Origin: Naegleria gruberi
Taxonomy: Eukaryota
DNA length: 64,000 nucleotides
Direction: 5' to 3' (one strand)
Assembly (NCBI GenBank): GCA_000004985.1
Contig: GG738858.1
Shown: piece after piece, positions 1-64,000 of the stretch
Layout: every line of letters begins with the position of its first letter
How positions within the stretch are numbered: position 1 is the first letter of the stretch
Position numbers and translations under genes: made by a program
The notes under the pieces: model-generated
The model's input: the letters and a program-made list of their open reading frames with translations, nothing else
What the model was told of the DNA's origin: nothing
Database searches by the model: none

Positions 1-1189
1 ACCCATCAGAAATCCAAGGATTGCATGAGCTATGAGTTCTGGAATGGAAAATGATGGATATGGTAGTTTAAAGTGCCAAGTCATGGACACGTTGAGATTA
101 AGCCCAATGAGAGAATCGAATAATCGAGAGACGAAAGATGCAATAATTGCAACATAGAAACTCTTCAAATATCCTCTCAAACTGTAATAGGTACAGATAG
201 CTTCGAGTGCAAATAGGACACTACCACCTGGTGTTGCAAAATTAGCACCAACACCCAAAGCCTTTCCAAAATTAGAAATTTTACAAAAATTTAAAAATTT
301 AAAAAATTTAAAAAATATAAAAAAAATTAAAACTTACACATCCACAAGCAATCATTTGATCCCTCAAAGCTTTCACCTTTTTAATAGGTCTAAATATAGG
401 TAATCTCATCATATTATATGTCAATAATGCACCAACATGAGCTGACGATCCAACATCACCCAAAAACATTCCACTTCCCAAAACCATTGGCAATGCAACA
501 ATTTTCACTAAAAATGTTCTAAATCCAAATGCTCCTTTAATATTTGCACCATTCAACATTGCCTTAACAAGTGAAATTCCAGAACCTTCCGAATATGGAC
601 CAAACAGAACTACAAGAATTAAGGAAATGGTCACGAAAAACAAACTATAAATCACCCATAGGAATAATCTCAATCCAAAATATTCCTTCTCATCGAATTG
701 ATTTATAATTGTCAACCTTCCTCTGTACATGTACAAAACTATCAAGTCATGACAGTAAATGATAATTCCACCCAAAATTCCACAAATTGTTAGAAAGGTC
801 CAAACATATTTCTTATTGAGAAAGTGTTTCTTCCAATGCATGGTTTCTACATAGCTCACTGTTGCTGCATGTTTGACAGTTTGTAGCATGAATTTGACAT
901 CCATTGGATTGTCATTGATTTCTGACGTGTTACTATATGATTTAACAGTTTCAACAGAGTTATTAGGAATGTATTTGATATGTGATGATAGACTTGGTGA
1001 GAAATCATCAAAATGTATTTCTTTTTCATGAAAGTTTCCGATAGTTTTTGGTGGAATTGAATTATTCGATTCTTTCAGAGTTTCCTCTGCGTTTGTTGTA
1101 GTTTCATTTGTTGTATTTGGTTGATCCAACGGTTGCTCATCACCAACATTGCTTGCCACAGCATCATTTGCTGCCAAATCTTGTGACAT
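1..1189 (-). CDS. CLC-family chloride channel/transporter, 5' part (gene continues past window start). Exons 338..1189 and 1..261, AT-rich intron 262..337.
   Basis: The translation has CLC signature motifs in the correct order: GSGISLVKAML (GSGIPE-like), LGDVGSSAHVGA (GKEGP-like) and, across the intron, CGCALGVGANFATPGGSVLFALEAI (FGAPIGGVLFSLEE-like). There are multiple TM helices. The ATG is at 1189..1187; the six-frame ORF starts at an upstream TTG. The minus-strand donor is gtaagt (plus acttac at 332..337) and the acceptor is ag. Confidence 0.72.
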
Positions 1190-1707
1190 TTTTTTATGGT
1201 GGTAGGCAGTGGCATATCCTAATATGGATGACAAGTGGATTTACAGATTCTCACAATATTTTTATATTTCCTTACCTTGCCTCCTTGAATATACCTCAAT
1301 GTCATTTGCATCAAATTCTGTAAAACCACCTCAACTTAAAAACTGTAAATTGCTCCAATTGTTCTTTTGACTTTGACTCGACAAGAAACATCAATTTTCT
1401 TTCACTTCCAAATGGAAAGCACTCGATTATTATCATACAGCACTTTAAAACCCTTCATGTACGATCTCAATTAAAACAATCAGCCATCCAACTGTTATCA
1501 AACTCTCAACTGAGCATTGTGTGAAAAATATCTTTTTTCTGAACCACTCAATAGTCCACTGTATTGCATTCCACTCAATTGCACAGCCATCCAAGTGGTA
1601 GGCAACTAGCTGATCTAAAGTAACTGCTTTCTTGTTATTTGTGTGAAAAAAAACAACGCGCAGAAATCAAAAGGTTCATCAATTTGTGTTGAAAATTAAA
1701 AAAAAAA

Positions 1708-3785
1708 ATGTCATCCTTTAAAAAGTCGTACGATATTATTATTGCAGGTAGGTTCTATTGTGTGTGCGTGATGGAGATAATCATGTAATATATATTGGTT
1801 GGTGATGATTGATCTTGTGATGGAAAAATTTGTGTGAAAATTTTATGTGAAATTTATGTGTGATGATCGGTGCAATTATTTGATCAAAAATTATTAAAAT
1901 ATTTGCATCAATAAAGGTGGAGGTCATAATGGACTTGCATGTGCTGCCAAGTTGAAGAAAACAATGCCATCATTATCAATTTGTGTTTTAGAAAAGAGAC
2001 ATGTGACTGGTGGATGTGCAATTTCTGAAGAAATGGAGCCAGGATTTAAATTTTCACGTGCTTCTTATTTATTTAGTTTGTTTAGACCACATATTATGGA
2101 TGACTTGGATTTGAGAAGAAGATTGAAATTACTTCCTAGAAATCCTTCTTCTTTTACTCCAACTTTGGAAAAAGATCAATATCTATTTATGGGAAGTGAT
2201 TCTGAAATGAATTTTAGAGAAATTTCTAAATTTTCAAAGAAGGATGCAAAGAATATGGAACTTTATGAAAAGCAATTGCAAAGAGTTGCAGGAGCTGTTG
2301 AGAAATTATTAGATTGTGGTCCAATTGACTTGGGTATTGATGAAGATGCAACCACAAGGGATATTCTTTTTGATAGAGAAAGTGGTATCATTGGTAACAA
2401 GGAAAATAGAGAAAGAATGAGGAAATTAGTTGAAGCTGGTCGTGAATTGGGTCTTTCCAATATTAACACTGCATTTGATGTTTTCACAAGTCCAGCAACT
2501 AAAATTTTGGATCACTGGTTTGAAAGTGACATTTTGAAAGCTACTCTTGCAACTGATGCTATTATTGGTGAATATTGCTCACCAAATACACCAGGTAGTT
2601 CCTATGTTTTGTTGCATCACGTTATGGGGTAAGTTTTCACGCAAAAATTGAGTTTTATTAATTGTTGAATGAAATATTTAATCAACATTTGTAGTGATAT
2701 TGGTTTTGGAAAGGGTATTTGGGCCTATGTTGAAGGAGGAATGGGTTCTGTCACTCGTCATTTGACTGATATCAATAAGGAGCTTGGTGTTGACGTGTTC
2801 ACAAATGCAAATATTAAACAATTCACATTCAACCATTCAAGCAAACGATGCACAGGTGTAGTCCTTGAAGATGGTACTGAAATCCTTGCCAACAAGGCTG
2901 TGGCCAGTAATTGTGATCCTCACACAACATTCAGAAAGGTAAGTCAACAACTCTTGTCAATTTGGAAATATTAATCATGACCCAATTTGAAAATCTCCAT
3001 TATTATGGTTGTTTTCTGTCAAATCAATCACACAGATGGTTACAGAATCGGATTTATTGGCAACATATGGAGAAGATTTTGCCAGGAAGGTCGATAATAT
3101 TGATTATTCTAGTGCCACATTCAAGATTAATCTTGCAGTTAATGCATTGCCACAGTTTAAATGTTTCTCCTCACCAAAGAGTGAAAGAAAGTCGAATGGA
3201 GCTGGTAAAGAACACTTTGGTACCATTCACTTTGAAACAAGTATTCAAGAGATTGAGGATTCATATATTCAAGCTAAATCCTCAAAATTATACTCCAGTA
3301 ATCCAGTTATTGAAATGACCATTCCTAGCAGTTTGGATAGTACTCTTGTTAAAGATCCAAATCATCATGTCATTCAGTTATTTACACAATATGCTCCATA
3401 TGATTTGAAGGAAGGTTTCACATGGGATGAAAAATTAAAGAGAGAATATGTCAATAAGGTTTATGATAAGATTGAAAGTTATGCTCCAGGTTTTAAGAAT
3501 TCAATTATTGCTGAAGATTTATTATCACCTCTCGATTTGGAAAAGACATTTGGAATTAAGGGAGGTAATATCTTCCATGGTTCCATTCGTTTGGATCAAT
3601 TGTATTTGAATAGACCTTTCAGAGGTTTCTCAAATTATCGTTACTTTAGTAAGAAACATGGTGTTGGTGTCAGTAACTTATTCTCATGCTCTTCTGGAAT
3701 GCATCCAGGTGGTGGTGTAATGGCTGGTCCTGGATATAACTGTGCTCATTCAATCATTTCTTCTCTCGCCAATTCTTCCCTCTAA
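1708..3785 (+). CDS. FAD-dependent oxidoreductase, PYROXD2 / phytoene-desaturase-like. Exons 1708..1747, 1917..2628, 2695..2938, 3036..3785.
   Basis: The spliced N-terminus MSSFKKSYDIIIAG|GGHNGLACAAKL gives a GxGxxG Rossmann dinucleotide-binding motif. The reading frame is continuous across gtaggt/gtaagt donors and ag acceptors, and the C-terminal exon (…GGGVMAGPGYN…) is in frame. The match to PYROXD2-type proteins is from memory. Confidence 0.65.
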
Positions 3786-4303
3786 AAGGTGTGATTCATG
3801 TCTTGAATGCTGCTATTCTGAGCACACATCATTGCACAAATGAGAAATTTCTATTATAATAAAAACATTGTAATTACCATCCTTCGAGTGAAAGCATCCT
3901 AATTTGAAATAAGGCGTTTGCTAACATCCTATTAGTTACCGAAATATTGGCACATATCAAATTTCTTTACACGTGCTGATTTAAATCTCCAAAGAGAATG
4001 CAAAATGTCAGCAACTGTCAATTGGATTGGAATTTAGCCATTGGTCTAGTATTCAACCGGTGAACATATTCGAAAACTGGCGAAACCCTTATCGACTTTC
4101 AACAATAAAATAAGGGAGTATAACCTCAATATCATGACGGACAGGGATGTTTTTGGCAGGTAACAAGCTCAGGAATTTCTTGGCAATATTATTTTACAAA
4201 TATGGCCACATTTAAAGCAAAAGCAGTCAACAAGCCGAAACCAATAAATTCGGCAGGATGCACATGTTAAAAATCTTTTCAAAAAAACAAAACAACATTC
4301 AAA

Positions 4304-4993
4304 ATGTCCTTCAATATGATGTTTGTTCAACATAACCATCCTAAAGGATGCTCAAAAGGCAAAAAGACATTTCACCCAAAACGTTTGAGAAAACAACTCG
4401 ACACTGCAGAATTCAAGCAATTCTACTTTGAACTGGTACCAAGCATTAATAATAATGCAACAAGCTCCACAACAACTCTATTAAAAAGAGAACCAGATGC
4501 AAATTCAGATTCAGACCAATACAAGCTCATGAGTTTTCAATGTGAAGCATCTGAACAGGAGAAGATGAGAAGAGCCATTCATCAATGTTCCTCTCATTTT
4601 CATGTGGCATCCTACATGCATCATAGTAAGAGAAAGAAATTGAAGAGCAATACATGTGTTGATTTAACATGTTCCTCTCCAATTGCATCGACTGCATCTA
4701 GTGATATTTCCACTATTTTCTCTCATCATTCGTCCTCTAATTCAACAAATTCTGTGATTCAGAACAAGTCTGTTTCATTTACCTCCCTACAATCGAATAT
4801 TATTATCATTTCCAATCAAACTAATTCCATTGCAACACAGCAAACTAGTTCCTCTCCTTCAAATTGCTCTTCTGGATTTATGCTCTCATTAGATTATGAG
4901 TCAATAACTGATTTGTTGCTGGATGAAAACTCTCCTTTTAACAATCTCTTGAAAGCCCCAATATTCGAAAGACAAACATTGAATAAATTGTAA
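4304..4993 (+). CDS. Hypothetical Ser/Thr-rich low-complexity protein
   Basis: Clean ATG-initiated 229-aa ORF with eukaryotic flanks and no recognisable domain. It sits between two better-supported genes. Confidence 0.35.
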   Translation: MSFNMMFVQHNHPKGCSKGKKTFHPKRLRKQLDTAEFKQFYFELVPSINNNATSSTTTLLKREPDANSDSDQYKLMSFQCEASEQEKMRRAIHQCSSHFHVASYMHHSKRKKLKSNTCVDLTCSSPIASTASSDISTIFSHHSSSNSTNSVIQNKSVSFTSLQSNIIIISNQTNSIATQQTSSSPSNCSSGFMLSLDYESITDLLLDENSPFNNLLKAPIFERQTLNKL

Positions 4994-5155
4994 CTTGATA
5001 ATAACATGCTGGACAATATTTCCAAATGGGCAAAATGACCTACCTAATCTAAAACTTAGGCATCCCTATTAGTACAGGAAATGATAAACACAGAATAGCA
5101 GTTCCGTAAATACAGCCCTCAGAAATTGTTAAACAAAAGTTTGAGTCTTTACTCT

Positions 5156-6313
5156 CTAATAGAAAACTGTATCTTGTGTTGCATGTCTCTCGAATGATCT
5201 AAAATCCTCTCTCTTACCAAGATCTCCCCACAAGAAATAATCGATATGAAGAGTGTTAATATTGGCATTGTAAGGTTCACTGTTTGCAATCTTAATTAAT
5301 TCTTCACAGGCAAATACTGAAAGAGCTCTAAGTTCCACCTCTGGCTTTGAGCCGTGCTTTAAAACTTGGTTGGTTTCAATCTTGCTCTTTACACTCTCAT
5401 CTACGATTTGTAAAATGTTCGACTTGACCAAAGTGGCAGGAATTACATTATCTACAAAAATAGTCATTTGGCCAATGTCATCAAAATCAAATGTTGAGTC
5501 TTCCTCGTGTAAATGCAAGTAAAGTTCGCCTACTATCAATTGAGCCTTCTTATAGAGATACACCTTAAACAATTCTCCATTCTCAGTTTCATAATTAGCA
5601 CAATCATCTAGTGCTTGGGGAAATACATTTACTAGCTCATTGACTAAATAGGCTGCCTTTCCAATACCCTTAACATCTTGATACTTTTCTTCATTCTGCT
5701 TTCTTCTTTCATATTCGGCAATCACTTTTCTAACAAACATTGAAAAAGAGTCAGAGTTTCTCTCCCTCAATCTTCTTGCAGTTTCACTCAAAACCTTTCT
5801 AATGCCTTCAGCAAATGGTTTCAATGCACTGTCTTGGCTTACTTTAATAACAGCATACTTTTCATGTGAAACTTCTTCCTTTGAAGCAATTCCAAAATGT
5901 TGTTCAATTGAAAAGTAATTATCAGAAACAACTTCCATCATTTCAACTCCAAGCTTTGCAATGGTAATATCTTCGGAAAGGAAACAATTAATCAAACCAG
6001 TTTGAATTGTTTCACCAGCTCCCTTTTGTAACTTTTGATGTAATAATTTTCTAAATCCTGATCCAAATTGTAACAAGCCATACAAACAACGATAATTAGC
6101 CTCATGATCAACATCATCAAATTGGAAAGGCAAGGCTGACTTTTTCGAAGTCTTTTCTTTGATATCAGTCAAATTTGGCATGATGTAATTTTCAATGAAT
6201 TTAGTAGCCTCATCCTTGTTGTATTTGACATGTTTGGCATGTTCAGCAACCTTGGCACAACTAGCCTTCACTCTTTCAAATGGTGATAATGTAGATTCCG
6301 ATGAAGATAACAT
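5156..6313 (-). CDS. DUF2419-like protein (possible queuosine-salvage QNG1/C9orf64 family)
   Basis: 385-aa intronless ORF with ATG at 6313. It is a globular alpha-rich protein, and motifs such as TIFVDNVIPATLV and YFLWGDLGK recall the DUF2419 family. I cannot verify this without a search. Confidence 0.4.
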   Translation of the reverse strand: MLSSSESTLSPFERVKASCAKVAEHAKHVKYNKDEATKFIENYIMPNLTDIKEKTSKKSALPFQFDDVDHEANYRCLYGLLQFGSGFRKLLHQKLQKGAGETIQTGLINCFLSEDITIAKLGVEMMEVVSDNYFSIEQHFGIASKEEVSHEKYAVIKVSQDSALKPFAEGIRKVLSETARRLRERNSDSFSMFVRKVIAEYERRKQNEEKYQDVKGIGKAAYLVNELVNVFPQALDDCANYETENGELFKVYLYKKAQLIVGELYLHLHEEDSTFDFDDIGQMTIFVDNVIPATLVKSNILQIVDESVKSKIETNQVLKHGSKPEVELRALSVFACEELIKIANSEPYNANINTLHIDYFLWGDLGKREDFRSFERHATQDTVFY

Positions 6314-6507
6314 TTTTTTTGATTAATTCCGAAACTCTTTGCAAAAATAGATTTCAATGTTGGTTTTGATCATACAATAGTAAATATTATAATATTAATA
6401 ATAATAAATCAATGATGATGATTATTTTGTTTTTATTTAGCAAGAGGTTGAACGTGGAGAGAAGTTTTTGATTTTTTTTATTAAATTATATTAATTTTTA
6501 TAAAAAA

Positions 6508-7749
6508 ATGGCAACAGAACAAAAGTATGTTTTGATTTTTTTGTTTTTATTAATATTGTATGATGATGATCATCATGTTATTGTTGTTGTTGTGGATTAA
6601 TTATTCGGAATGTGTTTGGAATTGATGAATATGTAAATTGAAATATTGATGATTTTAATTAGGACTTGTACTTTTTATTGGAAAATAGGTGCTTGTAGAT
6701 TAGGAGATAGATGTTCACATCTTCATCAAAAACCAGCCTACTCACAAACAATTATGATCAGACACATGTATCCAAATCCTAAAGGAGCTCATTTTGTTGA
6801 TGAGAATGGAATTTTAAGACCTTTTTCTCAGGAATTTATAAAGGAGTGGTTTGAAAACTTTTATGCTGATATTTTCAAAGAGTTGGAAACAAAGAATGGA
6901 ATTAAAATTGAAGATTTGTATATTTGTGATAATACATGTGAACACATGTTTGGAAATGTATATATTTCACTTGCTAGTATTCCAGATGCTCAGAAATGTT
7001 ATGAATTATTGAAAGGAAAATATCATGCTGGTAGATTATTAACACCAGAATATTCACCAGTTCTTGATTTTTCTGAAGCTAAATGTAAGCTTTTCGATAG
7101 AGGAGGAGAAGAACATTGTCCAAAAGGAGCTAATTGCAATAATTTGCACGTTTTGAGACCATCTGAAGAATTGGCTAAACATTTATTTGGAGAAAGATAT
7201 GAATCATACAAACAAAGACATGAAGGATCAAATGATTATCACCGATCATCATCAGACTATTACAACAGAGGATATAAAGGAACACCAAGTAAGGATAGCT
7301 CATATTCATCAAGCTCCACACCAAAGTCAACTCCAAGAGGTGTTTCTACACCTTCAAGTGGCAGTAGACCATATGATAATAGAAGAACATATGGTTCTGG
7401 AAGTTATTACAATGAATCAGCAATGAGTCGTTCAGATTCTGGTGATGCCTCTCCAAGCCATGATAAAAATCGTAGTAGTTCATATTCACGAGACTCTAGC
7501 AGGGATAATAGAGATAGTAGAGACAATAGAGATTCTAGTAGGGATAACAGAGACAGTAGATCTTATGATAGAGGAGACAATAGAGGATATTCTTCTTCAA
7601 GAGGAGGTGGCAGCAGTGGTGGAGACAGATATTACAACAATAACTCTAGGGATCAATCAAACAGTGATTACAAAAGAAAGAGAGAACATGACAATTACAA
7701 TAACAACAGTAGTGGCTCATCCTATTACAATAAGAGAAACAAAGAGTAA
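6508..7749 (+). CDS. U2AF1: U2 snRNP auxiliary factor small subunit (U2AF35). Exons 6508..6524 and 6663..7749.
   Basis: The spliced N-terminus MATEQK|TCTFYWKIGACRLGDRCSHLHQKP is the first CCCH zinc finger of U2AF35. It is followed by the UHM/RRM region and a second CCCH (CPKGANCNNLHV). The C-terminus is an RS/RD-rich tail with tandem (SRDNRD)n repeats. The 5' intron 6525..6662 has a gtatgt donor. Confidence 0.8.
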
Positions 7750-7885
7750 ACCATTGTAATCATGTAATTTCCTTTTTTCTATCCTGTTCACGAACGTGTT
7801 GTTCTAGCTTCGATTTAATGCGTGCAATTCGAAACTAAAATTAAAATTTAATTAAAAAAATTAAAAACAAATCATATATTGGAGA

Positions 7886-9421
7886 ATGGATATTTCATTA
7901 CTTTCTTCTGAAACTGTTGCCATTCCATCCAACATGCCAAAAGCCAATCAAAAGTATGACGATAATCACATTTCATACTTTCTATTAAAGTACTTTGAAA
8001 ATGTCCATACAAACGTTCAAATTACCTATCCTTCTCCTTTGAATTCTTATGGACTATTAGGATCAACTGACACGAAACTAAACTCCAACACTTTGCCTGC
8101 TCCACATTTAAATGACTTTTTATTGTTTGCACTTGGCAAGCAAGGTAAAGTTGCCATGCCACTCCTCATCAATTACACATTCGATGAAAAGACAGGAGAA
8201 CTGGATGGTCATTGGATTGTATTATTGAAGAGGGAGGATGATTCCTTTCTACTCTATGATCCAAGCCACTTTATTGCCATTCCTCAATTTTATAATATTC
8301 AGGTGGAATATGGTGATCAAAGTGATGGTTTTAATTGTGGAACGTTTGTTGTTGAAAGAATCAAACAATTCTATTGTCCTTCTGTTGTTGGAATGCCAAA
8401 GGCGAGAACCATTGCAGCAGCAAGAGCTGCACATGCCAAAACTGGATTGAATTTCAATTTTTCTCCACTCATTCAAGGATCAGGTGGTGGAGGTTTAGGT
8501 GAAGAAAATGATTCTTGTTGGTCCAAAGATATTACATTGAGAGGAGATCAAGCATCTTCAATCAAAGAGGCAGTGTTTGAGAAACAGTTTGGTGTCTTTA
8601 CCATTAACTCTGATGATACACTTGGTATATCCAAAACAACTATTCAATTTCCGCCATATTTTACATTACAGAGCTACTCTTACAACACATTTAAACGTGT
8701 TAAAAGAAGAGTTGTTTGGGGACAAGATATTGCATCCAACGGATTGAATGTGAGTGGACTTTCCATTAAAAACATTATTGAACTCGGTTTCCTCCCAGAA
8801 GATGTGAATAGACCAACTGGCTGCTTGGCTATTACTGGTCTCAACACTAAAACAAACACCACTGAATTAATATCCATACAAATCAAGTCAAAGCAACATA
8901 ATGGCAACTCCTGTAGAAGTTTAATTACAAGAATTGACCATCCATTTGGCTCTCATGATTGTACTGAAACAAATGAAACAAACAAAAAACCGAATAACGA
9001 AGACAACCCATCCAAGTCAAAGAAAACACCAAACAAAAGAAAGAACACCAGAAAAGAAAATGCTGAAAAACCAAAGAAAATCAAAACAAGTCATCAACAT
9101 GAGATAATTCCTACTACCACCAATACTATGAACACCTTCCAAACAGAGCCATTCCAAAACGGTACAAACCTTACTGTCTTTTGCAACTTCCAAAATGCAA
9201 ATCCTACTCCATTGAAAAGCAAGCCGTCTACGACTGCTTACAAAATGAATCAGGAAAATATGCATTACCAAGTTGCAAATGACAATCCAGTAAGTTTTCT
9301 TTCCCTCTTGAATAATGGAACTGTTAATGGAAGAAATGAAACTGAGAATGAAATTAAGCAAAAGGAAAATAATAGAACAGATGATAACTTTTTTGATGAT
9401 TACTTTGAAGATTCTGATTGA
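7886..9421 (+). CDS. Ulp1/SENP-like (clan CE, C48-type) cysteine peptidase domain protein with a long low-complexity C-terminal tail
   Basis: The N-terminal region carries the C48 catalytic signature in order: HWIVLL (His), LYDPS (Asp), GDQSDGFNCGTFVV (Gln oxyanion plus Cys nucleophile). Compare Ulp1 HWxL…D…QQxNGxDCG. The C-terminal half is Asn/Lys/Thr-rich. Confidence 0.5.
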   Translation: MDISLLSSETVAIPSNMPKANQKYDDNHISYFLLKYFENVHTNVQITYPSPLNSYGLLGSTDTKLNSNTLPAPHLNDFLLFALGKQGKVAMPLLINYTFDEKTGELDGHWIVLLKREDDSFLLYDPSHFIAIPQFYNIQVEYGDQSDGFNCGTFVVERIKQFYCPSVVGMPKARTIAAARAAHAKTGLNFNFSPLIQGSGGGGLGEENDSCWSKDITLRGDQASSIKEAVFEKQFGVFTINSDDTLGISKTTIQFPPYFTLQSYSYNTFKRVKRRVVWGQDIASNGLNVSGLSIKNIIELGFLPEDVNRPTGCLAITGLNTKTNTTELISIQIKSKQHNGNSCRSLITRIDHPFGSHDCTETNETNKKPNNEDNPSKSKKTPNKRKNTRKENAEKPKKIKTSHQHEIIPTTTNTMNTFQTEPFQNGTNLTVFCNFQNANPTPLKSKPSTTAYKMNQENMHYQVANDNPVSFLSLLNNGTVNGRNETENEIKQKENNRTDDNFFDDYFEDSD

Positions 9422-9487
9422 ATAATAAAATCATGTTCTTGACAGTTACAAATTTCTAATTACCAATCAAATTCTTTCTTCAATTTA

Positions 9488-10642
9488 ATGGAAATTTTTG
9501 AATTTGAATTTACAAAAAAAATGAGCAAACGCAAACAATCGGAAATTCTTTCCTTCTTCAAAAGTGGCAATCAATCTGATGCATCACCAAGAAGTAAACC
9601 AGTTGATCCAACTCAAGTGAAAATACCATCTCCATCATCTTCATCATTATTAGTAAATATAATTGATGATGATGATGATGATCATGTTGATGCTGGTGAT
9701 GAACAATCATTAAAGAAAGTAAAACTTGATGAAAATCCAATTCTAACCAAATTGAGAGAATTGGACAATTTTAAATCATTCAACACGACCAAGGAGTTTG
9801 AAGATACTTTTATTTCGATAACTGATTATTTGTTTAATAATACAGAACTTGTGGTTAAGGATAAGTGTTATCGATTGGCTGAGATTGAGTATTATGTTAC
9901 GAGTAGTAACCATAATGATCCATTTTCACATTGTCATCCACTTCAGTCAACTAGAGCAGAGTGGTATTTTCATCAATCTTTAGCAAAGACCAATGATAAT
10001 AATTACAGAGGTGGTAATTATAAGGGAATTGATTTTTCTATTGGAAGTGATAAATTTAAAGGTGGAATTTTGATTAGAAGTTTATTGAAATCTGACAGGA
10101 AAACATTGGTTGAGGGACCATCAAAGTGTGTTGATGAAATACTTGGACACTTTGATTGTAATGAAATTCACGAATTCGTTACACAACACTACAGGGGACA
10201 GAAACATTTCGATGCATTGGATACATCGAGTGTTTGCTATTTGAGACCAATTGACAAACCACACACCGACTCTTTCATTAAGAGTGCAAGAGTTGGCTTG
10301 ACTCTCAAACAGAAAACACAGCAGAAATTGAGAGTGGAGTATATTTTCAGACCATACAGACATTGCCTAAGACCGAAAGATATGAAGAAGGGAAAGCACT
10401 TGATGACCATTGTATTGTACAGAGATTTAATGAGATCTGGTGAGAAGAGTGTGATTAGGAAGGTAGAAGCTGCTACAAATAGTTCAGGACTGCAAAAATA
10501 CTTTACCACCTATGAGGAATATGATGAGTTGGCTTTTGAAGATGTGGAGAGCATTGATGCTTCCAAATTGGGAGATTATTCCAAAGATTTAACAGCTCAA
10601 CAAATCTATGAACTTGGAGGAATGCTGAAACATATCTTTTAA
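9488..10642 (+). CDS. AAG/MPG-fold 3-methyladenine DNA glycosylase-like protein with an N-terminal PCNA-interacting (PIP) box. The true start is probably the second ATG at 9521.
   Basis: The N-terminus MSKRKQSEILSFFKSG contains a canonical PIP box, Q-x-x-I-x-x-F-F, arranged as in the UNG2 N-terminus. The core AEIEYY…HNDPFSH…STRAEWYFH…YRGG…GGILIRSL parallels Pur_DNA_glyco (AAG) motifs TE.EAY…D.AAHS…TPRN..MF…GAGVLLRA. Confidence 0.5.
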   Translation: MEIFEFEFTKKMSKRKQSEILSFFKSGNQSDASPRSKPVDPTQVKIPSPSSSSLLVNIIDDDDDDHVDAGDEQSLKKVKLDENPILTKLRELDNFKSFNTTKEFEDTFISITDYLFNNTELVVKDKCYRLAEIEYYVTSSNHNDPFSHCHPLQSTRAEWYFHQSLAKTNDNNYRGGNYKGIDFSIGSDKFKGGILIRSLLKSDRKTLVEGPSKCVDEILGHFDCNEIHEFVTQHYRGQKHFDALDTSSVCYLRPIDKPHTDSFIKSARVGLTLKQKTQQKLRVEYIFRPYRHCLRPKDMKKGKHLMTIVLYRDLMRSGEKSVIRKVEAATNSSGLQKYFTTYEEYDELAFEDVESIDASKLGDYSKDLTAQQIYELGGMLKHIF

Positions 10643-10765
10643 ATATTTTAGAATTGAAATATTAATTTGTATTTTAGATAAACAAAATTCAGACACAATA
10701 TTGAATGCTCTTAATTCATCCAATAATTATTACGTTTAAAACAACTTAGTTTTGGACTTGCTTGC

Positions 10766-12220
10766 TTACAAAATAGTGCAACGCTTCCTTCGTTCATTTT
10801 CCTTTTTTTCAATTGTTCTTTTCAATTCCTGAACTTCTCTTTGCAATCTAATCTTTTCCTGATCCAGAAAGTTGTAATTTCCCTCCAATTTCTTCACCTG
10901 AACTGAAAGTTGTTCAATCTTATTCTTGGCACTCTTCAACTCCTCACATTTGACATCGTAGTGGAATCGAAGCTCTTCATATTTCATTTGTGACATGCTG
11001 TGATTATCCTCCTCAATCGATAAAAGTGTCCAGGCCTGAGCACTCTTTCTTCTCTCCTCTCTCAATTTCACTTCATTCAATTCCAAAACTTGACTAGTTT
11101 TCTTCAATGAATTTGCCATATTCAACAATTTACTTTCCAAAGCAGTTGATCGTGGTGTGGCATTTGTAGGTTTCTGCGAGGTTGGTGAATTTGATCCAAG
11201 AAATTGCTTCTGCTCCTTAAATCTCGTTGCCAAATAATCTTGAAGTGAATTGAATTCTCTAGCCACCGAATGTCTCTTTAATTGTTGAGAAATTGGACTT
11301 TTTGGTTCTTCATTCGTGTTGGCATTCGATTGGTTTTGTAACAGTGAATTATTCGATCGTGAGCTAGTTAGTAATTTAGCAATTTGTTTCTTCTTATCCA
11401 TTGAAGTCCCATTCGAATCTTCTCCAATCGGTGATGAGCAATTATTAGCCACAATATATTGCAATTCTCTCCTACTTTCTCTTGCAGTATGTGGTCTCTT
11501 TGCTTTTGCAATAATACTAGCAGTAGATTTTGGTTTTGGTGTATTTACAGTTGAGGAAGTTTCAGTTGAAATATTAGAAAGTATCGTCTTTTTCGTATCC
11601 AGAGAATTGAGCTCAATATCAGAACAATCAGATAATCCACAACTCGAAACATCCTCATTTTCATTATAACTTTCAATGTGTCCTAAATTTAATTTTGGAA
11701 TTGTTGGCAATTGACCAATTCCATTATCATTCACCAATGGTTGTGTTGCTGTTGTTGATATTTGTAAATTGCAACTCATTGATGAATTCAATGAAGATAA
11801 ATCATCCAAATCCAAATTGACTGAATCTCTAAATGGTTTCTTGATTTTACTTTGTAAACTTCTTCTTCTTTCCATTTTTTTAGATCTTTCATCCATAACT
11901 GTATGTCCACGAGGTGATATATCAGAAACTACAATATTTCCTATACGATTCTTTAATGGATTTTCAGTTTCGTAATAGGGAACTGACATTTCTTCCAAAG
12001 GTGATGGTGATAAAATTGTCGATTTTGATTCTACTCGTGAATTATTTTTCTTTCCATCCATAAATGACGAATTTCTATTATTTTGATAAATTTGTTCTTC
12101 TTGTTGTTGTTTGTTATTATTCGAATTGTTTAGTTCAATAGGAATAGACGAAACTTCATCTTCATAACCATCCTCATCGACAACCGTCCTCGATGTTGTA
12201 TGATGAATAATTGATGTCAT
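10766..12220 (-). CDS. Hypothetical Ser/Asn-rich protein with a C-terminal coiled coil (real ATG at 12220; the ORF track begins at an upstream TTG)
   Basis: Long intronless ORF. The C-terminal roughly 120 aa is a strongly heptad-like coiled coil (…LKSAKNKIEQLSVQVKKLEGNYNFLDQEKIRLQREVQELKR…). The rest is low complexity. Confidence 0.4.
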   Translation of the reverse strand: MTSIIHHTTSRTVVDEDGYEDEVSSIPIELNNSNNNKQQQEEQIYQNNRNSSFMDGKKNNSRVESKSTILSPSPLEEMSVPYYETENPLKNRIGNIVVSDISPRGHTVMDERSKKMERRRSLQSKIKKPFRDSVNLDLDDLSSLNSSMSCNLQISTTATQPLVNDNGIGQLPTIPKLNLGHIESYNENEDVSSCGLSDCSDIELNSLDTKKTILSNISTETSSTVNTPKPKSTASIIAKAKRPHTARESRRELQYIVANNCSSPIGEDSNGTSMDKKKQIAKLLTSSRSNNSLLQNQSNANTNEEPKSPISQQLKRHSVAREFNSLQDYLATRFKEQKQFLGSNSPTSQKPTNATPRSTALESKLLNMANSLKKTSQVLELNEVKLREERRKSAQAWTLLSIEEDNHSMSQMKYEELRFHYDVKCEELKSAKNKIEQLSVQVKKLEGNYNFLDQEKIRLQREVQELKRTIEKKENERRKRCTIL

Positions 12221-13188
12221 AACGATGCTGTTGAGTAATAAACACAATTTTTTAGTTTGGTATTTTTCATGCTCAAAGAAAAGTGACACGAATTTTGAAT
12301 TTGGATGCAAGAAACTAAAGGAAACTAATGTTTGACGAATTATGAGGAATGGATATGGAAATACGCTAGATTTGGGTCAATGGTGTGAAGTTTGGGTTTT
12401 ACAAAGATGATGTTGAGATTATTTCTGTTGGAAGTTTCTTCTGTAAAGTTTAGAATAAAGATTTGATGTTGCAAGTTGTAAAGAATTATTAATAATAATT
12501 GATCTAATAAAAGATGAGATTCTCTGGAAATCTCTTTGAATTCTATTTGAATTCCTTTCAACTTTGATCTAGGAAAAACAATGTTAGTAGTAACAACACC
12601 ATCAAGGAGTTCTGCGGAGTTATTTCTCCTCCTCTTCTAATAAGAGTCAAAGTTCCTTGTTTATTGTGGAGTTAGTTTATTAAGGATTTATTATTCAGCA
12701 CCAGCAGCAACACTTTTGCTAGGGGAGATAACAAACTGATATATTCTTCTTCTTCTTCATCATCGTCATCATGAAAACGACTTGATGATGGTTATGGAAT
12801 ATGTAATATTGCCATTAAAGTATTTCTTCCTTAATATATTGAATTTAATTAGCATATCTTGTAATGATATTAATCCATTCATGGGAAGAATCTAGATTAT
12901 CTATATGTTTGTGTGATGATAATTTCTACTTCTTCCGCAAGATATCAACCACCAACTACCAATATTAGAGAGAAGGAACAAGCTATTATCATTAGAACCC
13001 AACTTTCTAATGGTAGCCAAATGATTCATTCACAACAACAAAATATCTAGATTCTTCCTCCAAAAGGCCACAATAATTCTTATCTTCCACTTGCTCATGA
13101 TGATGGTCCTACTAACAACCTTCCAATCGGAAAGATTTAAAGGAGTCTTTAGCAGCAACCTCTTAAAAAAATCAACATTGTAAAAAAA

Positions 13189-14123
13189 ATGAAAATTTTG
13201 GCACGCGCACTTGTTGCCCTTCTCGTTTGCACCTTGTGGGTAAGCTCGACTTTGGCTGCCTCTTCTTGTTCAATTCAAACAACCGCTGGTAAAACCATTG
13301 AACTTTCCTCCGTTGATGTCGCTGGTACTGGTTATACTGTCGCTGGTACTGATGCTAACTGGAACTTTTACTTGTAAGTTTGTCTTTGTGTGTGGATAAA
13401 AAAATTAATAATAATAATATTTAATTGTGATGATGGCCATTATTTTGATAATTGTACACAAATAATAATATGATTGATGCGGATCTTTAATTTACGATGA
13501 TCTTCTTGTTTAGCAATATTTGTGGAGCTGTTACCAACCCAAGTACTGCTGTTTGTACTGTTGATGCTCAAGCATACCAATATGCCAAGCAATACAATCT
13601 CTGCTACCCAATAGGTCAAAAGGGTGTTCCAAAGATCTCTTTCCTCAACCCAGCCGATGAAAATGCTGGTGTTAAAGTTGTTCACGCTGGTATTCCTGCC
13701 ACTGATGGTGTTACCAGACAATTGGCTGTTTCCTTGACTTGTGACACTACTGCTGCTGATCGTCCAACTCTTACTTTCACTGGTGAAAGCAAGGAAGGTG
13801 GTATTATCACTTACGGATTCAGTGGTAAGACTAAGACTGCTTGTCCAGGTGCTGCTCCAGCTCCAACTCCAGAAGATGATTTGCCATTGGGTTGGTATGG
13901 TTTTGGTGGTCTCATCATGACTTTGGCTCTTGTTGCTTTCATTCTTTACTTCATCATTGGATTCCTTGTTTTGAAGTTCAAGATGCAAAAGACTGGTACT
14001 GAAGCTATTCCACAATTCGCCTTCTGGAAGGATTTGCCTTTCCTCTTCATTGATGGTGTTATGTTGCCAGTTGACCTCATCAAGGGTGCTATGGGTAAGA
14101 AGAATTACCAAGAAATGGCCTAA
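13189..14123 (+). CDS. Mannose-6-phosphate-receptor-homology (MRH) domain type I membrane protein. Exons 13189..13373 and 13514..14123.
   Basis: It has an N-terminal signal peptide (MKILARALVALLVCTLWVSSTLA). The MRH-like motif is SCSIQ…YTVAGTDANWNFYF|NICGAV (YxYxFxxCG pattern) with conserved Cys spacing. It has a single C-terminal TM helix (GLIMTLALVAFILYFIIGFLVL) and a short cytosolic tail. The intron has a gtaagt donor and tttag acceptor and keeps the frame. Confidence 0.55.
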
Positions 14124-14275
14124 ATGAGTTTTTGCAACAATCTAGTAAGAAATTAAATTATTATTTATTCAACACAAAGTTCTTTCTTGTGGTCCTTAAG
14201 AAGGATGTATGACGATAGGTGAAAAATATATATTTTATTGTTCATATGTTAGATTTTGAGTGTATAATACAAGAA

Positions 14276-14348
14276 GCCGACATAGCTCAGTTGGGAGAGC
14301 GTAAGACTGAAGATCTTAAGGTCCCTGGTTCGATCCCTGGTGTCGGCA
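14276..14348 (+). tRNA. tRNA-Phe (anticodon GAA)
   Basis: 73-nt cloverleaf. Acceptor stem GCCGACA/TGTCGGC. D arm GCTC-AGTTGGGA-GAGC. Anticodon stem TAAGA/TCTTA with loop CTGAAGA, giving GAA. T arm CCTGG-TTCGATC-CCTGG with one U51·U63 mismatch. Discriminator A, then a T-run (tttt at 14352..14355) as Pol III terminator. Confidence 0.85.
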
Positions 14349-14765
14349 AATTTTATGTTTTGTTCCATTCATCTATGTTATTGCATAACCAAAGTACTGA
14401 CTGAAACCATTACTCGTTGATGAGGATGTTGTAGGATTATTAGCACTGGTATAATTACTAGTTGTAAAGGTTGCACACTTATTAGAAACTTTGTGGGAAT
14501 TCGAAATCAAATTCGTTCAAAAAACTGTCATTGGCTCTCTGCACAACCACTTGTCCTAACTAGCAACACAAAATCTGTTCGTACCTCCTCCAATTCAAAT
14601 TCAGATCCTTGAACTTGAGAATCGTATTTCATTCCTTTAAATCTTAATATTTTCTGTACATAATTTCAAATTCCCTTCCATTTAGAAACTGTCTCCATGT
14701 CCGCTTACTATTTTCGATTGCATTTCATAGTTTGAATTTTGAATGGAAAACAACAATTATTAAAA

Positions 14766-16470
14766 ATGCAACAAGTAAACAGTTCAATTTCCATGAATTC
14801 TAATCATGAGAATTATGATGCTGATTCATCTTTAGTTGAGATTAATGAAAAAAGTCAAAAATCAATTTCTATTTTTGGCGGATGGAGGGATTGGAAAATT
14901 ATCAGGTTTTTCAGAGGGAATCAGGATGGCCCGAAATTGTATATGGTCAGATGGGTCATCTTGTTGATATTTACATTGGCAATGTTTAGCAGTGTGTTGG
15001 CACAATCAACATTTTCTGCTGTTGGGTAGGTTTCTAATAATTGGCAACATTGAGCTAAATATTATTCAACATGCATGATGTTTCAATGCATTTACATGTG
15101 TGCATGAATGAAAATGCTTGAAAAACAGTACAATTATCATGCAGTATTATAACATTCCTCATCAGAATTGGAAAGTTAATATGATGAGTATGATATTTCT
15201 TATTGTGCAACTTCCTACTTCATGGGGAGTTAGTTTTGTAATGAAAAGATATGGACTGAGATGGTGTATGATCATATTTGGTGTCTTGACATTTATTGGA
15301 ATGTGGATTCGTTGTTTTGGATATAAGAAAGGAAGCGAAACTTATCTGTGGATTGCATTTTGTGGACAAACCTTAATTGCCATTGGACAACCTTTCGTCC
15401 ACAGTATTTCTGGTCTATTGAGTGTAAACTGGTTTGGCGATAAGGAAAGAACCCTCGTTCAAGTAGTAACTCTCCTAATGGGACTTATCGGAGGCGGAGT
15501 TTCATTTGCAATCGGACCTAGCTTAATTACAATGGGACAAACTGCAATGCGAGGCTCTGAAATCGGAATGATCATTTATTTAGTCCTCCAAGCTGTGATT
15601 GCAAGTGCATGTCTTGTATTAATTGTAATTTTCGTTAAGGATAAGCCACCAACTCCACCAGTGATAATTAAGGAAAATCAAACAATTGATTCTACTGAAG
15701 AAAAAGATGAAGAACCAACAGAAGGAACCAATCTGACCATTAATTCAGAAAGTAATGAAGGACAATTCAATGCCATTGAAAGTGGGCATCATGGGGAAAA
15801 GCCATTTTCAAATAGCAATGCAAAGGATATCTATCCACAACAAACCATTTGGCAAGGTGCTAAAAAATTACTGACTTCACCTCATTTCATCATGTTGACC
15901 ATTGGATCATCGTGTCTCAATTCAGTCTTTCAAACTTTGGCTATTCTTGAACAATTGATCACACCGAAAGGATATACTACTTTCGATAATGCAAATATCG
16001 GTCTTGTTCATTTAGTTTTCGTCTTGATTGGATGTTTCGGATTGAGTATTCTATTTGACAAGACCAAAAGGTTTAAATTGATTTCATGCATAAGCAGTTT
16101 CACAGCATGTATTGGATTTGCTTGTTTTTCAGTTATCATGCAATGGGAAAAGACTGATTTCACACTGGCTATGGTTTACCTGTCATTTGTCGTGATTGGA
16201 GTTTCGGCCATTCCAAGTTTACCTTTAATTTCTCAAATGCTTGTTTATTCTACGTATCCTGTCCACCCAGCAACTTCCTTAGTAATTTCCAGTGCAATTG
16301 GTACCATTTGGAGTGTTATCTTTCTCGTGATTGTAAACGTCTTACAGAGCGAGGTCACAAATTCATCAAATATCATTTTATGGATGGATTTGTCATTGTT
16401 AATCATTGGATTCGTAATGGTTTTATTATTCAGAGGAAAATTCGATAATGTTCTCGTTAATAAAAAGTGA
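14766..16470 (+). CDS. Major facilitator superfamily transporter (FLVCR/MFSD7-like). Exons 14766..15025 and 15129..16470.
   Basis: About 12 predicted TM helices. The N-terminal cytosolic tail, then RWVILLIFTLAMF (TM1), an intron (gtaggt donor, acag acceptor, frame kept), then GQPFVHSISGLLSVNWFGDKERT, which resembles the FLVCR family loop. Confidence 0.6.
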
Positions 16471-16555
16471 GAGTTTACAACAAGTATTCGTTAAAAAAGT
16501 TCCAAATTGTTCGTTGTAAAGTCTCAAGATGAGCACAAATTTTTAATCAAAAAAA

Positions 16556-17692
16556 ATGGGACAATCACAACCGAGCTACCCGCCACCACTTGCAACAAAA
16601 TGTTCCGAAAATGAAAGATTGGCTGTGATGCAAAAATTGGGAAATTTTGAGATGGCTCCAATTATGGAATTTAAATACTATTTTAATAGGAAATACAAGA
16701 ATAATTATCAACATTCGGATGAGAGTTTAGTTTTCAATGATGAGAATTGTTCGATATTTGAGAGGGAATTACCTGAAGAAGTGTTTATTCACATTTTGAA
16801 ATTTTTAAATCATCGAGAATTAATCAAAATGAGAAGAGTTTGTACAAACTATGAAAGTTATTGGATTCAAAATTCGAAAGTGTGGAATGTAAGATCGTTC
16901 GAAACTGAAAAGGATGAACCAAACATGTTGTTCAAACCAGTTTTGAATTCGCCCATTGAATCCATCTCTTTTTATTACAAACACTTTCTTCCAACCATTG
17001 TAAATTCATTTTACAGAGGCAACACAATTTCATATAGAGAAAGAATCAAAACTATTCTTTTAGGAAGTGAACGATGTGGAAAATCTGAATTAATGAAATT
17101 GGTTATTAACAATTATCAAGATTTTAATCCATTACTGGAATACTCTCCAACTGATGCCCATCTTTACACACCATTAGAAATTATTCCATTCAAGACCTCT
17201 TCTGAAAGAGGAGATTTGTTATTACAATTTTGGGATAGTTCAGGTAAAGAAAAGAGAATTCCCTTTCTCAAACCATTATTAAGGGAGACGAGAATTTATA
17301 CATTTTGTTTTGATTTGAGCGATGTGAAATCTTTCTTTGAAATGAAAAGTAGAATTGAAACTTTTCAAGTGGAATATTTAAATTCTAATTCATTGAATGA
17401 GGAATTAAAAGAAAGTGGAGCTTGCATGTTGGTGATTGGAATGAAGAGAGATTTGGAGAGGAAAGTGAGTAAACTTGAAATTACTAAATATTTGGAAGAA
17501 TTGAGCAAAGTTAAAGATGGAATCTCAATTAAGAGTTTAAGAATTCAATATTTCGAGTTGAGTAGCAAACAGGATTCAAAGAAAGTATTGGAATTTCCAT
17601 TTATTTATGGGTTGACCATGATTGAAGAGCATATTCCACCAGAAGAGACATTAGAAATGATGGCAGCACACTTTATGAAACCTGCAAAATAA
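16556..17692 (+). CDS. F-box-like domain fused to a divergent Ras/Rab-like small GTPase domain
   Basis: MGQSQPS N-terminus (myristoylation-like). The F-box-like motif is LPEEVFIHILKFLNHRELIKMRRVC. The GTPase motifs are G1 LLGSERCGKSELM, G3 FWDSSGKE (catalytic Gln replaced by Lys), G4 VIGMKRDL and G5 ELSSKQD. Confidence 0.55.
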   Translation: MGQSQPSYPPPLATKCSENERLAVMQKLGNFEMAPIMEFKYYFNRKYKNNYQHSDESLVFNDENCSIFERELPEEVFIHILKFLNHRELIKMRRVCTNYESYWIQNSKVWNVRSFETEKDEPNMLFKPVLNSPIESISFYYKHFLPTIVNSFYRGNTISYRERIKTILLGSERCGKSELMKLVINNYQDFNPLLEYSPTDAHLYTPLEIIPFKTSSERGDLLLQFWDSSGKEKRIPFLKPLLRETRIYTFCFDLSDVKSFFEMKSRIETFQVEYLNSNSLNEELKESGACMLVIGMKRDLERKVSKLEITKYLEELSKVKDGISIKSLRIQYFELSSKQDSKKVLEFPFIYGLTMIEEHIPPEETLEMMAAHFMKPAK

Positions 17693-17758
17693 TACTGTTG
17701 TAAATAAACTAACTTTTCACTTTCGAATAAAACAGATTGATGAAACTTGTCAAAAAAA

Positions 17759-19009
17759 ATGAATCCACATCAAAAACCGTCTACACTATCACCTCATAAT
17801 CAAGGAATACTTGTTGATGATATATTTTCCAATGACATTTGTTTTGAAATTTTATCATTTCTTGATTCTTGGTCAATTTTAAATTGTTCTTTAATTTCAA
17901 AACAATTTCGTCAAGTAATCAAGGAGGGAATAAAACTTTCTATTAATTTCCGACAAGAAGTTAACAGTGGAGGATTAGAAAAGCTTGGAAATAGTTCATT
18001 TATCGATAATATAATTTCATTGAAATTTGGAATAATTCCAAATCAATATAAGAAATTCTTTGATTGTTTGAGATTGATGCATCAATTGACCGATCTTTCA
18101 TTATCTAATTTTATATTTGCTACATATGCTGGTAAAAACAGTGAAATTACTGTTGAGCTAGCCAAATGCATCTGTCAATTGAAAAATTTAAAAAAACTTG
18201 ACGTTAGTTATAATTATCATCTTGAGAATGAAGTTGTTGAATTGATAAGTGAATTGAGAGAATTGAGAGAACTTAACATTAGATACTGTGATATTGGAGT
18301 AGAAGAGGTAAAATATCTCACTAAATTGGATAAATTGCATTCTCTGGATATTGGTATTAATCAAATATATGCAGACGGAGCTAAATTATTAAGTACAATG
18401 AAAAGTTTAACAAAGCTTGATGTGGCTGAGTGCGAAATTGGTGATGAGGGATGCCAGTCAATTACAGAGCTTTATCAATTGACTGATCTCAATATAAATG
18501 GTGATGGTATTGGTGTTGGGGGAGCTAACTGTATTGGTCAGATGAGGAATTTAAAAAGTCTCGATATTAGCAATAATTTCTTTGGAAATTATGGAGCAAA
18601 ATCAATAAGTGAGCTATCTCAATTAGAAATTCTTAATGTTTCATATAGTGACATTGATGAAGTGGGAGTTTATCAGTTACGCAAATTGAAAAATTTAACA
18701 TCTCTTTCCATTCATCATAATGAGATAACTGATGAAGGAACTAAATATATAGTAGAATTGGACCAATTAACTCATCTAGATATTAGCAACAATCAAATTG
18801 AAACAGAAGGAGCAAAATCTATTAGTGAAATGAGTCAATTAACCTCATTGAATATTAGTTCTAATATTATAGGTGACGAGGGAGCTCAATATATCAGTCA
18901 TTTAAAAAAACTAACATCACTAAATGTTAGCAAATGTAGAGTGAGTGAAGAAGGAGTTGAATCTATCAGAAAACAATTGAAACACTTGAAAACGCTTGAG
19001 GTAGAATAA
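17759..19009 (+). CDS. F-box / ribonuclease-inhibitor-type leucine-rich-repeat protein
   Basis: The N-terminal F-box-like motif is DICFEILSFLDSWSILNCSLISKQFRQVI. It is followed by at least 10 RI-like LRRs, for example LTSLDISNNQIETEGAKSISEMSQLTSLNISSNIIGDEGAQYISHLKKL. The real ATG is at 17759; the ORF track starts at TTG 17747. Confidence 0.6.
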   Translation: MNPHQKPSTLSPHNQGILVDDIFSNDICFEILSFLDSWSILNCSLISKQFRQVIKEGIKLSINFRQEVNSGGLEKLGNSSFIDNIISLKFGIIPNQYKKFFDCLRLMHQLTDLSLSNFIFATYAGKNSEITVELAKCICQLKNLKKLDVSYNYHLENEVVELISELRELRELNIRYCDIGVEEVKYLTKLDKLHSLDIGINQIYADGAKLLSTMKSLTKLDVAECEIGDEGCQSITELYQLTDLNINGDGIGVGGANCIGQMRNLKSLDISNNFFGNYGAKSISELSQLEILNVSYSDIDEVGVYQLRKLKNLTSLSIHHNEITDEGTKYIVELDQLTHLDISNNQIETEGAKSISEMSQLTSLNISSNIIGDEGAQYISHLKKLTSLNVSKCRVSEEGVESIRKQLKHLKTLEVE

Positions 19010-19514
19010 ACTCTACAATTTCTTTTCATGATTATTCTCTTGTTGCTTTTGACCTTTATTCTCATTAAGATTGAACATAATTCCTTGGCAACTTCTAAAA
19101 AACCAAATAAAAGACTACAGCACCACAGGTTCCCAAGTTGTCTCCAACCTCAGTACTGATGTGGCTCGACGATGCTTAACTTCTCAAATCGGACGGGATG
19201 AGGTGCACTCATCGTGATATGGCCGTAGCCATCAATTTACTTAATTTCTGGAATATTAATCATTTCAACCTTACCTTACTGGCTTCTATCACTTTACATC
19301 TCAAACAAAAGTGAAAGCTCATGTACAACATTGATCTTTGCTCCTATGAAAATTAAATGTTTGGGTGTGAGCTTCAAAATATGAAAGTTACATTTACCAA
19401 AAATATAAATAGATAGCAAGTGAGCTAGAGTGAATGAAATTGTCTCTTGTTCAATCAAAAAAAAAGAAACCTACTGCAATGAATACTCTAGCTATTATGA
19501 TTATTGATTTATTG

Positions 19515-19565
19515 AGCCCTCTTGAAATATTCCATTTCAATCAATGTGAATAGTCCAAGAGGGCT
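19515..19565. repeat. 10-bp perfect inverted repeat (agccctcttg … caagagggct) around a 31-nt loop. A potential hairpin in the 3'UTR/intergenic region.
   Basis: Read directly from the sequence, downstream of the LRR gene stop (19009) and upstream of the NHL gene start (19868). Confidence 0.3.
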
Positions 19566-19867
19566 GACAATTATTCCACTCACTCTCAAGTATTTGCAGA
19601 ATTGTAAATCCACACAGCACACACCTAATTTATAAAGAACAATACCACAATTAATATGTATGATATTAGATTGAATCAATTAAGTTTTCAATAAATCTCT
19701 TATTGTGCATCAAACATATAAATTTAATTTCTATTGGAAGTGAATCAAAACTTCATAGGTCTAACATTGTTTCTTCTTTTTAAATGCAATCATGTGTTCA
19801 ATTCCTGGCGCCAAACTGCAAATTTTTAAATGAGTGAACTTGATCTATTATTAAAACATTTTAAAAA

Positions 19868-20794
19868 ATGCAACAAGCAAAGAAGAGCCATTTTCAATAC
19901 ATTTCAACGATAGCACACTCGGGATTCATCACTGATGTAAAGATATGCTTGAAACATAATTTATTATTATTAGTTAATTATTCAAGTGGTACGGTGATGG
20001 TACACAACTTGACCACTAGAGAGAAAATGTTTGATGTTAATGTAGGAGGATATTGTTATTATGTAGCCTTGGATTATACTGATCCGGATTGTACATTACC
20101 CTGTATTATATCAACTTCTGATTCTTATGGAGATTGCGGTTTGAGAAAACATTCACTTGATACAAAACAATTGATTTGGAAAGGTCCGTGTACGTTATCT
20201 AGTGCTAGAGGATTGTATGTTGATCAGGAAAAGAAACAAGTATATGTTACTGAGAGAGATAGCGGATTATTGAGAGTTTTTTCATGTGTGGATGGCTCTC
20301 TTGTAACACAATTTAAAGTTGGAGCTGTTACTGATGTCACAATGTCTTTGGGAACTCTTGTTGTTTGTGACAAAGACGCAGGATGTATTAAATTCCTCTC
20401 ACCAACTGATGGATCACTAATTAGAAAGATTGGAGAGAACGGTGAATCGATTGGAAAACTCAATTATCCTAGAGGAGTGATTGTAGATCCAATTACAAGA
20501 AATTTAATTGTTTCAGATTCTGATAATCATAGAATTCAGATATTCACTTGGAATGGAGAATATTTAGAAAGCGTTGGTAAGAAAGGAAGTGGTGAGGCAG
20601 AACTTAACACTCCATTTGGTATCGTTTTGAATAGTATAACAGGTGAATTGTTTGTTTCGGATTGTTACAATTACAGAGTTATTGTATTCAAATATGATAG
20701 TCTCATTTCTGGAAAATCAGAAGTTAGATTCAAGAATATGCTTTCTAAATCCTTGCACGAAAGTCTTTTGTCTGACATTGAGTTTTCACTTTAA
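19868..20794 (+). CDS. NHL-repeat beta-propeller protein
   Basis: Repeated NHL motifs are present: NHRIQIFTWNGEYLESVGKKGSGEAELNTPFGIVLNSITGELFVSDCYNYRVIVF and CDKDAGCIKFLSPTDGSLIRKIGENGESIGKLNYPRGVIVD. Confidence 0.6.
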   Translation: MQQAKKSHFQYISTIAHSGFITDVKICLKHNLLLLVNYSSGTVMVHNLTTREKMFDVNVGGYCYYVALDYTDPDCTLPCIISTSDSYGDCGLRKHSLDTKQLIWKGPCTLSSARGLYVDQEKKQVYVTERDSGLLRVFSCVDGSLVTQFKVGAVTDVTMSLGTLVVCDKDAGCIKFLSPTDGSLIRKIGENGESIGKLNYPRGVIVDPITRNLIVSDSDNHRIQIFTWNGEYLESVGKKGSGEAELNTPFGIVLNSITGELFVSDCYNYRVIVFKYDSLISGKSEVRFKNMLSKSLHESLLSDIEFSL

Positions 20795-21195
20795 GGGTTT
20801 CTGTATTAAATTCATGTTTGAATTGTACCAGTAAATAAAATTATTAATTAAAGTTAATTTAAAATTTAAATTCAAAGATATTTTATAAAATAAATTATCT
20901 TGTTATTAAATCAATGTACGGTTTTCTTAGTCTTGATGAAAGGTTCCACGAAAGAAAACTGGCTCAGAAATCAATTAAGTCCATCAAGGAATAGAACATG
21001 TTCAATAGGTAAGAGCTAATCAATATTACAAAGGCTGTTATCACAAGAAATTAGTTCAATCATCACAGAATCACCACTCTCGCTAGATAGATTCACCATT
21101 CTTTTTGCCAAGACTGTGGATATTGTTATTAAGGCCATTGAATTTAAAAAAAATTACAATTTTTTGACAAACAATAATTTATTAAGATATATGGG

Positions 21196-24100
21196 TTAAT
21201 TAACTAGTCCTATCGGAACATAGCAAACCAAACCATAAATACCTCCATCAGGAGTAGTAGTAGCCCACCAACCATATGTTGGATAAGATCCCATAAAGTA
21301 AGCATAGGTAATACTATCACCAGATGCTGGATAATAACTACTGTACCAATCCTTATAGACAATGGTACTTCCATCGGACCAAGTTGTGAAGGAGCCTTGG
21401 GAAATTTCATGTCCCTTAGTACCTAAGAAGAAGGCATTGGTTTCATTCTTTGGAAGGAGATTGTTGGCTAAGAATGTCTTTTCTGTGGCACTTTGAATTT
21501 GGACCAATGAAGCGTTTGGATGGAAATACTTGCACAAACTACTCATTGATTCAACGGCATAATAGTTTTGAAGTTTGGTAAAGTAATAACATCTTCCCAA
21601 TGATGTACTACAGCTCATCTTTCTATACCATGGATAATCAACCATGTTGACCTTTGGAGGTAGAGTTGAAGGAGCAGTAATGATACCTGATGGACCTGTA
21701 ATTGTTCCTTGAGAATATTGAGAACCACCAGCAAGGCCAAATTTGATAATACCTTCTGGAATGTCTCCTGCAATCTTGAGTGTGTAAATCTTGTAGGAAC
21801 CTGGTGCAATAGTGTATGAGCTAGGCAATGACAAGTAGGTGAAACCAGTGAGTCCAGTAATTTGATCAGCACCAATGTAAACAGGGAAGCTTGGTGAATA
21901 ATCATGGAAGGCATCTTGGTTGTATCCTGCTTGTAATTCGAGAGTGAATCTAGTAAGTGCAGGTGATCCAGTAGCAACACTAATATTGTATGTGAAAACA
22001 GTAACTGGAGAGGAAGCGTTCAAGAATGTGGCAGTAGAAGAGGTCTTACCCAAATATTTAACAGAGTAACCACTGCTAGCTAATGGAACGAGTACATTGG
22101 TCTTGGATGTGTCAACAATATTACATGAGTTATCAATAATGGTTTGGTAAATGTTACTCAAATCGTTCCAATTTACCAAGACAAGATTATTTTGATCATA
22201 GTTCATCTTTTGTACTTGAATTTGACCATAACTATCCGTTACAGCAGAGCCTATTCCGATAGCAAGCTGTCTCCAATTCCAAACTGAGCCATAGAGTGAC
22301 ATTTCAGCATTATTAGAGCCACCAATTGACCAAGAGTTAATATCAACTGATCTAACAGTGGCATCAGAACATGGATTACAACGAGATCTATCATCATACC
22401 ACGAGCAAACAGTACAATCTGCGCCTGGGAAGCGAGGGCTCTTACAATAGGATGGGGAAACACCATAGTTTCCAGGATTTGATGAATAGGTTGATCTACA
22501 GCTACCACAAGAGCATGGGTCATTTGAGAGACCATCAGTAATGTGAATCAATAACTTTTGAGAAATTGACTTTCTACCAGAGGCCAACATCATATTAACT
22601 GCAGTATTAATACCTGAAATTGAGTTGGTACCAGATTGAATTTGGGCCATATTCTTGATGGCAGTTAAAACACTAGATTGACTTGTACCAGACTTCAAAT
22701 CCAAGTGAGTTGTAATAGTTGAGGCAAATTGAATAATACCAATGTTTGTTCCAGTTGGAGAGATGTTTGATCCAAAGCCTGTTGTCAAATTGGAAGCAAA
22801 GTTCTTCATGTTAACAAAGTTATCAGCTGTAATACTTCCAGAACCGTCAATAACAAATATGATATCCAAGTTAAGACCGCATTGACACTTGGTGTATTGA
22901 ACTGAGACAACAGCTGATGCTGAGGTACCATCTTGATCTGATTGGATACTGTAAACAAACTTTTGAGTATTACAACTTCCAGTAACTGGATAAACTCTGA
23001 TAATTCTATTGTTGGCAGGATCGGCTGGGTTGAGGATGGCTGGAGTGCCTGATGTACAATATGAGGAATCACCTGATGGACAAGAAATTCCAGTGAAAGT
23101 GAATGTACCACCAAGAGAATCATAGTCATTGCTCAACAAACTTGATACAGAGATATCAATATAGGTATTGAATTGTGTTGATACAAAGTCATTGACAGCA
23201 ACAGGAGGAGAAGCAAGAGCTGAAATTCCAACTTGAACATTCTTAGTAATTGGATTTCTTGCATCAGAATCAGAAACAGCTAAAACAAAGTTACAACTTC
23301 CAAGGAATGTTGCTACTCTCAAAAACTTGACTTGATTGCTGGCAATTGTCAAGGATTGAAGAACGGTGCTATTACAAGTTCCAACATCTGCAATACTCTT
23401 CAAAACTAGAGTGTCTGCAGTGTCGGCATCCTTTGAAGATGAGAGAGAAATATAATCAAATGAAATATAATTATTACTAGCTCTAGAAATTGAATAGACA
23501 TAAGTGTAAGCATTCAAGGTTGGAGCTTGATTAGGTTGAGCAATAATAATCTTACAAATGGCAGTTTGTCCAGCAGTGTTTGTCAAAGAATAGGAAGCAT
23601 AACAATCACTATTTGATGATGAGGTACTTGCTGGAGTGTATGTCAATTTACCAGTAGAGGATGAGATGGAACCAACACCATTAAGAGTAGCAGTGTTAGT
23701 GATAGCCATTGTGACTGGTTCAGAACCAACCTTTGCTGTTAAACTTGTCTTTAAAGCATCTTCAAATTGAGTAGCAGCAGAATTCTTTGTAGTGGAAATT
23801 GTGTAATCAAGACATCCGAAAGAATTACCAGTGATTGTAACAGTGTAAGTGTAGGTTGAAGTTAATTGACCATCAGTCAAGGTGAAAGAGAATTGCAAAG
23901 TTCCCAAATAAGTAGTAGCATAAGTAAGCTTTACAGATCCATCAGAGTTCAACAAGACAGAGGCACCAGTGTTTTGAGTAATCATACTAACACTTGAAAC
24001 AGTAACTGTATCACCATCAGCATCACTTGCACCTGTCAATAGATCAGTGAAAGTATAAGTTGGATTGGAATAACTTCTTTCAATGGTGGTAGTCTTTGCA

Positions 24101-27100
24101 CTTCCAGTTGGAGGTGTATTTCTAATGACTACAGACATGGTAGCATAAGTTGCAACTTGAGCACCATCATAACAACTAAACTTAATGGAGTCTGTAACAT
24201 ATCGTGTTCCATTAGAAAGAGTGGTTGTGTAAGAAATTGAGGAGCTTGGTGTGTAAACAAGAGATCCAGTAGTGTAATCCGAAACAGTTGTTGTACCATA
24301 TGAACCTTGACCAACTCCAAACAAAGACAATGAATCGCTATCAGCATCATAACAGTATTGAGAAACAACATTTGTCAAAGACAAAGTGTTCTTCCAACCA
24401 ATAGTTTTAGAGAATGAAGTAGCTTGAGGAGCAGTATTGGTAAAAACAAGGTTAACAGTGGCAATATTAGAGGTGGCAATTTGATCAGTAATGGTGTATT
24501 GGAATGAATCAGTACCTGGACCATTAATGAAGGTATTCATATAGAAAACAGTTACCAAATCACTTTGTAAAACAAGGGCGGTATTACCTGTTGGCAATTG
24601 AGCACTACCAAAGTTAACATTATTCAAATTCAAAGAATTAGAACCCAAACTCATGATAACACCATACATGTTAACAACATTGAAGTTAAGTTGACCATAG
24701 GTAAGGACATGTCCATAGAATGTACCTTGAATACCTGCAGCGCCAACAATCCAGAAAACGTTCAAGTAACTAGCACCATTCTTGAAACTCCAACTAAAGT
24801 TAGCATTCAAATTTGTGGTGGCAACAAAGATAAAAAGACCACTTCCACTCAATTCAATTTTACCATTTCCATTGAGACCTTGAGAGAAACAATATACACC
24901 TGGAGTAAATGACAAAACACCTGAAGATGGGAAGTTTTGATCAAGAGAGGCAACACAAGACTTTTGTGAAAGATATTGGTAGAGATTTGAGGCAGATGTA
25001 ACAACAGATGAGTAGGCAGCGTTGTTGACACTCAAAGTACCAGTTGGTTTAAGAGCTTGAGCAGTGAAACCAGCAGTGGCAACGCTTCCAGGAACAACCA
25101 AATTGGCAAAGTTATTACAAATGGTTGAACCCTTAGAAATAACAATGTAATCTCCGATACCATTGTATGAACTGACTAAGCTTGATGGATATAACTTGTT
25201 AATATAAATATAATCACCATCAACATCATAATCGTTCAAAACAGGTTTCAAATACAAGGTATTATTGGTCCAGTGTTGAGTGAATGTATTATCAACAGCA
25301 ACAGGAGGAGTATTAGTAATGGTAATGGTAACAGTATTGGTAACACTTGAGAAACCATCAGTTACAACATAGGTGAATGAAGTAGTGAACCCAGCAGTTA
25401 GAGGAACTGGTGTGTACTTGACAAAAGTGGAATTAACAGAAGCAACAGCACCAGTATTTGGTTGAGTGAATGAAACAATGGTCAATGAATCACCATCAGC
25501 ATCAGTAACTCCAGACATCAAATCAATACTGAGGCCACTTTGAACCTTAGCCCAGTGACGACTGAATGTTAATGGAGTTGCTGTAGGAGCGCTATTGGAA
25601 ATAGTAACAAAGATTCCCTTTGATGCAGAAACTCCCATTCCATCAGTTACAGTATAGTTGAAGAATTGTGATGCAGAGTTTCCATTAGAATTGGTGAATG
25701 TGAATGATTTCTTGTCACCACTCAAAGCAACAGTACCTGCACTTGGATTAGTGAATGATGAAATAACAAGATAGTCTCCATCCTCAGTATCAGCATCAGT
25801 TGGCTTGAGAGAATCAGCTCTACCAATAACTGGAATAGAAATTGAGGAAGTGTGACCAGATACAACAATATCTTTAGCAACTGGAAGATTGTTATAGATA
25901 ACAATGCTGAATGTTGCACTTGAAGTGGACCACCCATCAGTGAATGAAACAGTAACGGAATCAGTACCAGTGTAAGCACTATTGACCTTATAGTTAATGG
26001 TGTTTCCTGAACCAAGAGAAGCAACACCAACCAGTGTCTTTGTGACAGCAGTTAAGGTAACAGCATCACCATCAGCATCCTTAAGATAGGAAGAAAGATC
26101 AATAACAGTATTACTCAAAACAGTTCTCCAGTGATATTTGAAAGCTGCAGTAGTATTGGCTGTTGGAACACTATTCAAAATTGTAATGGAAACAGTACCA
26201 GTGACTGTATCTCTTCCATCAGTGATAATATAACTGATTGGGTTGATACTACCAACAAAACCACTGGAAGGAGTGAATTTTACATTTCCAGAGCAAGTGA
26301 CACTACCTTGAGCTGCAGTAACAGATGAAGAGCATGATTGTAATGATAATGAATCTCCATTAGCATCTGAAGAAGCAGAAACAACTTCAAATGTTAAACC
26401 ATTCTTAGCTGAAGACCAAGAACCGACAAATGATTGTGAATTTGTTGTTGGAGCAGTATTGGTAACAGTAACAGTAACAGTTGATGTTGAAGTGGCAATC
26501 TCATCAGTGATTGTATAGTATACAGTATCTGTAGATGGAGCAGTTCTTGGATAGTAAGTAATGTTGGTTGAGGTAAATGTTGGTGACAAAGGAGCTAATG
26601 AACCATAAACATTAGTAACTCTCAATGGATCAGACTCAGCATCAGTATCGTTAGCAACAACATTCAAAGTGTAAGAAGCAACGTTCCAGTGAGTAGTGAG
26701 CTTATCTGGAACAGCTACTGGGGCAGTATTGTAAACAATCAAGTTGACAGTTGTGGTAACTTGACCGTTTGAAGCACCATCAGTAACAATGTACTTGAAT
26801 GAAAGTGAACCCACAAAGTTTCCAGAACCAAGGATTTTGACAGACTTGCTATCCAAAACAGTTACGGAACCAACACTTGGTTGAGAAGCAATTGAAACCA
26901 AACTCAATGAGTCGCCATCAGTATCATAATCAGCTGGAGCATAATTTAAGATATCAATTTCAATACCTGCCTTGAAAGTTCTCCATGGAACTGAAATAGT
27001 CTTGGTTTGAGAAGTTGGAGCGTTGTTTACAACAGTTACAGAGATTGAACTAGTTGAGCTCTTCATAGAGTCAGAAACTCTGTAGTTAGCAGTGTAAACA

Positions 27101-30100
27101 CCAACAGTGTTGGATGCAGTGAATGTGGCAATATTTGAAGAAACAGACAATGATCCCTTACTTGGTTGAGTATCTGCTGAGAAGGACAAGTTATTGACAT
27201 CCAATGGATCAGCATCAGAAGTGTAACTAGTCAAGTTGAAAGCAACACTTTGTCCGAAATGGACTGTACCTGTAATTGCTTGAGCTGTTGGGGCAGTATC
27301 ATAAACAGTCATGGTGAAGACAATGTAACTATTACCACTGCTTGTGTAATATTTCAATGTAAATTGTTCATTACCCAAATAGGATCCAGAAGGTTTATAG
27401 GTAACAGTCTTCAAATCAGAAGAAACACTTACTATACCCCCGTGGTTTGGATCAGATAATGGTGTTTGATCGAGAGTTGTACCAGTCTCTGAAAGCTTAT
27501 CGAGAGGTAAGAATACATATCCAACACTTGAGTATCTGAAATGAACATTGTAGTATTGTTCAGTACTGGATGGAGAAGTTGATGTAATGTTAATCTTCAA
27601 GTAACCAATTGATGTAGTCAATCCATCACTAATGGTATATGGAACAGTGTCAACACCCAATGACTTGACTAAGCTTGGGTCAGGGAAATAGACAATTTTA
27701 CCGTCAGATGGTTGGGCAGCACCACTGCCAAACATGCTTGAAGAACCTACATTCTCAATCTTCAAATATGGAACATCTTGAATGTCAGAATCAGTTGCTA
27801 AAGAAATAACGTCAATAGTGATACCATATTGAATGTTACCACCAGAGTAGGTCAAGGTAAGATTGGCAGCAACTGGAGCATTATTGTAAGAGTTTGTGGT
27901 CAATGTGGCAGAAGATGACTCAAAACCATCTGAGAGAATAACCTTACAAGCATCACTTGATGCAAATGCACTTCTCAAATATTTAACACCCTTGATTCCA
28001 TTTCCTAAATCAACAAGGGAGCAATAAGAGCTGGAACCAGTGTTGAATGAGAGTGAATAATAATCACCATCAGCATCTGTGAGAGTATTGTAAACAGTGT
28101 AAGAAACTCCATTTGTTTGAACAGTTCTCCAATGAGCAGATGTAGATTGATCACTGATAGATGGCTTATTAGTATTGACAATGTTGACTGTAACAGTGGA
28201 AGCTGAGGAGTAGAGAGCTCCATCATATGCCTTGTAAGTGAATGTCTTGGCTCCAAGGGTTGGTGGATTCTTCAATGTATATCTGAGTAAATTATTTACA
28301 ATGCTTAATGATCCTTCACTAACAGATGATGGGTTAGTAACAGTGAGGGCATCATTATCAGCATCAATATCATTAGACAAGACATTAATATCAACGAATG
28401 AAGTATTCCATTGGACAGTAACAGTATCACTATTTGCAACTGGTGCGTTATCAGTACAGTTGACTGTAACAGTGTTGCTTGCGGTTTCAATACCATCAGT
28501 GATTCTGTAAGTGAAAGAGTAAACTCCAATAGAAGCACTTGATTGTTTGTAAACCAACTTGGATGAAACAACAGAGGCAGATCCTTGTGATGGAGCTGAA
28601 ACAATTGGTGTGGTATCAAATGCCAAACTGTCACCATCAGAGTCCGAACATTCACTCAAAATGTCAATGGAAATACCAGAAACACAAGTGGACCACTTGG
28701 ATACAATATTCTTTGAAACTGCTGTTGGAGCGTAATTTTGAATAGTAACAGGATAGGAGGCAGTCTTACTGATCCAACCATCTGTGTAAGAAATGGTCAA
28801 TTGAGAAGCTCCTAACTTGACAGTTTTTGGAAGATTCCAAACAATAACCTTATCAGAATTAATAGTTGGAGTACCATAAGAGCTGTCATATGCAGAAATT
28901 GAGAAAGATACAGAATCACCATCACTATCGGAAATACTTGAAGAAATATCAATAAGAGATTGATTCTTGGTCCAGTGAATACTTGTTGGGAATGGTGTGG
29001 CAATTGGAGCGGAATTTTGTACATCGATATTCCATTTGGCAACACTATTCAATAAGCCATCAGTAAAAGTAACAGTTACAACACATACACCAGTACTTCC
29101 TGCTGCACTAGTGAAAGTAACAGTGGAGGTGGTGTAGGAAACAGAACCACAACTAGAAGTTGAGGCTCCCTTAACAACAACTGTATCTTCAGAGTCAGAA
29201 TCAGTGACGTTGAACCAAGCAATAGCATTCTTAGTATATCCATTGCTTACATCAGTAAAATGTCTTGTTTCAGAGATATCATTTGAAACTGGAGCGTTAT
29301 CATAAACTATAACATTGACAGTGACAATAGAAAAGCTTGAACCATCAGTGATTTGAACCTTGAATGAATCACTTCCCAAGTATCCAGCATTTTGCTTGTA
29401 AATAACGTTTGGAATTGTAGTAGCATCACCATTTGAGATTGTAATACTACCGTGTGCTGGAGCTTGATCTGGAGTGGTAACAATTGACAATGAATCACCA
29501 TCGTTATCAACAGGTTGAGCAATACTGAAAATGTTAATTACAGAACCAGTGGATTGAGTGCTCCAGTGAACAGTCTTTGAGATGGTCTTATCTTGTGGCT
29601 TGTCATTATTTGTAACAGTAATAGAAACAGAAGCAATATTACTTGTTGAAGGACCATCAGTACAAGTGTATGTAAAGTTTTGAACTCCCAAACCAGAAGA
29701 ACTTGGAGTGAAGGAAACAAATGACTTGGATGAATCCAAAACCAAATTACCAGCAAATCCAGAAGAAGTAGTGAATGATTTGATAGCGATTGGATCAGTG
29801 TCAGCATCAACATCATTGGTAAGGAGATTTAATTGCTTGTTGGAAATTCTCCAATGCATTGTATATGAATCGTCATTGGCAACTGGTGCAGTATTAGTAA
29901 CTTCAACATTGACACTACCAACAGTTGATTTACCATAATCAGAAACAACATAAGTGAATGAATCAGTACCAACAAAGTTATTGGCCTCGATAGAAGTATA
30001 GACCAAACCATCAGTTCCATCACCAAGTGTAACACGAGAGACTGAACCCTTAGAACCTTGAGTGAATGAAGCAATATGGAGTGAATCACCATCAGCATCT

Positions 30101-32550
30101 GTACATGATGTTAATACAGGAATGTTAACAGATGATGAACGCCAATGAGTACGAGCAGTGACATCACCAGCAACTGGAGCAGTATTAGAAACAGAAACAG
30201 TTACAGTGGCAGATGAAACAGAAACATCCATACCATCTGTACAAGTGTAAGTGAAGGTATCATTACCAACGAATCCATTACTTGGAACGTAGAGAATGGA
30301 CTTTCCACCTTGATAAATTGAAACAGTAGCACCATTATTGGAAGTATAGGAAACAGAGTTAACAGTGAGAGAATCACCATTGATATCCTTGTCATTATCG
30401 AGAACATTGATAACAACACTTCTATTCCATGAAACAGTTGCTAAATCATCAACTGGAACAGGAGCATCATTGACAACATGAACAGTGACAACAGCCTTAT
30501 TGGAAACTAATTTTTCAACATCAGCAACATCAAATTCGACATAGTCAACATAAACTGAAGACAAAGCAGTATAATTAGCATAATCATTACCAGGTGTGAA
30601 ACTAATAGACAATCCATACGTGCTTTGAGAAAAACTATTATAAGTAATCTTATCACCATTTGGATCATAACTGTTCAAGATTGGATTAATAGAAGAAGTT
30701 AAACCCTTTGAAACTGTAAAGCTTGAAGCAACAGCAACAGGAGCAGTATTAACAACCTTAATAATTACATATCCAGTACGATTGAATGTGCCTTCAGTGC
30801 TTCCATCGGCATTGGTATTAATGACAATGTATGAAGCAACATCTTCACCTGTGAAATCATGAGCTGGTTCATAAAGGGTATTGTTATCGTCTAGTCTGGT
30901 AATTTTACCTCCATTCAAAGTGGTAGCAGAGACAAAATTAAGCTTCAAGACATCACCAGATTGACTGTAATCATTGCTGATAACATCGACAGTGACTTGT
31001 CCATTCTTTTGACAAGTTGCTGTATCATTGACTGGAATAGGAGGAGAAGGAACTACATTGATAGTAATAGTGGCAAGTACAGAATCAACACCATCACTAA
31101 CTTTGACTTTGAAGGATTCAGAGTAGACAACACCTTGCTCTGGAGTGTAAAGAAGAGTATAGGCATTGCTATTAACTTGATAAAAGTCACCACTTGGATA
31201 GTAAACGCTTTTAACAGAAGTAACAACAGACAAGGAGGAAGAACCACGAGTCAATTTGGTAGTTGGAGTCAACGTAACAGTATCCAAGATATCTTCATCA
31301 GAGAAAGTCAAATCAATGAGATTATTCTTTGAATTCTTTGGAACATCAATAGTCAAATCCTTTGCAGAAGGAGGCAAGTTGACTATTTTGATAAAAACAA
31401 ATGAAGAGCTTGTGAGTGCTCCATCTGTAATAGTGTATTCGAAAGCATCACTGGCAGGAGTTGAAATGAATGGCTTTGGAATATATTGCAAGAAAGCACC
31501 TTGAGCACCAACAAGAACAGTACCAGTAGAACCGAGACCAGTAGAACCTGAAACAATTGTAATATTATCACCATTGATATCATAATCGTTTGACAAGACA
31601 CTCAAAGTTGCCATGGTATTCTTATTAACAGTATAGGAATCTGGCTCAGCAGTTGGGGCATCATTTGCAACAATAATCTTGAGAGTAGCTGTTACATTGG
31701 AATAACCATCTGATACAGTATAGTTAAGCTGCTCTTCATTATTAAAGCCATAAGCAGGAGTATAATAAACAAACAATTCATCAAATGAAATGGAACTTCC
31801 CTCAGAAACAGAACCACCCAATGAAGTAATAAAAAGTGTATCTCCATCTACATCAGAAGTCATTCCTCCATTTTCAGTAACAAAGTTGAAAACATCAAAA
31901 TTATTATTCTTTGAATTCTTATTGACTGTATATTGCAAATCAACAACATCTGGAGCACGATTCAAAACTTGGACATGGATTTTTGCTGTGGCAACAGTCC
32001 ATGAATTGGTGATGGTATATTCTAATGTATCATTTCCTGCAAAACTTCCACTTGATGTGTAAACAATTGTATTCTTGGCAGATAACACAGCTTTACCATG
32101 AGCAGGTTGAGTAATATTGAGAATTGTTAAATTTGAAGATCTAGTATCATAATCATTAGAAAGTGGATAGAAATTTGAAGGCACTTTCTTATAAACTTGA
32201 TAATAATCATCCACAGCAACAGGATTGTAAACTGTTGCATTCAAAGTTACCATCAAGATGGTAGCAACAACACTGGCAACAACAAGACTTGAAATAACAG
32301 CACCTATAACAGTTTGACTAATAGTGCCTCCCTATTGAAGAAGATGAAAGGATTCACAAACATGATATTCGAAACAATGTTAAAAATTACAGAAACATGA
32401 AGAACCATCATGGAACATTATATTTCCATCAATACGCATTAGCAAAGGCTATTCGAAACTAAGTATCCTACAAACCTTCAAGAGGGAAATATTGGCTGTA
32501 AAGCCTGTACGAGACACAGTTGAAGAACCCAACACAGTACCTGCAGGCAT
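21196..32550 (-). CDS. Giant (about 3,711 aa) predicted type II membrane adhesin-like protein. It has an N-terminal cytosolic tail plus signal-anchor TM, about 25-30 tandem cadherin-like/bacterial-Ig-like repeats, an embedded DUF3494 ice-binding-like beta-helix, a VWA domain and a C-terminal C-type lectin domain. Exon 1 is 32476..32550, intron 32332..32475, exon 2 is 21196..32331.
   Basis: An uninterrupted 11 kb ORF. Exon 1 (MPAGTVLGSSTVSRTGFTANISLLK, gtttgt donor) splices to GGTISQTVIGAVISSLVVASVVATILMV (TM) in frame. The repeats follow the pattern VxNxAPVA..D..T.HW…ID(V/I)L.ND.D.DGD.L.I… and end …Y.VTDG…S…V.V.V. The DUF3494-like segment runs PGVYCF…LFIFVATTNL…NGASYLNVFWIVGAAGIQGT…GHVLTYGQL, at about 24560..25160. 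The VWA/MIDAS motif is DIIFVIDGSGSI…HITDGLSND, at about 22480..22900. The CTLD runs CYYF…WSDGS…WY…C at 21196..~21640. Confidence 0.8.
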
Positions 32551-33537
32551 CTTCTTGCTAGTTCGTTAACTTTTTTTTTAATGATGTCTTCATCTTGGGG
32601 TGTGCGGGAAGAGATGCTCATTTGGTGAACAAGGATGAACACAAGCACATGTTATTGAAGAAACCTCGAGTACTGGATAGCAGTAAGATGCGTTAAAAAC
32701 ATTGTTGTTCAAATTGTCAATCGCAGGAAATAGATGACAGAAATTTGTGACTGAAAATATATAGCATTGAATATTTCCAGAATGGCACTCGGAATTTGTC
32801 ATCTCAATCATCAAGTCAATTTGAAAAAGGAAGGTACCGTACTGTAAACAGACAATAAACAATAAAAAACATATTGGAAAATATTGTAAATAAGAGGATT
32901 TCGTACACTGTAAGAGCAAAAATAACATTATAGAAACTAAACTATTCTGTTCAATTAAGACTCGGTAAGCTAAATTTCAAAGAAATAAGCAATTCCTAGT
33001 TAATTGAAATGAAAATTCAATATTTCTTGTTTGCTTTGACCCAGTTCGCCAAACAACGCATAAATAAAATTGTCAATTCACCCGCTTGCCGAATCTTCAA
33101 ATTTACTCTCGACATAAGACATTAGCCTTGGATTGTCAAGCTTATATGACCTACACCTTAGTTCGTGAATTTCACTATGGCATTCATCACCACAAAAGTC
33201 TCCAACGAGAACTAACCAACTACTAGTATTAGTTCTATTTATTGTACAACTTACGAATTGAGCAGTTCAATTTTTGAACTGGTAGTTCACAAGATGTCAC
33301 TACAGATTCTCGTGTTTTACAGTATCAGCAGGTTTTTTAGTTCGCTACTGGTTCGCAGTGAGTTGAAACCTTATTGAGTGTGAAAGTGTTTGTGTTGAAT
33401 TAAACTCATTCCATGAGAGTTAAACTATGATGAATGGCATAGAATGTGTTCGAATTCGATTTTAGTAAGAATTCAATGAATTGTATTCCATTTTGGTCCA
33501 CTTCCACAGCTTATTCCTATCAAATATGTGAGAGAGT

Positions 33538-34848
33538 TTACAATTTGTGCATATCATGCTCAAGGATATGCATCACAGTTTCAAGTATTGTTTGATCCAA
33601 ATCTGTAAACTCCAATCCATATTTGCCTTTAACATAATTATTCGAAAAATGTAATTCCTTCCCAACCATTCCTCTCAATAAATCATATTGAGGTTTTGGT
33701 CCTGTTAAGTAAGCTCCTAACAATAGGATTTTATCTCCGATTGTATTTTCTAAAAATGGTATCTGAGTGGGAAGTTTCAGCTTCTTTTTTTCAAGAATTT
33801 GAAGAGCTTGTGGATATTTTGATATGGCCTGACAAATATCTCTTGTGCAAATTGTGTTATTGTGAACAATGACACGTTCTTGATTTGATGCCAAGTAATC
33901 ATGATCTATGTAAAATCCATTTGATTGATCATTTACGGGTTTTGATGTTTTTTCCATGACTAGACAATGAGCTAGTGCAACATCTCTCACATCGACAGAT
34001 GGACAGAATAATCTGACATGTGCTGGTATATCTACAATACTTGAAATAATTGGTTGCATTCCAATATTCTTTCTAATTCCTATTGATGGTCCAAACATGG
34101 TCGAAGGAAGAACTGCTGCAATTTCCAATTGAGTATTTGAAAATTCTCCTTTCAATAATTCAAAAGCTTCCCTTTCCGACATTGTTTTACAATAGGCATA
34201 TGTACATTGAGTGAGAGATGCCTTATCATTCCATTCTGCTTCATCAAAGTAATGCCAACTCTTTGATTTATAATCCCAAAGAGCATCTGTTGATACTGCT
34301 GTAATGGAGGATGTAAAAATCAATCTCTTCAATCTCCTTGAGTCATTTCTCTCGTTCTGCTCCTTTCTAATTTTTACACATTCTCTCACTACATTTTTCA
34401 CACCATTTACAATTGGATCAAAGAGCTCTGATTTTGGATCTGATGAATTTCTGGTGAGTGCATCATCAAGTGGACACGCAGTAGCAAACACTCCATCACA
34501 ATCCAAAAATGCATTGTAAAAACTTCCATCTTTTGCCAAATCTGCTTGAAAAAATTGCAAATTATCATCCAAACCCTCCTGACAAGCAGCCTTCTTTATA
34601 AATTCATAATTTTCCACCTTTCCCAAATTCCTCACTGTCAAATTAACTGCATGTCCACGTCGGAGAAGAGTCATTACTAGATGACTTCCTAAAAATCCCG
34701 AACCACCAATTACACAATATTTTCTTTTTGAATTTTCTTTCAATGGTAAAGAGGTTTCTTCCATGTTGTTTGTTGCCAATTCTTGTTGTTGATTAATAGT
34801 GGTGATGTGATGTTGTTGAGAATAATCTTCGGGATAGTTTGTTCCCAT
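33538..34848 (-). CDS. NAD(P)-dependent epimerase/dehydratase (extended SDR, 3-beta-HSD / cinnamoyl-CoA-reductase-like) with a Q/N-rich N-terminal extension
   Basis: Rossmann motif YCVIGGSGFLGSHLV and catalytic YAYCK (YxxxK). Intronless 436-aa ORF with ATG at 34848. Confidence 0.65.
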   Translation of the reverse strand: MGTNYPEDYSQQHHITTINQQQELATNNMEETSLPLKENSKRKYCVIGGSGFLGSHLVMTLLRRGHAVNLTVRNLGKVENYEFIKKAACQEGLDDNLQFFQADLAKDGSFYNAFLDCDGVFATACPLDDALTRNSSDPKSELFDPIVNGVKNVVRECVKIRKEQNERNDSRRLKRLIFTSSITAVSTDALWDYKSKSWHYFDEAEWNDKASLTQCTYAYCKTMSEREAFELLKGEFSNTQLEIAAVLPSTMFGPSIGIRKNIGMQPIISSIVDIPAHVRLFCPSVDVRDVALAHCLVMEKTSKPVNDQSNGFYIDHDYLASNQERVIVHNNTICTRDICQAISKYPQALQILEKKKLKLPTQIPFLENTIGDKILLLGAYLTGPKPQYDLLRGMVGKELHFSNNYVKGKYGLEFTDLDQTILETVMHILEHDMHKL

Positions 34849-35402
34849 TTTTTTATTAAACCTTCATAATTCGGAGTGCACTTATGTTGTGTTGTAATAA
34901 AATTAATTTATTCTTCAATGTAGTGTTACAACATTTAAGGTTTTATTAAAATAATAAAAAAATATTTAAAAAATGATACAACATGATCAATACTTTCATT
35001 ATTTTGTGTTTCATTTGAATGGTTTATTTAAAGAATTTGAAATATTTTTAATATCTTTTAATTACAATAACATTAACTTATTAGAGGAAGTTGGAAATGA
35101 AAAATTTAGAGAACACAATTATGGCATTTTCAATATTGTTTTGGGGTTTCAAATAGAGCTTGGCATAGGCGAGGATCTAATTGTAGTTATTATGATTTAT
35201 TTAATGGGAATTCGAAGAAGTTATCTGCAGAAGATGAGCTAAGGTTTTGAGTTTTCTTGTTCTTTGGTGTTGGGGATATTGTGATAATTTTTGAGCATGG
35301 AAAACACCGAACCCATATTTTATTTATTATATTTAAGTTTACAATAATGTCTTAGAATTAAACACTACATTACATACGAGTGAGATGAAATACACTCGAT
35401 GA

Positions 35403-35473
35403 GCATTAGTAGTGTAACGGTATCATACCAGCCTTCCAAGCTGGTGACCCGGGTTCGACTCCCGGCTAATGCA
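35403..35473 (+). tRNA. tRNA-Gly (anticodon UCC)
   Basis: 71-nt cloverleaf. Acceptor GCATTAG/CTAATGC. Anticodon arm CCAGC-CTTCCAA-GCTGG, giving TCC. T arm CCCGG-GTTCGAC-TCCCGG, discriminator A. Closely parallels eukaryotic tRNA-Gly-TCC. Confidence 0.85.
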
Positions 35474-35527
35474 TCTCAATTTTAATTTTACAGTCATTCA
35501 ATTAAAATATTGAAATTTTAAAAAAAA

Positions 35528-36868
35528 ATGAGTGAAAATCATGATGAAACATTGACCAACAATTTGCTTGCATCGGAAGATGATGACAAAATGACAACTT
35601 CAACAGTTAATGCTGATAATGGCGGAGAACAACAAGATGATGAATATTTCCAATCTTATTTTGATTGTTCAGTTCATGAATTGATGATAAAGGATAAACC
35701 AAGAACTGATGGTTATTTAAAATCAATTGTGGAGAATGCTCATGTTTTTAAAGATAAAATTGTGATGGGTGAGTGATTTTATATATGAATTTATATTGAA
35801 TTTCATAGATGTTGGTGCTGGAACTGGTATTTTGAGTTTATTTGCTGCTAAATATGGTGGTGCTAAGAAAGTTTATGCTGTGGAAGCAAGTCCTATGGCT
35901 AATTTTACTAAATTATTTGTTGAACATAATGGATTGCAAGATGTGATTGAAGTTATTCATGGAAGAGTTGAGGAAATTGTTCTTCCTGTTGAAAAGGTTG
36001 ATATTATTATTAGTGAATGGATGGGATTCTACTTGTTACATGAGGTGAGTGGTTTTGGAGTTTGTGAATTTAAAAATGATTGAAATTGTTCTTCTTAATG
36101 CTTCAAATTATTGCAAATTTTAATGGAAAATTATGGAAAATTACGATGAAATGGAAAATGTTATTTAATTAGGGTATGCTCGACTCTGTTCTCTATGCTA
36201 GAGACAAGTATTTAAATCAAGATGGTTTACTATTCCCTCAAAAGGCCATTATTTACATGAGTCCATGTGAAATGAATAATTTATACAAGGAAAAGGTTAA
36301 TTTCTGGGAAGATGTTTATGGATTTGATATGAGTGCAATCATGTCTATGGCCATGTATGAAATTTCCTTAAAACCAAAGGTTGACATTATTTCACCTTCT
36401 CAACTTTTGCTTAAAAATCCAATTGTTGTGAAGGAATTGGATTTGGGTAAAATTACTGTTGATGATTTGAAATATATTGATTGTGAATGTCACATTACTC
36501 TGGATAATATCACTGATGAAGAAGCTCAAACACATGTTCATGGATTTTGTGTATGGTTCGATGTTGTTTTTGAACCAAACAAGGTCATTCTCTCAACTAG
36601 TCCAGCTGCTCCACCAACTCACTGGAAACAAACAATTATTATGCTTCCTCAAGCTATGACCATTCCAGCTTCCAAGAAAATCCCAAAGACTACTCTTGTC
36701 ATGACACCAAGTGATGAAAATCCAAGACATTACGATTTGTCACTCGATATTCCAGATGCTTTCAAAGAAGATTTTGAAGATGACGAAATGGATCTCAAAG
36801 ATATTATTATGAATCAATACGCAGCAGAAATGGAAGATGTTGATGAGGAACAAGAAGAACAAGAATAA
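35528..36868 (+). CDS. Protein arginine N-methyltransferase, type I PRMT1-like. Exons 35528..35768, 35809..36044, 36173..36868.
   Basis: [24 protein letters not shown] (the YFxxY and 'double-E' region context). Motif I, spliced across the intron, reads KIVM|[10 protein letters not shown]. Also [11 protein letters not shown]|[14 protein letters not shown] and the THW loop (PPTHWKQT). All introns keep the frame (gtgagt donors). Confidence 0.8.
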
Positions 36869-36943
36869 ATAGATTCTGTCTGTTGAACAGTCAAGTAAGG
36901 CTCAAGCCCAAAAAGTGGTTATTATTATCAAAATTTTGTTGGT

Positions 36944-38964
36944 TTATTGGAATTTACTCAAATTGGAATATATTTCAGACTGAGAAATAAGAGCTTTGGA
37001 CAAATCTAGAGTGTCAGATTGGTTATTATTGTCAGTTGAGCTTAGAGAAGAAGAATTAGGGATGAATGGATTTGTTTGTTGTTGGAATGTACTATTGTTG
37101 TTGTTGTTGCCTATTGTTGAATAATAATTCTGGAGATAGTTATTTTGAGGTGTCATATTATTCATATTGTTCACTTGTTGGTTTTGATAGTAGGTAGTAG
37201 TTGGGTTATTATTGTTGTTATTTGTCATTACGCCTCTATTGATGATGGCCAACAAATTATTGTATGCATTATCTCCACCATTATTTGGTACGTAATTACC
37301 ATTATTAAAGTAGAATTGTTGAGCATTTTGTTGAGTTGGAGCATTATTGAATGTAAAGTTTTGATTATTTACAGGAGAGTTGATGAAGGTATTATTGTTT
37401 GGATAGGTAGGTGTCATTTGCATGTTTTGAGGTGGTGGAGATACATCATTCATCTTTCTCTTCTTTCTATCAATTTCAATAGCATTCACTTGATGTTGCA
37501 CGAAATTGTAATTCATGTTACCCATATTTGAAGTGTTTGGCATACTATTTCCATATTGGTTATTAGTGAACATGTTTGGCTGTTGAACATTTTTCATATC
37601 CATTTGTTGTTGTTGTTGTGGATACAAATTATTATTGTTGAGAGTAACATGTTCTACGCTTCTCATCTTTCTCTTTCCATTAGAGTTGTCAACTTGCATT
37701 TGTTGTTGTGATTGATTCATAATAATTGGAACACCATTATTATTTGTAACAATTGTAGTTGGAGTAGAATTCTGAGAAGAAGAACCACCCTTAACTTGTG
37801 ATCCTCTTCTTTGTGGAGTTTTACCATTGTGCACAACTGATCGCATTTGTCCCATGATGGCACCACTCTTAACATGTGTATTGGTAATCACTTGATTGTG
37901 GAATGTAATTGAGTTGTTTTCAGAACCTTCTGATTCTTGCATGGTATCTGAATTGTTATCGAAATTACCAGAAACTGCACATTTTGGATCCATTTTGATT
38001 TGTTGGATTTGCTTTTCAACATTGGTAATATCATTCTTCATGGTCATGATTCTATTCTCAACATTTTGTCTTTTAAGTGGATCGATAATAACTTTGCTTT
38101 GTTTCAACAACTTTTCAAGTAAAATATTCTTCTCATTAATTTTAGATTTCAAACTAAAGTAAAGTTAGTGAGAGGAGGATAAACATGTATTGAATGGCAT
38201 GCTATTACTTACGATTGTATCTTTCTGTATGGCCATCTTGGAATACCAACAGCTGTTTACAAATCCAATACAAAACGGTTCATTATTCCAAAAAGTATTA
38301 AAGTTGACAAATTTAGAAAAGTAATTTTCACAAGGGGAAATTAATAATTGTAACCATGACACAACACGGGAAAATACTTACTTCTACAAACTCTCTTCAG
38401 TTGAGTCAATGAAATATTCAGCATGGCAGCCACATTCTTGATTGGAGTCTCAAAGTGAGGTCTCAACTGATCAACCGTAAATGTGATTGGAGTATATATG
38501 TTCTTAGCAGAATTCTCTTGATCATTAGGTGAGTTATTCTTTACTTCCTTCTTATTATTTTGCTTTTGTTCAATTGTAGCAGTACTTGTAATATTATTGT
38601 GGTTGAGTAACATGTGATCGATGAGTTCATGTGAAGGCATGTGAGATGGTATTATTGCATGTTGATGATGATGAATACTGCTGCTATTACTACTATCCAT
38701 ATCAACTACATGATCATTCACTGAACCATTGTTAGTACTTGATAAAAATTGATTAGGAAAACCTTCATTAGCCAAATCCATAATTTGAAAATCAATTCCC
38801 TCGAGAGCTTCATCTAAACACTGTTGATGAGTATTAATTGTCTGACTATTACTATTATTTGAGTTCATAATCAAATTAGAAAAGGAATTGAGTGAATTAT
38901 CCAAAGATGACGAATCCTCCATGCCACTATGAAAATTGTTTACATGAAATTGATTTTGTTGCAT
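36944..38964 (-). CDS. RWP-RK domain transcription factor, Asn/Gln-rich. Mapped exons (minus strand): 38392..38964, a 40-nt mini-exon 38213..38252, and 36944..38153.
   Basis: The spliced product reads …FETPIKNVAAMLNISLTQLKRVCR|TVGIPRWPYRKIQ|SLKSKINEKNILLEKLLKQ. This is the RWP-RK signature (LKxxCRxxGIxRWPxRK) followed by the usual leucine-zipper-like helix. Donors are gtaagt and acceptors are ag, with phases consistent. Probable additional 5' exons are listed separately. Confidence 0.7.
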
Positions 38965-39126
38965 GGTTGACGTTAGGCTATTATTATGATTGAAATGTTG
39001 TTGTTGTTGCTGATTATGGCTTGTATTACCTAGACAATTATTACCAACAGTATTATTATTATTAGTAGTATTGATAGTATTGATAGATTATTATTATTAG
39101 AAGTAGTTAATGTTGTATTATTATTA

Positions 39127-40273
39127 TTATTCATAGAAAGGCTTGTTACTGGTGTTTGATGATGATGATGACAATGCGGCAGTAGCATTACCAATAACAG
39201 TACTGCTGTTGTTGTTGCTGTTGCTGTTATTACTACCTACAACAACATTACCTGAATGTTGTTGATAAGAGTTTGATTGCGCGCTCATCAATAACTGGTG
39301 ATGTTGTTGTTGTTGTGGAGATTGGAAAGATTGAGTGGTGGAGGAGGTAGTTGAGTGGTTTTTTCCATATTCTTGTTCAAAGGCAATAGATGACTTTTCT
39401 GAGAGAATCAAATGATGTTGTGGTTGGTTATTGTTGAGGAGAGGACCTTCAATCAGTACAAGATTGTTACTGGAGGATGAATTAAAGAATGGATGATGAT
39501 GTTGCATGAGAATGGAATGTTGTTGATTAGCAGTAGCAGAACTGGTAGTAGTTGAATTGTTGTTATTATTATTATTATTATTGGATGGTGAATTTGTTGT
39601 CATTGATTGTTGTTGATGATGATTAACATGTGATAATGATGATGATGAGGAAGAGGCTTGATTTGATCGATTTCTTATAATATTATTATTGGCCAATTCA
39701 GCTGTTGCAACTGCAGTTGTTGTGAGGTTATTAGTGGTGGAGACAATTTTTCTTCTTCTTCTACTTGTTGCGAATCTTTTTCTAATAGAGCAATGTCAAT
39801 AATGAATGGAATGATTGAGTATTGTGAGAAGTAGTAGTAATGGAGGTATTTTGTGTAGCTGATGCTGATGGTAGTGCTTGTGCGTTAATATTATCGGTTG
39901 CAGAGAGACTAGTTAAACCAGAAAAAGTATCTATTCTCTCAGATGGGATTGTTTTGCGTTCAATTTTTGACAAATGACTGCCAGAATGAGAGTTGTAATT
40001 TAATCCTTGTGTAGTGAATGTAGAGGAATTTCTGGATTGTTGGTGCGATGCGGTATGTGCTTCTGATGGGTAAGTGTCGCTCACTGTCATTCCATCAATG
40101 GAATATGAGTGCCATGAAGGTTGACCAAAATTTTGATATTGCTGAATACTTTGGGAATTAATGTGCATGTTGAAATCTGTATTGTTATCCTCAGTTTCAA
40201 ATGGGTACATATCGGTTGTTTCTTTGGTTAAATTCCTGATAAGGTTTCGGTTTGTTTCGTTCGGATTATTCAT
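39127..40273 (-). CDS. Probable upstream N-terminal exons of the RWP-RK gene. Two ORF segments, 39782..40273 and 39127..39696, of poly-N/Q/S low complexity.
   Basis: Same strand, no intervening stop-rich gap, and there is a 1.2-kb ORF-free upstream region (40274..41543) typical of a TF promoter. The exon joins were not resolved. Confidence 0.25.
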
Positions 40274-41543
40274 GTGTTTAGGATTAGATTTTCTTCAAAT
40301 TAAATTACTTGTTATTATTAATCTATGTTAAAGATATAAATGTTGATATCAAAATGTGGAAAGAGTTGGTTTCGAATACTACTTTCCAATAACTATCGTT
40401 GTATTGAACTGTTTTTCTATGATTTGTTTTGAATGTTGACTGTAGTAACACAGATTGCAGGAGGATCAAAATCTTTGTGAAATTCGAGTCAATCCAGTAG
40501 GTACGACCTGATTCTTGTTTGTGGAAGAATTAAACAAATCAGGAACTGGTGTTAGAAACAAGTTTTAGATTTCTGTTGTTTTTTTTGAATGCACTCTCAA
40601 CAAGGTAAAATATCTTGTAATTAAAATGTGGTGCGTCTCTGTTTGATTATTGTTGAGTTGGCATGACTCAAGTGCGGATGGAAACTAAACAATTCGAATA
40701 AAATGAAGAACAACATGAAAGAAAGGTTGGATGAGACGCCATCATTGTGAAATTTAAACAAATTGTATTGCATAAATTTACTCAAAAAGGGTTATTGTAT
40801 GACAAGTGGAATGAACTATCACTGAGATTAGTTTGGATTCTCTTTTTTAAGATTACCGGCTTCTTGTTAGGAATTTGGATGATAAATTGTCTTATTGTAT
40901 CAAGTCTAATTAATTGGTCATGAATGCAGTTCATTTTCATATATGAAAAATGTTTCTTGACAAGGGGTTTCAGTTACAGTTTCTGTTTCTTCACATTGTT
41001 ACAATACGTGATAATATATTTAAACCTAGTCTTGTTTGGTTCACAGCTTTATCAAGTCAAGGCTCTCTATTTTCATATTTATGGCCCTCAAATTAGTTTC
41101 GGTGATTTTACTTGCCTTCCTTATCATGATTTACAATTCATAGTGGCAGTTGACTGGATGATTATCCTTCATTACTGTAGCACGGTGTTATCGAAATTTT
41201 AATTGTAGTGTACCAGGTTAATGTGTCCACACTACATTTCAATAATTAACAATTGGTAATGTGGTTTGTAACATTGGTGGCCGCTCTCACAAAAAGTACA
41301 TTGTTATGTTTTTGATATTAGTTGCGTTGAGGCTTGAAAAAGACTTACTTTTATTGGACGATGATTACGAAGGGTTTTTAATATTGTAACTTTTGTACAA
41401 ATCAGATTCTTCTCTGAGGTCTTTATTTGAAAGATTTCGGTGCGCAGGTTTCGTTCTGTGCTGTGTTGCACATGTGGCATAATTTATATTTGTTTCTTGC
41501 TTAATTTGAGAAATTATAATTTATTTTTGATGTTTGAATGCAT

Positions 41544-42930
41544 TTAGAATGAATTATCTTCATCTACAGTTTTTGGTGTTTCAGATTGAGGAGTAGTGGT
41601 TGTTTCGTCTACAGTTTTTGGTGTTGTTTCAGTTTCCAAATTTGGTGTTGTTTCAGAAGGTGTGGTGGTTGGCTTAGTTTCTTCTTTAACATTTTCAGAT
41701 AAAACCTCTTGTGGAGTTTCTGGTTTTGGAGTTTCAACAAGCTTTTCAGAAGATGGTTCAGTAACTTGTGGAGATTGAGTTTCTTCTTCTTCCTTAAGAG
41801 TGGTCAATTCAGTAATGGTCTTTTTTGGATCTCTTTCACGATTATATGGTTTGAAATGATACTTTGTCAAAAGGCATGAACCAATACTTTGGAATCTGGA
41901 AGAAATAAATGTTTGATCTGTTTCAACATTAATCTTGAAAACATCCTCATTATTTTCAAAGATTGAAATCATGGTATTGAATGCATGTGAATAAGTAGTG
42001 TCAGGTCTATTTTGTGAATATTCCTTAAGAGTCTTTTCAATAAGCATGTCAAATAATTGGTCACTTTTAACTTTCTTACTAACTTTGCTATTTCCTAAAC
42101 AATCCACTCTGTAAGCTAAATTTTCAAGATGATCCTTTGCAATATTTGCAAATTTATAACCCAAAATTCCAGTACTATCATTACGAACACAAACTTGATT
42201 ATCATGAACAATGTAATTTGGTGAAATACATGATTGAATTGAAAATAGAGAACATTCGGCATTTCTTGGACATTGTTGACATGGATACCAAGAATATTCT
42301 TCATTATTTTAAATTATTGAATATTTTAAAAAACATGTTGAAGTTGAATTTTAAAATTCGAATAGTATTTAAAAAATCACACCAAAAGGTCATTTTCAAT
42401 AAATTCATTAAAAATAAATTCCAAACACTTTCGAATAAAAGAAACATACCATTACAATAAGGTCTATTTGATGAAACAAACAAAATTGCAACCACAGCAA
42501 CAACAATTAACAAAATGGTTGAAATTTTCGAATTGGTAGATTTAGCATCATCAGAAACATCCTTCATTTGCTTGACTAATTTAGTCAACTCAATCACAGT
42601 TGCACTTTGTGATTCTCTCCTAGCAATAAACGCAGCTTTTCTCGGAGTAAAGCTTGGAGTTGAACGACTATCAGGAATATCTTCTTCATCATCAAAAATT
42701 GCTGATTTTTCATGGATTAAATCTTCTTCTTCGTCTGTATCGTGAAGATCCATCATTTCATCAACTTTGGCAATTTCTTCATCCGGAATTTCTTCAATTT
42801 CTTGTTGTTGGCCAATTTGTAAGAATTGATTAAAGGACAAGTCAGAAATTTCTTGATAAATTATTGCTGGCTTGCTTTTTGATGGGGTTTTGAAGGGACT
42901 GCCAAAATCATAGCTAGTTGATGATGACAT
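41544..42930 (-). CDS. Single-pass membrane protein of unknown function. Exons 42450..42930 and 41544..42298.
   Basis: An acidic cytosolic N-terminus, then a TM helix (ISTILLIVVAVVAILFV). After a 151-nt AT-rich intron (gtatgt donor) comes a Cys-containing domain (YSWYPCQQCPRNAECSLFSIQSCISPNY…) and a Thr/Pro/Glu-rich tail. The frame was verified across the junction. Confidence 0.5.
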
Positions 42931-43165
42931 TTTTTTATTTGTTGTTTTTTAACGGTTGGCAGGTGATTGGTGGGAAAGTGTGCACTCATTTGACAAGAAG
43001 TGTCCTATTATGTTTGATCTTTGAGCTTACGGAAAATCATTTACTTTTTTCATAAATTAGTTTAATTTCACACTTGGATTAGTATAGCTTAACACGAAAG
43101 TAAATAAAAACTTTCTTCATTTTCAATATTTAATTTTTATATGAATTTTTTTAAATTTAAAAAAA

Positions 43166-44242
43166 ATGCCAATTTCTGATAAAGCCTATTTGGCCAAGTA
43201 TTTGAAACCTGCTACTGGTAGCAGTGGATCTTCTGATTCTTGGATGGAGGAAAAGAAGAGAAAGGTTGAGAAGGATTCAAAGATTATTATTCCAAAGTCT
43301 TACGGAAGGGCTGATTCCGATGAGGAAGATGATGATCAAGTGGATGATGAACAGGAAGTGATGAATCAAGTTGGAGAAAAGGGTTCAACTGGCTCTTCTT
43401 CCGAACCATTAGAAAATCAATTAAAGAGGAAAAGACATGATAGTGATGATGAGGATGAGGATTTATCACCTGTGAGAGAACCTGTAGTAAATAGGAATGA
43501 TGCACCTTCAAAGAGGAGACATGATAGTGATGATGATGAGGATTTGTCTCCTCCTAGGCCATCAAAAGAATCAGTTGTACAGAAAAAGAGGCATGATAGT
43601 GACGATGAGGATTTGTCTCCTGTTAGAGAGCCTGTTACGAAGAGAAGACACGACAGTGATGATGATTTGTCTCCTGTGAGAGGTTCTACACGTTCGGAAG
43701 CAAAAAGTGATGCACACAGTACAGCAAAAGAAACTAGTGAAAATCAAACTGTCTACAGACATCCTGAAACAAAGAAAATTATTACTTTTGAGGAATATTC
43801 AGAACTCATGAAAAAGAAAAAGAGACAAACAAAAAAGATTACACAAAATGAAATTACATGGGCTAAAGGATTAAAACAGCAGGAGGAACGTCAAGAAATG
43901 ATATCAGAGTTTGATTCTATCAAGAGTGGTGAATATAAACCAATTTATGAAACAGATTCTTCATACAATCAACTATTGAAAGAACAATTAAAAGAAGAAG
44001 ATCCAATGGCCAGATTAATTACTGAAAAAAAGAAAAACCAACAAGATTCTAAAAAGTCAAAAACCAAAAAGAAGAAATTCTATGATGGTCCACATCCTGA
44101 AAATAGATTTAATATCAAGCCTGGTTGGAGATGGGATGGTGTAGATAGAAGTAACGGATTTGAAAATCAATATTTCAAACATATGAACAATGTTAAAGAC
44201 AGAGAAGATAGAGAATTTTTGTGGAGTAATGCTGATTTATAA
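43166..44242 (+). CDS. BUD13: BUD13 homologue (RES complex splicing factor)
   Basis: The C-terminal signature is NRFNIKPGWRWDGVDRSNGFE. The N-terminal half has tandem (K)RRHDSDDEDLSPVREPV repeats (x4), as in metazoan BUD13. Confidence 0.8.
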   Translation: MPISDKAYLAKYLKPATGSSGSSDSWMEEKKRKVEKDSKIIIPKSYGRADSDEEDDDQVDDEQEVMNQVGEKGSTGSSSEPLENQLKRKRHDSDDEDEDLSPVREPVVNRNDAPSKRRHDSDDDEDLSPPRPSKESVVQKKRHDSDDEDLSPVREPVTKRRHDSDDDLSPVRGSTRSEAKSDAHSTAKETSENQTVYRHPETKKIITFEEYSELMKKKKRQTKKITQNEITWAKGLKQQEERQEMISEFDSIKSGEYKPIYETDSSYNQLLKEQLKEEDPMARLITEKKKNQQDSKKSKTKKKKFYDGPHPENRFNIKPGWRWDGVDRSNGFENQYFKHMNNVKDREDREFLWSNADL

Positions 44243-44243
44243 C

Positions 44244-46190
44244 TTAGTTCTTTGTTGGAATATTTCTTGCGAATACTGCATATTGTCCATAGACATTAGT
44301 TTTAGTACTATAATGTGGAATATAGAAAGATCTAATGAAAGCTGGAGATTGATTAGTGTCCAAGAATGGAGCACTAGAAATAACTCTCCACTTATCTGAC
44401 TTGGAGTATGTTTCTTCTTGTTGATCTGGAATTTCAAAATCTACAATATAATGACATTTGCTTTCAGGAATATATCTGTCCATTTCTTCACGATTTTCAT
44501 CATTCATAGTTGTTGGAATAGAAGATGTTGGCTCAACCTCTGCAAAATATTTTGGAAGTAAACCAGAGAATCCTGACTTTAAAAATCTAATTCTTACATC
44601 GAACTTATTTGATGATGGTAAAAAGAATGAGGATGGGAATCTATACCATTCCTTACCAACACAAACATTAACTGGAATATTGGTCTTATTCATTGGAGCT
44701 GATTTTTCAAGTGTTAAAAGTTCTGCATGGAGATCAGCATAAACCTTGAGAGGTGCTTGGAAATTTCTAACATTAGCAATTGATCTTGAGAGACCAAGAA
44801 CTACAATGGCAATTACAATGAGAATGGCCAAAAGTAAAGAAATAGTTGATCTTTTAACACCAACAGCACCCATCTTGTGGTCATCAATACGTTGGAGAGG
44901 TTCATCATTGTAATCACGGAGAACTGCAAGTGTAACATCAGCAGCACCACCCTTGAAAATAAGCATGTCAATAATTCTCAAAAACATTTCAATTGTAATT
45001 GATGAAGCCAAACAAATGATTGGGTAAATGACATACATGAATCTTTCTTCCTTGTGTGGCAATGAAGAGAAGAAAGTGAACCAAATGTAAAATGGAGAAA
45101 TGAAAATAATAGATCTATAGTGAATGTACCATCTTTGAGGAGCTCCTAAATAAGCAGTTTGTAATTTAGATGGAAGAGATGAATGCCAACTGTTGGTAAT
45201 AAAATAGTGCAAAAGAGCAATAATTGGTGTAGCTAAAGCAAAGAGGAAAGCAACATTGAAATTCAAAATCAAATTCTTAAAGTAAAAATTCCAAGGTTCA
45301 ACTCCAAACCTTTCACTTCCTTCACCCTTATTGTACAAAACAAGATTGAGTGGAGTAAAGAATAATCTCTTATAATAGTAGAAGTCAACAGCAATGGTAG
45401 CAGCAATAATTACAACACTGATTTGAATAGCAAACTTTAAAGTTCTCCAAAATCCAAATTTGTGAATAGTATCAATAGCAACTGGTAATCCACAAACAAC
45501 ACTGAATGGCCATCCAATAATTACTGAAGATCCAATAAACAAAACACAGAAGAAATATTTAACATATCTTTCACCATCTGTTGTAGCAAGAGAGTACCAA
45601 CTTCCGAAAGCAAACATAATCATATACATTGAGAATGTAGATGGTAAATAGGAAGCTGATGAAATGAAAATACCAGGAGATGCCAACATGGTGACAATTG
45701 TCAACAATGTAATTCTACTTCCGAATCTTTCATAAATTCCCTTTGTGAAAATAGTTTGAGAAAAGGCACAAACAAATGCAAGTCCAATACGAATAGCATA
45801 AAAAACATCAATTGAAGAAGTAAATCCTAACAACATTGCAATTTTTCCTAAAGCTGCATGTCCTAAAATATAAATATATGAACGGAGAGCAAATACTGGA
45901 CTAAATTCCCAAGTTTGCAATCCCTTTCCAAATAATATTAAATGTGTAGGTTCCCAATAATTAAAAGTTTCATCACAATCACTGATCGGCATTAAATAAG
46001 CTGCTAATAAATCAGTCAACAAGTAACAAAAGAAAATATAATTTAAAGCCTTCAAAGGTAATCTATATTCATCGACAGCACTTTCCGTCAGAGAAACATT
46101 TGGTGTTGGTCTCAAGTGAATACCACCAGCATTGGCATTCAAAGTAGGAGCAGATGAGGTTTTGGCGCTTCCTGATGATTTCTTGCCCAT
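44244..46190 (-). CDS. ALG9: Dol-P-Man alpha-1,2-mannosyltransferase ALG9 (GT22 family)
   Basis: The N-terminal signature is FNYWEPTHLILFGKGLQTWEFSPVFALRSY, against ALG9 EVFNYWEPTHYLLYGKGFQTWEYSP. A multipass TM protein of 648 aa, with ATG at 46190. Confidence 0.8.
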   Translation of the reverse strand: MGKKSSGSAKTSSAPTLNANAGGIHLRPTPNVSLTESAVDEYRLPLKALNYIFFCYLLTDLLAAYLMPISDCDETFNYWEPTHLILFGKGLQTWEFSPVFALRSYIYILGHAALGKIAMLLGFTSSIDVFYAIRIGLAFVCAFSQTIFTKGIYERFGSRITLLTIVTMLASPGIFISSASYLPSTFSMYMIMFAFGSWYSLATTDGERYVKYFFCVLFIGSSVIIGWPFSVVCGLPVAIDTIHKFGFWRTLKFAIQISVVIIAATIAVDFYYYKRLFFTPLNLVLYNKGEGSERFGVEPWNFYFKNLILNFNVAFLFALATPIIALLHYFITNSWHSSLPSKLQTAYLGAPQRWYIHYRSIIFISPFYIWFTFFSSLPHKEERFMYVIYPIICLASSITIEMFLRIIDMLIFKGGAADVTLAVLRDYNDEPLQRIDDHKMGAVGVKRSTISLLLAILIVIAIVVLGLSRSIANVRNFQAPLKVYADLHAELLTLEKSAPMNKTNIPVNVCVGKEWYRFPSSFFLPSSNKFDVRIRFLKSGFSGLLPKYFAEVEPTSSIPTTMNDENREEMDRYIPESKCHYIVDFEIPDQQEETYSKSDKWRVISSAPFLDTNQSPAFIRSFYIPHYSTKTNVYGQYAVFARNIPTKN

Positions 46191-46590
46191 TTTTTTAATT
46201 TAACTATTTAAATTCAGTTCCTTGTCTATGCAGTGCGTTTATTTGTACAGACGAGAAAATTGTTCTTATTAGGTTTAAGAAAATACATAAAATATTTATT
46301 AAGTTACCCAATGGAACAGAAGAATATTGAGGTAATATAAATTGTAACAGTTCAACATTAAGTGTGCACATCATTAACAATTATAGAAAATTACAATAGT
46401 TACGCATCTGATGATGCTTTTGCGTTTCAGTCGAGCTGCGAACTAAGTGTTGTACTACACTTGCTGAGTTGGAGTGAAGGTTGATTCAATCAATGCAAAT
46501 TCATTCTTCAATAATTTCCCTCCAAAATTTACTCCCTTAACCGACCTTTCTTAGAAACAAACAAACGTTAAGTTTTAAAATATAAAAAAA

Positions 46591-47772
46591 ATGTATAGAG
46601 CAGAGCCTTCTCAAAATCATCTCTGTACCCGTGCAGTCAGAGAGAGGAGTTATAAAAAGCATAGGGATGCTTTAGCAACAATTAAACCTTCTATTGATAA
46701 TTCTTCTCCGAAGTCCTTCCCTCACTTGAAATCCAATTTGAAGAAGAAGCAATTGGAAAAGGGTACGTAATTTTAATAATTTACAGTGAGCGTTATTAAC
46801 AAGCATTGTTCATTATTTACAGAGAGAGGTGATCAAATAGGTAAAGACAATAGAATTCTTGTAGATAAGATGACAGAAATAATGGGAAAACACTACCTAG
46901 ACAATAAGAATAATAATCTCAAGTTTGTCGGTAGTCTTAATTCCGATAAACGAAGGAGGGATCTTAAAAAGATTACAGAGGAAAACTCTGCAATCCTTAA
47001 AAGAATTCAAACCAAACAACCTGTATACAACCATTTGAAGTGGGAACAAGAATGGAACAAATCCAGAAAGTGGATGAACGATAAAACAACTGCACTTCAA
47101 CCAATCAATCAAGGAGCTTACTATCCAATAAATACATCTGTAAGGAGGTCAAAGTCATTTGATGAGGACGATTTTAGTGATGAGGAACCAGAAACAGTTG
47201 AAGTTTATGAAGGTAATAACCAACAATTTGAAGAAGATTTCAATCCAAACGAGGACTTTGTTGACCAACCAAATGAAGGAGAACAAAGTAATTTAGAGAA
47301 AGAACCTGAAGAAACCAATCCTGCAGAAACTGAAGATTCTCAAGAATACGAAGCTTCTTTGGCCACTTTTGATTATGCAGACGAATCAAAGGTGGACTTG
47401 AATGAAACTATCGAGGAAACAAAACAAGAATCAAAACAAGAAACTACCACCACTACAGAAACCACTACTACTACCACAACAACTACAACCACCACAACCG
47501 AGGAAGTTAAAACTGAACGAATCTCTGGAAAGTATAAGGAAAAGTCTGGAAAGATTTGGGCTGTCACATCTTCCACTGCTTCAACATTTGAGTTGTTAAA
47601 TGAACAGGACGGAAGAAAGGCTGATGGTAAATATACTAAGGATTCCTCAGGAAATTATTCCATCACTTTTACTTTCCATGACCCTAGTGGTGACTCTATT
47701 TTGAACTCTGTAACATCAAACCTTAAAACTATTCCACTCAGTAATGAAGACGCCTTCACAAAAGAAGAATAA
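46591..47772 (+). CDS. CFAP97 / KIAA1430-domain protein with a C-terminal poly-Thr tract. Exons 46591..46762 and 46823..47772.
   Basis: The spliced sequence …PSIDNSSPKSFPHLKSNLKKKQLEK|ERGDQIGKDNRILVDKMTEIM fits the CFAP97 domain pattern (KKxQxExERxxxIxRENxxLLxKM). It has a gtacgt donor and ttacag acceptor. T-rich repeat TTTTETTTTTTTTTTTT. Confidence 0.5.
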
Positions 47773-48189
47773 AGAGAAATTACAGTGGTTCCTATGTAAT
47801 GGTATCTATGGAAAGTTAATTTAATCAGGTCGTAGAACAGATTCTTAAATGCCTTATTTTACATCTGTTTTAAACCATCACAACCTGAAAAAAGATAATG
47901 TATTGGAGTGTATCCAACAAGTCCTAAACAGCCGTTATCGTGCTCAGTCAATTAGTCCACAACATTAGAAAGGTAATTTGTCTTGTTCTTTTTTTCTCAA
48001 GTCAATTACCATTTTCTTGGTGTTGAAAAATGATCAGTTGTGAGTCAATTTTTCCCTAATGATACCTAACCTTGTCCACATCATTCAATTTTTGCTGTGT
48101 TCCCACATAAAAGTGTGCTTAACATTTCTGTAATTTTGCCTTTTCGTTTGACAGCCACTAGAAAAAACGTAATCATAATATTAAAAAAT

Positions 48190-49698
48190 ATGTCACTTGC
48201 CAACCGAGAGAAAAGCAAAAGCTTTAATGTAGGTGACTACATGATAGTTTATGAAGAAGTGATGAAAAACAATCTCGCGAGGGAATGTTTCAGAGATTAT
48301 CTTCAAAATGTGGCATGTAGTGATGAGTCCATTCTTTTTCTAGACGAATACGAAAGATACAAACAGGAATATTCTCGTGTATTCGATATGATACTAAACC
48401 AACCTAATCTATCCGAAATTGACCATCACTGTGGAGAAATATACGATATGGCTGAAGGTTTAATGTACAAATTTATAAAACCAGAAAGTGAAAAGGAATT
48501 AAACGTAGGAAAACCCAAGATTGATTTATGGAAACGATGGAAAGATGAAATTTCATCATGTTCAATTCTAGAGTTTGAATCTTTTCACAAAGTTTTTCAT
48601 GATTTGGATCCAAATTTATTATTTCACGATATTGTAACAAGTGTCAACTTGGATTTACGAATTGATCAATTTCCAAGATTTTCACGATCTCCACAAATTT
48701 ACACTCTATTAGAAAAACAAGGAGAAACATTTACTAGAGCTATAGCTGTTGATATTTCACGAGGTTATCATGTGGATTTTAGATTTAAACCAAAAGATTT
48801 GGTAACTAATTTGATTTTTGATAGAGATTTGTATTTTGCATTTTCATTGATGGAAGATTCGCCTGATTGGCAAACTATTGAAAATAGCAAAAAGACACAA
48901 GCTCAATTTTACTATTCGAAAACACCCTATGTATTCGAAGATCAGAAACATAAGGGAATGCACATGTGTAAGGTGGTGTGTAATTTTGATTATCCCCTTG
49001 AAGATGTTTGGAAAGTTCTGAGACATGTCATTTCATTGGACGAACCTGGACGAACAGTTTCGAATATTAGACAACTAGGCTATATACCACCAAATTCTGA
49101 AAGAAAACCTCAAATGAATGTTGACGAATCAGCAGATCCATCAGAATACAATACACTAGGCCTCACCTTCTCAACATGTGAATTAGATTTCAAAGTTCCT
49201 GGCATGAAGAAGAGAGATATTCCACACACTCATACCACAATCTACGACCAAGCACTGCAGGGCTACGTGAACGTTGGACACACATCTTTCTTCAATGGAT
49301 ACGAAACACCAAAAGATTGTGTCCATGCAGATCTCTTCATTTTTTACTATGTCTGTAAGATTAGTCCATATCGTACTCGTTTCACACACATTGTATATTC
49401 TGATGGACATTTACCTGCAGCCATCAACAAGATTGTAACAATAACCATGTGGAAAAAGAGAGCTCTCTATTTTGAAAAGATATTTAACAAGATACTGAAA
49501 GATTTCACAGATAATGGATCAAGATTAATACGAGAGGGAGAATTGACTGATTGTTTTGGCCTTGATAAAAGTGCAAGAGATAATTTACAGGCATTCCCTA
49601 ATAGATCTTGGTATGAAGAGTATTTAAAGATGTTGCATACGAAAAATCCAAGTCCACGACTGAGTACCACATCCTCTTCAAAGTCATCAACTAAATAA
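48190..49698 (+). CDS. RGS (regulator of G-protein signalling) domain protein
   Basis: The N-terminal segment LARECFRDYLQNVACSDESILFLDEYERYKQEY matches the RGS-box core (F..FL..E.SEEN..FW…E.YK). ATG at 48190. The C-terminal 350 aa is unassigned. Confidence 0.5.
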   Translation: MSLANREKSKSFNVGDYMIVYEEVMKNNLARECFRDYLQNVACSDESILFLDEYERYKQEYSRVFDMILNQPNLSEIDHHCGEIYDMAEGLMYKFIKPESEKELNVGKPKIDLWKRWKDEISSCSILEFESFHKVFHDLDPNLLFHDIVTSVNLDLRIDQFPRFSRSPQIYTLLEKQGETFTRAIAVDISRGYHVDFRFKPKDLVTNLIFDRDLYFAFSLMEDSPDWQTIENSKKTQAQFYYSKTPYVFEDQKHKGMHMCKVVCNFDYPLEDVWKVLRHVISLDEPGRTVSNIRQLGYIPPNSERKPQMNVDESADPSEYNTLGLTFSTCELDFKVPGMKKRDIPHTHTTIYDQALQGYVNVGHTSFFNGYETPKDCVHADLFIFYYVCKISPYRTRFTHIVYSDGHLPAAINKIVTITMWKKRALYFEKIFNKILKDFTDNGSRLIREGELTDCFGLDKSARDNLQAFPNRSWYEEYLKMLHTKNPSPRLSTTSSSKSSTK

Positions 49699-50015
49699 TG
49701 TATTCGAAAGTTCATTATCACTGAAACGACGTATCTTTCACTTGCGAGAAAAAGGAAGTACTTTCTAACTGGAAATCAATTCCATCCAAAACTATTTCTT
49801 TAATACTTTACAATGTAATTTCATAGTAAACGAATATTTCACTCATGACACTGAACTGAACTGAACGACTAATAGTTACTCAATACTTTCTGATGCATTT
49901 TTACTTCACCAATTCAATGCATTGTTTCAAAGTTAGCAATATTCGCATATCCAATCGCAAACGCCTGTCAATGTCATCAGAGCAACATGCCAAAATTTAA
50001 TTGTCAACACAAAAA

Positions 50016-51972
50016 ATGTTCAAAACATTGCAATCAGGTAAGTCTCGACTGAATTGTTTATATTGATGATGTTTTAATTATTTATCATCATCATTAGCTC
50101 CCGAATCCGAATCAGCCTCTGACTCTTTGAATGACACAGTTTCACCCTATTCTGCTCCTTCCTATAGAATTACAATAACAGGTAAATAATAGTAATATTT
50201 AAATAGTATTTACAATAAATAGTTGTGGAGGGAAAAGGATTTACTGGTGATAGAGATGGTAAGTAATAGTAATAATAATATTTTTTTTTAATAATACTAT
50301 ATTTAATACTATTTACAATAATAATATTTAATACAATTTAATGTATGCGTCGAAAATGATGAATAATATTGCCAATAACACTAATAGCATTTTGTAAATT
50401 ATGTGTAAATTCACCTAATTGTTGTATTCAAAAAACTAAAAGTAGAAAAACAGCAACACCACAATGGAATCAAGAATTTACATTTGAACCACTGTTTCGT
50501 AATTCACCAATGATTATTACATTGTGGAATAATAACTTGTTGTCAAAATCAGAATTTCTTGGATGTGTCCGATTGATTCCAATGAGAATAATTAGAGAAG
50601 ATGTTCTATTTGATGATTGGTTTGAATTGGAACCACTCAATACTCCTAGATATAGAAATACACCAATTATTAAAGGAGGAAAAATTAGATTACAAATTAA
50701 ATGGGAAAGATTGATTCAAAAAATTGAAACAGCTCACTATGGATTTGATGAACCAATTGAAAATTCACGAATTATTAGAGATACATCTGGAAAGGGTATT
50801 CATTTGCGTTTTAAAAATTTAGATACTTCAGATATTGAAAGTGCAGAAGGTGTTAATGGAAGGAGTAGATCTGCATACTTTTCTGGTTTCAATTACTTGG
50901 AAAGTAGTTATAATCCAACTAGAAATTTAACAGAATTTACAATTAGTTTTTGGTTTAAATGTCCTTCAATAGAGAAGGATTTTTCCATGTTGAGTACAAT
51001 TACAAGTAACAAGACACTCATCTTACAAGAATATAACAATAATAATATTCATCAACTTTCAACAGAATCAGCTGCATCACATTTAGAGAAATTATACACA
51101 TCCAATGAATCATCAAGTCCAGTTATTACATTATCTGCTCAACCAATCACATCAAACACTCATTATTTACCATCTCCAAGAGGAGGAAATCCAAATCCAT
51201 TTTCATTGAGTGTTGGTGGTCTGAGTGATGAGAAGAAGATTAGGAGATTGAGCTTGAATTCATTAGCTGCTTTGAATACAAGCTTCAGTTTAAAGAGAGG
51301 ATCGTAAGTATTTAAATTATAATTTCCAATAATAACAATTTCAGTAATTCTAAACAAGCTAAAAAGGATTTAACTGATGAGAGTATAATTTCAAAGAGTG
51401 GTTTCAGTTTAGGTACCAAAAAGATTGAATTTTATGATTGTAGAGGTCAATCTCTTGTTACTGAATTTAAATTGAAACAAAAGTCAACTCCAAATATGAC
51501 TCCTTCACTTGTACCAGAATTACAAACTCCTACTAACTCTACTGCAGATCCAAGAGTTGACTATGAAGCAATTTTTGCTGATATTCTTTCATTAATTAGT
51601 GATAGTGAAGAGTGTTATCTGACTTCAGATGCCAGTCGAAGCAGTTTAAGTTTGAGAATATATGATGAACCAGAGGAAACAAGTGAAAGCTTCCCTCGAG
51701 AAGAACTCTTTGACAAGGATGCTTGGAATCATGTTGCCTACGTCTACTCTGGTGATAGATTAAGAGAGTACATCAATAATATCCTTGTAGAGGATCAAAA
51801 ATGTGATTTTAGAATTCTTGGTTGTGGTTTGAATAGACTCTATGTTGGTGCTTCAAATGATGAATATTGTTTTGAAGGTTTCAAAGGTTTTCTTGATGAA
51901 ATCTCAATTCACAACTATGCAATGAATAAGAGTGAAATTTCCAAATTGTACAAATTCAAAGATATACAATAA
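50016..51972 (+). CDS. C2 domain plus concanavalin-A-like/LamG-like jelly-roll domain protein. Exons 50016..50037, 50098..50181, 50223..50258, 50388..51303, 51345..51972.
   Basis: The spliced N-terminus is MFKTLQS|APESESASDSLNDTVSPYSAPSYRITIT|VVEGKGFTGDRD|AFCKLCVNSPNCCIQKTKSRKTATPQWNQEFTFE…DDWFELE, a C2 fold. The C-terminus is AYFSGFNYLE…LTEFTISFWFK…WNHVAYVYSG…LYVGASN…GFLDEISIHNYA (LamG/pentraxin-like). The ATG at 49987 is out of frame with the exon joins, so 50016 is the start used. Confidence 0.5.
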
Positions 51973-51973
51973 A

Positions 51974-53248
51974 TCATTTGGTCCTTTTTGTAATATTTGG
52001 CAATCTTTCTAATGAATGTACTATTGGAAATGCACTGCTTGTGTTTGTGCTTTCTTTTCTCCCAGTGAGAGGATGTACATTCCTCGATCGATTAGGATTT
52101 AAAACATATTCTTTCAGATCCTTAAAATCCTTAACATCCTTCAAATCTTTAACTGCTATACTATCTTTCACTTGACTATCTTTTAATTCTTTCTGATCCT
52201 TCTTCTCCTTTAAATTATATGAATTGAATACGCTCCTTTTTCCTTGAAGAGTATCTGTGGAACTAGCCTTCTTCCTATCCTTTTTAATGGTTGATAAGGT
52301 TTCAGTAGTTTCTGGTAATTGTCTCTTCAAGTTGGATATTTCTTGTTTGATTTCTCTGAGTTCTCTCGGAGTGACAACTCTAGCTCCATTATACAAATGC
52401 AAACTCTCAATTACCTTATCCTTTTCATCACTAACCCTTGTCAAGACTTCAATAAGGGAGTCCTTTCTTTGAAGCTCTTGTTCCAGTAGGGAAAGCTTCT
52501 CCTCGTAAGTTGTTCGGAGTGAGGTTATTTCATCTTGACGAGCCTCCTCTAGTCTCTTCATATTCTTTAGAAGGTGTTCTAAATTCCTCAGATAATTATA
52601 TTTATCATTCCTTGATATGTATGTTTGATTATTATCCTGTTGAAGAAGAAATAATTGTAAATTCCTAACGACTGTTTCCGACAAGGATGTTGTTGAGAGA
52701 GTCCTCAAATCACCTTGAATAGCCTCAATTGATTTTCTAATTTGTTGCAATTCCTCACCCTCTCCTCCTCTAGCATTCGTAATACTACTATGATTTATAT
52801 TATTATTATAATTTAATAGGGCAGATGATGATGGATCATAAACATGAATTGGTGAGAGAATATTAATATTAATCGGCGTTTCTGCTCTGTCCACTTCTTC
52901 AATGCCCGTTGTTTTTGGTGAATTATTCTGACTAGCTAGTGTTGTTTCTACTATATTTCCTTCATCCTTGTTGCTTGAATGATTCTCCTCTTCTACAATT
53001 TCCGTTGAAGTCATCCTATTCGTTTTTGCTGTTGTTGTTGTTGTTAAAATATAACGCTCGCTTATTGAATAATCGCTTAAACAGTCTTTGATGGCAGTTG
53101 AAAAGGCAGTTGAGTGGTGTTGTGCTTTTAAGGAAAATTGAAAGGTTTTGTTCGTTGGGATGTTCAACAAGAATTTTTCTCTGAGCTTTTCGAAAATATC
53201 AATGGCTTGTTGTTTTGAACTGCCATAGAACAACAAAAAAAATGTCAC
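51974..53248 (-). CDS. Hypothetical coiled-coil protein (start uncertain; the ORF track begins at GTG)
   Basis: Long heptad-rich segments (…LQRKDSLIEVLTRVSDEKDKVIESL…) and VKDLKDVKDFKDLKEY repeats. No in-frame ATG near the 5' end, so an upstream exon or an internal start is possible. Confidence 0.35.
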   Translation of the reverse strand: MTFFLLFYGSSKQQAIDIFEKLREKFLLNIPTNKTFQFSLKAQHHSTAFSTAIKDCLSDYSISERYILTTTTTAKTNRMTSTEIVEEENHSSNKDEGNIVETTLASQNNSPKTTGIEEVDRAETPININILSPIHVYDPSSSALLNYNNNINHSSITNARGGEGEELQQIRKSIEAIQGDLRTLSTTSLSETVVRNLQLFLLQQDNNQTYISRNDKYNYLRNLEHLLKNMKRLEEARQDEITSLRTTYEEKLSLLEQELQRKDSLIEVLTRVSDEKDKVIESLHLYNGARVVTPRELREIKQEISNLKRQLPETTETLSTIKKDRKKASSTDTLQGKRSVFNSYNLKEKKDQKELKDSQVKDSIAVKDLKDVKDFKDLKEYVLNPNRSRNVHPLTGRKESTNTSSAFPIVHSLERLPNITKRTK

Positions 53249-54467
53249 TAATTCTTGGGTTAAATGATGACATGTACAGAGTAATATTTAGTTTTTTAGA
53301 AATTGATTTCATTCAAGAATGCATGCGTCTTGTACATACATCATTTAATATTCTCATCATTGAAGATGAAACAATACAACAACAATATTTATTGAAGAAA
53401 GTTCACAAGATGAGCCAAGATCCCGACAAGACACAATCAAATGTTCACTATAGAACTCCACTATATAATAGGTACCAGATGGAGTCCTTCTATTCTCCCT
53501 ATTTTAGAGTGGAAAAAGATTATCACCAAGCATTTCAAAGATTAAAGAGAGAATTTCATAGGAAAATGGAGGAAACTGAGGAGCAGAGAAGAAGTTTGGC
53601 ATCAAATCGTTATTTAACAAAGAAGGATATTTATCATCACTATGAGGAGATTAAATCAACTGTTAATGAAACTCACTTTGAACTATTGAGGGAAAATATT
53701 AGCAAAGAGGATAATGATGGAAAGCCAGTTCTAAAGTTGGTATGTTTGAATATTCTAATTTGAAAGAGTTTTATAATTTCAAAAAGATAATTAATGGAGA
53801 TGGAGGAGCAGGGAAAACATCTCTGCTTCAATATTTGGGATATGGACAAATGTTTGAATATTTCACTGCCCTTGACGCTTGCATTTCTTACTCTATTAAA
53901 TCGAATAACTCTGAAAAACAAGAGGTTATTAGTAAGTTTGAAATAATTGACACTGCAGGTAAGTAGAGTGTAGGTAAACTCTAAAATTAAACAAAAATAG
54001 GGCAGGAAGAGTAAGTACTCTAATTATTGAGCTCTTGAGTTCGTTTTTCAACAAACAGCTATGACAGAGTGAGACCACTAATTTACCCCGATACTCATAT
54101 ATTTTGTCTTTGTTTTAGTATTGTAATGCTTAGTAGTTTTGAAAATATTCAGTATAAATGGATTCCAGAAATTAAGCATCACATGCCAGACACTCCAATA
54201 ATGTTAATGGGTTGTAAAATTGATTTAAGGAAAAATCCTCTATCCTTAAAACAAATGAAATTCAGAAATTTCTCCAAACCTATCAGTTTTGAAGAAGGAG
54301 AATTAATGGCTCGTTCTTCTGGATGCTGTACCTATGTTGAATCCTCTGCACTCACTGGAGAAGGAAACATGACTGACTTTGCAGAAATTGCTTTCAAAAC
54401 TCTGATTTATTATAGAAATAAATCATTGTTATTTCCTGGAAGAGAGAAGAAATGCGAATTGATGTAA
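53242..54467 (+). CDS. F-box-like domain fused to a Rho/Rac-family GTPase with a C-terminal CaaX box. Exons 53242..53739, 53787..53958, a 10-nt micro-exon 54001..54010, and 54059..54467.
   Basis: The F-box-like motif is LNDDMYRVIFSFLEIDFIQECMRLV. The GTPase reads KL|IINGDGGAGKTSLL (G1)…EIIDTAG|GQE|DYDRVRPLIYPDTHIFCLCFSIV. That is an exact Rac switch II, DTAGQEDYDRLRPLSYP, restored only when the micro-exon GGCAGGAAGA is included. LMGCKIDL (G4) and SSALT (G5). C-terminal CELM (CaaX, farnesyl-type). All donors are gtaagt/gtatgt and acceptors ag. Confidence 0.6.
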
Positions 54468-54949
54468 AGATCATTGACACCTTCTTTGTAAATTTTGTTT
54501 GTTTTTGTGTAACTTGTTAAATAAAACCTAATTATTTATTGGAAGCCTAATTAAACTTATGATAAAGCTGCAAACATTTTACCAAATGATACTCTTCACC
54601 CTAATTAAGCAATCCAATTCAAATGATTGAATATCTCTGCAACATTGCATAGAGAAATTATATTAGAATCAGTTAAAAAGCATGGATTTGCACTCCAATA
54701 TGTCTCTAGAATATTATAGAGAAATTGTGCTGGAAGCAGTTTCCGGAATTCATTTGCAATTATATTAGCCTCTGACGAATTACAAGTTGATCAAATGAAA
54801 TCAACATCACTTCCACTCGGACGAATCACACGTTTTCCCATAAGTACTGCTTTCAATGGATACTCATTCCTATGTGCTAGGTGAATTGAAACATTCCTCC
54901 ACAACCATGTGAATACTAAGGACATACCATTTACTCACTGATGGATAAC

Positions 54950-56536
54950 CTAGTTGTCAGAGTTATGTGCAACTTTTTTGAGATATTTCTCTAGTCGTTT
55001 GGTTTTCTTTTCAGTCATATTGTTCCCAAACAATGATAAATATTCCAGTTTTTTCATTCCTAACAAGTGTTGAATACAATCATCAGTCAGATCATTAGAT
55101 TGTAAGTCTAGATACTTCAAATTTGGCAACCCACTAATCCATTTGATTGCGTTATCGTCTAGACCACAGAAATTCATTTCTAGATAGGTCAAATTGATCA
55201 AATTCTTGTGCCAATATTTAAAACCTTCAACACTTTCAACTAGGTCAGTAAGTGACAAATGAAGACTGGTTAGTTGTTTCATTAAGCCAAGTTGTTTTAG
55301 CACTTCACTACAACAACCAACACATTCTGAAATATCCAATATAGTTAACCTTGGTAATTTTGAAATTGATTTTACCCCTTTAACAGATATTTGTCCACCA
55401 CTAATATTTAGATATGTCAACTCCTTTAAAGAGCTTATTGAGTCTAAAAAATCATCACAAATTTCATTTCCATCAATAAAAAGAGTTGTCAGTTTTGTAA
55501 GAGATGTCAAATATTTTGCTCCACTACTGGTGATTTCATGTTGAGAAATATTTAAATATGTAAGTTGTGTAAGGGAGGCAACTAGTTTAGCTGCCTCATC
55601 ACCAAGTGCATCAATAATTGAATGGTTGCCAATATCAAGTACTCTCAAATTCTTCATAGAGCTAATCCACTTAAGTCCTTCATTTCCAAAATCATTCTTT
55701 GATATATAAAGTTCTGTCAGGTTTATCATTTTAGTAAGGCTTTCGCAGGATTCACTTTCAATCCAAATTCTGTTAATATGGAGGGTTTGCAATGATTCCA
55801 TAGAAGAAATAGGCAGCAAACCTAATGGTCCTAAATCATTATTTCCAATATCTAAAAATGTTAATGATTTTAATCTACTAATAATGTCAGCATCTTCAAA
55901 AGTCAAATTACAGTTATTCACATCCAAACTTGTCAACTTTTTCAAAGAACTTAAATGTTCTACATCTTGGTTCTCCAAATGCACTGATGAAATATTTAAA
56001 CTTGTTAAATTTTCAATCATTCCAATATATTTCACACCATTAGCGCATTTAGTCTTACTAACATTCAATACAGTCAAATGTTTCAAAGATTTCAAACACT
56101 TGACACCTTCCCTGTAACAATTTTGTCCACTCAAATCTAATTCTCGTAAATTATAAAATCGTTTCTGAATAATTGTAAAAATCAAAAGATTATATTTTAA
56201 GTGCAAACATTCTACCCGATCAATATATTTCTGATGACTTTGAGAGAGTTTCTTCCATTCTCTCCTTTCACTAATCCGAAAATTAAATTTAATTCTCGTC
56301 ATAATAATGTCAAACCACTGTCGGCAAACTAGTATACAATTTGTTAGTACTTGAACTGAATCTAAATATGTGATCACCTCAAAAGTCATATCACTGGAGA
56401 GAAAATCAATATTATATTCTAGTTCTTCTTTTGAATCTGAAATGTATTGTTGATCAAGGAGCAATTTTAGATGGTTTTGGTTTTTGATTTTCTTAAGCTT
56501 GGAAATGATGGAATCAAAGGTGCGTTTTCGTTTCAT
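54950..56536 (-). CDS. F-box / ribonuclease-inhibitor-type LRR protein (ATG at 56536; the ORF track starts at an upstream TTG)
   Basis: The F-box-like motif is DMTFEVITYLDSVQVLTNCILVCRQWFDII. It is followed by more than 12 RI-like LRRs (LTSLDVNNCNLTFEDADIISRLKSLTFLDIGNNDLG…). Confidence 0.6.
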   Translation of the reverse strand: MKRKRTFDSIISKLKKIKNQNHLKLLLDQQYISDSKEELEYNIDFLSSDMTFEVITYLDSVQVLTNCILVCRQWFDIIMTRIKFNFRISERREWKKLSQSHQKYIDRVECLHLKYNLLIFTIIQKRFYNLRELDLSGQNCYREGVKCLKSLKHLTVLNVSKTKCANGVKYIGMIENLTSLNISSVHLENQDVEHLSSLKKLTSLDVNNCNLTFEDADIISRLKSLTFLDIGNNDLGPLGLLPISSMESLQTLHINRIWIESESCESLTKMINLTELYISKNDFGNEGLKWISSMKNLRVLDIGNHSIIDALGDEAAKLVASLTQLTYLNISQHEITSSGAKYLTSLTKLTTLFIDGNEICDDFLDSISSLKELTYLNISGGQISVKGVKSISKLPRLTILDISECVGCCSEVLKQLGLMKQLTSLHLSLTDLVESVEGFKYWHKNLINLTYLEMNFCGLDDNAIKWISGLPNLKYLDLQSNDLTDDCIQHLLGMKKLEYLSLFGNNMTEKKTKRLEKYLKKVAHNSDN

Positions 56537-56934
56537 TTTTTTTATTAAGATCAAAAAGATTAAGATGATCTTGAAATTTTTTGAGTAACTTTCTATTGAA
56601 TTGAGGATGCTATTCAAACTAATGACCAATCTCTTAAGTATTGAATTGATCTTGTCAGCTGTGGAAATTTTCTTGAAAATTCATCAAGTTTACAAAAGCT
56701 GTTAATACAATTTCTCTGTCGTTTCTCAATTCTTCATTAAATTCAAGTGCTAAAAATCCATCCCTTTCTGCAATTAGTTTTACAATTATTTTCACTTTCC
56801 AAAAATTCAACGGTATGTCATCTAAATCCTCATCTGAACAGAAAAGTGTTTAATTAAATAGGTATATATAAGCATCTTCTTTACAATTATTCGAATCAAA
56901 ACCCTGGACTCTATCTTCAAACATCAATATAAGA

Positions 56935-57173
56935 ATATGTACTTTTATATACGTCTCTTGGCGAATTGGTATTAGTAGTTACAGTCCCATTTTTTTGGCG
57001 GGTAATTTTTTGGGACAGATACTGAAAGCCCTCGCCTTAATTTTGTATTTTTCATGCTCATAATTATTTCTTTCGCGTCCAATCTGTGACATTCGTTCCA
57101 TACATGGACAAATGTATCAATATCTTGTTCCTGTTTGCATTTGAAAAACAGAGACGTATATAAAAGTACATAT
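56935..57173. mobile_element. Candidate MITE-like element or promoter palindrome. It has 23-bp perfect terminal inverted repeats (56935..56957 atatgtacttttatatacgtctc; 57151..57173 gagacgtatataaaagtacatat) flanking 193 bp.
   Basis: The exact reverse-complement match was read directly from the sequence. It lies in the divergent intergenic region between the F-box/LRR gene (ATG 56536, minus) and the cyclase gene (ATG 57182, plus). The right arm ends 9 bp before that ATG. Confidence 0.4.
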
Positions 57174-57181
57174 CAAAAAAA

Positions 57182-59678
57182 ATGCAAGTTCAACCTGTAC
57201 CAGAAGAATCCGTTAGTTTATTAGAAAGCACACCAAAAAGAAGGAAAGGAGGTTGCATACCTCTACATGCATTTGTCATGATAACAATTTCTGTTTTGAT
57301 TTTGAGTGGTTGTCTTTTAGTTTGGCTTTCGTCTTTCATTGTTTCATCCTATTCGATTCAGAATTTGAATACGAATTTGATAGACGAATCTGCACAAAAG
57401 ATTAGTAGAACACTTGAAGGTTTTTTGAGTCCAGTTGGAAAGGTAATGTTGATGATTCGACTAGTTTATCTTAGTTTCTAACTGTTTATTCGAACAATTA
57501 GATAACGAGAATGATGGCTCGTGACTGGAATAAGGGAGTCGTCACAGTTTCGAATATGAGAGACTATTTACATCCAATCATTGTAGAGTTTGGCTTCACC
57601 TCAGCTGGTTTCTTTTTCAACGATACCTATTCGTATAGATATGCTTTTTCTGTTCAGGGAACTGTTAGTTCATTATTTTGGGGTAAGTTTAACTTTCGTA
57701 CGATTTATTAATGACCTTTCGAATAGTTTATGTAAGACAAGATTATGGTCAAGTAATTTCTTACAGAGATAAAGTCAATATCACCACAGGAGACGTAATC
57801 GTTCCAAACTTTATCAAAGTTGTTCCTCAAGTAGTTAACACTTTCGACTATTGGCTATTTATGGTAAACTATACCAGAGACACTGGAAGCGAAGGCGCAT
57901 TTGGCGATCCTTCTTTTGCAGCTGGTTCTGGATTTGCTCTGACCTACACTCAATGGGTCTATGATCAATTTCTCTGGAAAAACCAAACGAAAAAGAGATT
58001 TATTGGTCTAGCCAAAATCAACCTGTCACTTGACTATATAGTTCAGTATCTTTCGAGTAATATTGATTTGATTGGTGATGGTTATGTGGTTGTTACATTG
58101 AATAGTGGAATTGTAATTGGTGGTTCAATTAATACAACTGTGAATGATGGAACGACAGTTGCGAATATTTTTGACATTGAGACAAGAAAAGCGGGAAAAA
58201 CAATTAAGAAATTTTACGAAATGAATGGAAATACCTTTAAAAACTTTTCGTCGAAAAGTTTGACAGTAGAAAGTGAAGGAGTGAAATATATTGTTTCACC
58301 ATTCAAGTTTAGGTATGAAAATTTGGAGTGGAACATTTTCTTTGTTTTATACGAATCTGATGTCAATGCCCCAATGGTAATGAGTTCTTCCATAAGTGTT
58401 GGAATGACAGTTCTAATTATCATTGTCGGTTTAGTGGCAAGTTTATTGACTGGTTGGTTAGTGGCAAGTCCAATGAGATTCTTAGAGAAACAATTCGAAT
58501 TCATACGAGTCATGAAATTAGAAAATGTCAACATGACAAAATCATCCCCATTCAGAGAATTTCATTCCATTTACGGTAATTTAAATGATACAGTCATGTG
58601 GCTTAATGAAATTAAGGCTTTCATTCCAGAACATGTCTTTGCTCAGCTTAATCAAAGTGAGGAAATTTCACTTCCACCTCCAAAAGAAACCAAAAAGCAT
58701 GCAAAGAAAGAAACCGAATTTGAAGATATGAATGCAAGACAGTCACGTTCAAATTTGGGTTCAAGTCAAGTTTTAAGTTCAGGAAGTGCCGTTAGCCACT
58801 TAGCAAGAAATTCATCATTCAAATCTCCTTCCATTTTCAAGACTGGTTACTTAAAGAAGGGATGTGCCTTTGTACATGTCAAGTTGGAAGGTCTTTCCAA
58901 TAAGGATACTAATTTCATTTCTTCCTTTTTTGAGAAATTCATGTCCTCAGTGGGTCCAATTATTAAGGTACAGCAGGCAAATATTCAGTTTATTACATGT
59001 GATGAATTTGAATTCTCCATTACATCAAAGTATGTGGAGGGCAAACTACTGGAGAAGACAATCGAATGTTGTAATAAGATTGTAAAGACCATTGATCCAA
59101 ATGATAGAATTCAGGCAAGAATTGGAATTTGCTGTGGAATGGCTGAAGTTGGTAATATAGGGACCAAAACAGCAAGATTCTACTCTGTCCATGGTGATGT
59201 TCCAAATTGTGCCCGTTACTATTCTGATCTTGCATGTCAATACAATGTCAATATGATAACAGATGACAAGAATTTACCATTGGACAACTTTATCACAAGA
59301 CCACTTGATAGAATTCAAATTCCTTCAAATGTAGTATTAACTATTTATCAAATAATTGCTAAGAAAAATCAGGAAAATGACGAGTGGCTTTATGAATTGG
59401 AAAATAATAAGCTCAATGACAAGTACAATGAATATTCCAACATATTCAAATTATTCAGTATCAGTGATGATAATTATGATGTAGCTCCTCTCATTAATAG
59501 TGCGAAGGAAATACTGGATCAATACAAACTCAAAGGTTTGGACGAAAGTGATCTTTCCTTTTCCAATTTGAGAAACTTGTTGCATGTATTGAGCCAATCA
59601 CCAAAGCAGGAAGCTCTTTCAATACTACAATCTTATTCGAACACACTTGTGAAGGAAATGAAATCAAATAAATTATAA
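57182..59678 (+). CDS. Receptor-type class III nucleotidyl (adenylyl/guanylyl) cyclase-like membrane protein. Exons 57182..57442, 57502..57682, 57727..59678.
   Basis: An N-terminal TM (FVMITISVLILSGCLLVWLSSFIV), a roughly 300-aa extracellular sensor-like region, and a second TM (VGMTVLIIIVGLVASLLTGWLV). The C-terminal catalytic-domain motifs are CAFVHVKLEGLS… and RIGICCGMAEVGNIGTKTARFYSVHGDVPNCARYYSDLA, against the consensus [RK]IGIHTG.V.AGVVG…Y…GD.VN.ASR.ES. The frame is kept across the gtaatg and gtaagt introns. Confidence 0.5.
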
Positions 59679-59788
59679 ATAATACACATTCAATAAAACC
59701 ATTTCTCTTCTTTTTTCAATATCTCTGATTCAATCATGTTGTATTACAAAATCAAATACAAAGTGGATTTTACAAAGTCCTAAAAAAA

Positions 59789-61654
59789 ATGAAAAGAAAG
59801 CAATTCGATGATGAGAAACTACCCACCAGCAAGAAATTAAAAGAATGCCCACAAATAACAAGCAGTGCTGTTTCTTGTGTACTTGATGAAAGTTTCGGAT
59901 CAAATTTTCTCCACATTAAATTTACTTTAACCAGAAAATCAATAATCAAGTGGAAAACAAATATTCCCTCTGATTTTATTCCTATTGAATATTATTTTGA
60001 TAAAGAATTTGTTATGGAGGTGGTAAAGAAGGATGGATATGAACTCAGGTGTGCTTCACATGAATTGACAAATGACAGACAAGTTGTTTTGGAGGCAGTC
60101 AAGAATAATGTAAATGCTATTTGGTTTGCATCTGCAAATTTGAAAAATGACAAGGAGTTTATAAAACTTGTGCTGGAAAAAGAAATTAATCATGAGGAAT
60201 TCATATATGGATCAGTACTCGCTTGTTTGTCGAATGAATTAAGAAATGACAGAGAAATTGTTTTACAAGCAGTAAAACAACATGCGTTTGCATTGGAATT
60301 TGCCTCACGAACATTACAGAATGATTACAATCTTGTTTTGAAAGCAGTTCAACTCCATGGAAGTTCACTCACAAAAGCTTCTTTAGAGTTGAAAAACAAC
60401 AGAACAATAGTATTGGAAGCAATCAAAAGAAATGGATCAGCATTCAGATATGCCTCAAAGAAATTGAGAAATGACAGACAAGTTATTTTGGAGGCAATCA
60501 AGACCTATGATCAAACACTTTACTTTACCTCAGAAGAACTGCAGAATAATAAGGAATTTATTTTAGAAGCAGTGAAAATGAATGGCTGGATACTTAAATG
60601 TACATCAAGTGAATTGAAAAATGATGAGGAAGTTGTATTGGAAGCAGTAAGACGAAACAGACAATCACTAAAGTTTGCTTCTGGAAAATTGCAGCAAGAT
60701 ACTGATTTCGTTTTGAAAGCTATTACGCAAAATACAGAGGCACACCAACTTGACTTGGACGGTGATGCAATAATTATTGAACGACAGCATATTTTGGATG
60801 CTATTAAGAAACAAGACGGAACTGTTATTCAAACAATACCAAGTCCATTTCAAAACGACAAGGAAATTGTAATGGAAGCAGTTAAACAAAATGGGTTAGC
60901 GCTAAAATATGCCTCACATGAGCTTCAGAATGATACTGAAATAGTTTTGGAAGCTGTTAAAAGAAATAATTATGCTCTCAAATATGCCTCAATGGAATTG
61001 AGAAATAACAAACAAGTTGTCTTGGAAGCAGTTAAAAGTCACTCAAACGCGCTCAAATATGCCTCAGAAGAGCTGCAGAATGATAAGGAAATAGTTCTAG
61101 AAGCAGTTAAACAAAGTGGATATACACTCAAATATGCCTCCACCGAACTACAACACGATAAGGAATTAGTTTTAATAGCGATTCAACAGTATGGAATTAT
61201 TTGCCCAGAGGAGTTTAGTAATGATAGGGAATTTCTTTTGCAAGCTGCTAAACCAAATGGACGTTCTGTAATGGAATTTGTTTCGAATGAATTAAGAAAA
61301 GATCAACAATTTATTTTGGAGCTGGTTAAACGAAATGTATTAGAAACTCATTATCTTCCAAATGAATTTAGACATGACATGAAACTTATGTCTGAGATAG
61401 TTAGACACAATGGAGTAGCATTGAAATACAGTTCAGAAGAATTGACAATTGAAGAAAAATATATTTTGGAAGAAGAAGCAATTTTACAAAATGGATTTTG
61501 TTTGGATTTTAGTTTTGAAAAATTTTGTAAAAGGATCACACGAGAATATCCTGAATTATACTTGCCAAATTACAAGTTTAAACATTTGGGTGTTGATTTT
61601 CATGTATTGAATGCGCCATTTAGCGTTCCTAATGTAGCAAAGTTGTTCTATTAG
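59789..61654 (+). CDS. DUF4116-repeat protein (at least 13 tandem ~30-aa repeats)
   Basis: Repeats of the form EIVLEAVKQNGYALKYASEELQNDKE recur throughout, which is the DUF4116 pattern. Single exon, ATG at 59789. Confidence 0.55.
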   Translation: MKRKQFDDEKLPTSKKLKECPQITSSAVSCVLDESFGSNFLHIKFTLTRKSIIKWKTNIPSDFIPIEYYFDKEFVMEVVKKDGYELRCASHELTNDRQVVLEAVKNNVNAIWFASANLKNDKEFIKLVLEKEINHEEFIYGSVLACLSNELRNDREIVLQAVKQHAFALEFASRTLQNDYNLVLKAVQLHGSSLTKASLELKNNRTIVLEAIKRNGSAFRYASKKLRNDRQVILEAIKTYDQTLYFTSEELQNNKEFILEAVKMNGWILKCTSSELKNDEEVVLEAVRRNRQSLKFASGKLQQDTDFVLKAITQNTEAHQLDLDGDAIIIERQHILDAIKKQDGTVIQTIPSPFQNDKEIVMEAVKQNGLALKYASHELQNDTEIVLEAVKRNNYALKYASMELRNNKQVVLEAVKSHSNALKYASEELQNDKEIVLEAVKQSGYTLKYASTELQHDKELVLIAIQQYGIICPEEFSNDREFLLQAAKPNGRSVMEFVSNELRKDQQFILELVKRNVLETHYLPNEFRHDMKLMSEIVRHNGVALKYSSEELTIEEKYILEEEAILQNGFCLDFSFEKFCKRITREYPELYLPNYKFKHLGVDFHVLNAPFSVPNVAKLFY

Positions 61655-61875
61655 GCAAGGAAAGAAATAACTAATAAGGAAAATATTAAGAGTAAATTGG
61701 AAAGAGGAATCAATGAAGGAGAGTTGATACAGCAAATTGGATTTAGTGAATTCTACTGAACATAATTAGTGGACACCATCCCATCTCAATTAAATGTTCA
61801 ATGCTGTTGAATCAAAAAAACGAAAATATTTTAACGATTTAATTTTAGAATTTACAAAATCAAATTTAAAAAAAA

Positions 61876-63072
61876 ATGATGAGTTCACACTTGGAGGAGA
61901 AGAGGATTGCCTTGCTGGGGCTAGCTCCTCCTAAAAATACAGGTTTGTTTTTTTTAAAATCAACATCAATTAATCATGATGATCATAATTTTTGATAACG
62001 AATATTATTAGCGAATGAAAAACCAAAGAATGAAAAATCCACCTCTCGGAAAAGAAGTAATTCAACCAATCAAAACTCCAATGCCGGATCAACGAGTACA
62101 ACCAATACAAATTCTACCACTGCTTCATCATCATCATCGAGTAGAAAAAGAAGTGGAATGACTTCATCAAATAGTACAAATTCCTTGACAAGTGCCTCTC
62201 CTCCAACAACAACAACAACAAATACATCACAATCATCATCTTCATCTAATCAACCACAAACACAACCTCCGCAACCACAACAACAAACCTATACATCTAT
62301 CATTCAAAATAATGGTGAAAGACCTTTAACTGTAGTAATTAAAGCTCCATCTCCTTCTCCGTCAGTAATTGCTTCATCAACAATCGTTGAATCAGCATCA
62401 GTTGCCTCCTCTCAAATTCTTGCACCACCAACTATAACTAATGTTACACCATCTGTGAGTCCTTCATTGTCTCTATCTAAAATTCTACCAACCAATATTA
62501 ATATTGATAGTGAGAGCGTTGATAGTGCATCCGATGATAGCTACTTTATTGAAGATGATGAAGATGAATCATGGAGTGAAGCAAGTGATGAAGAAGAGGA
62601 AGATGAAAATTTCGATGATACTGAGGAGATTGTGATTGTGGATGATGACTTTTATGAAAAGAACTTGGAGAATATTCCAACACAAGAACAAGCACAAATT
62701 ATCCAGAAGAATATCAACTCGGACAAGGTGCAATTTTTACATACTGTGACTGTTATCCCTGTAACAACCTCTGTTCCAAGATTAAAGAGACAATTATCAT
62801 CGGGAATGAATAGAAAGAGAATTACAAAAAAGTCAATTAGTAATCCAACCATTCCGATGGAACAATTTTTCAAGAGATTGAGAGTAGAACAATTGATAAA
62901 ATACAGAAGATATCATAACATTAAAACTGTGACACCAGCTAGTAGTCGGGAGGAATTAGAAGAAGCAACAATCAACCATTTCAAAGATGAACAAGATTTC
63001 GTATCTGAAAAAGCAATTTTAAGCCAACTTTTCCATAGACTTGACACAGCTATTCCAAGTAGGCGTAAATAA
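61876..63072 (+). CDS. Hypothetical Ser/Thr/Pro-rich acidic protein with a C-terminal SAP-like helix-turn-helix motif. Exons 61876..61942 and 62012..63072.
   Basis: The 5' exon MMSSHLEEKRIALLGLAPPKNT has a gtttgt donor, and the ttag acceptor joins in frame into the long ORF. The C-terminal segment FFKRLRVEQLIKYRRYHNIKTVTPASSREELEEATINHF resembles a SAP motif. Confidence 0.4.
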
Positions 63073-63103
63073 AATTGGACTGTACATTTAATAAAAACCT
63101 AGA

Positions 63104-64000
<897 letters not shown>

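What the first reader, a model, noticed from the sequence alone, without database searches (positions are those of the whole stretch)
53242..54467. F-box-like domain fused to a Rac/Rho GTPase with CaaX box
The N-terminal F-box-like motif (LNDDMYRVIFSFLEIDFIQECMRLV) is joined through a ~130-aa linker to a complete Rho-family GTPase. Its G1 is GDGGAGKTSLL, its switch II is DTAGQEDYDRVRPLIYP, and it ends in the CaaX motif CELM. An SCF-adaptor-type domain in cis with a Rho GTPase is not a described architecture to my knowledge. It could tether a GTPase switch to ubiquitin-ligase recruitment, or target the GTPase for regulated degradation.
Basis: partly seen in the sequence, partly recalled or inferred. 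Interest (0 to 1): 0.65.

Follow-up and report, generated by a model that had tools for sequence, protein, structure and literature searches.

The report
Naegleria Rho GTPase with worn F-box
This is a correctly read gene of the amoeba Naegleria gruberi for a Rho-type molecular switch with a worn-down F-box at its front end; such F-box-GTPase fusions in Naegleria were already catalogued in 2021 but have never been tested experimentally.

Summary
It has three parts: an N-terminal F-box-like stretch, a conserved helical module (not a loose linker), and a complete Rho-family GTPase with Rho insert, polybasic tail and CaaX box CELM.

The protein is letter-for-letter the manually corrected model XP_002679223.1* ('Rac') of Naegleria gruberi in Table S8 of Herman et al. 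2021 (PMC8296547).

The N-terminus gets no Pfam F-box hit on its own. It is nevertheless clearly homologous (E=1.8e-12) to the N-terminal module of about 20 heterolobosean Rho proteins. Four of these pass Pfam's F-box threshold, and their joint profile hits the F-box of human FBXO3 (E=3.4e-6). So it is a degenerate F-box.

The claim that the architecture is undescribed is wrong. [quoted passage not shown] Only the F-box flag on this particular gene is new.

Binding to Skp1 and any SCF function are untested, and are doubtful for this divergent, fast-evolving, N. gruberi-specific copy.

The parts
53242..53739 (+). Exon 1 (166 codons): the whole N-terminal module
   Evidence: The ORF starts at the first ATG after an A-rich leader. 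It is followed by GTATGT. It matches the start of the curated model XP_002679223.1*.
53260..53388 (+). Degenerate F-box (aa 7-49, LNDDMYRVIFSFLEIDFIQECMRLVHTSFNILIIEDETIQQQY)
   Evidence: It gets no Pfam F-box hit by itself. The family F-box HMM, built without this subgroup, scores it at 27 bits, E=3e-6. AlphaFold2 places three short helices at aa 9-18, 21-31 and 36-40. The family consensus LNDDxxRxILSFLxIxxLxxLxLVSKSFRxxxLxxEDxxWKxYY matches Pfam F-box above threshold in 4 members.
53389..53739 (+). Conserved helical module between the F-box and the GTPase (aa 50-166)
   Evidence: The family HMM aligns across aa 4-146 of the window protein. Long helices are predicted at aa 75-88, 94-122 and 127-153. 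In the paralogue P0012 this module is modelled with pLDDT 85-95, and the whole protein has pTM 0.81.
53740..53786 (+). Intron 1 (47 nt, GT..AG), at the junction between module and GTPase
   Evidence: The splice sites are identical in L001, and 3 of the 17 substitutions fall in this intron.
53787..53958 (+). Exon 2: strand beta1, P-loop, switch I, beta2-beta3, DTAG
53796..53819 (+). G1 / P-loop GDGGAGKT (aa 170-177)
   Evidence: It aligns to GDGAVGKT of TC10 and Cdc42.
53859..53882 (+). Divergent switch I YFTALDAC (aa 191-198), with Thr193 at the place of Rac1 Thr35
   Evidence: Thr193 is Asn in the 98.5%-identical strain L001.
53959..54000 (+). Intron 2 (42 nt, GT..AG)
54001..54010 (+). 10-nt micro-exon GGCAGGAAGA (completes G-Q-E-D of switch II, with Gln225 at the place of Rac1 Gln61)
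   Evidence: Only with this exon does the frame stay open and does DTAGQEDYDRVRPL result. The curated model has the same sequence. The public model of paralogue XP_002673500.1 lacks DYDR at this spot, and the curated one restores it.
54011..54058 (+). Intron 3 (48 nt, GT..AG), within switch II
   Evidence: The only intron of N. lovaniensis P0012 lies at the homologous place.
54059..54467 (+). Exon 4: rest of the GTPase domain, tail and stop. G4 CKID is at 54213-54224, the Rho insert at about 54228-54281, and G5 SSAL at 54342-54353.
54441..54464 (+). Basic tail plus CaaX box REKK-CELM (aa 355-362). Cys359 is the predicted prenylation site.
   Evidence: C-terminal CxxM/CxxQ is conserved in the paralogues: CQLM, CKQQ, CMLQ, CFLQ.

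Best explanation
Shown:
- The locus is the Naegleria gruberi gene whose corrected model is XP_002679223.1*.
- It encodes one polypeptide made of a degenerate F-box, a conserved helical module, and a sequence-complete Rho-family GTPase with Rho insert, basic tail and CaaX box.
- It belongs to a paralogue family found, as far as the search went, only in Heterolobosea (Naegleria and Willaertia). Some members also carry N-terminal Kelch repeats.
- Within the family it sits in a small N. gruberi-specific, fast-evolving subgroup, together with XP_002673500.1 and the putative pseudogene XP_002674984.1.

Inferred mechanism:
- The protein is farnesylated at Cys359 and held on a membrane.
- The GTPase cycles between GDP and GTP states. 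All nucleotide-binding and catalytic residues are in place: G12-, T17-, T35-, D57-, Q61- and KxD-equivalents.
- The F-box-derived N-terminus, held in a fixed position by the helical module, docks the protein to Skp1 and Cul1.
- The Rho domain therefore sits where the WD40 or LRR substrate-binding domain sits in ordinary F-box proteins.
- It would either bring nucleotide-state-specific partners to an SCF ligase at the membrane, or make the GTPase itself subject to SCF-dependent turnover.
- This is the F-box/Cul1 counterpart of RhoBTB/Cul3.

My confidence in the identity and architecture is about 0.95. My confidence in the SCF-linked mechanism for this particular copy is about 0.4.
For: Gene model and identity:
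- establish the model and its identity to XP_002679223.1*.

Rho membership:
- Pfam Ras matches at 4e-31.
- TC10, Cdc42 and Rac1 are the best matches at ~1e-38, with the insert aligned.

Family:
- An exhaustive profile search of 1.84 billion representatives found 20 proteins.
- All the named ones come from N. gruberi, N. fowleri, N. lovaniensis or Willaertia magna.

F-box homology:
- 11 of 19 members hit PF00646 at E<=0.01.
- Four exceed the 20.5-bit cut-off: P0130 24.2, P0124 22.3, P0135 21.8, P0133 21.7.
- The family profile hits the FBXO3 F-box at E=3.4e-6, and nine of the twelve weaker hits are F-box proteins matched within their first ~60 residues, where the F-box of these proteins lies.
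- The window N-terminus scores E=1.8e-12 against a family HMM that excludes its own subgroup.

Fusion is not a splicing artefact:
- In N. lovaniensis P0012 the first 225 codons are continuous.

Rigid arrangement:
- The full-length P0012 model has pLDDT 86.6 and pTM 0.81.

Prior proposal of the same idea:
- PMC8296547, Additional File 4.

Analogues:
- RhoBTB binds cullin 3, is itself a substrate, and is autoinhibited by its GTPase domain (PMC4931677).
- Prenylated F-box proteins FBXL2 and FBXO10 act as membrane-compartment SCF receptors (PMC9988375, PMC11042265).
Against: - The window protein has no Pfam F-box or F-box-like hit even at E<=10.
- Compared with the family consensus it has lost the LVSK motif and the Trp of EDxxW. 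The proline of the usual F-box 'LP' is Asn in the whole family.
- The N-terminal model is only of medium confidence (pLDDT 70.6, pTM 0.37).
- Between two strains the gene shows 10 non-synonymous and 4 synonymous changes (dN/dS ~0.58). These include Thr193Asn at the switch-I threonine and changes in G5.
- A sister paralogue is flagged as a pseudogene in Table S8.
- Switch I is far from the Rac/Cdc42 effector sequence.
- No transcript, protein, Skp1-binding or nucleotide-binding data exist for this gene or for any member of the family.
Confidence: 0.45

Rival explanations
1. The F-box is only a relic. The N-terminal helical module no longer binds Skp1. Instead it acts as a built-in regulatory or scaffolding domain of an atypical Rho GTPase. 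It might pack against the GTPase domain to control switch access, dimerisation or partner choice. There would be no link to ubiquitin ligases.
For: - The window protein gets no Pfam F-box hit.
- It has lost family-conserved F-box positions.
- The high pTM of 0.81 for the full-length paralogue model suggests that the N-terminal module and the GTPase form one compact body.
- The helical part after the F-box is as well conserved as the F-box itself.
- In RhoBTB the GTPase domain is engaged in an intramolecular, autoinhibitory contact (PMC4931677).
Against: - Other family members keep an F-box that passes Pfam thresholds, so the ancestral state was a real F-box.
- F-box is recurrently fused to four different GTPase families in Naegleria, which argues for a selected ubiquitin-related role rather than a neutral scaffold.
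- The first helix (LNDDxxRxIFSFL) is still well kept in the window copy.
Confidence: 0.35
2. The gene is a decaying, recently duplicated paralogue on its way to becoming a pseudogene. It would be a product of the birth-and-death turnover of Naegleria GTPase genes, with no maintained function.
For: - dN/dS is ~0.58, with 10 of 14 exonic differences changing the protein. These include the switch-I Thr193Asn and two G5 changes.
- No orthologue above 32% identity was found in N. lovaniensis or N. fowleri.
- The sister gene XP_002674984.1 is flagged as a putative pseudogene.
- Herman et al. note dynamic birth-and-death evolution for the F-box Rab-like clades.
Against: - The 362-codon frame, the start, the stop, all six splice sites and the 10-nt micro-exon are intact in two strains.
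- All core GTPase motifs and the CaaX box are present.
- The curators did not flag it as a pseudogene.
- 48% identity to XP_002673500.1 along the full length, with conserved motifs, implies long-term constraint.
- 14 substitutions are too few to tell dN/dS 0.58 from either 0.2 or 1.
Confidence: 0.1
3. Two separate genes: exon 1 gives a small stand-alone F-box-like protein (it runs into a stop 7 codons into intron 1), and exons 2-4 give an ordinary small Rho GTPase.
For: - Exon 1 plus read-through is an open frame of 173-182 aa, and it was called as a separate ORF by a prokaryotic gene finder in a metagenome (P0121).
- No transcript data are available.
Against: - Exons 2-4 alone would lack a start codon in the right place. 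The strand beta1 residues KLIING span the exon 1/2 junction.
- The same N-terminal module is fused to a Rho domain in at least 12 full-length proteins from four species.
- In N. lovaniensis P0012 both parts lie in one exon.
- Expert curators built the same fused model.
Confidence: 0.02

Closest known systems
Naegleria 'Rac + F-box' genes of Herman et al. 2021 (BMC Biol, PMC8296547, Additional Files 4 and 10). Examples: N. gruberi XP_002671699.1, XP_002676320.1, XP_002672610.1 (Kelch + F-box + Rho), and N. fowleri FDP41_007326.
   Same: - Same organism and same gene family.
- Same order of parts: F-box, helical module, Rho domain, CxxQ/CxxM tail.
- The window protein's N-terminus matches their common profile at E=1.8e-12.
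- The window protein is itself row XP_002679223.1* of their table.
   Different: - In that table this gene and its closest paralogue XP_002673500.1 carry no 'F-box' entry. Their F-box is too degenerate for SMART, Pfam or CDD.
- No Kelch repeats.
- Divergent switch I.
- Lineage-specific subgroup without a close orthologue in N. fowleri or N. lovaniensis.
RhoBTB (metazoa, Dictyostelium RacA; also present in Naegleria)
   Same: - A Rho-family GTPase domain in cis with a cullin-RING-ligase adaptor domain.
- The adaptor recruits a cullin, the protein is itself a ligase substrate, and the GTPase domain regulates the adaptor intramolecularly (PMC4931677).
- RhoBTB3 also ends in a CaaX box.
   Different: - The adaptor is a tandem BTB domain (Cul3), located C-terminal of the GTPase. 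Here an F-box-derived domain (Skp1/Cul1 type) lies N-terminal.
- No BTB hit in the window protein.
- Independent origin.
TbFRP (FYVE - F-box - GTPase) of Euglenozoa (PMC3593210)
   Same: [quoted passage not shown]
- It is found in the sister lineage of Heterolobosea within Discoba.
- A membrane-targeting device is present.
[quoted passage not shown]
   Different: - The GTPase is Rab18-like, not Rho.
- Membrane targeting is by a PI3P-binding FYVE domain, not a CaaX box.
- The authors found no orthologue in N. gruberi.
- No FYVE hit here.
Prenylated F-box proteins FBXL2 and FBXO10 (mammals)
   Same: F-box at the N-terminus and CaaX box at the C-terminus. This gives SCF ligases confined to particular membranes (PMC9988375, PMC11042265).
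   Different: - The substrate-binding part is LRR or another repeat domain, not a GTPase.
- They are geranylgeranylated (CVIL type), whereas CELM ends in Met, which by the usual rule (my own knowledge) favours farnesylation.
Canonical Rac1 / Cdc42 / TC10
   Same: - About 40% identity over the G domain.
- All G motifs, the Rho insert, switch II DTAGQEDYDR and a CaaX tail are present.
   Different: - A 166-aa N-terminal extension.
- Switch I is YFTALDAC instead of YIPTVFDNY.
- G4 is CKID instead of TKLD.
- A longer beta2-beta3 hairpin.

Membership tests
Rho family of small GTPases | Ras-superfamily G domain with G1-G5 motifs | tested here: met
   Pfam Ras matches at 4e-31, 108 bits against a cut-off of 21.6. 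The motifs present are GDGGAGKT, Thr193, DTAGQ, CKID and SSAL.
Rho family of small GTPases | Closest relatives are Rho/Rac/Cdc42 rather than Ras/Rab/Arf/Ran | tested here: met
   All 60 best solved-structure matches are TC10, Cdc42 or Rac, at E 1e-38 to 5e-37. The top database hits are Rho-family proteins. It is classed as 'Rac' by Herman et al..
Rho family of small GTPases | Rho insert between strand beta5 and helix alpha4 | tested here: met
   IDLRKNPLSLKQMKFRNFSKPI aligns without loss to IDLRDDPKTLARLNDMK-EKPI of TC10.
Rho family of small GTPases | C-terminal prenylation signal | tested here: met
   REKK-CELM-stop. Actual prenylation is not testable here.
Rho family of small GTPases | Guanine-nucleotide binding and hydrolysis | not testable with these tools
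   This is inferred only from the conserved residues. Note that Thr193 is Asn in a second strain.
F-box domain (Pfam PF00646 / PF12937) | The protein itself matches the F-box profile at or above the curated threshold | tested here: not met
   No F-box or F-box-like hit at E<=10, for the whole protein, for aa 1-166 or for aa 1-60.
F-box domain (Pfam PF00646 / PF12937) | Homology to domains that do pass the F-box profile | tested here: met
   - The window N-terminus scores 47.8 bits, E=1.8e-12 against a family HMM built without its subgroup. The F-box part alone scores 27 bits, E=3e-6.
- Four family members pass PF00646's 20.5-bit cut-off, and 11 of 19 hit it at E<=0.01.
- The family profile hits the FBXO3 F-box at E=3.4e-6.
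F-box domain (Pfam PF00646 / PF12937) | Three-helix F-box fold | tested here: inconclusive
F-box domain (Pfam PF00646 / PF12937) | Binds Skp1 and thereby joins an SCF ligase | not testable with these tools
   There are no binding data. The presence of Skp1 and Cul1 in N. gruberi was not checked here.
Heterolobosean F-box-Rho family (Herman et al. 2021) | N-terminal F-box plus conserved helical module directly upstream of a Rho domain, in one polypeptide | tested here: met
   Alignments A2 and A4, the HMM test and the continuous exon in P0012.
Heterolobosean F-box-Rho family (Herman et al. 2021) | Listed with 'F-box' as additional domain in Table S8 | tested here: not met
   Row XP_002679223.1* has an empty 'Additional domain(s)' field. 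This criterion is a matter of bookkeeping, not of biology.
RhoBTB | Tandem BTB domains C-terminal of the Rho domain | tested here: not met
   No BTB hit. The protein ends 24 residues after the G domain.
TbFRP-type FYVE-F-box-GTPase | N-terminal FYVE domain and Rab-like GTPase | tested here: not met
   No FYVE hit, and the GTPase is Rho-type.

The most novel reading that the evidence does not exclude
The heterolobosean F-box-Rho proteins, this one included, would be membrane-anchored SCF substrate receptors in which a Rho GTPase domain has taken the place of the usual WD40, LRR or Kelch substrate-binding domain. Substrate recruitment to the ligase, or the receptor's own destruction, would then be gated directly by the GDP/GTP state. 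This would be a hard-wired 'GTPase-dependent ubiquitination' switch that arose independently of RhoBTB-Cul3.
Probability: 0.25. Interest if true: 0.65.

Novelty: already known. Interest (0 to 1): 0.27.

Why it matters
If the F-box-GTPase fusions of Naegleria really assemble with Skp1 and Cul1, they would be a second, independently evolved way of wiring a Rho switch straight into a cullin-RING ubiquitin ligase. RhoBTB with Cul3 is the first.

They would also be unusually numerous. [quoted passage not shown]

That would be of interest for how amoeboid cells couple cytoskeletal and membrane signalling to protein turnover, and possibly for the biology of the pathogen N. fowleri.

For the scan itself the result is modest:
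- The architecture and this very gene model are already in the literature.
- The only increment is recognising that XP_002679223.1 and XP_002673500.1, left unflagged by the curators, also carry a worn F-box.

Tried and rejected
- Pfam was run on the window protein, on aa 1-166 and on aa 1-60. It found no F-box.
- A word-index search with the N-terminus alone returned only a 98%-identical metagenome ORF. The exhaustive profile search was needed to find the family.
- A profile of only three sequences against PDB sequences gave FBXO3 at E=0.9, which is not significant. With 19 sequences the E-value became 3.4e-6.
The N. lovaniensis paralogue was used instead.
- The AlphaFold-database library was not available.
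- Exact look-ups of the window protein, of P0001 and of the 621-aa neighbour found no record. The species assignment therefore rests on the identical sequence in Table S8.
- A literature search for Skp1 in Naegleria gave nothing usable.
- Membership in RhoBTB or the TbFRP family was rejected, because there is no BTB or FYVE domain.
- The 'two separate genes' reading was rejected.
- A neighbour-joining tree of GTPase domains is too weak to say whether the fusion arose once. Monophyly of all module-bearing proteins has only 22/100 support.
Full report
**What is there.**
- The window is AT-rich (about 33% G+C) eukaryotic DNA with short introns.
- From the ATG at 53242 an open frame of 166 codons runs to a GTATGT at 53740.
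- Three short GT..AG introns (47, 42 and 48 nt) and a 10-nt micro-exon (54001-54010) join it to the rest of the coding sequence, which ends at TAA 54465-54467.
- The spliced CDS is 1089 nt with no frame break and gives 362 residues.

**Whose gene it is.**
- The best database relative is N. gruberi XP_002673500.1, at 48% identity over 99% of the length. A 32%-identical full-length protein comes from N. lovaniensis.
- The decisive result came from the literature. The 362-aa sequence derived here is printed, letter for letter, as the manually corrected model XP_002679223.1* under the annotation 'Rac' in the N. gruberi sheet of Table S8 of Herman et al. 2021 (PMC8296547).
- In that row the 'putative pseudogene?' and 'Additional domain(s)' fields are empty. 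The column meanings are given.
- So the window is N. gruberi, and expert curators independently reached the same splice model, micro-exon included.
- A metagenome contig (L001) carries the same gene at 98.5% identity, with all splice sites and the frame intact.

**The GTPase half.**
- Pfam Ras matches at 4e-31 over aa 165-338.
- All 60 best solved-structure sequences are TC10, Cdc42 or Rac at about 1e-38, and the alignment runs through the Rho insert.
- The P-loop, the switch-I threonine (Thr193), DTAGQ (Gln225), the KxD motif (CKID) and SAL are all present.
- Switch I (YFTALDAC) is far from the Rac/Cdc42 effector loop.
- The tail is basic and ends in a CaaX box. Related proteins end in CQLM, CKQQ, CMLQ or CFLQ.
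- By the usual rule (my own knowledge) a final Met or Gln favours farnesylation.
- Membership in the Rho family is met on every sequence criterion. Nucleotide binding itself cannot be tested here.

**The N-terminal half.**
- On its own, the window protein fails the F-box profiles. There is no PF00646 or PF12937 hit at E<=10 for the whole protein, for aa 1-166 or for aa 1-60.
- The two closest full-length relatives give sub-threshold hits at exactly the right place, at 12.7-17.3 bits.
- I built a profile from the three N-termini and searched 1.84 billion representative proteins exhaustively. Twenty proteins came back.
- All those that carry a name are from N. gruberi, N. fowleri, N. lovaniensis or Willaertia magna. 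The rest are unnamed metagenome ORFs.
- They share the consensus LNDDxxRxILSFLxIxxLxxLxLVSKSFRxxxLxxEDxxWKxYY, followed by a conserved helical stretch and then a Rho domain. Several also have Kelch repeats in front.
- Of 19 members, 11 hit Pfam F-box at E<=0.01, and four exceed the curated 20.5-bit cut-off.
- A profile of the 19 F-box regions hits the F-box of human FBXO3 at E=3.4e-6. Nine of the twelve weaker hits are also F-box proteins, matched within their first ~60 residues, where the F-box of these proteins lies.
- To make sure the window copy is not riding on its relatives, I built an HMM from the 16 members outside its subgroup. It scores the window N-terminus at 47.8 bits (E=1.8e-12 for a proteome-sized search) and the F-box part alone at 27 bits (E=3e-6).
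- Conclusion: the N-terminus is a genuine but degenerate F-box. The '130-aa linker' is a conserved helical module, not a linker.

**Is the fusion real?**
- Yes. In N. lovaniensis P0012 the F-box, the helical module, the P-loop, switch I and DTAGQP are one uninterrupted exon of 225 codons. Its single intron lies in switch II, at the same place as intron 3 here.
- The same order of parts recurs in at least a dozen full-length proteins of four species.
- The full-length P0012 model has pLDDT 86.6 and pTM 0.81. This suggests the N-terminal module and the GTPase form one compact unit.

**What is already known.**
- Additional File 4 of Herman et al. 2021 says that both Naegleria species have genes with novel architectures that include a Ras-superfamily GTPase domain.
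[quoted passage not shown] - Table S8 flags many 'Rac' rows with F-box or Kelch plus F-box.
- UniProt-derived names already call several family members 'F-box domain-containing protein'.
- An F-box plus GTPase protein (TbFRP: FYVE, F-box, Rab-like) was described in trypanosomes in 2013. Its authors found no orthologue in N. gruberi.
- What is new here is small. XP_002679223.1 and its sister XP_002673500.1, which the curators left without an F-box flag, do carry a worn F-box.

**How it most likely works.**

Shown:
- One polypeptide with an F-box-derived domain, a conserved helical module, a sequence-complete Rho domain and a CaaX tail.

Inferred:
- The protein is prenylated and membrane-bound, and it cycles between nucleotide states.
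- Its N-terminus docks to Skp1/Cul1, so the Rho domain occupies the position of the substrate-binding domain of ordinary F-box proteins.
- Either nucleotide-state-specific partners are delivered to an SCF ligase at the membrane, or the GTPase itself is turned over.

Analogues:
- RhoBTB/Cul3, including its self-ubiquitination and its intramolecular inhibition by the GTPase domain (PMC4931677).
- The prenylated F-box proteins FBXL2 and FBXO10, which confine SCF activity to particular membranes.

I put about 0.4 on this mechanism for this copy.

The main rival (0.35) is that the F-box is a relic and the helical module now serves only as an internal regulator of the GTPase.

**Signs of weak constraint.**
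- Between the window and L001 there are 14 exonic differences. Ten change the protein (dN/dS about 0.58, against 0.34 for the neighbouring LRR gene). Among them are Thr193Asn in switch I and two changes in G5.
- The gene has no close orthologue in N. fowleri or N. lovaniensis.
- In a rough neighbour-joining tree it pairs with XP_002673500.1 at 100/100.
- The third member of the subgroup, XP_002674984.1, is flagged as a pseudogene.
- This fits the birth-and-death turnover the curators describe. The numbers are too small to call the gene decaying, and its frame, splice sites and motifs are intact in both strains.

**Verdict.** However, this is a known kind of gene in a known family, and this very model is already published in a supplement. 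Interest is low to moderate. The open question, whether any F-box-GTPase fusion truly works with SCF, remains untested for the whole family. It would be better attacked with a paralogue whose F-box is intact.

Noticed in passing
window 54950-56629 (- strand): The convergent neighbour is a 559-aa leucine-rich-repeat protein (Pfam LRR_14 at 2.6e-34). Its N-terminus gives sub-threshold F-box-like and F-box hits (17.7 and 14.4 bits) at aa 77-112. Two F-box-type genes therefore lie tail to tail.
   Followed up: partly
window 54512 / 56600; L001 1770-1865: In the 98.5%-identical metagenome contig L001, the sequence after the Rho gene's 3' UTR continues directly with window 56600 downwards. The ~2.1-kb block holding the LRR gene is therefore inverted relative to the window, or the contig is chimeric. 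No long inverted repeats flank the block.
   Followed up: partly
window 53865-53867 (codon 193): The switch-I threonine (Thr193, equivalent to Rac1 Thr35) is Asn in the second strain. G5 SSALTGEG is SSAFSGEG there. This is unusual for a working small GTPase.
   Followed up: partly
window 54001-54010; P0001 (XP_002673500.1): The public model of the paralogue XP_002673500.1 reads DTAGQEELRPL, and the curated one reads DTAGQEDYDRLRPL. The automatic annotation evidently mis-spliced this stretch, perhaps by missing a micro-exon like the one here (that locus was not examined). N. lovaniensis P0012 has its only intron at the same switch-II position.
   Followed up: partly
L002 (N. lovaniensis PYSW02000064.1) and cluster data: P0012 and P0134, both F-box-Rho, lie 16 locus tags apart on one 92-kb contig. 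Near-identical copies P0144 and P0143 lie 15 tags apart on a 455-kb contig. This is either a duplicated block or an unmerged haplotype.
   Followed up: no
window 59789-61654 (+): A 621-aa ORF made almost entirely of 13 DUF4116 repeats (Pfam 2e-153). The row for a Naegleria Rab5 paralogue (XP_002675879.1*) in Table S8 lists 'DUF41, STYKc' as additional domains; its printed repeats look like DUF4116 to the eye, but I did not test that.
   Followed up: no
window 48097-49698 (+), 50369-51972 (+), 57711-59678 (+): Other signalling-type ORFs surround the gene:
- an RGS-domain protein;
- a C2 ORF (50369-51307) followed on the same strand by a Laminin_G_3 ORF (51472-51972);
- a 655-aa ORF with an adenylate/guanylate-cyclase match just under the Pfam cut-off (21.4 against 21.9 bits).
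   Followed up: no
window 53215-53763 and P0121: Prokaryote-style ORF calling on metagenomes has deposited exon 1 plus 7 intron codons as a stand-alone 173-aa 'protein' (P0121). Likewise, P0122 reads straight through an in-frame intron of the paralogue. Such fragments inflate the apparent number of orphan proteins.
   Followed up: no

What the first reader, a model, noticed from the sequence alone, without database searches (positions are those of the whole stretch)
54001..54010. 10-nt micro-exon encoding the catalytic switch II 'GQE' of the Rho GTPase
Only by including GGCAGGAAGA does DTAG|GQE|DYDRVRPL reproduce the universally conserved Rac switch II with the catalytic Gln. The segment is flanked by an AG acceptor at 53999..54000 and a gtaagt donor at 54011..54016. 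A direct 53958→54059 splice breaks the frame. Micro-exons this small are rare and easily missed by gene predictors.
Basis: inference. Interest (0 to 1): 0.5.

Follow-up and report, generated by a model that had tools for sequence, protein, structure and literature searches.

The report
Ten-base micro-exon in Naegleria GTPase gene
A ten-base exon carrying the catalytic glutamine of a Rho-type GTPase is present in this Naegleria gruberi gene; an extra 42-base intron, found in no relative, lies just upstream of an older intron, and the gene has no protein model in the collection searched.

Summary
GGCAGGAAGA (54001-54010) follows an AG and precedes a GTAAGT donor. Including it gives DTAGQEDYDRVRPL; skipping it shifts the frame into a stop.

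The window is Naegleria gruberi NEG-M. The gene (53242-54467, + strand, 4 exons, 362 aa) encodes a divergent Rho-family GTPase with a long N-terminal extension and a CAAX end. No protein model for it exists in the collection searched.

The strongest evidence is comparative. Three paralogs from an environmental N. gruberi relative, and an N. lovaniensis homolog, all read as one uninterrupted exon, ...GCAGGTCAGGAAGA|GTAAGTAC. So the ten bases are homologous to the end of a normal exon. The downstream intron (phase 2, in the Asp codon) is old. The upstream 42-nt intron (53959-54000) is unique to this gene, and a single gain is the most parsimonious account.

The same structure is base-for-base identical in an independent metagenome contig that is 98.5% identical overall.

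Splicing itself is inferred. No transcript data could be reached, and dN/dS between the two strains (0.59) does not differ from neutrality.

Likely mechanism: recognition by intron definition, with the two very short introns removed one after the other.

This is a new example of a known kind of feature and is moderately interesting.

The parts
53242..53739 (+). Exon 1. ATG at 53242; encodes the 166-aa N-terminal extension (MSLILGLNDDMYRVIFSFL...KPVLKL), which begins with an F-box-like motif.
   Evidence: ORF listing and translation. An independent ORF call on the environmental contig starts at the same Met (P0122). Aligns with the N-termini of P0001 and P0012. Pfam F-box hits are sub-threshold only.
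53740..53786 (+). Intron 1, 47 nt, phase 0, GTATGT...AAAAAG. Its position is conserved in the N. gruberi-group paralogs.
   Evidence: Paralog introns at the same codon boundary before I-x-N/T-G-D-G are 36-47 nt long.
53787..53958 (+). Exon 2, 172 nt. Encodes the P-loop GDGGAGKT, a degenerate switch I, and DTA plus the first base of Gly.
   Evidence: The Pfam Ras match starts here.
53959..54000 (+). Intron 2, 42 nt, phase 1, CAG|GTAAGT...AAATAG|G. It contains an in-frame TAG. It is present only in this gene and its 98.5%-identical environmental counterpart, and is probably a lineage-specific gain.
   Evidence: Absent from L001, L003, L004 and L005. Tree. No other copy in the window.
54001..54010 (+). 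Micro-exon GGCAGGAAGA: bases 2-3 of Gly, then Gln (the catalytic residue, Gln61 equivalent) and Glu, then bases 1-2 of Asp, within switch II DTAGQED.
   Evidence: Matches the exon end GTCAGGAAGA of paralogs L003 and L005 at 9 of 10 bases (8 of 10 in L004). Identical in L002.
54011..54058 (+). Intron 3, 48 nt, phase 2 in the Asp codon, AGA|GTAAGTAC...AAACAG|C. This is the old intron of the family.
   Evidence: Same position and phase in L003 (46 nt), L004 (46 nt), L005 (47 nt) and N. lovaniensis L001 (49 nt).
54059..54467 (+). Exon 4. Encodes YDRVRPL..., CKID (G4), the Rho insert, SALTGEG (G5) and the CAAX box CELM, ending in TAA. An alternative in-frame AG lies at 54066-54067, 9 nt downstream of the main acceptor.

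Best explanation
The window carries a four-exon gene of Naegleria gruberi NEG-M (53242-54467, + strand) that has no protein model in the collection searched. It encodes a divergent Rho-family GTPase. Its third exon is a real 10-nt micro-exon encoding (G)QE(D) of switch II, including the catalytic glutamine. The micro-exon exists because a 42-nt intron sits at a CAG|G site only 10 nt upstream of an older phase-2 intron shared by the whole family. That 42-nt intron is absent from every other family member examined and was most parsimoniously gained on this gene's branch. Inferred mechanism: all three introns are very short (47, 42 and 48 nt) and carry GTAAGT or GTATGT donors. Each is therefore probably recognised across the intron (intron definition). 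The 3' splice site of intron 2 and the 5' splice site of intron 3 are only 10 nt apart. The two flanking introns are therefore probably removed one after the other, with the downstream one probably first as reported for plant micro-exons. Failure to remove intron 2 gives an in-frame TAG. Skipping the micro-exon gives a frameshift. Only the doubly spliced mRNA encodes a complete G domain. Shown here: the sequence, the frame logic, homology of the 10 nt to the exon end in paralogs, conservation of intron 3, and uniqueness of intron 2. Inferred: actual splicing, the order of removal, and gain rather than loss.
For: The neighbouring ORF is an exact match to N. gruberi NEG-M XP_002679350.1. The spliced product is open for 362 codons and matches Pfam Ras at 4e-31. 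It matches TC10, Cdc42 and Rac1 structures at about 1e-38, with a stretch of Rho-insert length (one 1-residue gap against TC10) and a CAAX end. The flanked 14-nt pattern occurs once in 64 kb, with 0.00 expected. Of 16 one-intron and 283 two-intron in-frame solutions, the micro-exon model alone restores DTAGQEDYDR among all those printed; the two-intron list was cut in the middle. The three paralogs read GCAGGTCAGGAAGA|GTAAGTAC without interruption. They and N. lovaniensis all have an intron at exactly the intron-3 position and phase. Intron 2, the micro-exon and intron 3 are identical in an independent Illumina metagenome contig that is 98.5% identical overall, so this is not an assembly artefact. 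The spliced ORF is intact in that strain too. Protein identity between the two strains is 97.2%. Its annotated paralogs show 97.6% and 95.4%. Other probable introns in the window (41-156 nt, GTAAGT donors) and the family introns (36-49 nt) show that 42-48 nt is a normal intron size here. Literature: micro-exons flanked by very short introns are included by intron definition (PMC8378409). Micro-exons of 15 nt or less are commonly missed in annotation and their flanking introns are removed consecutively, usually the downstream one first (PMC8831610).
Against: There is no transcript evidence. No transcript-derived or annotated protein from this locus was in the collection. Between NEG-M and the environmental strain there are 4 synonymous and 10 non-synonymous differences (dN/dS about 0.59). 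That cannot be told apart from neutrality (binomial p = 0.27). Recent loss of function is therefore not excluded. Zero differences in the 100 nt spanning the two introns and the micro-exon is uninformative at 1.5% divergence. Switch I is degenerate, the canonical Thr is not at its usual position, and a nearby Thr is Asn in the other strain. Gain versus loss of intron 2 differs by only one event on the tree.
Confidence: 0.82

Rival explanations
1. The locus is a recently inactivated pseudogene. The 42-nt segment is a disruptive insertion carrying an in-frame TAG that is not spliced out, or is spliced inefficiently. The apparent micro-exon is then only the stranded end of the former exon 2.
For: No gene model or protein for this locus is in the collection. 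dN/dS of 0.59 between strains is not significantly below 1. The non-synonymous changes include positions next to G-motifs: T193N, and SALTGEG to SAFSGEG. Only this family member has the insertion.
Against: The segment starts with a perfect CAG|GTAAGT donor and ends in AG exactly where removal restores G|GG-CAG-GAA. That is very improbable for a random insertion. All 362 codons are open in two strains. The changed positions are ones that also vary among the annotated paralogs (L/I/M/V in SAxTGEG; switch I differs in every paralog). The gene's protein divergence between strains equals that of its annotated paralogs. The absence of a model is expected for a 10-nt exon (PMC8831610).
Confidence: 0.1
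2. The micro-exon is a regulated, alternative exon. Besides the full mRNA, the gene produces in-frame isoforms. These use 53958^54070 (DTAVRPL, no Gln, no DYDR), 53958^54040, or the acceptor 9 nt downstream after the micro-exon (DTAGQEEVRPL). Alternatively it produces a frameshifted skipped form, so that splicing switches GTPase competence on or off.
For: These in-frame combinations use the strong GTAAGT donors and real AG dinucleotides. The reference model of paralog P0001 corresponds to the 9-nt-downstream acceptor. Plant micro-exons show elevated retention of flanking introns.
Against: The alternative acceptors CTTGAG and ACAGAG lie inside intron or exon sequence with no comparative support. 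The P0001 model is more simply a prediction error, since DYDR is encoded intact in its environmental ortholog. There are no transcript data of any kind.
Confidence: 0.06
3. Intron 2 is ancestral to the N. gruberi paralog group and was lost once in the common ancestor of the other three paralogs. The micro-exon would then be old rather than newly created.
For: The tree (W,(L005,(L003,L004))) allows a single loss on the branch leading to the three paralogs. Intron loss by recombination with cDNA is common (established knowledge).
Against: The N. lovaniensis homolog used as outgroup also lacks it while keeping intron 3. This scenario therefore needs a gain plus a loss, or two losses, against one gain. 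Loss mediated by cDNA would tend to remove the adjacent intron 3 as well, yet intron 3 is retained in all members.
Confidence: 0.15

Closest known systems
Small coding micro-exons (15 nt or less) of plants, e.g. the 9-nt exon of potato invertase and the conserved micro-exon clusters described in PMC8831610
   Same: An internal coding exon far below the size that can be recognised by exon definition. It is flanked by canonical splice sites, lies inside a conserved protein domain, and is essential for the reading frame. It is missed or mis-modelled by genome annotation. The flanking introns are expected to be removed consecutively.
   Different: The organism is a heterolobosean amoeba with few introns (1.7 exons per gene, PMC8296547). 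Both flanking introns are extremely short (42 and 48 nt). The micro-exon is not anciently conserved: it is specific to one paralog and apparently arose by a recent intron gain. No transcript confirmation exists here.
C. elegans micro-exons flanked by unusually short introns, which are PRP-40-independent (tcer-1, introns 49-58 nt; PMC8378409)
   Same: A micro-exon with very short introns of about 50 nt on both sides. Inclusion is explained by intron definition without special regulators.
   Different: Those are mostly alternative, neuron-regulated exons of 27 nt or less in an animal. Here the exon is 10 nt, is not a multiple of three, and is presumably constitutive.
Rho-family small GTPases (Rac, Cdc42, TC10) and the annotated N. 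gruberi paralog P0001 (annotated 'rho family GTPase', N. gruberi)
   Same: The G domain carries G1 GDGGAGKT, G3 DTAGQE, a stretch of Rho-insert length and a CAAX box. It is 48% identical to P0001 over 99% of its length and shares the same N-terminal extension.
   Different: Switch I is degenerate and lacks the canonical YIPTVFDNY. G4 reads CKID instead of N/TKxD. There is a 166-aa N-terminal extension with an F-box-like start. An extra intron splits the switch II codons.
Lineage-specific intron gains at proto-splice sites (MAG|R), as reviewed in PMC3488318 and exemplified in Drosophila in PMC2891723 (titles and abstracts seen; the papers were not read)
   Same: A novel intron position that is absent from paralogs and from the outgroup. 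It is inserted at CAG|G and has the normal intron size for the genome.
   Different: No donor sequence, tandem duplication or transposon-like source could be identified. The gain lies only 10 nt from an existing intron.

Membership tests
Spliceosomal coding micro-exon (15 nt or less) | Internal segment bounded by an AG acceptor and a GT donor | tested here: met
   AG at 53999-54000 and GTAAGT at 54011-54016.
Spliceosomal coding micro-exon (15 nt or less) | Inclusion is required for the reading frame and restores the conserved peptide | tested here: met
   Inclusion gives DTAGQEDYDRVRPL and an open 362-aa frame; skipping gives a frameshift and stop. It is the only solution restoring the motif among the 299 in-frame combinations counted, as far as one search printed them (its two-intron list was cut in the middle).
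Spliceosomal coding micro-exon (15 nt or less) | The segment is homologous to exonic sequence in relatives | tested here: met
   9 of 10 bases match the exon end in paralogs L003 and L005 (8 of 10 in L004), and all three share the donor GTAAGTAC. The downstream intron is at the same position and phase in N. lovaniensis.
Spliceosomal coding micro-exon (15 nt or less) | Junction-spanning transcripts (exon2-ME and ME-exon4) | not testable with these tools
   No RNA-seq or EST resource could be reached. No transcript-derived protein for this locus is in the collection.
Rho family of small GTPases | Ras-superfamily G domain | tested here: met
   Pfam PF00071 at E = 4e-31, 108 bits against a cut-off of 21.6.
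Rho family of small GTPases | Rho insert between G4 and G5 | tested here: met
   DLRKNPLSLKQMKFRNFSKPI aligns with the TC10 insert DLRDDPKTLARLNDMK-EKPI with a single one-residue gap. The best structure matches are TC10, Cdc42 and Rac1 at about 1e-38.
Rho family of small GTPases | G3/switch II DxxGQE with the catalytic Gln | tested here: met
   DTAGQE is obtained, but only with the micro-exon included.
Rho family of small GTPases | Canonical switch I with the Mg-binding Thr (YIPTVFDNY) | tested here: inconclusive
   The sequence is EYFTALDAC. The Thr is offset by one position relative to RAC1 and is Asn in the environmental strain. Switch I differs in every paralog.
Rho family of small GTPases | C-terminal CAAX prenylation box | tested here: met
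   CELM followed by stop. The paralogs end in CQLM.
F-box proteins (the N-terminal extension) | Pfam F-box domain above the gathering threshold | tested here: not met
   There is no hit for the window protein. Sub-threshold hits occur in 2 of 4 relatives (E 0.018 and 0.057; 13.8-15.4 bits against a cut-off of 20.5).
Recently gained spliceosomal intron | Absent at the homologous site in all paralogs and in the outgroup | tested here: met
   Absent in L003, L004, L005 and N. lovaniensis L001. Present in the window and in L002 only.
Recently gained spliceosomal intron | An identifiable source (tandem duplication, introner or transposon copy, or transposed intron) | tested here: not met
   Similarity of intron 2 to micro-exon plus intron 3 is marginal (p about 0.04, the same as intron 1 versus intron 3). 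There is no second copy in the window or the loci. The 3' end of intron 2 is not homologous to the end of exon 2.

The most novel reading that the evidence does not exclude
A recent intron gain at a CAG|G site, 10 nt upstream of an existing intron, split the switch II codons of one Naegleria Rho paralog. This created a micro-exon whose inclusion is used as a splicing switch. Full inclusion yields a GTPase with the catalytic Gln. Alternative in-frame junctions (53958^54070, or 54010^54068) yield Gln-less or DYDR-less variants. Skipping yields a truncated product. It would be a case of a newly gained intron being co-opted for regulation in an intron-poor protist.
Probability: 0.06. Interest if true: 0.7.

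Novelty: new member of a known kind. Interest (0 to 1): 0.38.

Why it matters
First, it indicates a complete Rho-family gene that is missing from the N. gruberi protein set as held in the collection searched. It also points to probable splice errors at or near the same site in the models of two paralogs. GTPase inventories for Naegleria may therefore be slightly wrong, and gene finders for this genome need to allow very small exons. Second, it is a clean, datable case of a lineage-specific intron lying 10 nt from an old intron in an intron-poor excavate. Such cases are useful for studying how introns are gained and how a spliceosome working by intron definition handles two splice sites 10 nt apart. 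Neither point changes current understanding; micro-exons, and their misannotation, are well documented elsewhere.

Tried and rejected
(1) Retrieving the NEG-M genomic DNA of paralogs P0001 and P0003 failed: no record was found. Near-identical environmental orthologs, found through a profile of the N-terminal extension, were used instead.

(2) Two scans of JGI metagenome contigs gave no family members, only generic small GTPases at 27-50% identity. This was a dead end.

(3) Origin of intron 2 by tandem duplication of the micro-exon plus the 5' part of intron 3. The best local alignment is AGTGTAGGTAAACTCTAAAATTA against AGAGTAAGT-ACTCT-AATTA, with a shuffle p of about 0.04. That is no better than intron 1 versus intron 3, so it probably reflects shared intron motifs. 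Rejected as unsupported. The 3' end of intron 2 does not resemble the end of exon 2.

(4) Intron 2 as a repeated, introner-like element. There is no second copy within 3 mismatches in the window. Short-word BLAST found only an AT-rich 18-mer at 61838-61855 on the minus strand, probably by chance.

(5) A special pre-mRNA structure around the micro-exon. The minimum free energy is -21.8 kcal/mol with z = 0.35, so there is none.

(6) Purifying selection measured between the two strains. There are too few differences (14) to be decisive.

(7) F-box identity of the N-terminus: sub-threshold only.

(8) Assembly artefact: rejected, because the structure is identical in an independent assembly.

Full report
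**Observation.** The bases are as described. 53999-54000 is AG, 54001-54010 is GGCAGGAAGA, and 54011-54016 is GTAAGT. The upstream exon ends GCAG|GTAAGT at 53958/53959, and the downstream exon starts after AACAAACAG| at 54059. I joined 53242-53739, 53787-53958, 54001-54010 and 54059-54467. The result is an uninterrupted 362-codon frame that reads ...KFEIIDTAGQEDYDRVRPLIYPDTH... and ends CELM-TAA. Leaving out the ten bases gives DTAAMTE-stop.

The micro-exon contributes bases 2-3 of the Gly codon, the Gln and Glu codons, and bases 1-2 of the Asp codon.

The degenerate pattern needed for this (AG, GN, CAR, GAR, GA, GT) occurs once in the 64-kb window on both strands. Shuffles give 0.00 expected.

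I also enumerated every GT...AG combination between 53901 and 54140 that keeps the frame open to 54467. There are 16 one-intron and 283 two-intron solutions. In the output as printed (the two-intron list was cut in the middle), only 53959-54000 plus 54011-54058 yields DTAGQEDYDR. The alternatives that use the strong donor at 53959 (acceptors at 54039 or 54069) give DTAVRFSTNSYDR... or DTAVRPL... and lose the catalytic Gln.

**What the locus is.**
- The ORF on the minus strand immediately downstream (54950-56629, from its first Met) is an exact match to XP_002679350.1, a leucine-rich-repeat protein of Naegleria gruberi NEG-M, on a 782-kb scaffold. The window is therefore N. gruberi, consistent with about 33% GC.
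- The spliced product matches Pfam Ras (4e-31). It matches solved TC10, Cdc42 and Rac1 structures about equally, at roughly 1e-38. A stretch the length of the Rho insert aligns with a single one-residue gap.
- It has G1 GDGGAGKT, G3 DTAGQE, G4 CKID, G5 SALTGEG and a CAAX box. Switch I is degenerate.
- A 166-residue N-terminal extension begins with an F-box-like motif. That motif reaches only sub-threshold Pfam scores, and only in two relatives.
- The best database relative is an N. gruberi paralog, P0001 ('rho family GTPase', 48% identity over 99% of the query). Next come P0003 (N. gruberi) and P0012 (N. lovaniensis, 32%).
- No protein derived from this locus itself is in the collection, either by exact look-up of several candidate products or by homology search. 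The neighbouring gene's NCBI protein is present. I conclude that the gene has no protein model in that collection.

**Comparative test.**
A search with the N-terminal part found a 98%-identical ORF on a metagenome contig (L002, ENA ERZ929261). L002 is 98.5% identical to window 53215-54512. Intron 2, the micro-exon and intron 3 are identical base for base. The same splice model gives an intact 362-aa product in L002. Two independent assemblies therefore carry the structure, which excludes an assembly artefact.

A profile of the N-terminal extensions then recovered three more contigs from the same sample. L003 is the ortholog of P0001, L004 is the ortholog of P0003, and L005 is a third paralog.

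In all three the exon runs uninterrupted...GAT ACN GCA/GAA GGT CAR GAA GA|GTAAGTAC.... A 46-47-nt intron follows, and the next exon starts T TAT GA.... The N. lovaniensis gene (L001) has its single 49-nt intron at exactly this place and phase: GGA CAA CCT GA|gtaagt...ttag|T TAT GAC.

Three conclusions follow:
- The window's GGCAGGAAGA matches the paralogs' exon end at 9 of 10 bases in L003 and L005 and 8 of 10 in L004, and all three paralogs share the downstream donor GTAAGTAC.
- Intron 3 is an old intron of the family.
- Intron 2 (42 nt, at CAG|G) is present only in this gene.

A neighbour-joining tree of the G domains gives (window gene,(L005,(L003,L004))), with N. lovaniensis and human RAC1 outside. 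One gain on the window gene's branch is therefore the most parsimonious history. A gain followed by one loss cannot be excluded.

**Are the introns plausible for this genome?** The family introns are 36-49 nt long, and all but the window's intron 1 (GTATGT) start with GTAAGT. Other probable introns in the window that interrupt long ORFs have GTAAGT donors. They include lengths of 41, 44 and 66 nt (51304-51344, 57683-57726, 2629-2694). Introns of 42 and 48 nt with GTAAGT donors are therefore ordinary here.

**Mechanism (inferred).**
- With such short introns the splice sites are expected to be paired across each intron.
- The acceptor of intron 2 and the donor of intron 3 are 10 nt apart. That is too close for two spliceosomes to assemble at once, so consecutive removal is expected.
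- Work in plants shows exactly this for exons of 15 nt or less, with the downstream intron usually removed first and the upstream one often detained (PMC8831610).
- Work in C. elegans shows that micro-exons flanked by introns of about 50 nt are included without special factors, through intron definition (PMC8378409).
- No unusual RNA structure is predicted around the site (z = 0.35).
- An in-frame alternative acceptor lies 9 nt downstream (54066-54067). It would give DTAGQEEVRPL.

**Is the gene functional?**
- In favour: 362 open codons in two strains; retention of every residue that is invariant across the family alignment; perfect splice signals; and protein divergence between the strains (97.2% identity) equal to that of the annotated paralogs (97.6% and 95.4%).
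- Not decisive: there are only 14 coding differences, 4 synonymous and 10 non-synonymous. dN/dS is about 0.59, and the binomial p against neutrality is 0.27.
- A recently dead gene cannot be formally excluded without transcripts. I give that reading about 10%.

**Origin of intron 2.**
- I tested a tandem-duplication origin. Its similarity to the micro-exon plus the start of intron 3 is marginal (p about 0.04). That is no better than intron 1 versus intron 3, so it probably reflects shared intron motifs such as ACTCTAA.
- The 3' end of intron 2 does not resemble the end of exon 2.
- There is no second copy in the window or in the related loci. An 18-nt AT-rich match at 61838-61855 looks like chance.
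- The source is unknown.

**Comparison with what is known, and novelty.** This is a coding micro-exon of the well-described kind: a very small exon inside a conserved domain that is missed by annotation. Three things are particular here. The organism is an intron-poor heterolobosean. Both flanking introns are extremely short. The evidence indicates that the micro-exon arose recently, by addition of an intron next to an old one, in a single paralog. I rate it a new member of a known kind, of moderate interest. The decisive missing evidence is junction-spanning RNA.

Noticed in passing
L003 850-944 (environmental ortholog of N. gruberi P0001): The reference model P0001 reads DTAGQEE---LRPL. The orthologous DNA encodes DTAGQED|YDRLRPL with a 46-nt intron. 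The model seems to use an AG 9 nt downstream (ttatgacag|a), which looks like a misannotation of switch II in a second paralog.
   Followed up: partly
L004 420-1592 (environmental ortholog of N. gruberi P0003): The reference model P0003 (239 aa) lacks the first 78 residues and the whole P-loop and switch I part of exon 2. The orthologous contig encodes an intact 360-aa protein with TGDGSIGKT, so the reference model is probably mis-spliced.
   Followed up: partly
L002 1783-2783 versus window 55647-56600: The environmental contig is colinear with window 52813-54512. It then continues directly with the leucine-rich-repeat gene in the opposite orientation (94% identity). This is either an inversion or rearrangement relative to NEG-M, or a chimeric metagenome contig.
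   Followed up: no
window 53242-53739 and N-termini of P0001, P0012, L004, L005: A Naegleria-specific group of Rho-type GTPases carries an N-terminal extension of about 165 aa that starts with an F-box-like LNxDxxxxIFSFL motif. Pfam F-box reaches only E = 0.018-0.057 in two of four members. Switch I is degenerate and differs in every N. gruberi paralog.
   Followed up: partly
window 54059-54068: An in-frame alternative acceptor lies 9 nt downstream of the main one (CTATGACAG|A), inherent to the Tyr-Asp-Arg codons. Its use would give DTAGQEEVRPL. The same configuration exists in the P0001 ortholog L003 (ttatgacag|a).
   Followed up: partly
window 61838-61855 (- strand): An 18-nt stretch (GTAAATTCTAAAATTAAA) matches positions 16-33 of the 42-nt intron at 17 of 18 bases. 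It is AT-rich, not in an obvious intron, and probably a chance match.
   Followed up: partly
window about 21400-32000 (- strand): There are very long open reading frames on the minus strand (runs of more than 3000 codons), suggesting a giant gene with few or no introns. It was not examined.
   Followed up: no
window 51304-51344 and 57683-57726 (+ strand): Two further probable very short introns (41 and 44 nt, GTAAGT donors) join long ORFs. They show that 40-50-nt introns are common in this region. The gene models were not checked against annotation.
   Followed up: no

What the first reader, a model, noticed from the sequence alone, without database searches (positions are those of the whole stretch)
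56935..57173. 23-bp perfect inverted repeats flanking 193 bp in a divergent promoter. MITE candidate.
The arms atatgtacttttatatacgtctc and gagacgtatataaaagtacatat are exact reverse complements. The structure (short TIRs, ~240 bp total, AT-rich, no ORF) is typical of a miniature inverted-repeat transposable element. Alternatively it is a large regulatory palindrome controlling the divergently transcribed F-box/LRR and cyclase genes. The right arm ends 9 bp before the cyclase ATG.
Basis: seen in the sequence. Interest (0 to 1): 0.5.

Follow-up and report, generated by a model that had tools for sequence, protein, structure and literature searches.

The report
Perfect inverted repeat at Naegleria promoter
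A 239-bp stretch bounded by two perfect 24-bp inverted copies lies just upstream of a cyclase-like gene in Naegleria gruberi; it looks like a small transposon remnant whose ends carry TATA boxes, but whether it is mobile could not be tested because the rest of the genome was out of reach.

Summary
The arms at 56935-56958 and 57150-57173 are 24 nt long (one more than reported), 100% complementary and 191 nt apart. About 7e-6 such pairs are expected by chance in this window. The window is Naegleria gruberi nuclear DNA. The unit lies in the 645-bp gap between a minus-strand LRR/F-box-like gene and a plus-strand cyclase-like gene, and ends 8 nt before the cyclase ATG.

Three things are new. The repeat has sharp edges on both sides. 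The only possible target-site duplications are palindromic (TA or ATAT) and cannot be told apart from the arm tips. Each arm, read outward, carries a canonical TATA box (TATATAAAAG), an 8-mer core found nowhere else in the 64 kb. In the right arm it sits 25 nt before the cyclase ATG. An unannotated DUF4116 gene relic lies between the left arm and the LRR gene.

No second copy exists in the window, and none of the sequence collections I could reach holds the N. gruberi genome. The defining MITE test, copy number, therefore stays open.

- Best reading (0.45): a young MITE-like insertion that now supplies the cyclase core promoter.
- Main rival (0.3): a local, non-mobile inverted duplication.

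Interest is modest.

The parts
56935..56958 (+). Left arm of the inverted repeat (ATATGTACTTTTATATACGTCTCT)
56959..57149 (.). 191-nt interior. It is 36% GC. Its two halves are not complementary to each other. It has no Rfam match, no significant fold and no significant ORF.
57150..57173 (+). Right arm of the inverted repeat (AGAGACGTATATAAAAGTACATAT)
57157..57166 (+). Outward-facing canonical TATA box TATATAAAAG in the right arm, starting 25 nt before the cyclase ATG. It is the only perfect TATAWAWR match upstream of any A-run ATG in the window.
56942..56951 (-). The same TATATAAAAG in the left arm, facing outward on the minus strand towards the DUF4116 relic and the LRR gene
56935..56938 (.). 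Left candidate target-site duplication: ATAT, or TA at 56936-56937. It is palindromic, so it cannot be told apart from the arm tip.
57170..57173 (.). Right candidate target-site duplication: ATAT, or TA at 57171-57172
57174..57184 (+). caaaaaaaATG: the A-run start context typical of N. gruberi genes in this window, followed by the cyclase start codon
57182..57442 (+). Exon 1 of the cyclase-like gene (87 codons, MQVQPVPEES...SPVGK), matching annotated protein P0001
56655..56810 (-). Unannotated DUF4116 relic ORF between the left arm and the LRR gene. A possible upstream exon starts at an ATG at 56924, with an intron at 56834-56884, but that ATG lacks the A-run context.
54950..56536 (-). LRR / weak F-box-like gene (P0005, 528 aa, single exon), the divergent annotated neighbour

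Best explanation
The unit is most likely a single, young, non-autonomous DNA-transposon copy (MITE-like). It is 231-239 bp long with 20-24-bp perfect terminal inverted repeats, and it inserted into a TA or ATAT target in the AT-rich core-promoter region, 8 nt upstream of the start codon of a Naegleria gruberi cyclase-like gene. Each terminal repeat carries a canonical TATA box that points out of the element. The right-hand box therefore sits 25 nt before the cyclase ATG, next to the A-run that precedes N. gruberi start codons. I infer that it now serves as, or replaced, that gene's core promoter. With the unit removed, the junction reads ...caatataaga(atat)caaaaaaaATG, which would itself hold a one-mismatch TATA-like element at about -20. 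What is shown: the repeat, its sharp edges, the non-coding interior, the position relative to both genes, and the uniqueness of the TATA motif in the window. What is inferred: mobility, the target-site duplication, and promoter use.
For: The arms are perfect 24-nt copies, far beyond chance. Similarity stops abruptly at both the inner and outer ends of the arms: the interior halves and the outer flanks align no better than shuffles. That pattern fits transposon termini rather than a decayed long palindrome. At 239 bp, the unit has no significant ORF, no Rfam family, no significant RNA fold in the interior, and no similarity to any other part of the window. Its interior GC (36%) is higher than the surrounding intergenic DNA (29-30%), as expected for foreign sequence. 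TA or ATAT duplications fit the ends. The location next to a gene start is typical for MITEs (general knowledge). TATAAAAG occurs nowhere else on either strand of the 64 kb. The cyclase is the only gene in the window with a perfect TATAWAWR upstream, at -25. So the arm is not a generic promoter word of this genome.
Against: There is no second copy of the arm or the unit in 64 kb. No non-palindromic target-site duplication exists. No transposase gene lies nearby. Published transposable-element content of Naegleria genomes is very low: 0.28% for N. gruberi in bioRxiv 10.64898/2026.06.24.734286, and 0.68% DNA transposons in N. lovaniensis in PMC6125883. As far as I recall, the arm tips (TGTAC.. 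or GTAC..) do not match the hallmark termini of the common superfamilies; this was not tested. Copy number in the genome, the defining criterion, could not be measured.
Confidence: 0.45

Rival explanations
1. The repeat is a local, non-mobile inverted duplication. A replication or repair template switch copied 24 nt of one strand into the other about 215 bp away, making a single-copy inverted repeat with no target-site duplication. One arm would be the original core promoter, most plausibly the right one (TATA box at -25 from the cyclase ATG). The other would be its inverted copy, which may or may not fire towards the DUF4116 relic and the LRR gene.
For: It is single-copy in all the sequence available. 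No demonstrable target-site duplication exists. The identity is perfect and the edges are sharp, as expected from a recent copying event. The TATA box in the right arm lies at a sensible distance from a start codon that carries the usual A-run context. Naegleria genomes are poor in transposable elements.
Against: As far as I recall from the literature (not checked here), template-switch copies are usually much closer together than about 200 bp. The interior is richer in GC than the neighbouring intergenic DNA, which suggests the whole 239 bp, not just one arm, is a distinct block. The ends are compatible with a TA or ATAT duplication.
Confidence: 0.3
2. The repeat is a selectively maintained regulatory palindrome: paired, mirror-image core promoters or factor-binding sites that coordinate the divergent genes. 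Whatever its origin, selection or conversion between the arms keeps them identical.
For: Both arms present TATATAAAAG facing outward. An ATG follows each arm at nearly the same distance, 8 nt on the right and 10 nt on the left. The left ATG can be spliced in frame to a DUF4116-like ORF that reaches the Pfam cutoff. The whole unit forms a strong DNA hairpin, z = -4.4, owing entirely to the arms.
Against: No known promoter or factor site needs 24 of 24 identical bases. The left ATG lacks the A-run found at real N. gruberi starts. The relic is not an annotated gene. The annotated LRR gene starts 399 bp away and has its own upstream A-run context. Other divergent or A-run promoters in the window show nothing similar.
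Confidence: 0.15
3. The interior encodes a small RNA or a micro-exon, and the arms are its flanking promoter and terminator signals.
For: There is a U-rich, Sm-site-like stretch (AAUUUUUUGG) inside a GUCCCA/UGGGAC stem on the plus strand. A 66-codon open frame runs on the minus strand.
Against: No Rfam family matches even at E <= 10. The fold z-scores are -0.4 and -1.2. The open frame is not significant, P = 0.13. Its only database hits are two borderline matches to tandem-repeat proteins.
Confidence: 0.05

Closest known systems
[quoted passage not shown]
   Same: Total size is about 240 bp. The terminal inverted repeats are perfect and 20-24 bp long. There is no coding capacity. The ends are compatible with a TA (or 4-bp ATAT) duplication. 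The unit sits immediately upstream of a gene.
   Different: Only one copy has been seen. No related autonomous element is known. The duplication cannot be separated from the palindromic arm tips. As far as I recall, the termini do not resemble the canonical Tc1/mariner, piggyBac, PIF/Harbinger, hAT or CACTA ends.
Transposon-donated promoters (outward-reading promoters in the terminal repeats of IS elements and some MITEs)
   Same: A canonical TATA box in each terminal repeat points out of the element. One of them lies at a plausible distance from the adjacent start codon.
   Different: There is no transcript data. The effect on the cyclase gene is inferred only from geometry.
Template-switch (quasi-palindrome) mutations that create short perfect inverted repeats
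   Same: A perfect inverted copy with sharp edges, single-copy, with no target-site duplication.
   Different: The arm separation (191 nt) and arm length (24 nt) are at the large end of what is usually described, as far as I recall.
Bidirectional promoters with two opposed TATA boxes (for example the yeast GAL1-GAL10 type)
   Same: Two outward-facing TATA boxes lie in a divergent intergenic region.
   Different: Known examples do not have 24-bp identical arms. Here the left-hand target is an unannotated gene relic, not the annotated divergent gene.

Membership tests
MITE / non-autonomous TIR DNA transposon | Terminal inverted repeats at both ends | tested here: met
   24 of 24 nt are complementary, and similarity ends sharply on both sides
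MITE / non-autonomous TIR DNA transposon | Small size (under about 800 bp) and no coding capacity | tested here: met
   239 bp. The longest open frame is 66 codons, P = 0.13. There are no meaningful protein or Rfam hits
MITE / non-autonomous TIR DNA transposon | Target-site duplication flanking the terminal repeats | tested here: inconclusive
   No direct repeat of 2-10 bp lies outside the 24-nt arms. Only palindromic TA or ATAT inside the arm tips is possible, and it cannot be separated from the repeat itself
MITE / non-autonomous TIR DNA transposon | Multiple dispersed copies in the genome | not testable with these tools
   There are no further copies in the 64-kb window. The N. gruberi genome is absent from the searchable collections. 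The metagenome scan gave one unrelated chance 20-mer hit. The viral and prokaryote scans gave none
MITE / non-autonomous TIR DNA transposon | Presence/absence polymorphism, or an empty site in a relative | not testable with these tools
   No orthologous locus was obtainable. The only related contig (L001) carries a 36%-identical paralogue and has no such repeat
MITE / non-autonomous TIR DNA transposon | An autonomous partner with matching terminal repeats | not tested
   No transposase gene was found among the ORFs scanned near the locus. No repeat library was available
TATA-box core promoter | Match to TATAWAWR | tested here: met
   TATATAAAAG is present in both arms, facing outward. It is the only perfect match upstream of an A-run ATG in the window
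TATA-box core promoter | Position about 25-35 nt upstream of a mapped transcription start | not testable with these tools
   No transcript 5' ends are available. The box starts 25 nt before the cyclase ATG, which would imply a 5' UTR of near-zero length if the canonical spacing holds
Known structured RNA (Rfam) | Covariance-model match at or near the gathering score | tested here: not met
   Nothing in the unit at E <= 10 apart from a 13-bit match to the group I intron model, which I regard as noise

The most novel reading that the evidence does not exclude
The unit belongs to an undescribed MITE family of Naegleria (Heterolobosea) whose terminal repeats are portable, outward-firing TATA-box promoters. 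Each insertion would then deliver a ready-made bidirectional core promoter to the flanking genes, in a genome where canonical TATA boxes are otherwise rare.
Probability: 0.15. Interest if true: 0.5.

Novelty: new member of a known kind. Interest (0 to 1): 0.27.

Why it matters
If the unit is mobile, it would be a concrete example of a transposon rewiring a gene's core promoter in Naegleria, a genus with very few transposable elements and almost no promoter biology on record. It would also give a short, defined TATA-containing sequence to test as a promoter in an organism where genetic tools are scarce. If it is only a local inverted duplication, it is a minor curiosity of one intergenic region.

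Tried and rejected
- **Chance:** rejected.
- **Known RNA gene in the interior:** I suspected an snRNA because of an Sm-like AAUUUUUUGG. There is no Rfam hit and no significant fold.
- **Coding remnant:** the 66-codon minus-strand frame is not significant. An exhaustive HMMER search of 1.84 billion representatives gave only two borderline hits (E = 3e-4 and 8e-4) to proteins made of tandem repeats; I regard these as noise.
- **A longer, degenerate palindrome or subterminal repeats:** none found. An 8-nt direct repeat ATCAATAT (56923 and 57116) is within chance expectation for a region this size, by my own rough estimate of about 2 such pairs.
- **Generic N. gruberi promoter word:** rejected. 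The arm's k-mers, and even TATAAAAG alone, occur nowhere else in the window.
- **More N. gruberi DNA or orthologous loci:** five exact-protein look-ups found nothing on record. The one related contig, L001, holds a distant paralogue without any such repeat.
- **Pattern scans:** the metagenome scan gave one unrelated hit, L002. The viral scan and the prokaryote genome scan gave none.
- **Literature:** six full-text searches turned up no description of Naegleria MITEs or core promoters, only overall transposable-element percentages.
- **Unused resource:** I did not use the last word-indexed protein search. A negative result was expected under every hypothesis.

Full report
**Observation**

The inverted repeat is real. 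The repeat finder reports arms at 56935-56958 (ATATGTACTTTTATATACGTCTCT) and 57150-57173 (AGAGACGTATATAAAAGTACATAT). They are 24 nt long, 100% complementary and 191 nt apart (sequence read).

A search allowing three mismatches finds only these two sites in the 64 kb, and none in 100 shuffles. From the base composition, about 7e-6 perfect 24-nt inverted pairs within 3 kb are expected in a window of this size. It is the only high-identity inverted repeat of 18 nt or more in the window.

**Organism and gene context**

The long ORF downstream is 100% identical to a 797-aa 'predicted protein [Naegleria gruberi]' on a 782-kb scaffold (P0001). Its N-terminus, MQVQPVPEES, fixes the start codon at 57182 and exon 1 at 57182-57442. 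A 47%-identical paralogue begins MKVSPE, which supports that start.

The protein has only a weak, partial match to the adenylate/guanylate cyclase catalytic domain: 20.5 bits against a cutoff of 21.9. 'Cyclase-like' is therefore the accurate label.

The divergent annotated neighbour is a 528-aa leucine-rich-repeat protein with a weak F-box-like match (P0005). It is a single exon on the minus strand with its ATG at 56536.

The 645-bp gap, however, is not empty. A minus-strand ORF at 56655-56810 is a DUF4116 fragment. It matches the first repeat of the DUF4116 gene at 59789-61654 by tblastx with E = 5e-5, and reaches the Pfam cutoff at 25.5 bits against 24.9. It is not an annotated protein. The unit is thus adjacent only to the cyclase start, and the LRR ATG lies 399 bp from the left arm. 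The neighbouring genes I scanned are ordinary housekeeping genes and include no transposase.

**Anatomy of the unit**

- **Edges.** Similarity stops abruptly at both ends of the arms. The two halves of the interior, and the two outer flanks, align no better than shuffled sequence.
- **Interior.** It has no Rfam match at E <= 10 and no significant fold on either strand, with z = -0.4 and -1.2. It has no similarity to anything else in the window at DNA or six-frame level.
- **Open frame.** A 66-codon open frame on the minus strand occurs in 13% of random sequences of this composition. It finds only two borderline, repeat-driven hits among 1.84 billion representative proteins.
- **Composition.** The interior is 36% GC, against 29-30% for the flanking intergenic DNA.
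- **Target-site duplication.** No direct repeat of 2-10 bp flanks the 24-nt arms. The only duplications that fit are palindromic and lie inside the arm tips: TA (element 56938-57170) or ATAT (element 56939-57169). They cannot be told apart from the repeat itself.

Read outward, each arm is AGAGACGTATATAAAAGTACATAT, which contains a canonical TATA box, TATATAAAAG. TATAAAAG occurs nowhere else on either strand of the 64 kb, and TATATAAA occurs only twice. A simple composition-based estimate of mine would predict roughly 10-20 occurrences of such words.

N. gruberi start codons in this window are typically preceded by a run of A (aaaaaaaATG). The cyclase ATG has that context immediately after the right arm.

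Among 20 A-run ATGs that open ORFs of at least 80 codons, the cyclase is the only one with a perfect TATAWAWR upstream, and it starts at -25. Three others have one-mismatch matches between -22 and -31.

On the other side, an ATG at 56924 follows the left arm by 10 nt. It can be spliced in frame to the DUF4116 relic through a 51-nt GTAAAG...TTCAG intron. That ATG lacks the A-run, and the model is unannotated.

**Interpretation**

A perfect, sharp-edged 24-bp inverted repeat enclosing unrelated, non-coding DNA needs a specific mechanism. The two realistic ones are these:

- **(a) A non-autonomous DNA transposon with terminal inverted repeats (MITE-like).** It would have inserted into a TA or ATAT site.
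- **(b) A local inverted copy made by template switching during replication or repair.**

I favour (a) at 0.45 for three reasons: the whole 239 bp behaves as a compositionally distinct block, the ends fit a TA or ATAT duplication, and the position next to a gene start is typical of such elements. With the unit removed, the junction reads ...caatataaga(atat)caaaaaaaATG. That sequence would itself contain a one-mismatch TATA-like word about 20 nt from the ATG, which is a plausible original promoter and a plausible AT-rich target.

Under (a) or (b), the right arm now occupies the position where the cyclase core promoter must be. I infer that its TATA box drives, or at least conditions, transcription of that gene. 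If canonical TATA-to-start spacing applies, the 5' UTR would be near zero in length. That is a point against simple canonical use, and it needs 5'-end mapping.

Against (a):
- There is no second copy in the window.
- There is no separable target-site duplication.
- Published transposable-element content is very low: 0.28% for N. gruberi in bioRxiv 10.64898/2026.06.24.734286, and 0.68% DNA transposons in N. lovaniensis in PMC6125883.

Explanation (b) gets 0.3. A selectively maintained regulatory palindrome gets 0.15. A hidden RNA gene or exon gets 0.05.

**What could not be done**

The decisive test is copy number in the N. gruberi genome, together with an empty site in a relative. None of the collections I could search holds this genome.

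- Five exact-protein look-ups found nothing on record.
- The single related contig, L001, carries a 36%-identical paralogue with no comparable repeat.
- A metagenome scan with a 20-mer of the arm gave one unrelated hit. The viral and prokaryote scans gave none.
- Full-text literature searches found no description of Naegleria MITEs or core promoters.

**Comparison with known kinds, and verdict**

The unit works like, and structurally resembles, a TA-duplicating (Stowaway/Tc1-mariner-type) or 4-bp-duplicating MITE. It meets the terminal-repeat and size/non-coding criteria. The target-site-duplication criterion is inconclusive. The copy-number, polymorphism and autonomous-partner criteria are untested. 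It should therefore be called a MITE candidate, not a MITE.

The outward TATA boxes resemble transposon-donated promoters. If mobility is confirmed, this would be a new member of a known kind, with modest added interest because Naegleria promoter architecture is essentially undescribed. If the unit is single-copy, it is a local curiosity. Overall interest is 0.27.

Noticed in passing
window 56655-56810 (-), possibly extending to 56924: An unannotated DUF4116 gene relic lies between the LRR gene and the inverted repeat. It resembles the first repeat of the 14-repeat DUF4116 gene at 59789-61654 (tblastx E = 5e-5; Pfam 25.5 bits). No N. gruberi protein model covers it.
   Followed up: partly
window-wide; for example 57174-57184, 56537-56546 (-), 59780-59791: Start codons of N. 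gruberi genes in this window are preceded by a run of about 5-8 A (aaaaaaaATG). This is a useful rule for choosing true starts. The ATG at 56924 (-) lacks it.
   Followed up: partly
whole window, both strands: Canonical TATA words are strongly depleted. TATAAAAG occurs 0 times and TATATAAA 2 times outside the two arms, where composition alone would predict roughly 10-20 by my estimate. Most promoters here therefore appear to lack a TATA box.
   Followed up: partly
window 19112-19230 (-): A 5S rRNA gene (Rfam 103 bits) sits alone among protein-coding genes.
   Followed up: no
window 14276-14348 (+) and 35403-35473 (+): tRNA-Phe(GAA) and tRNA-Gly(TCC) genes.
   Followed up: no
window 21196-32256 (-): A single uninterrupted ORF of 3686 codons, which I did not characterise.
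   Followed up: no
window 57182-59678 (+), protein P0001: The 'cyclase' has only a weak, partial match to the adenylate/guanylate cyclase catalytic domain: profile positions 94-180 of 183, 20.5 bits, below the 21.9 cutoff. It belongs to a small N. gruberi paralogue family (P0002, P0003) and may be a degenerate or highly divergent cyclase.
   Followed up: partly
window 56975-57172 (-): The 66-aa conceptual translation gives borderline matches (E = 3e-4) to 37-residue tandem repeats (W.DCH...EVLTWLS..QLHRG.DVTV) in two uncharacterised proteins, P0007 and P0008. I judged these to be noise.
   Followed up: partly
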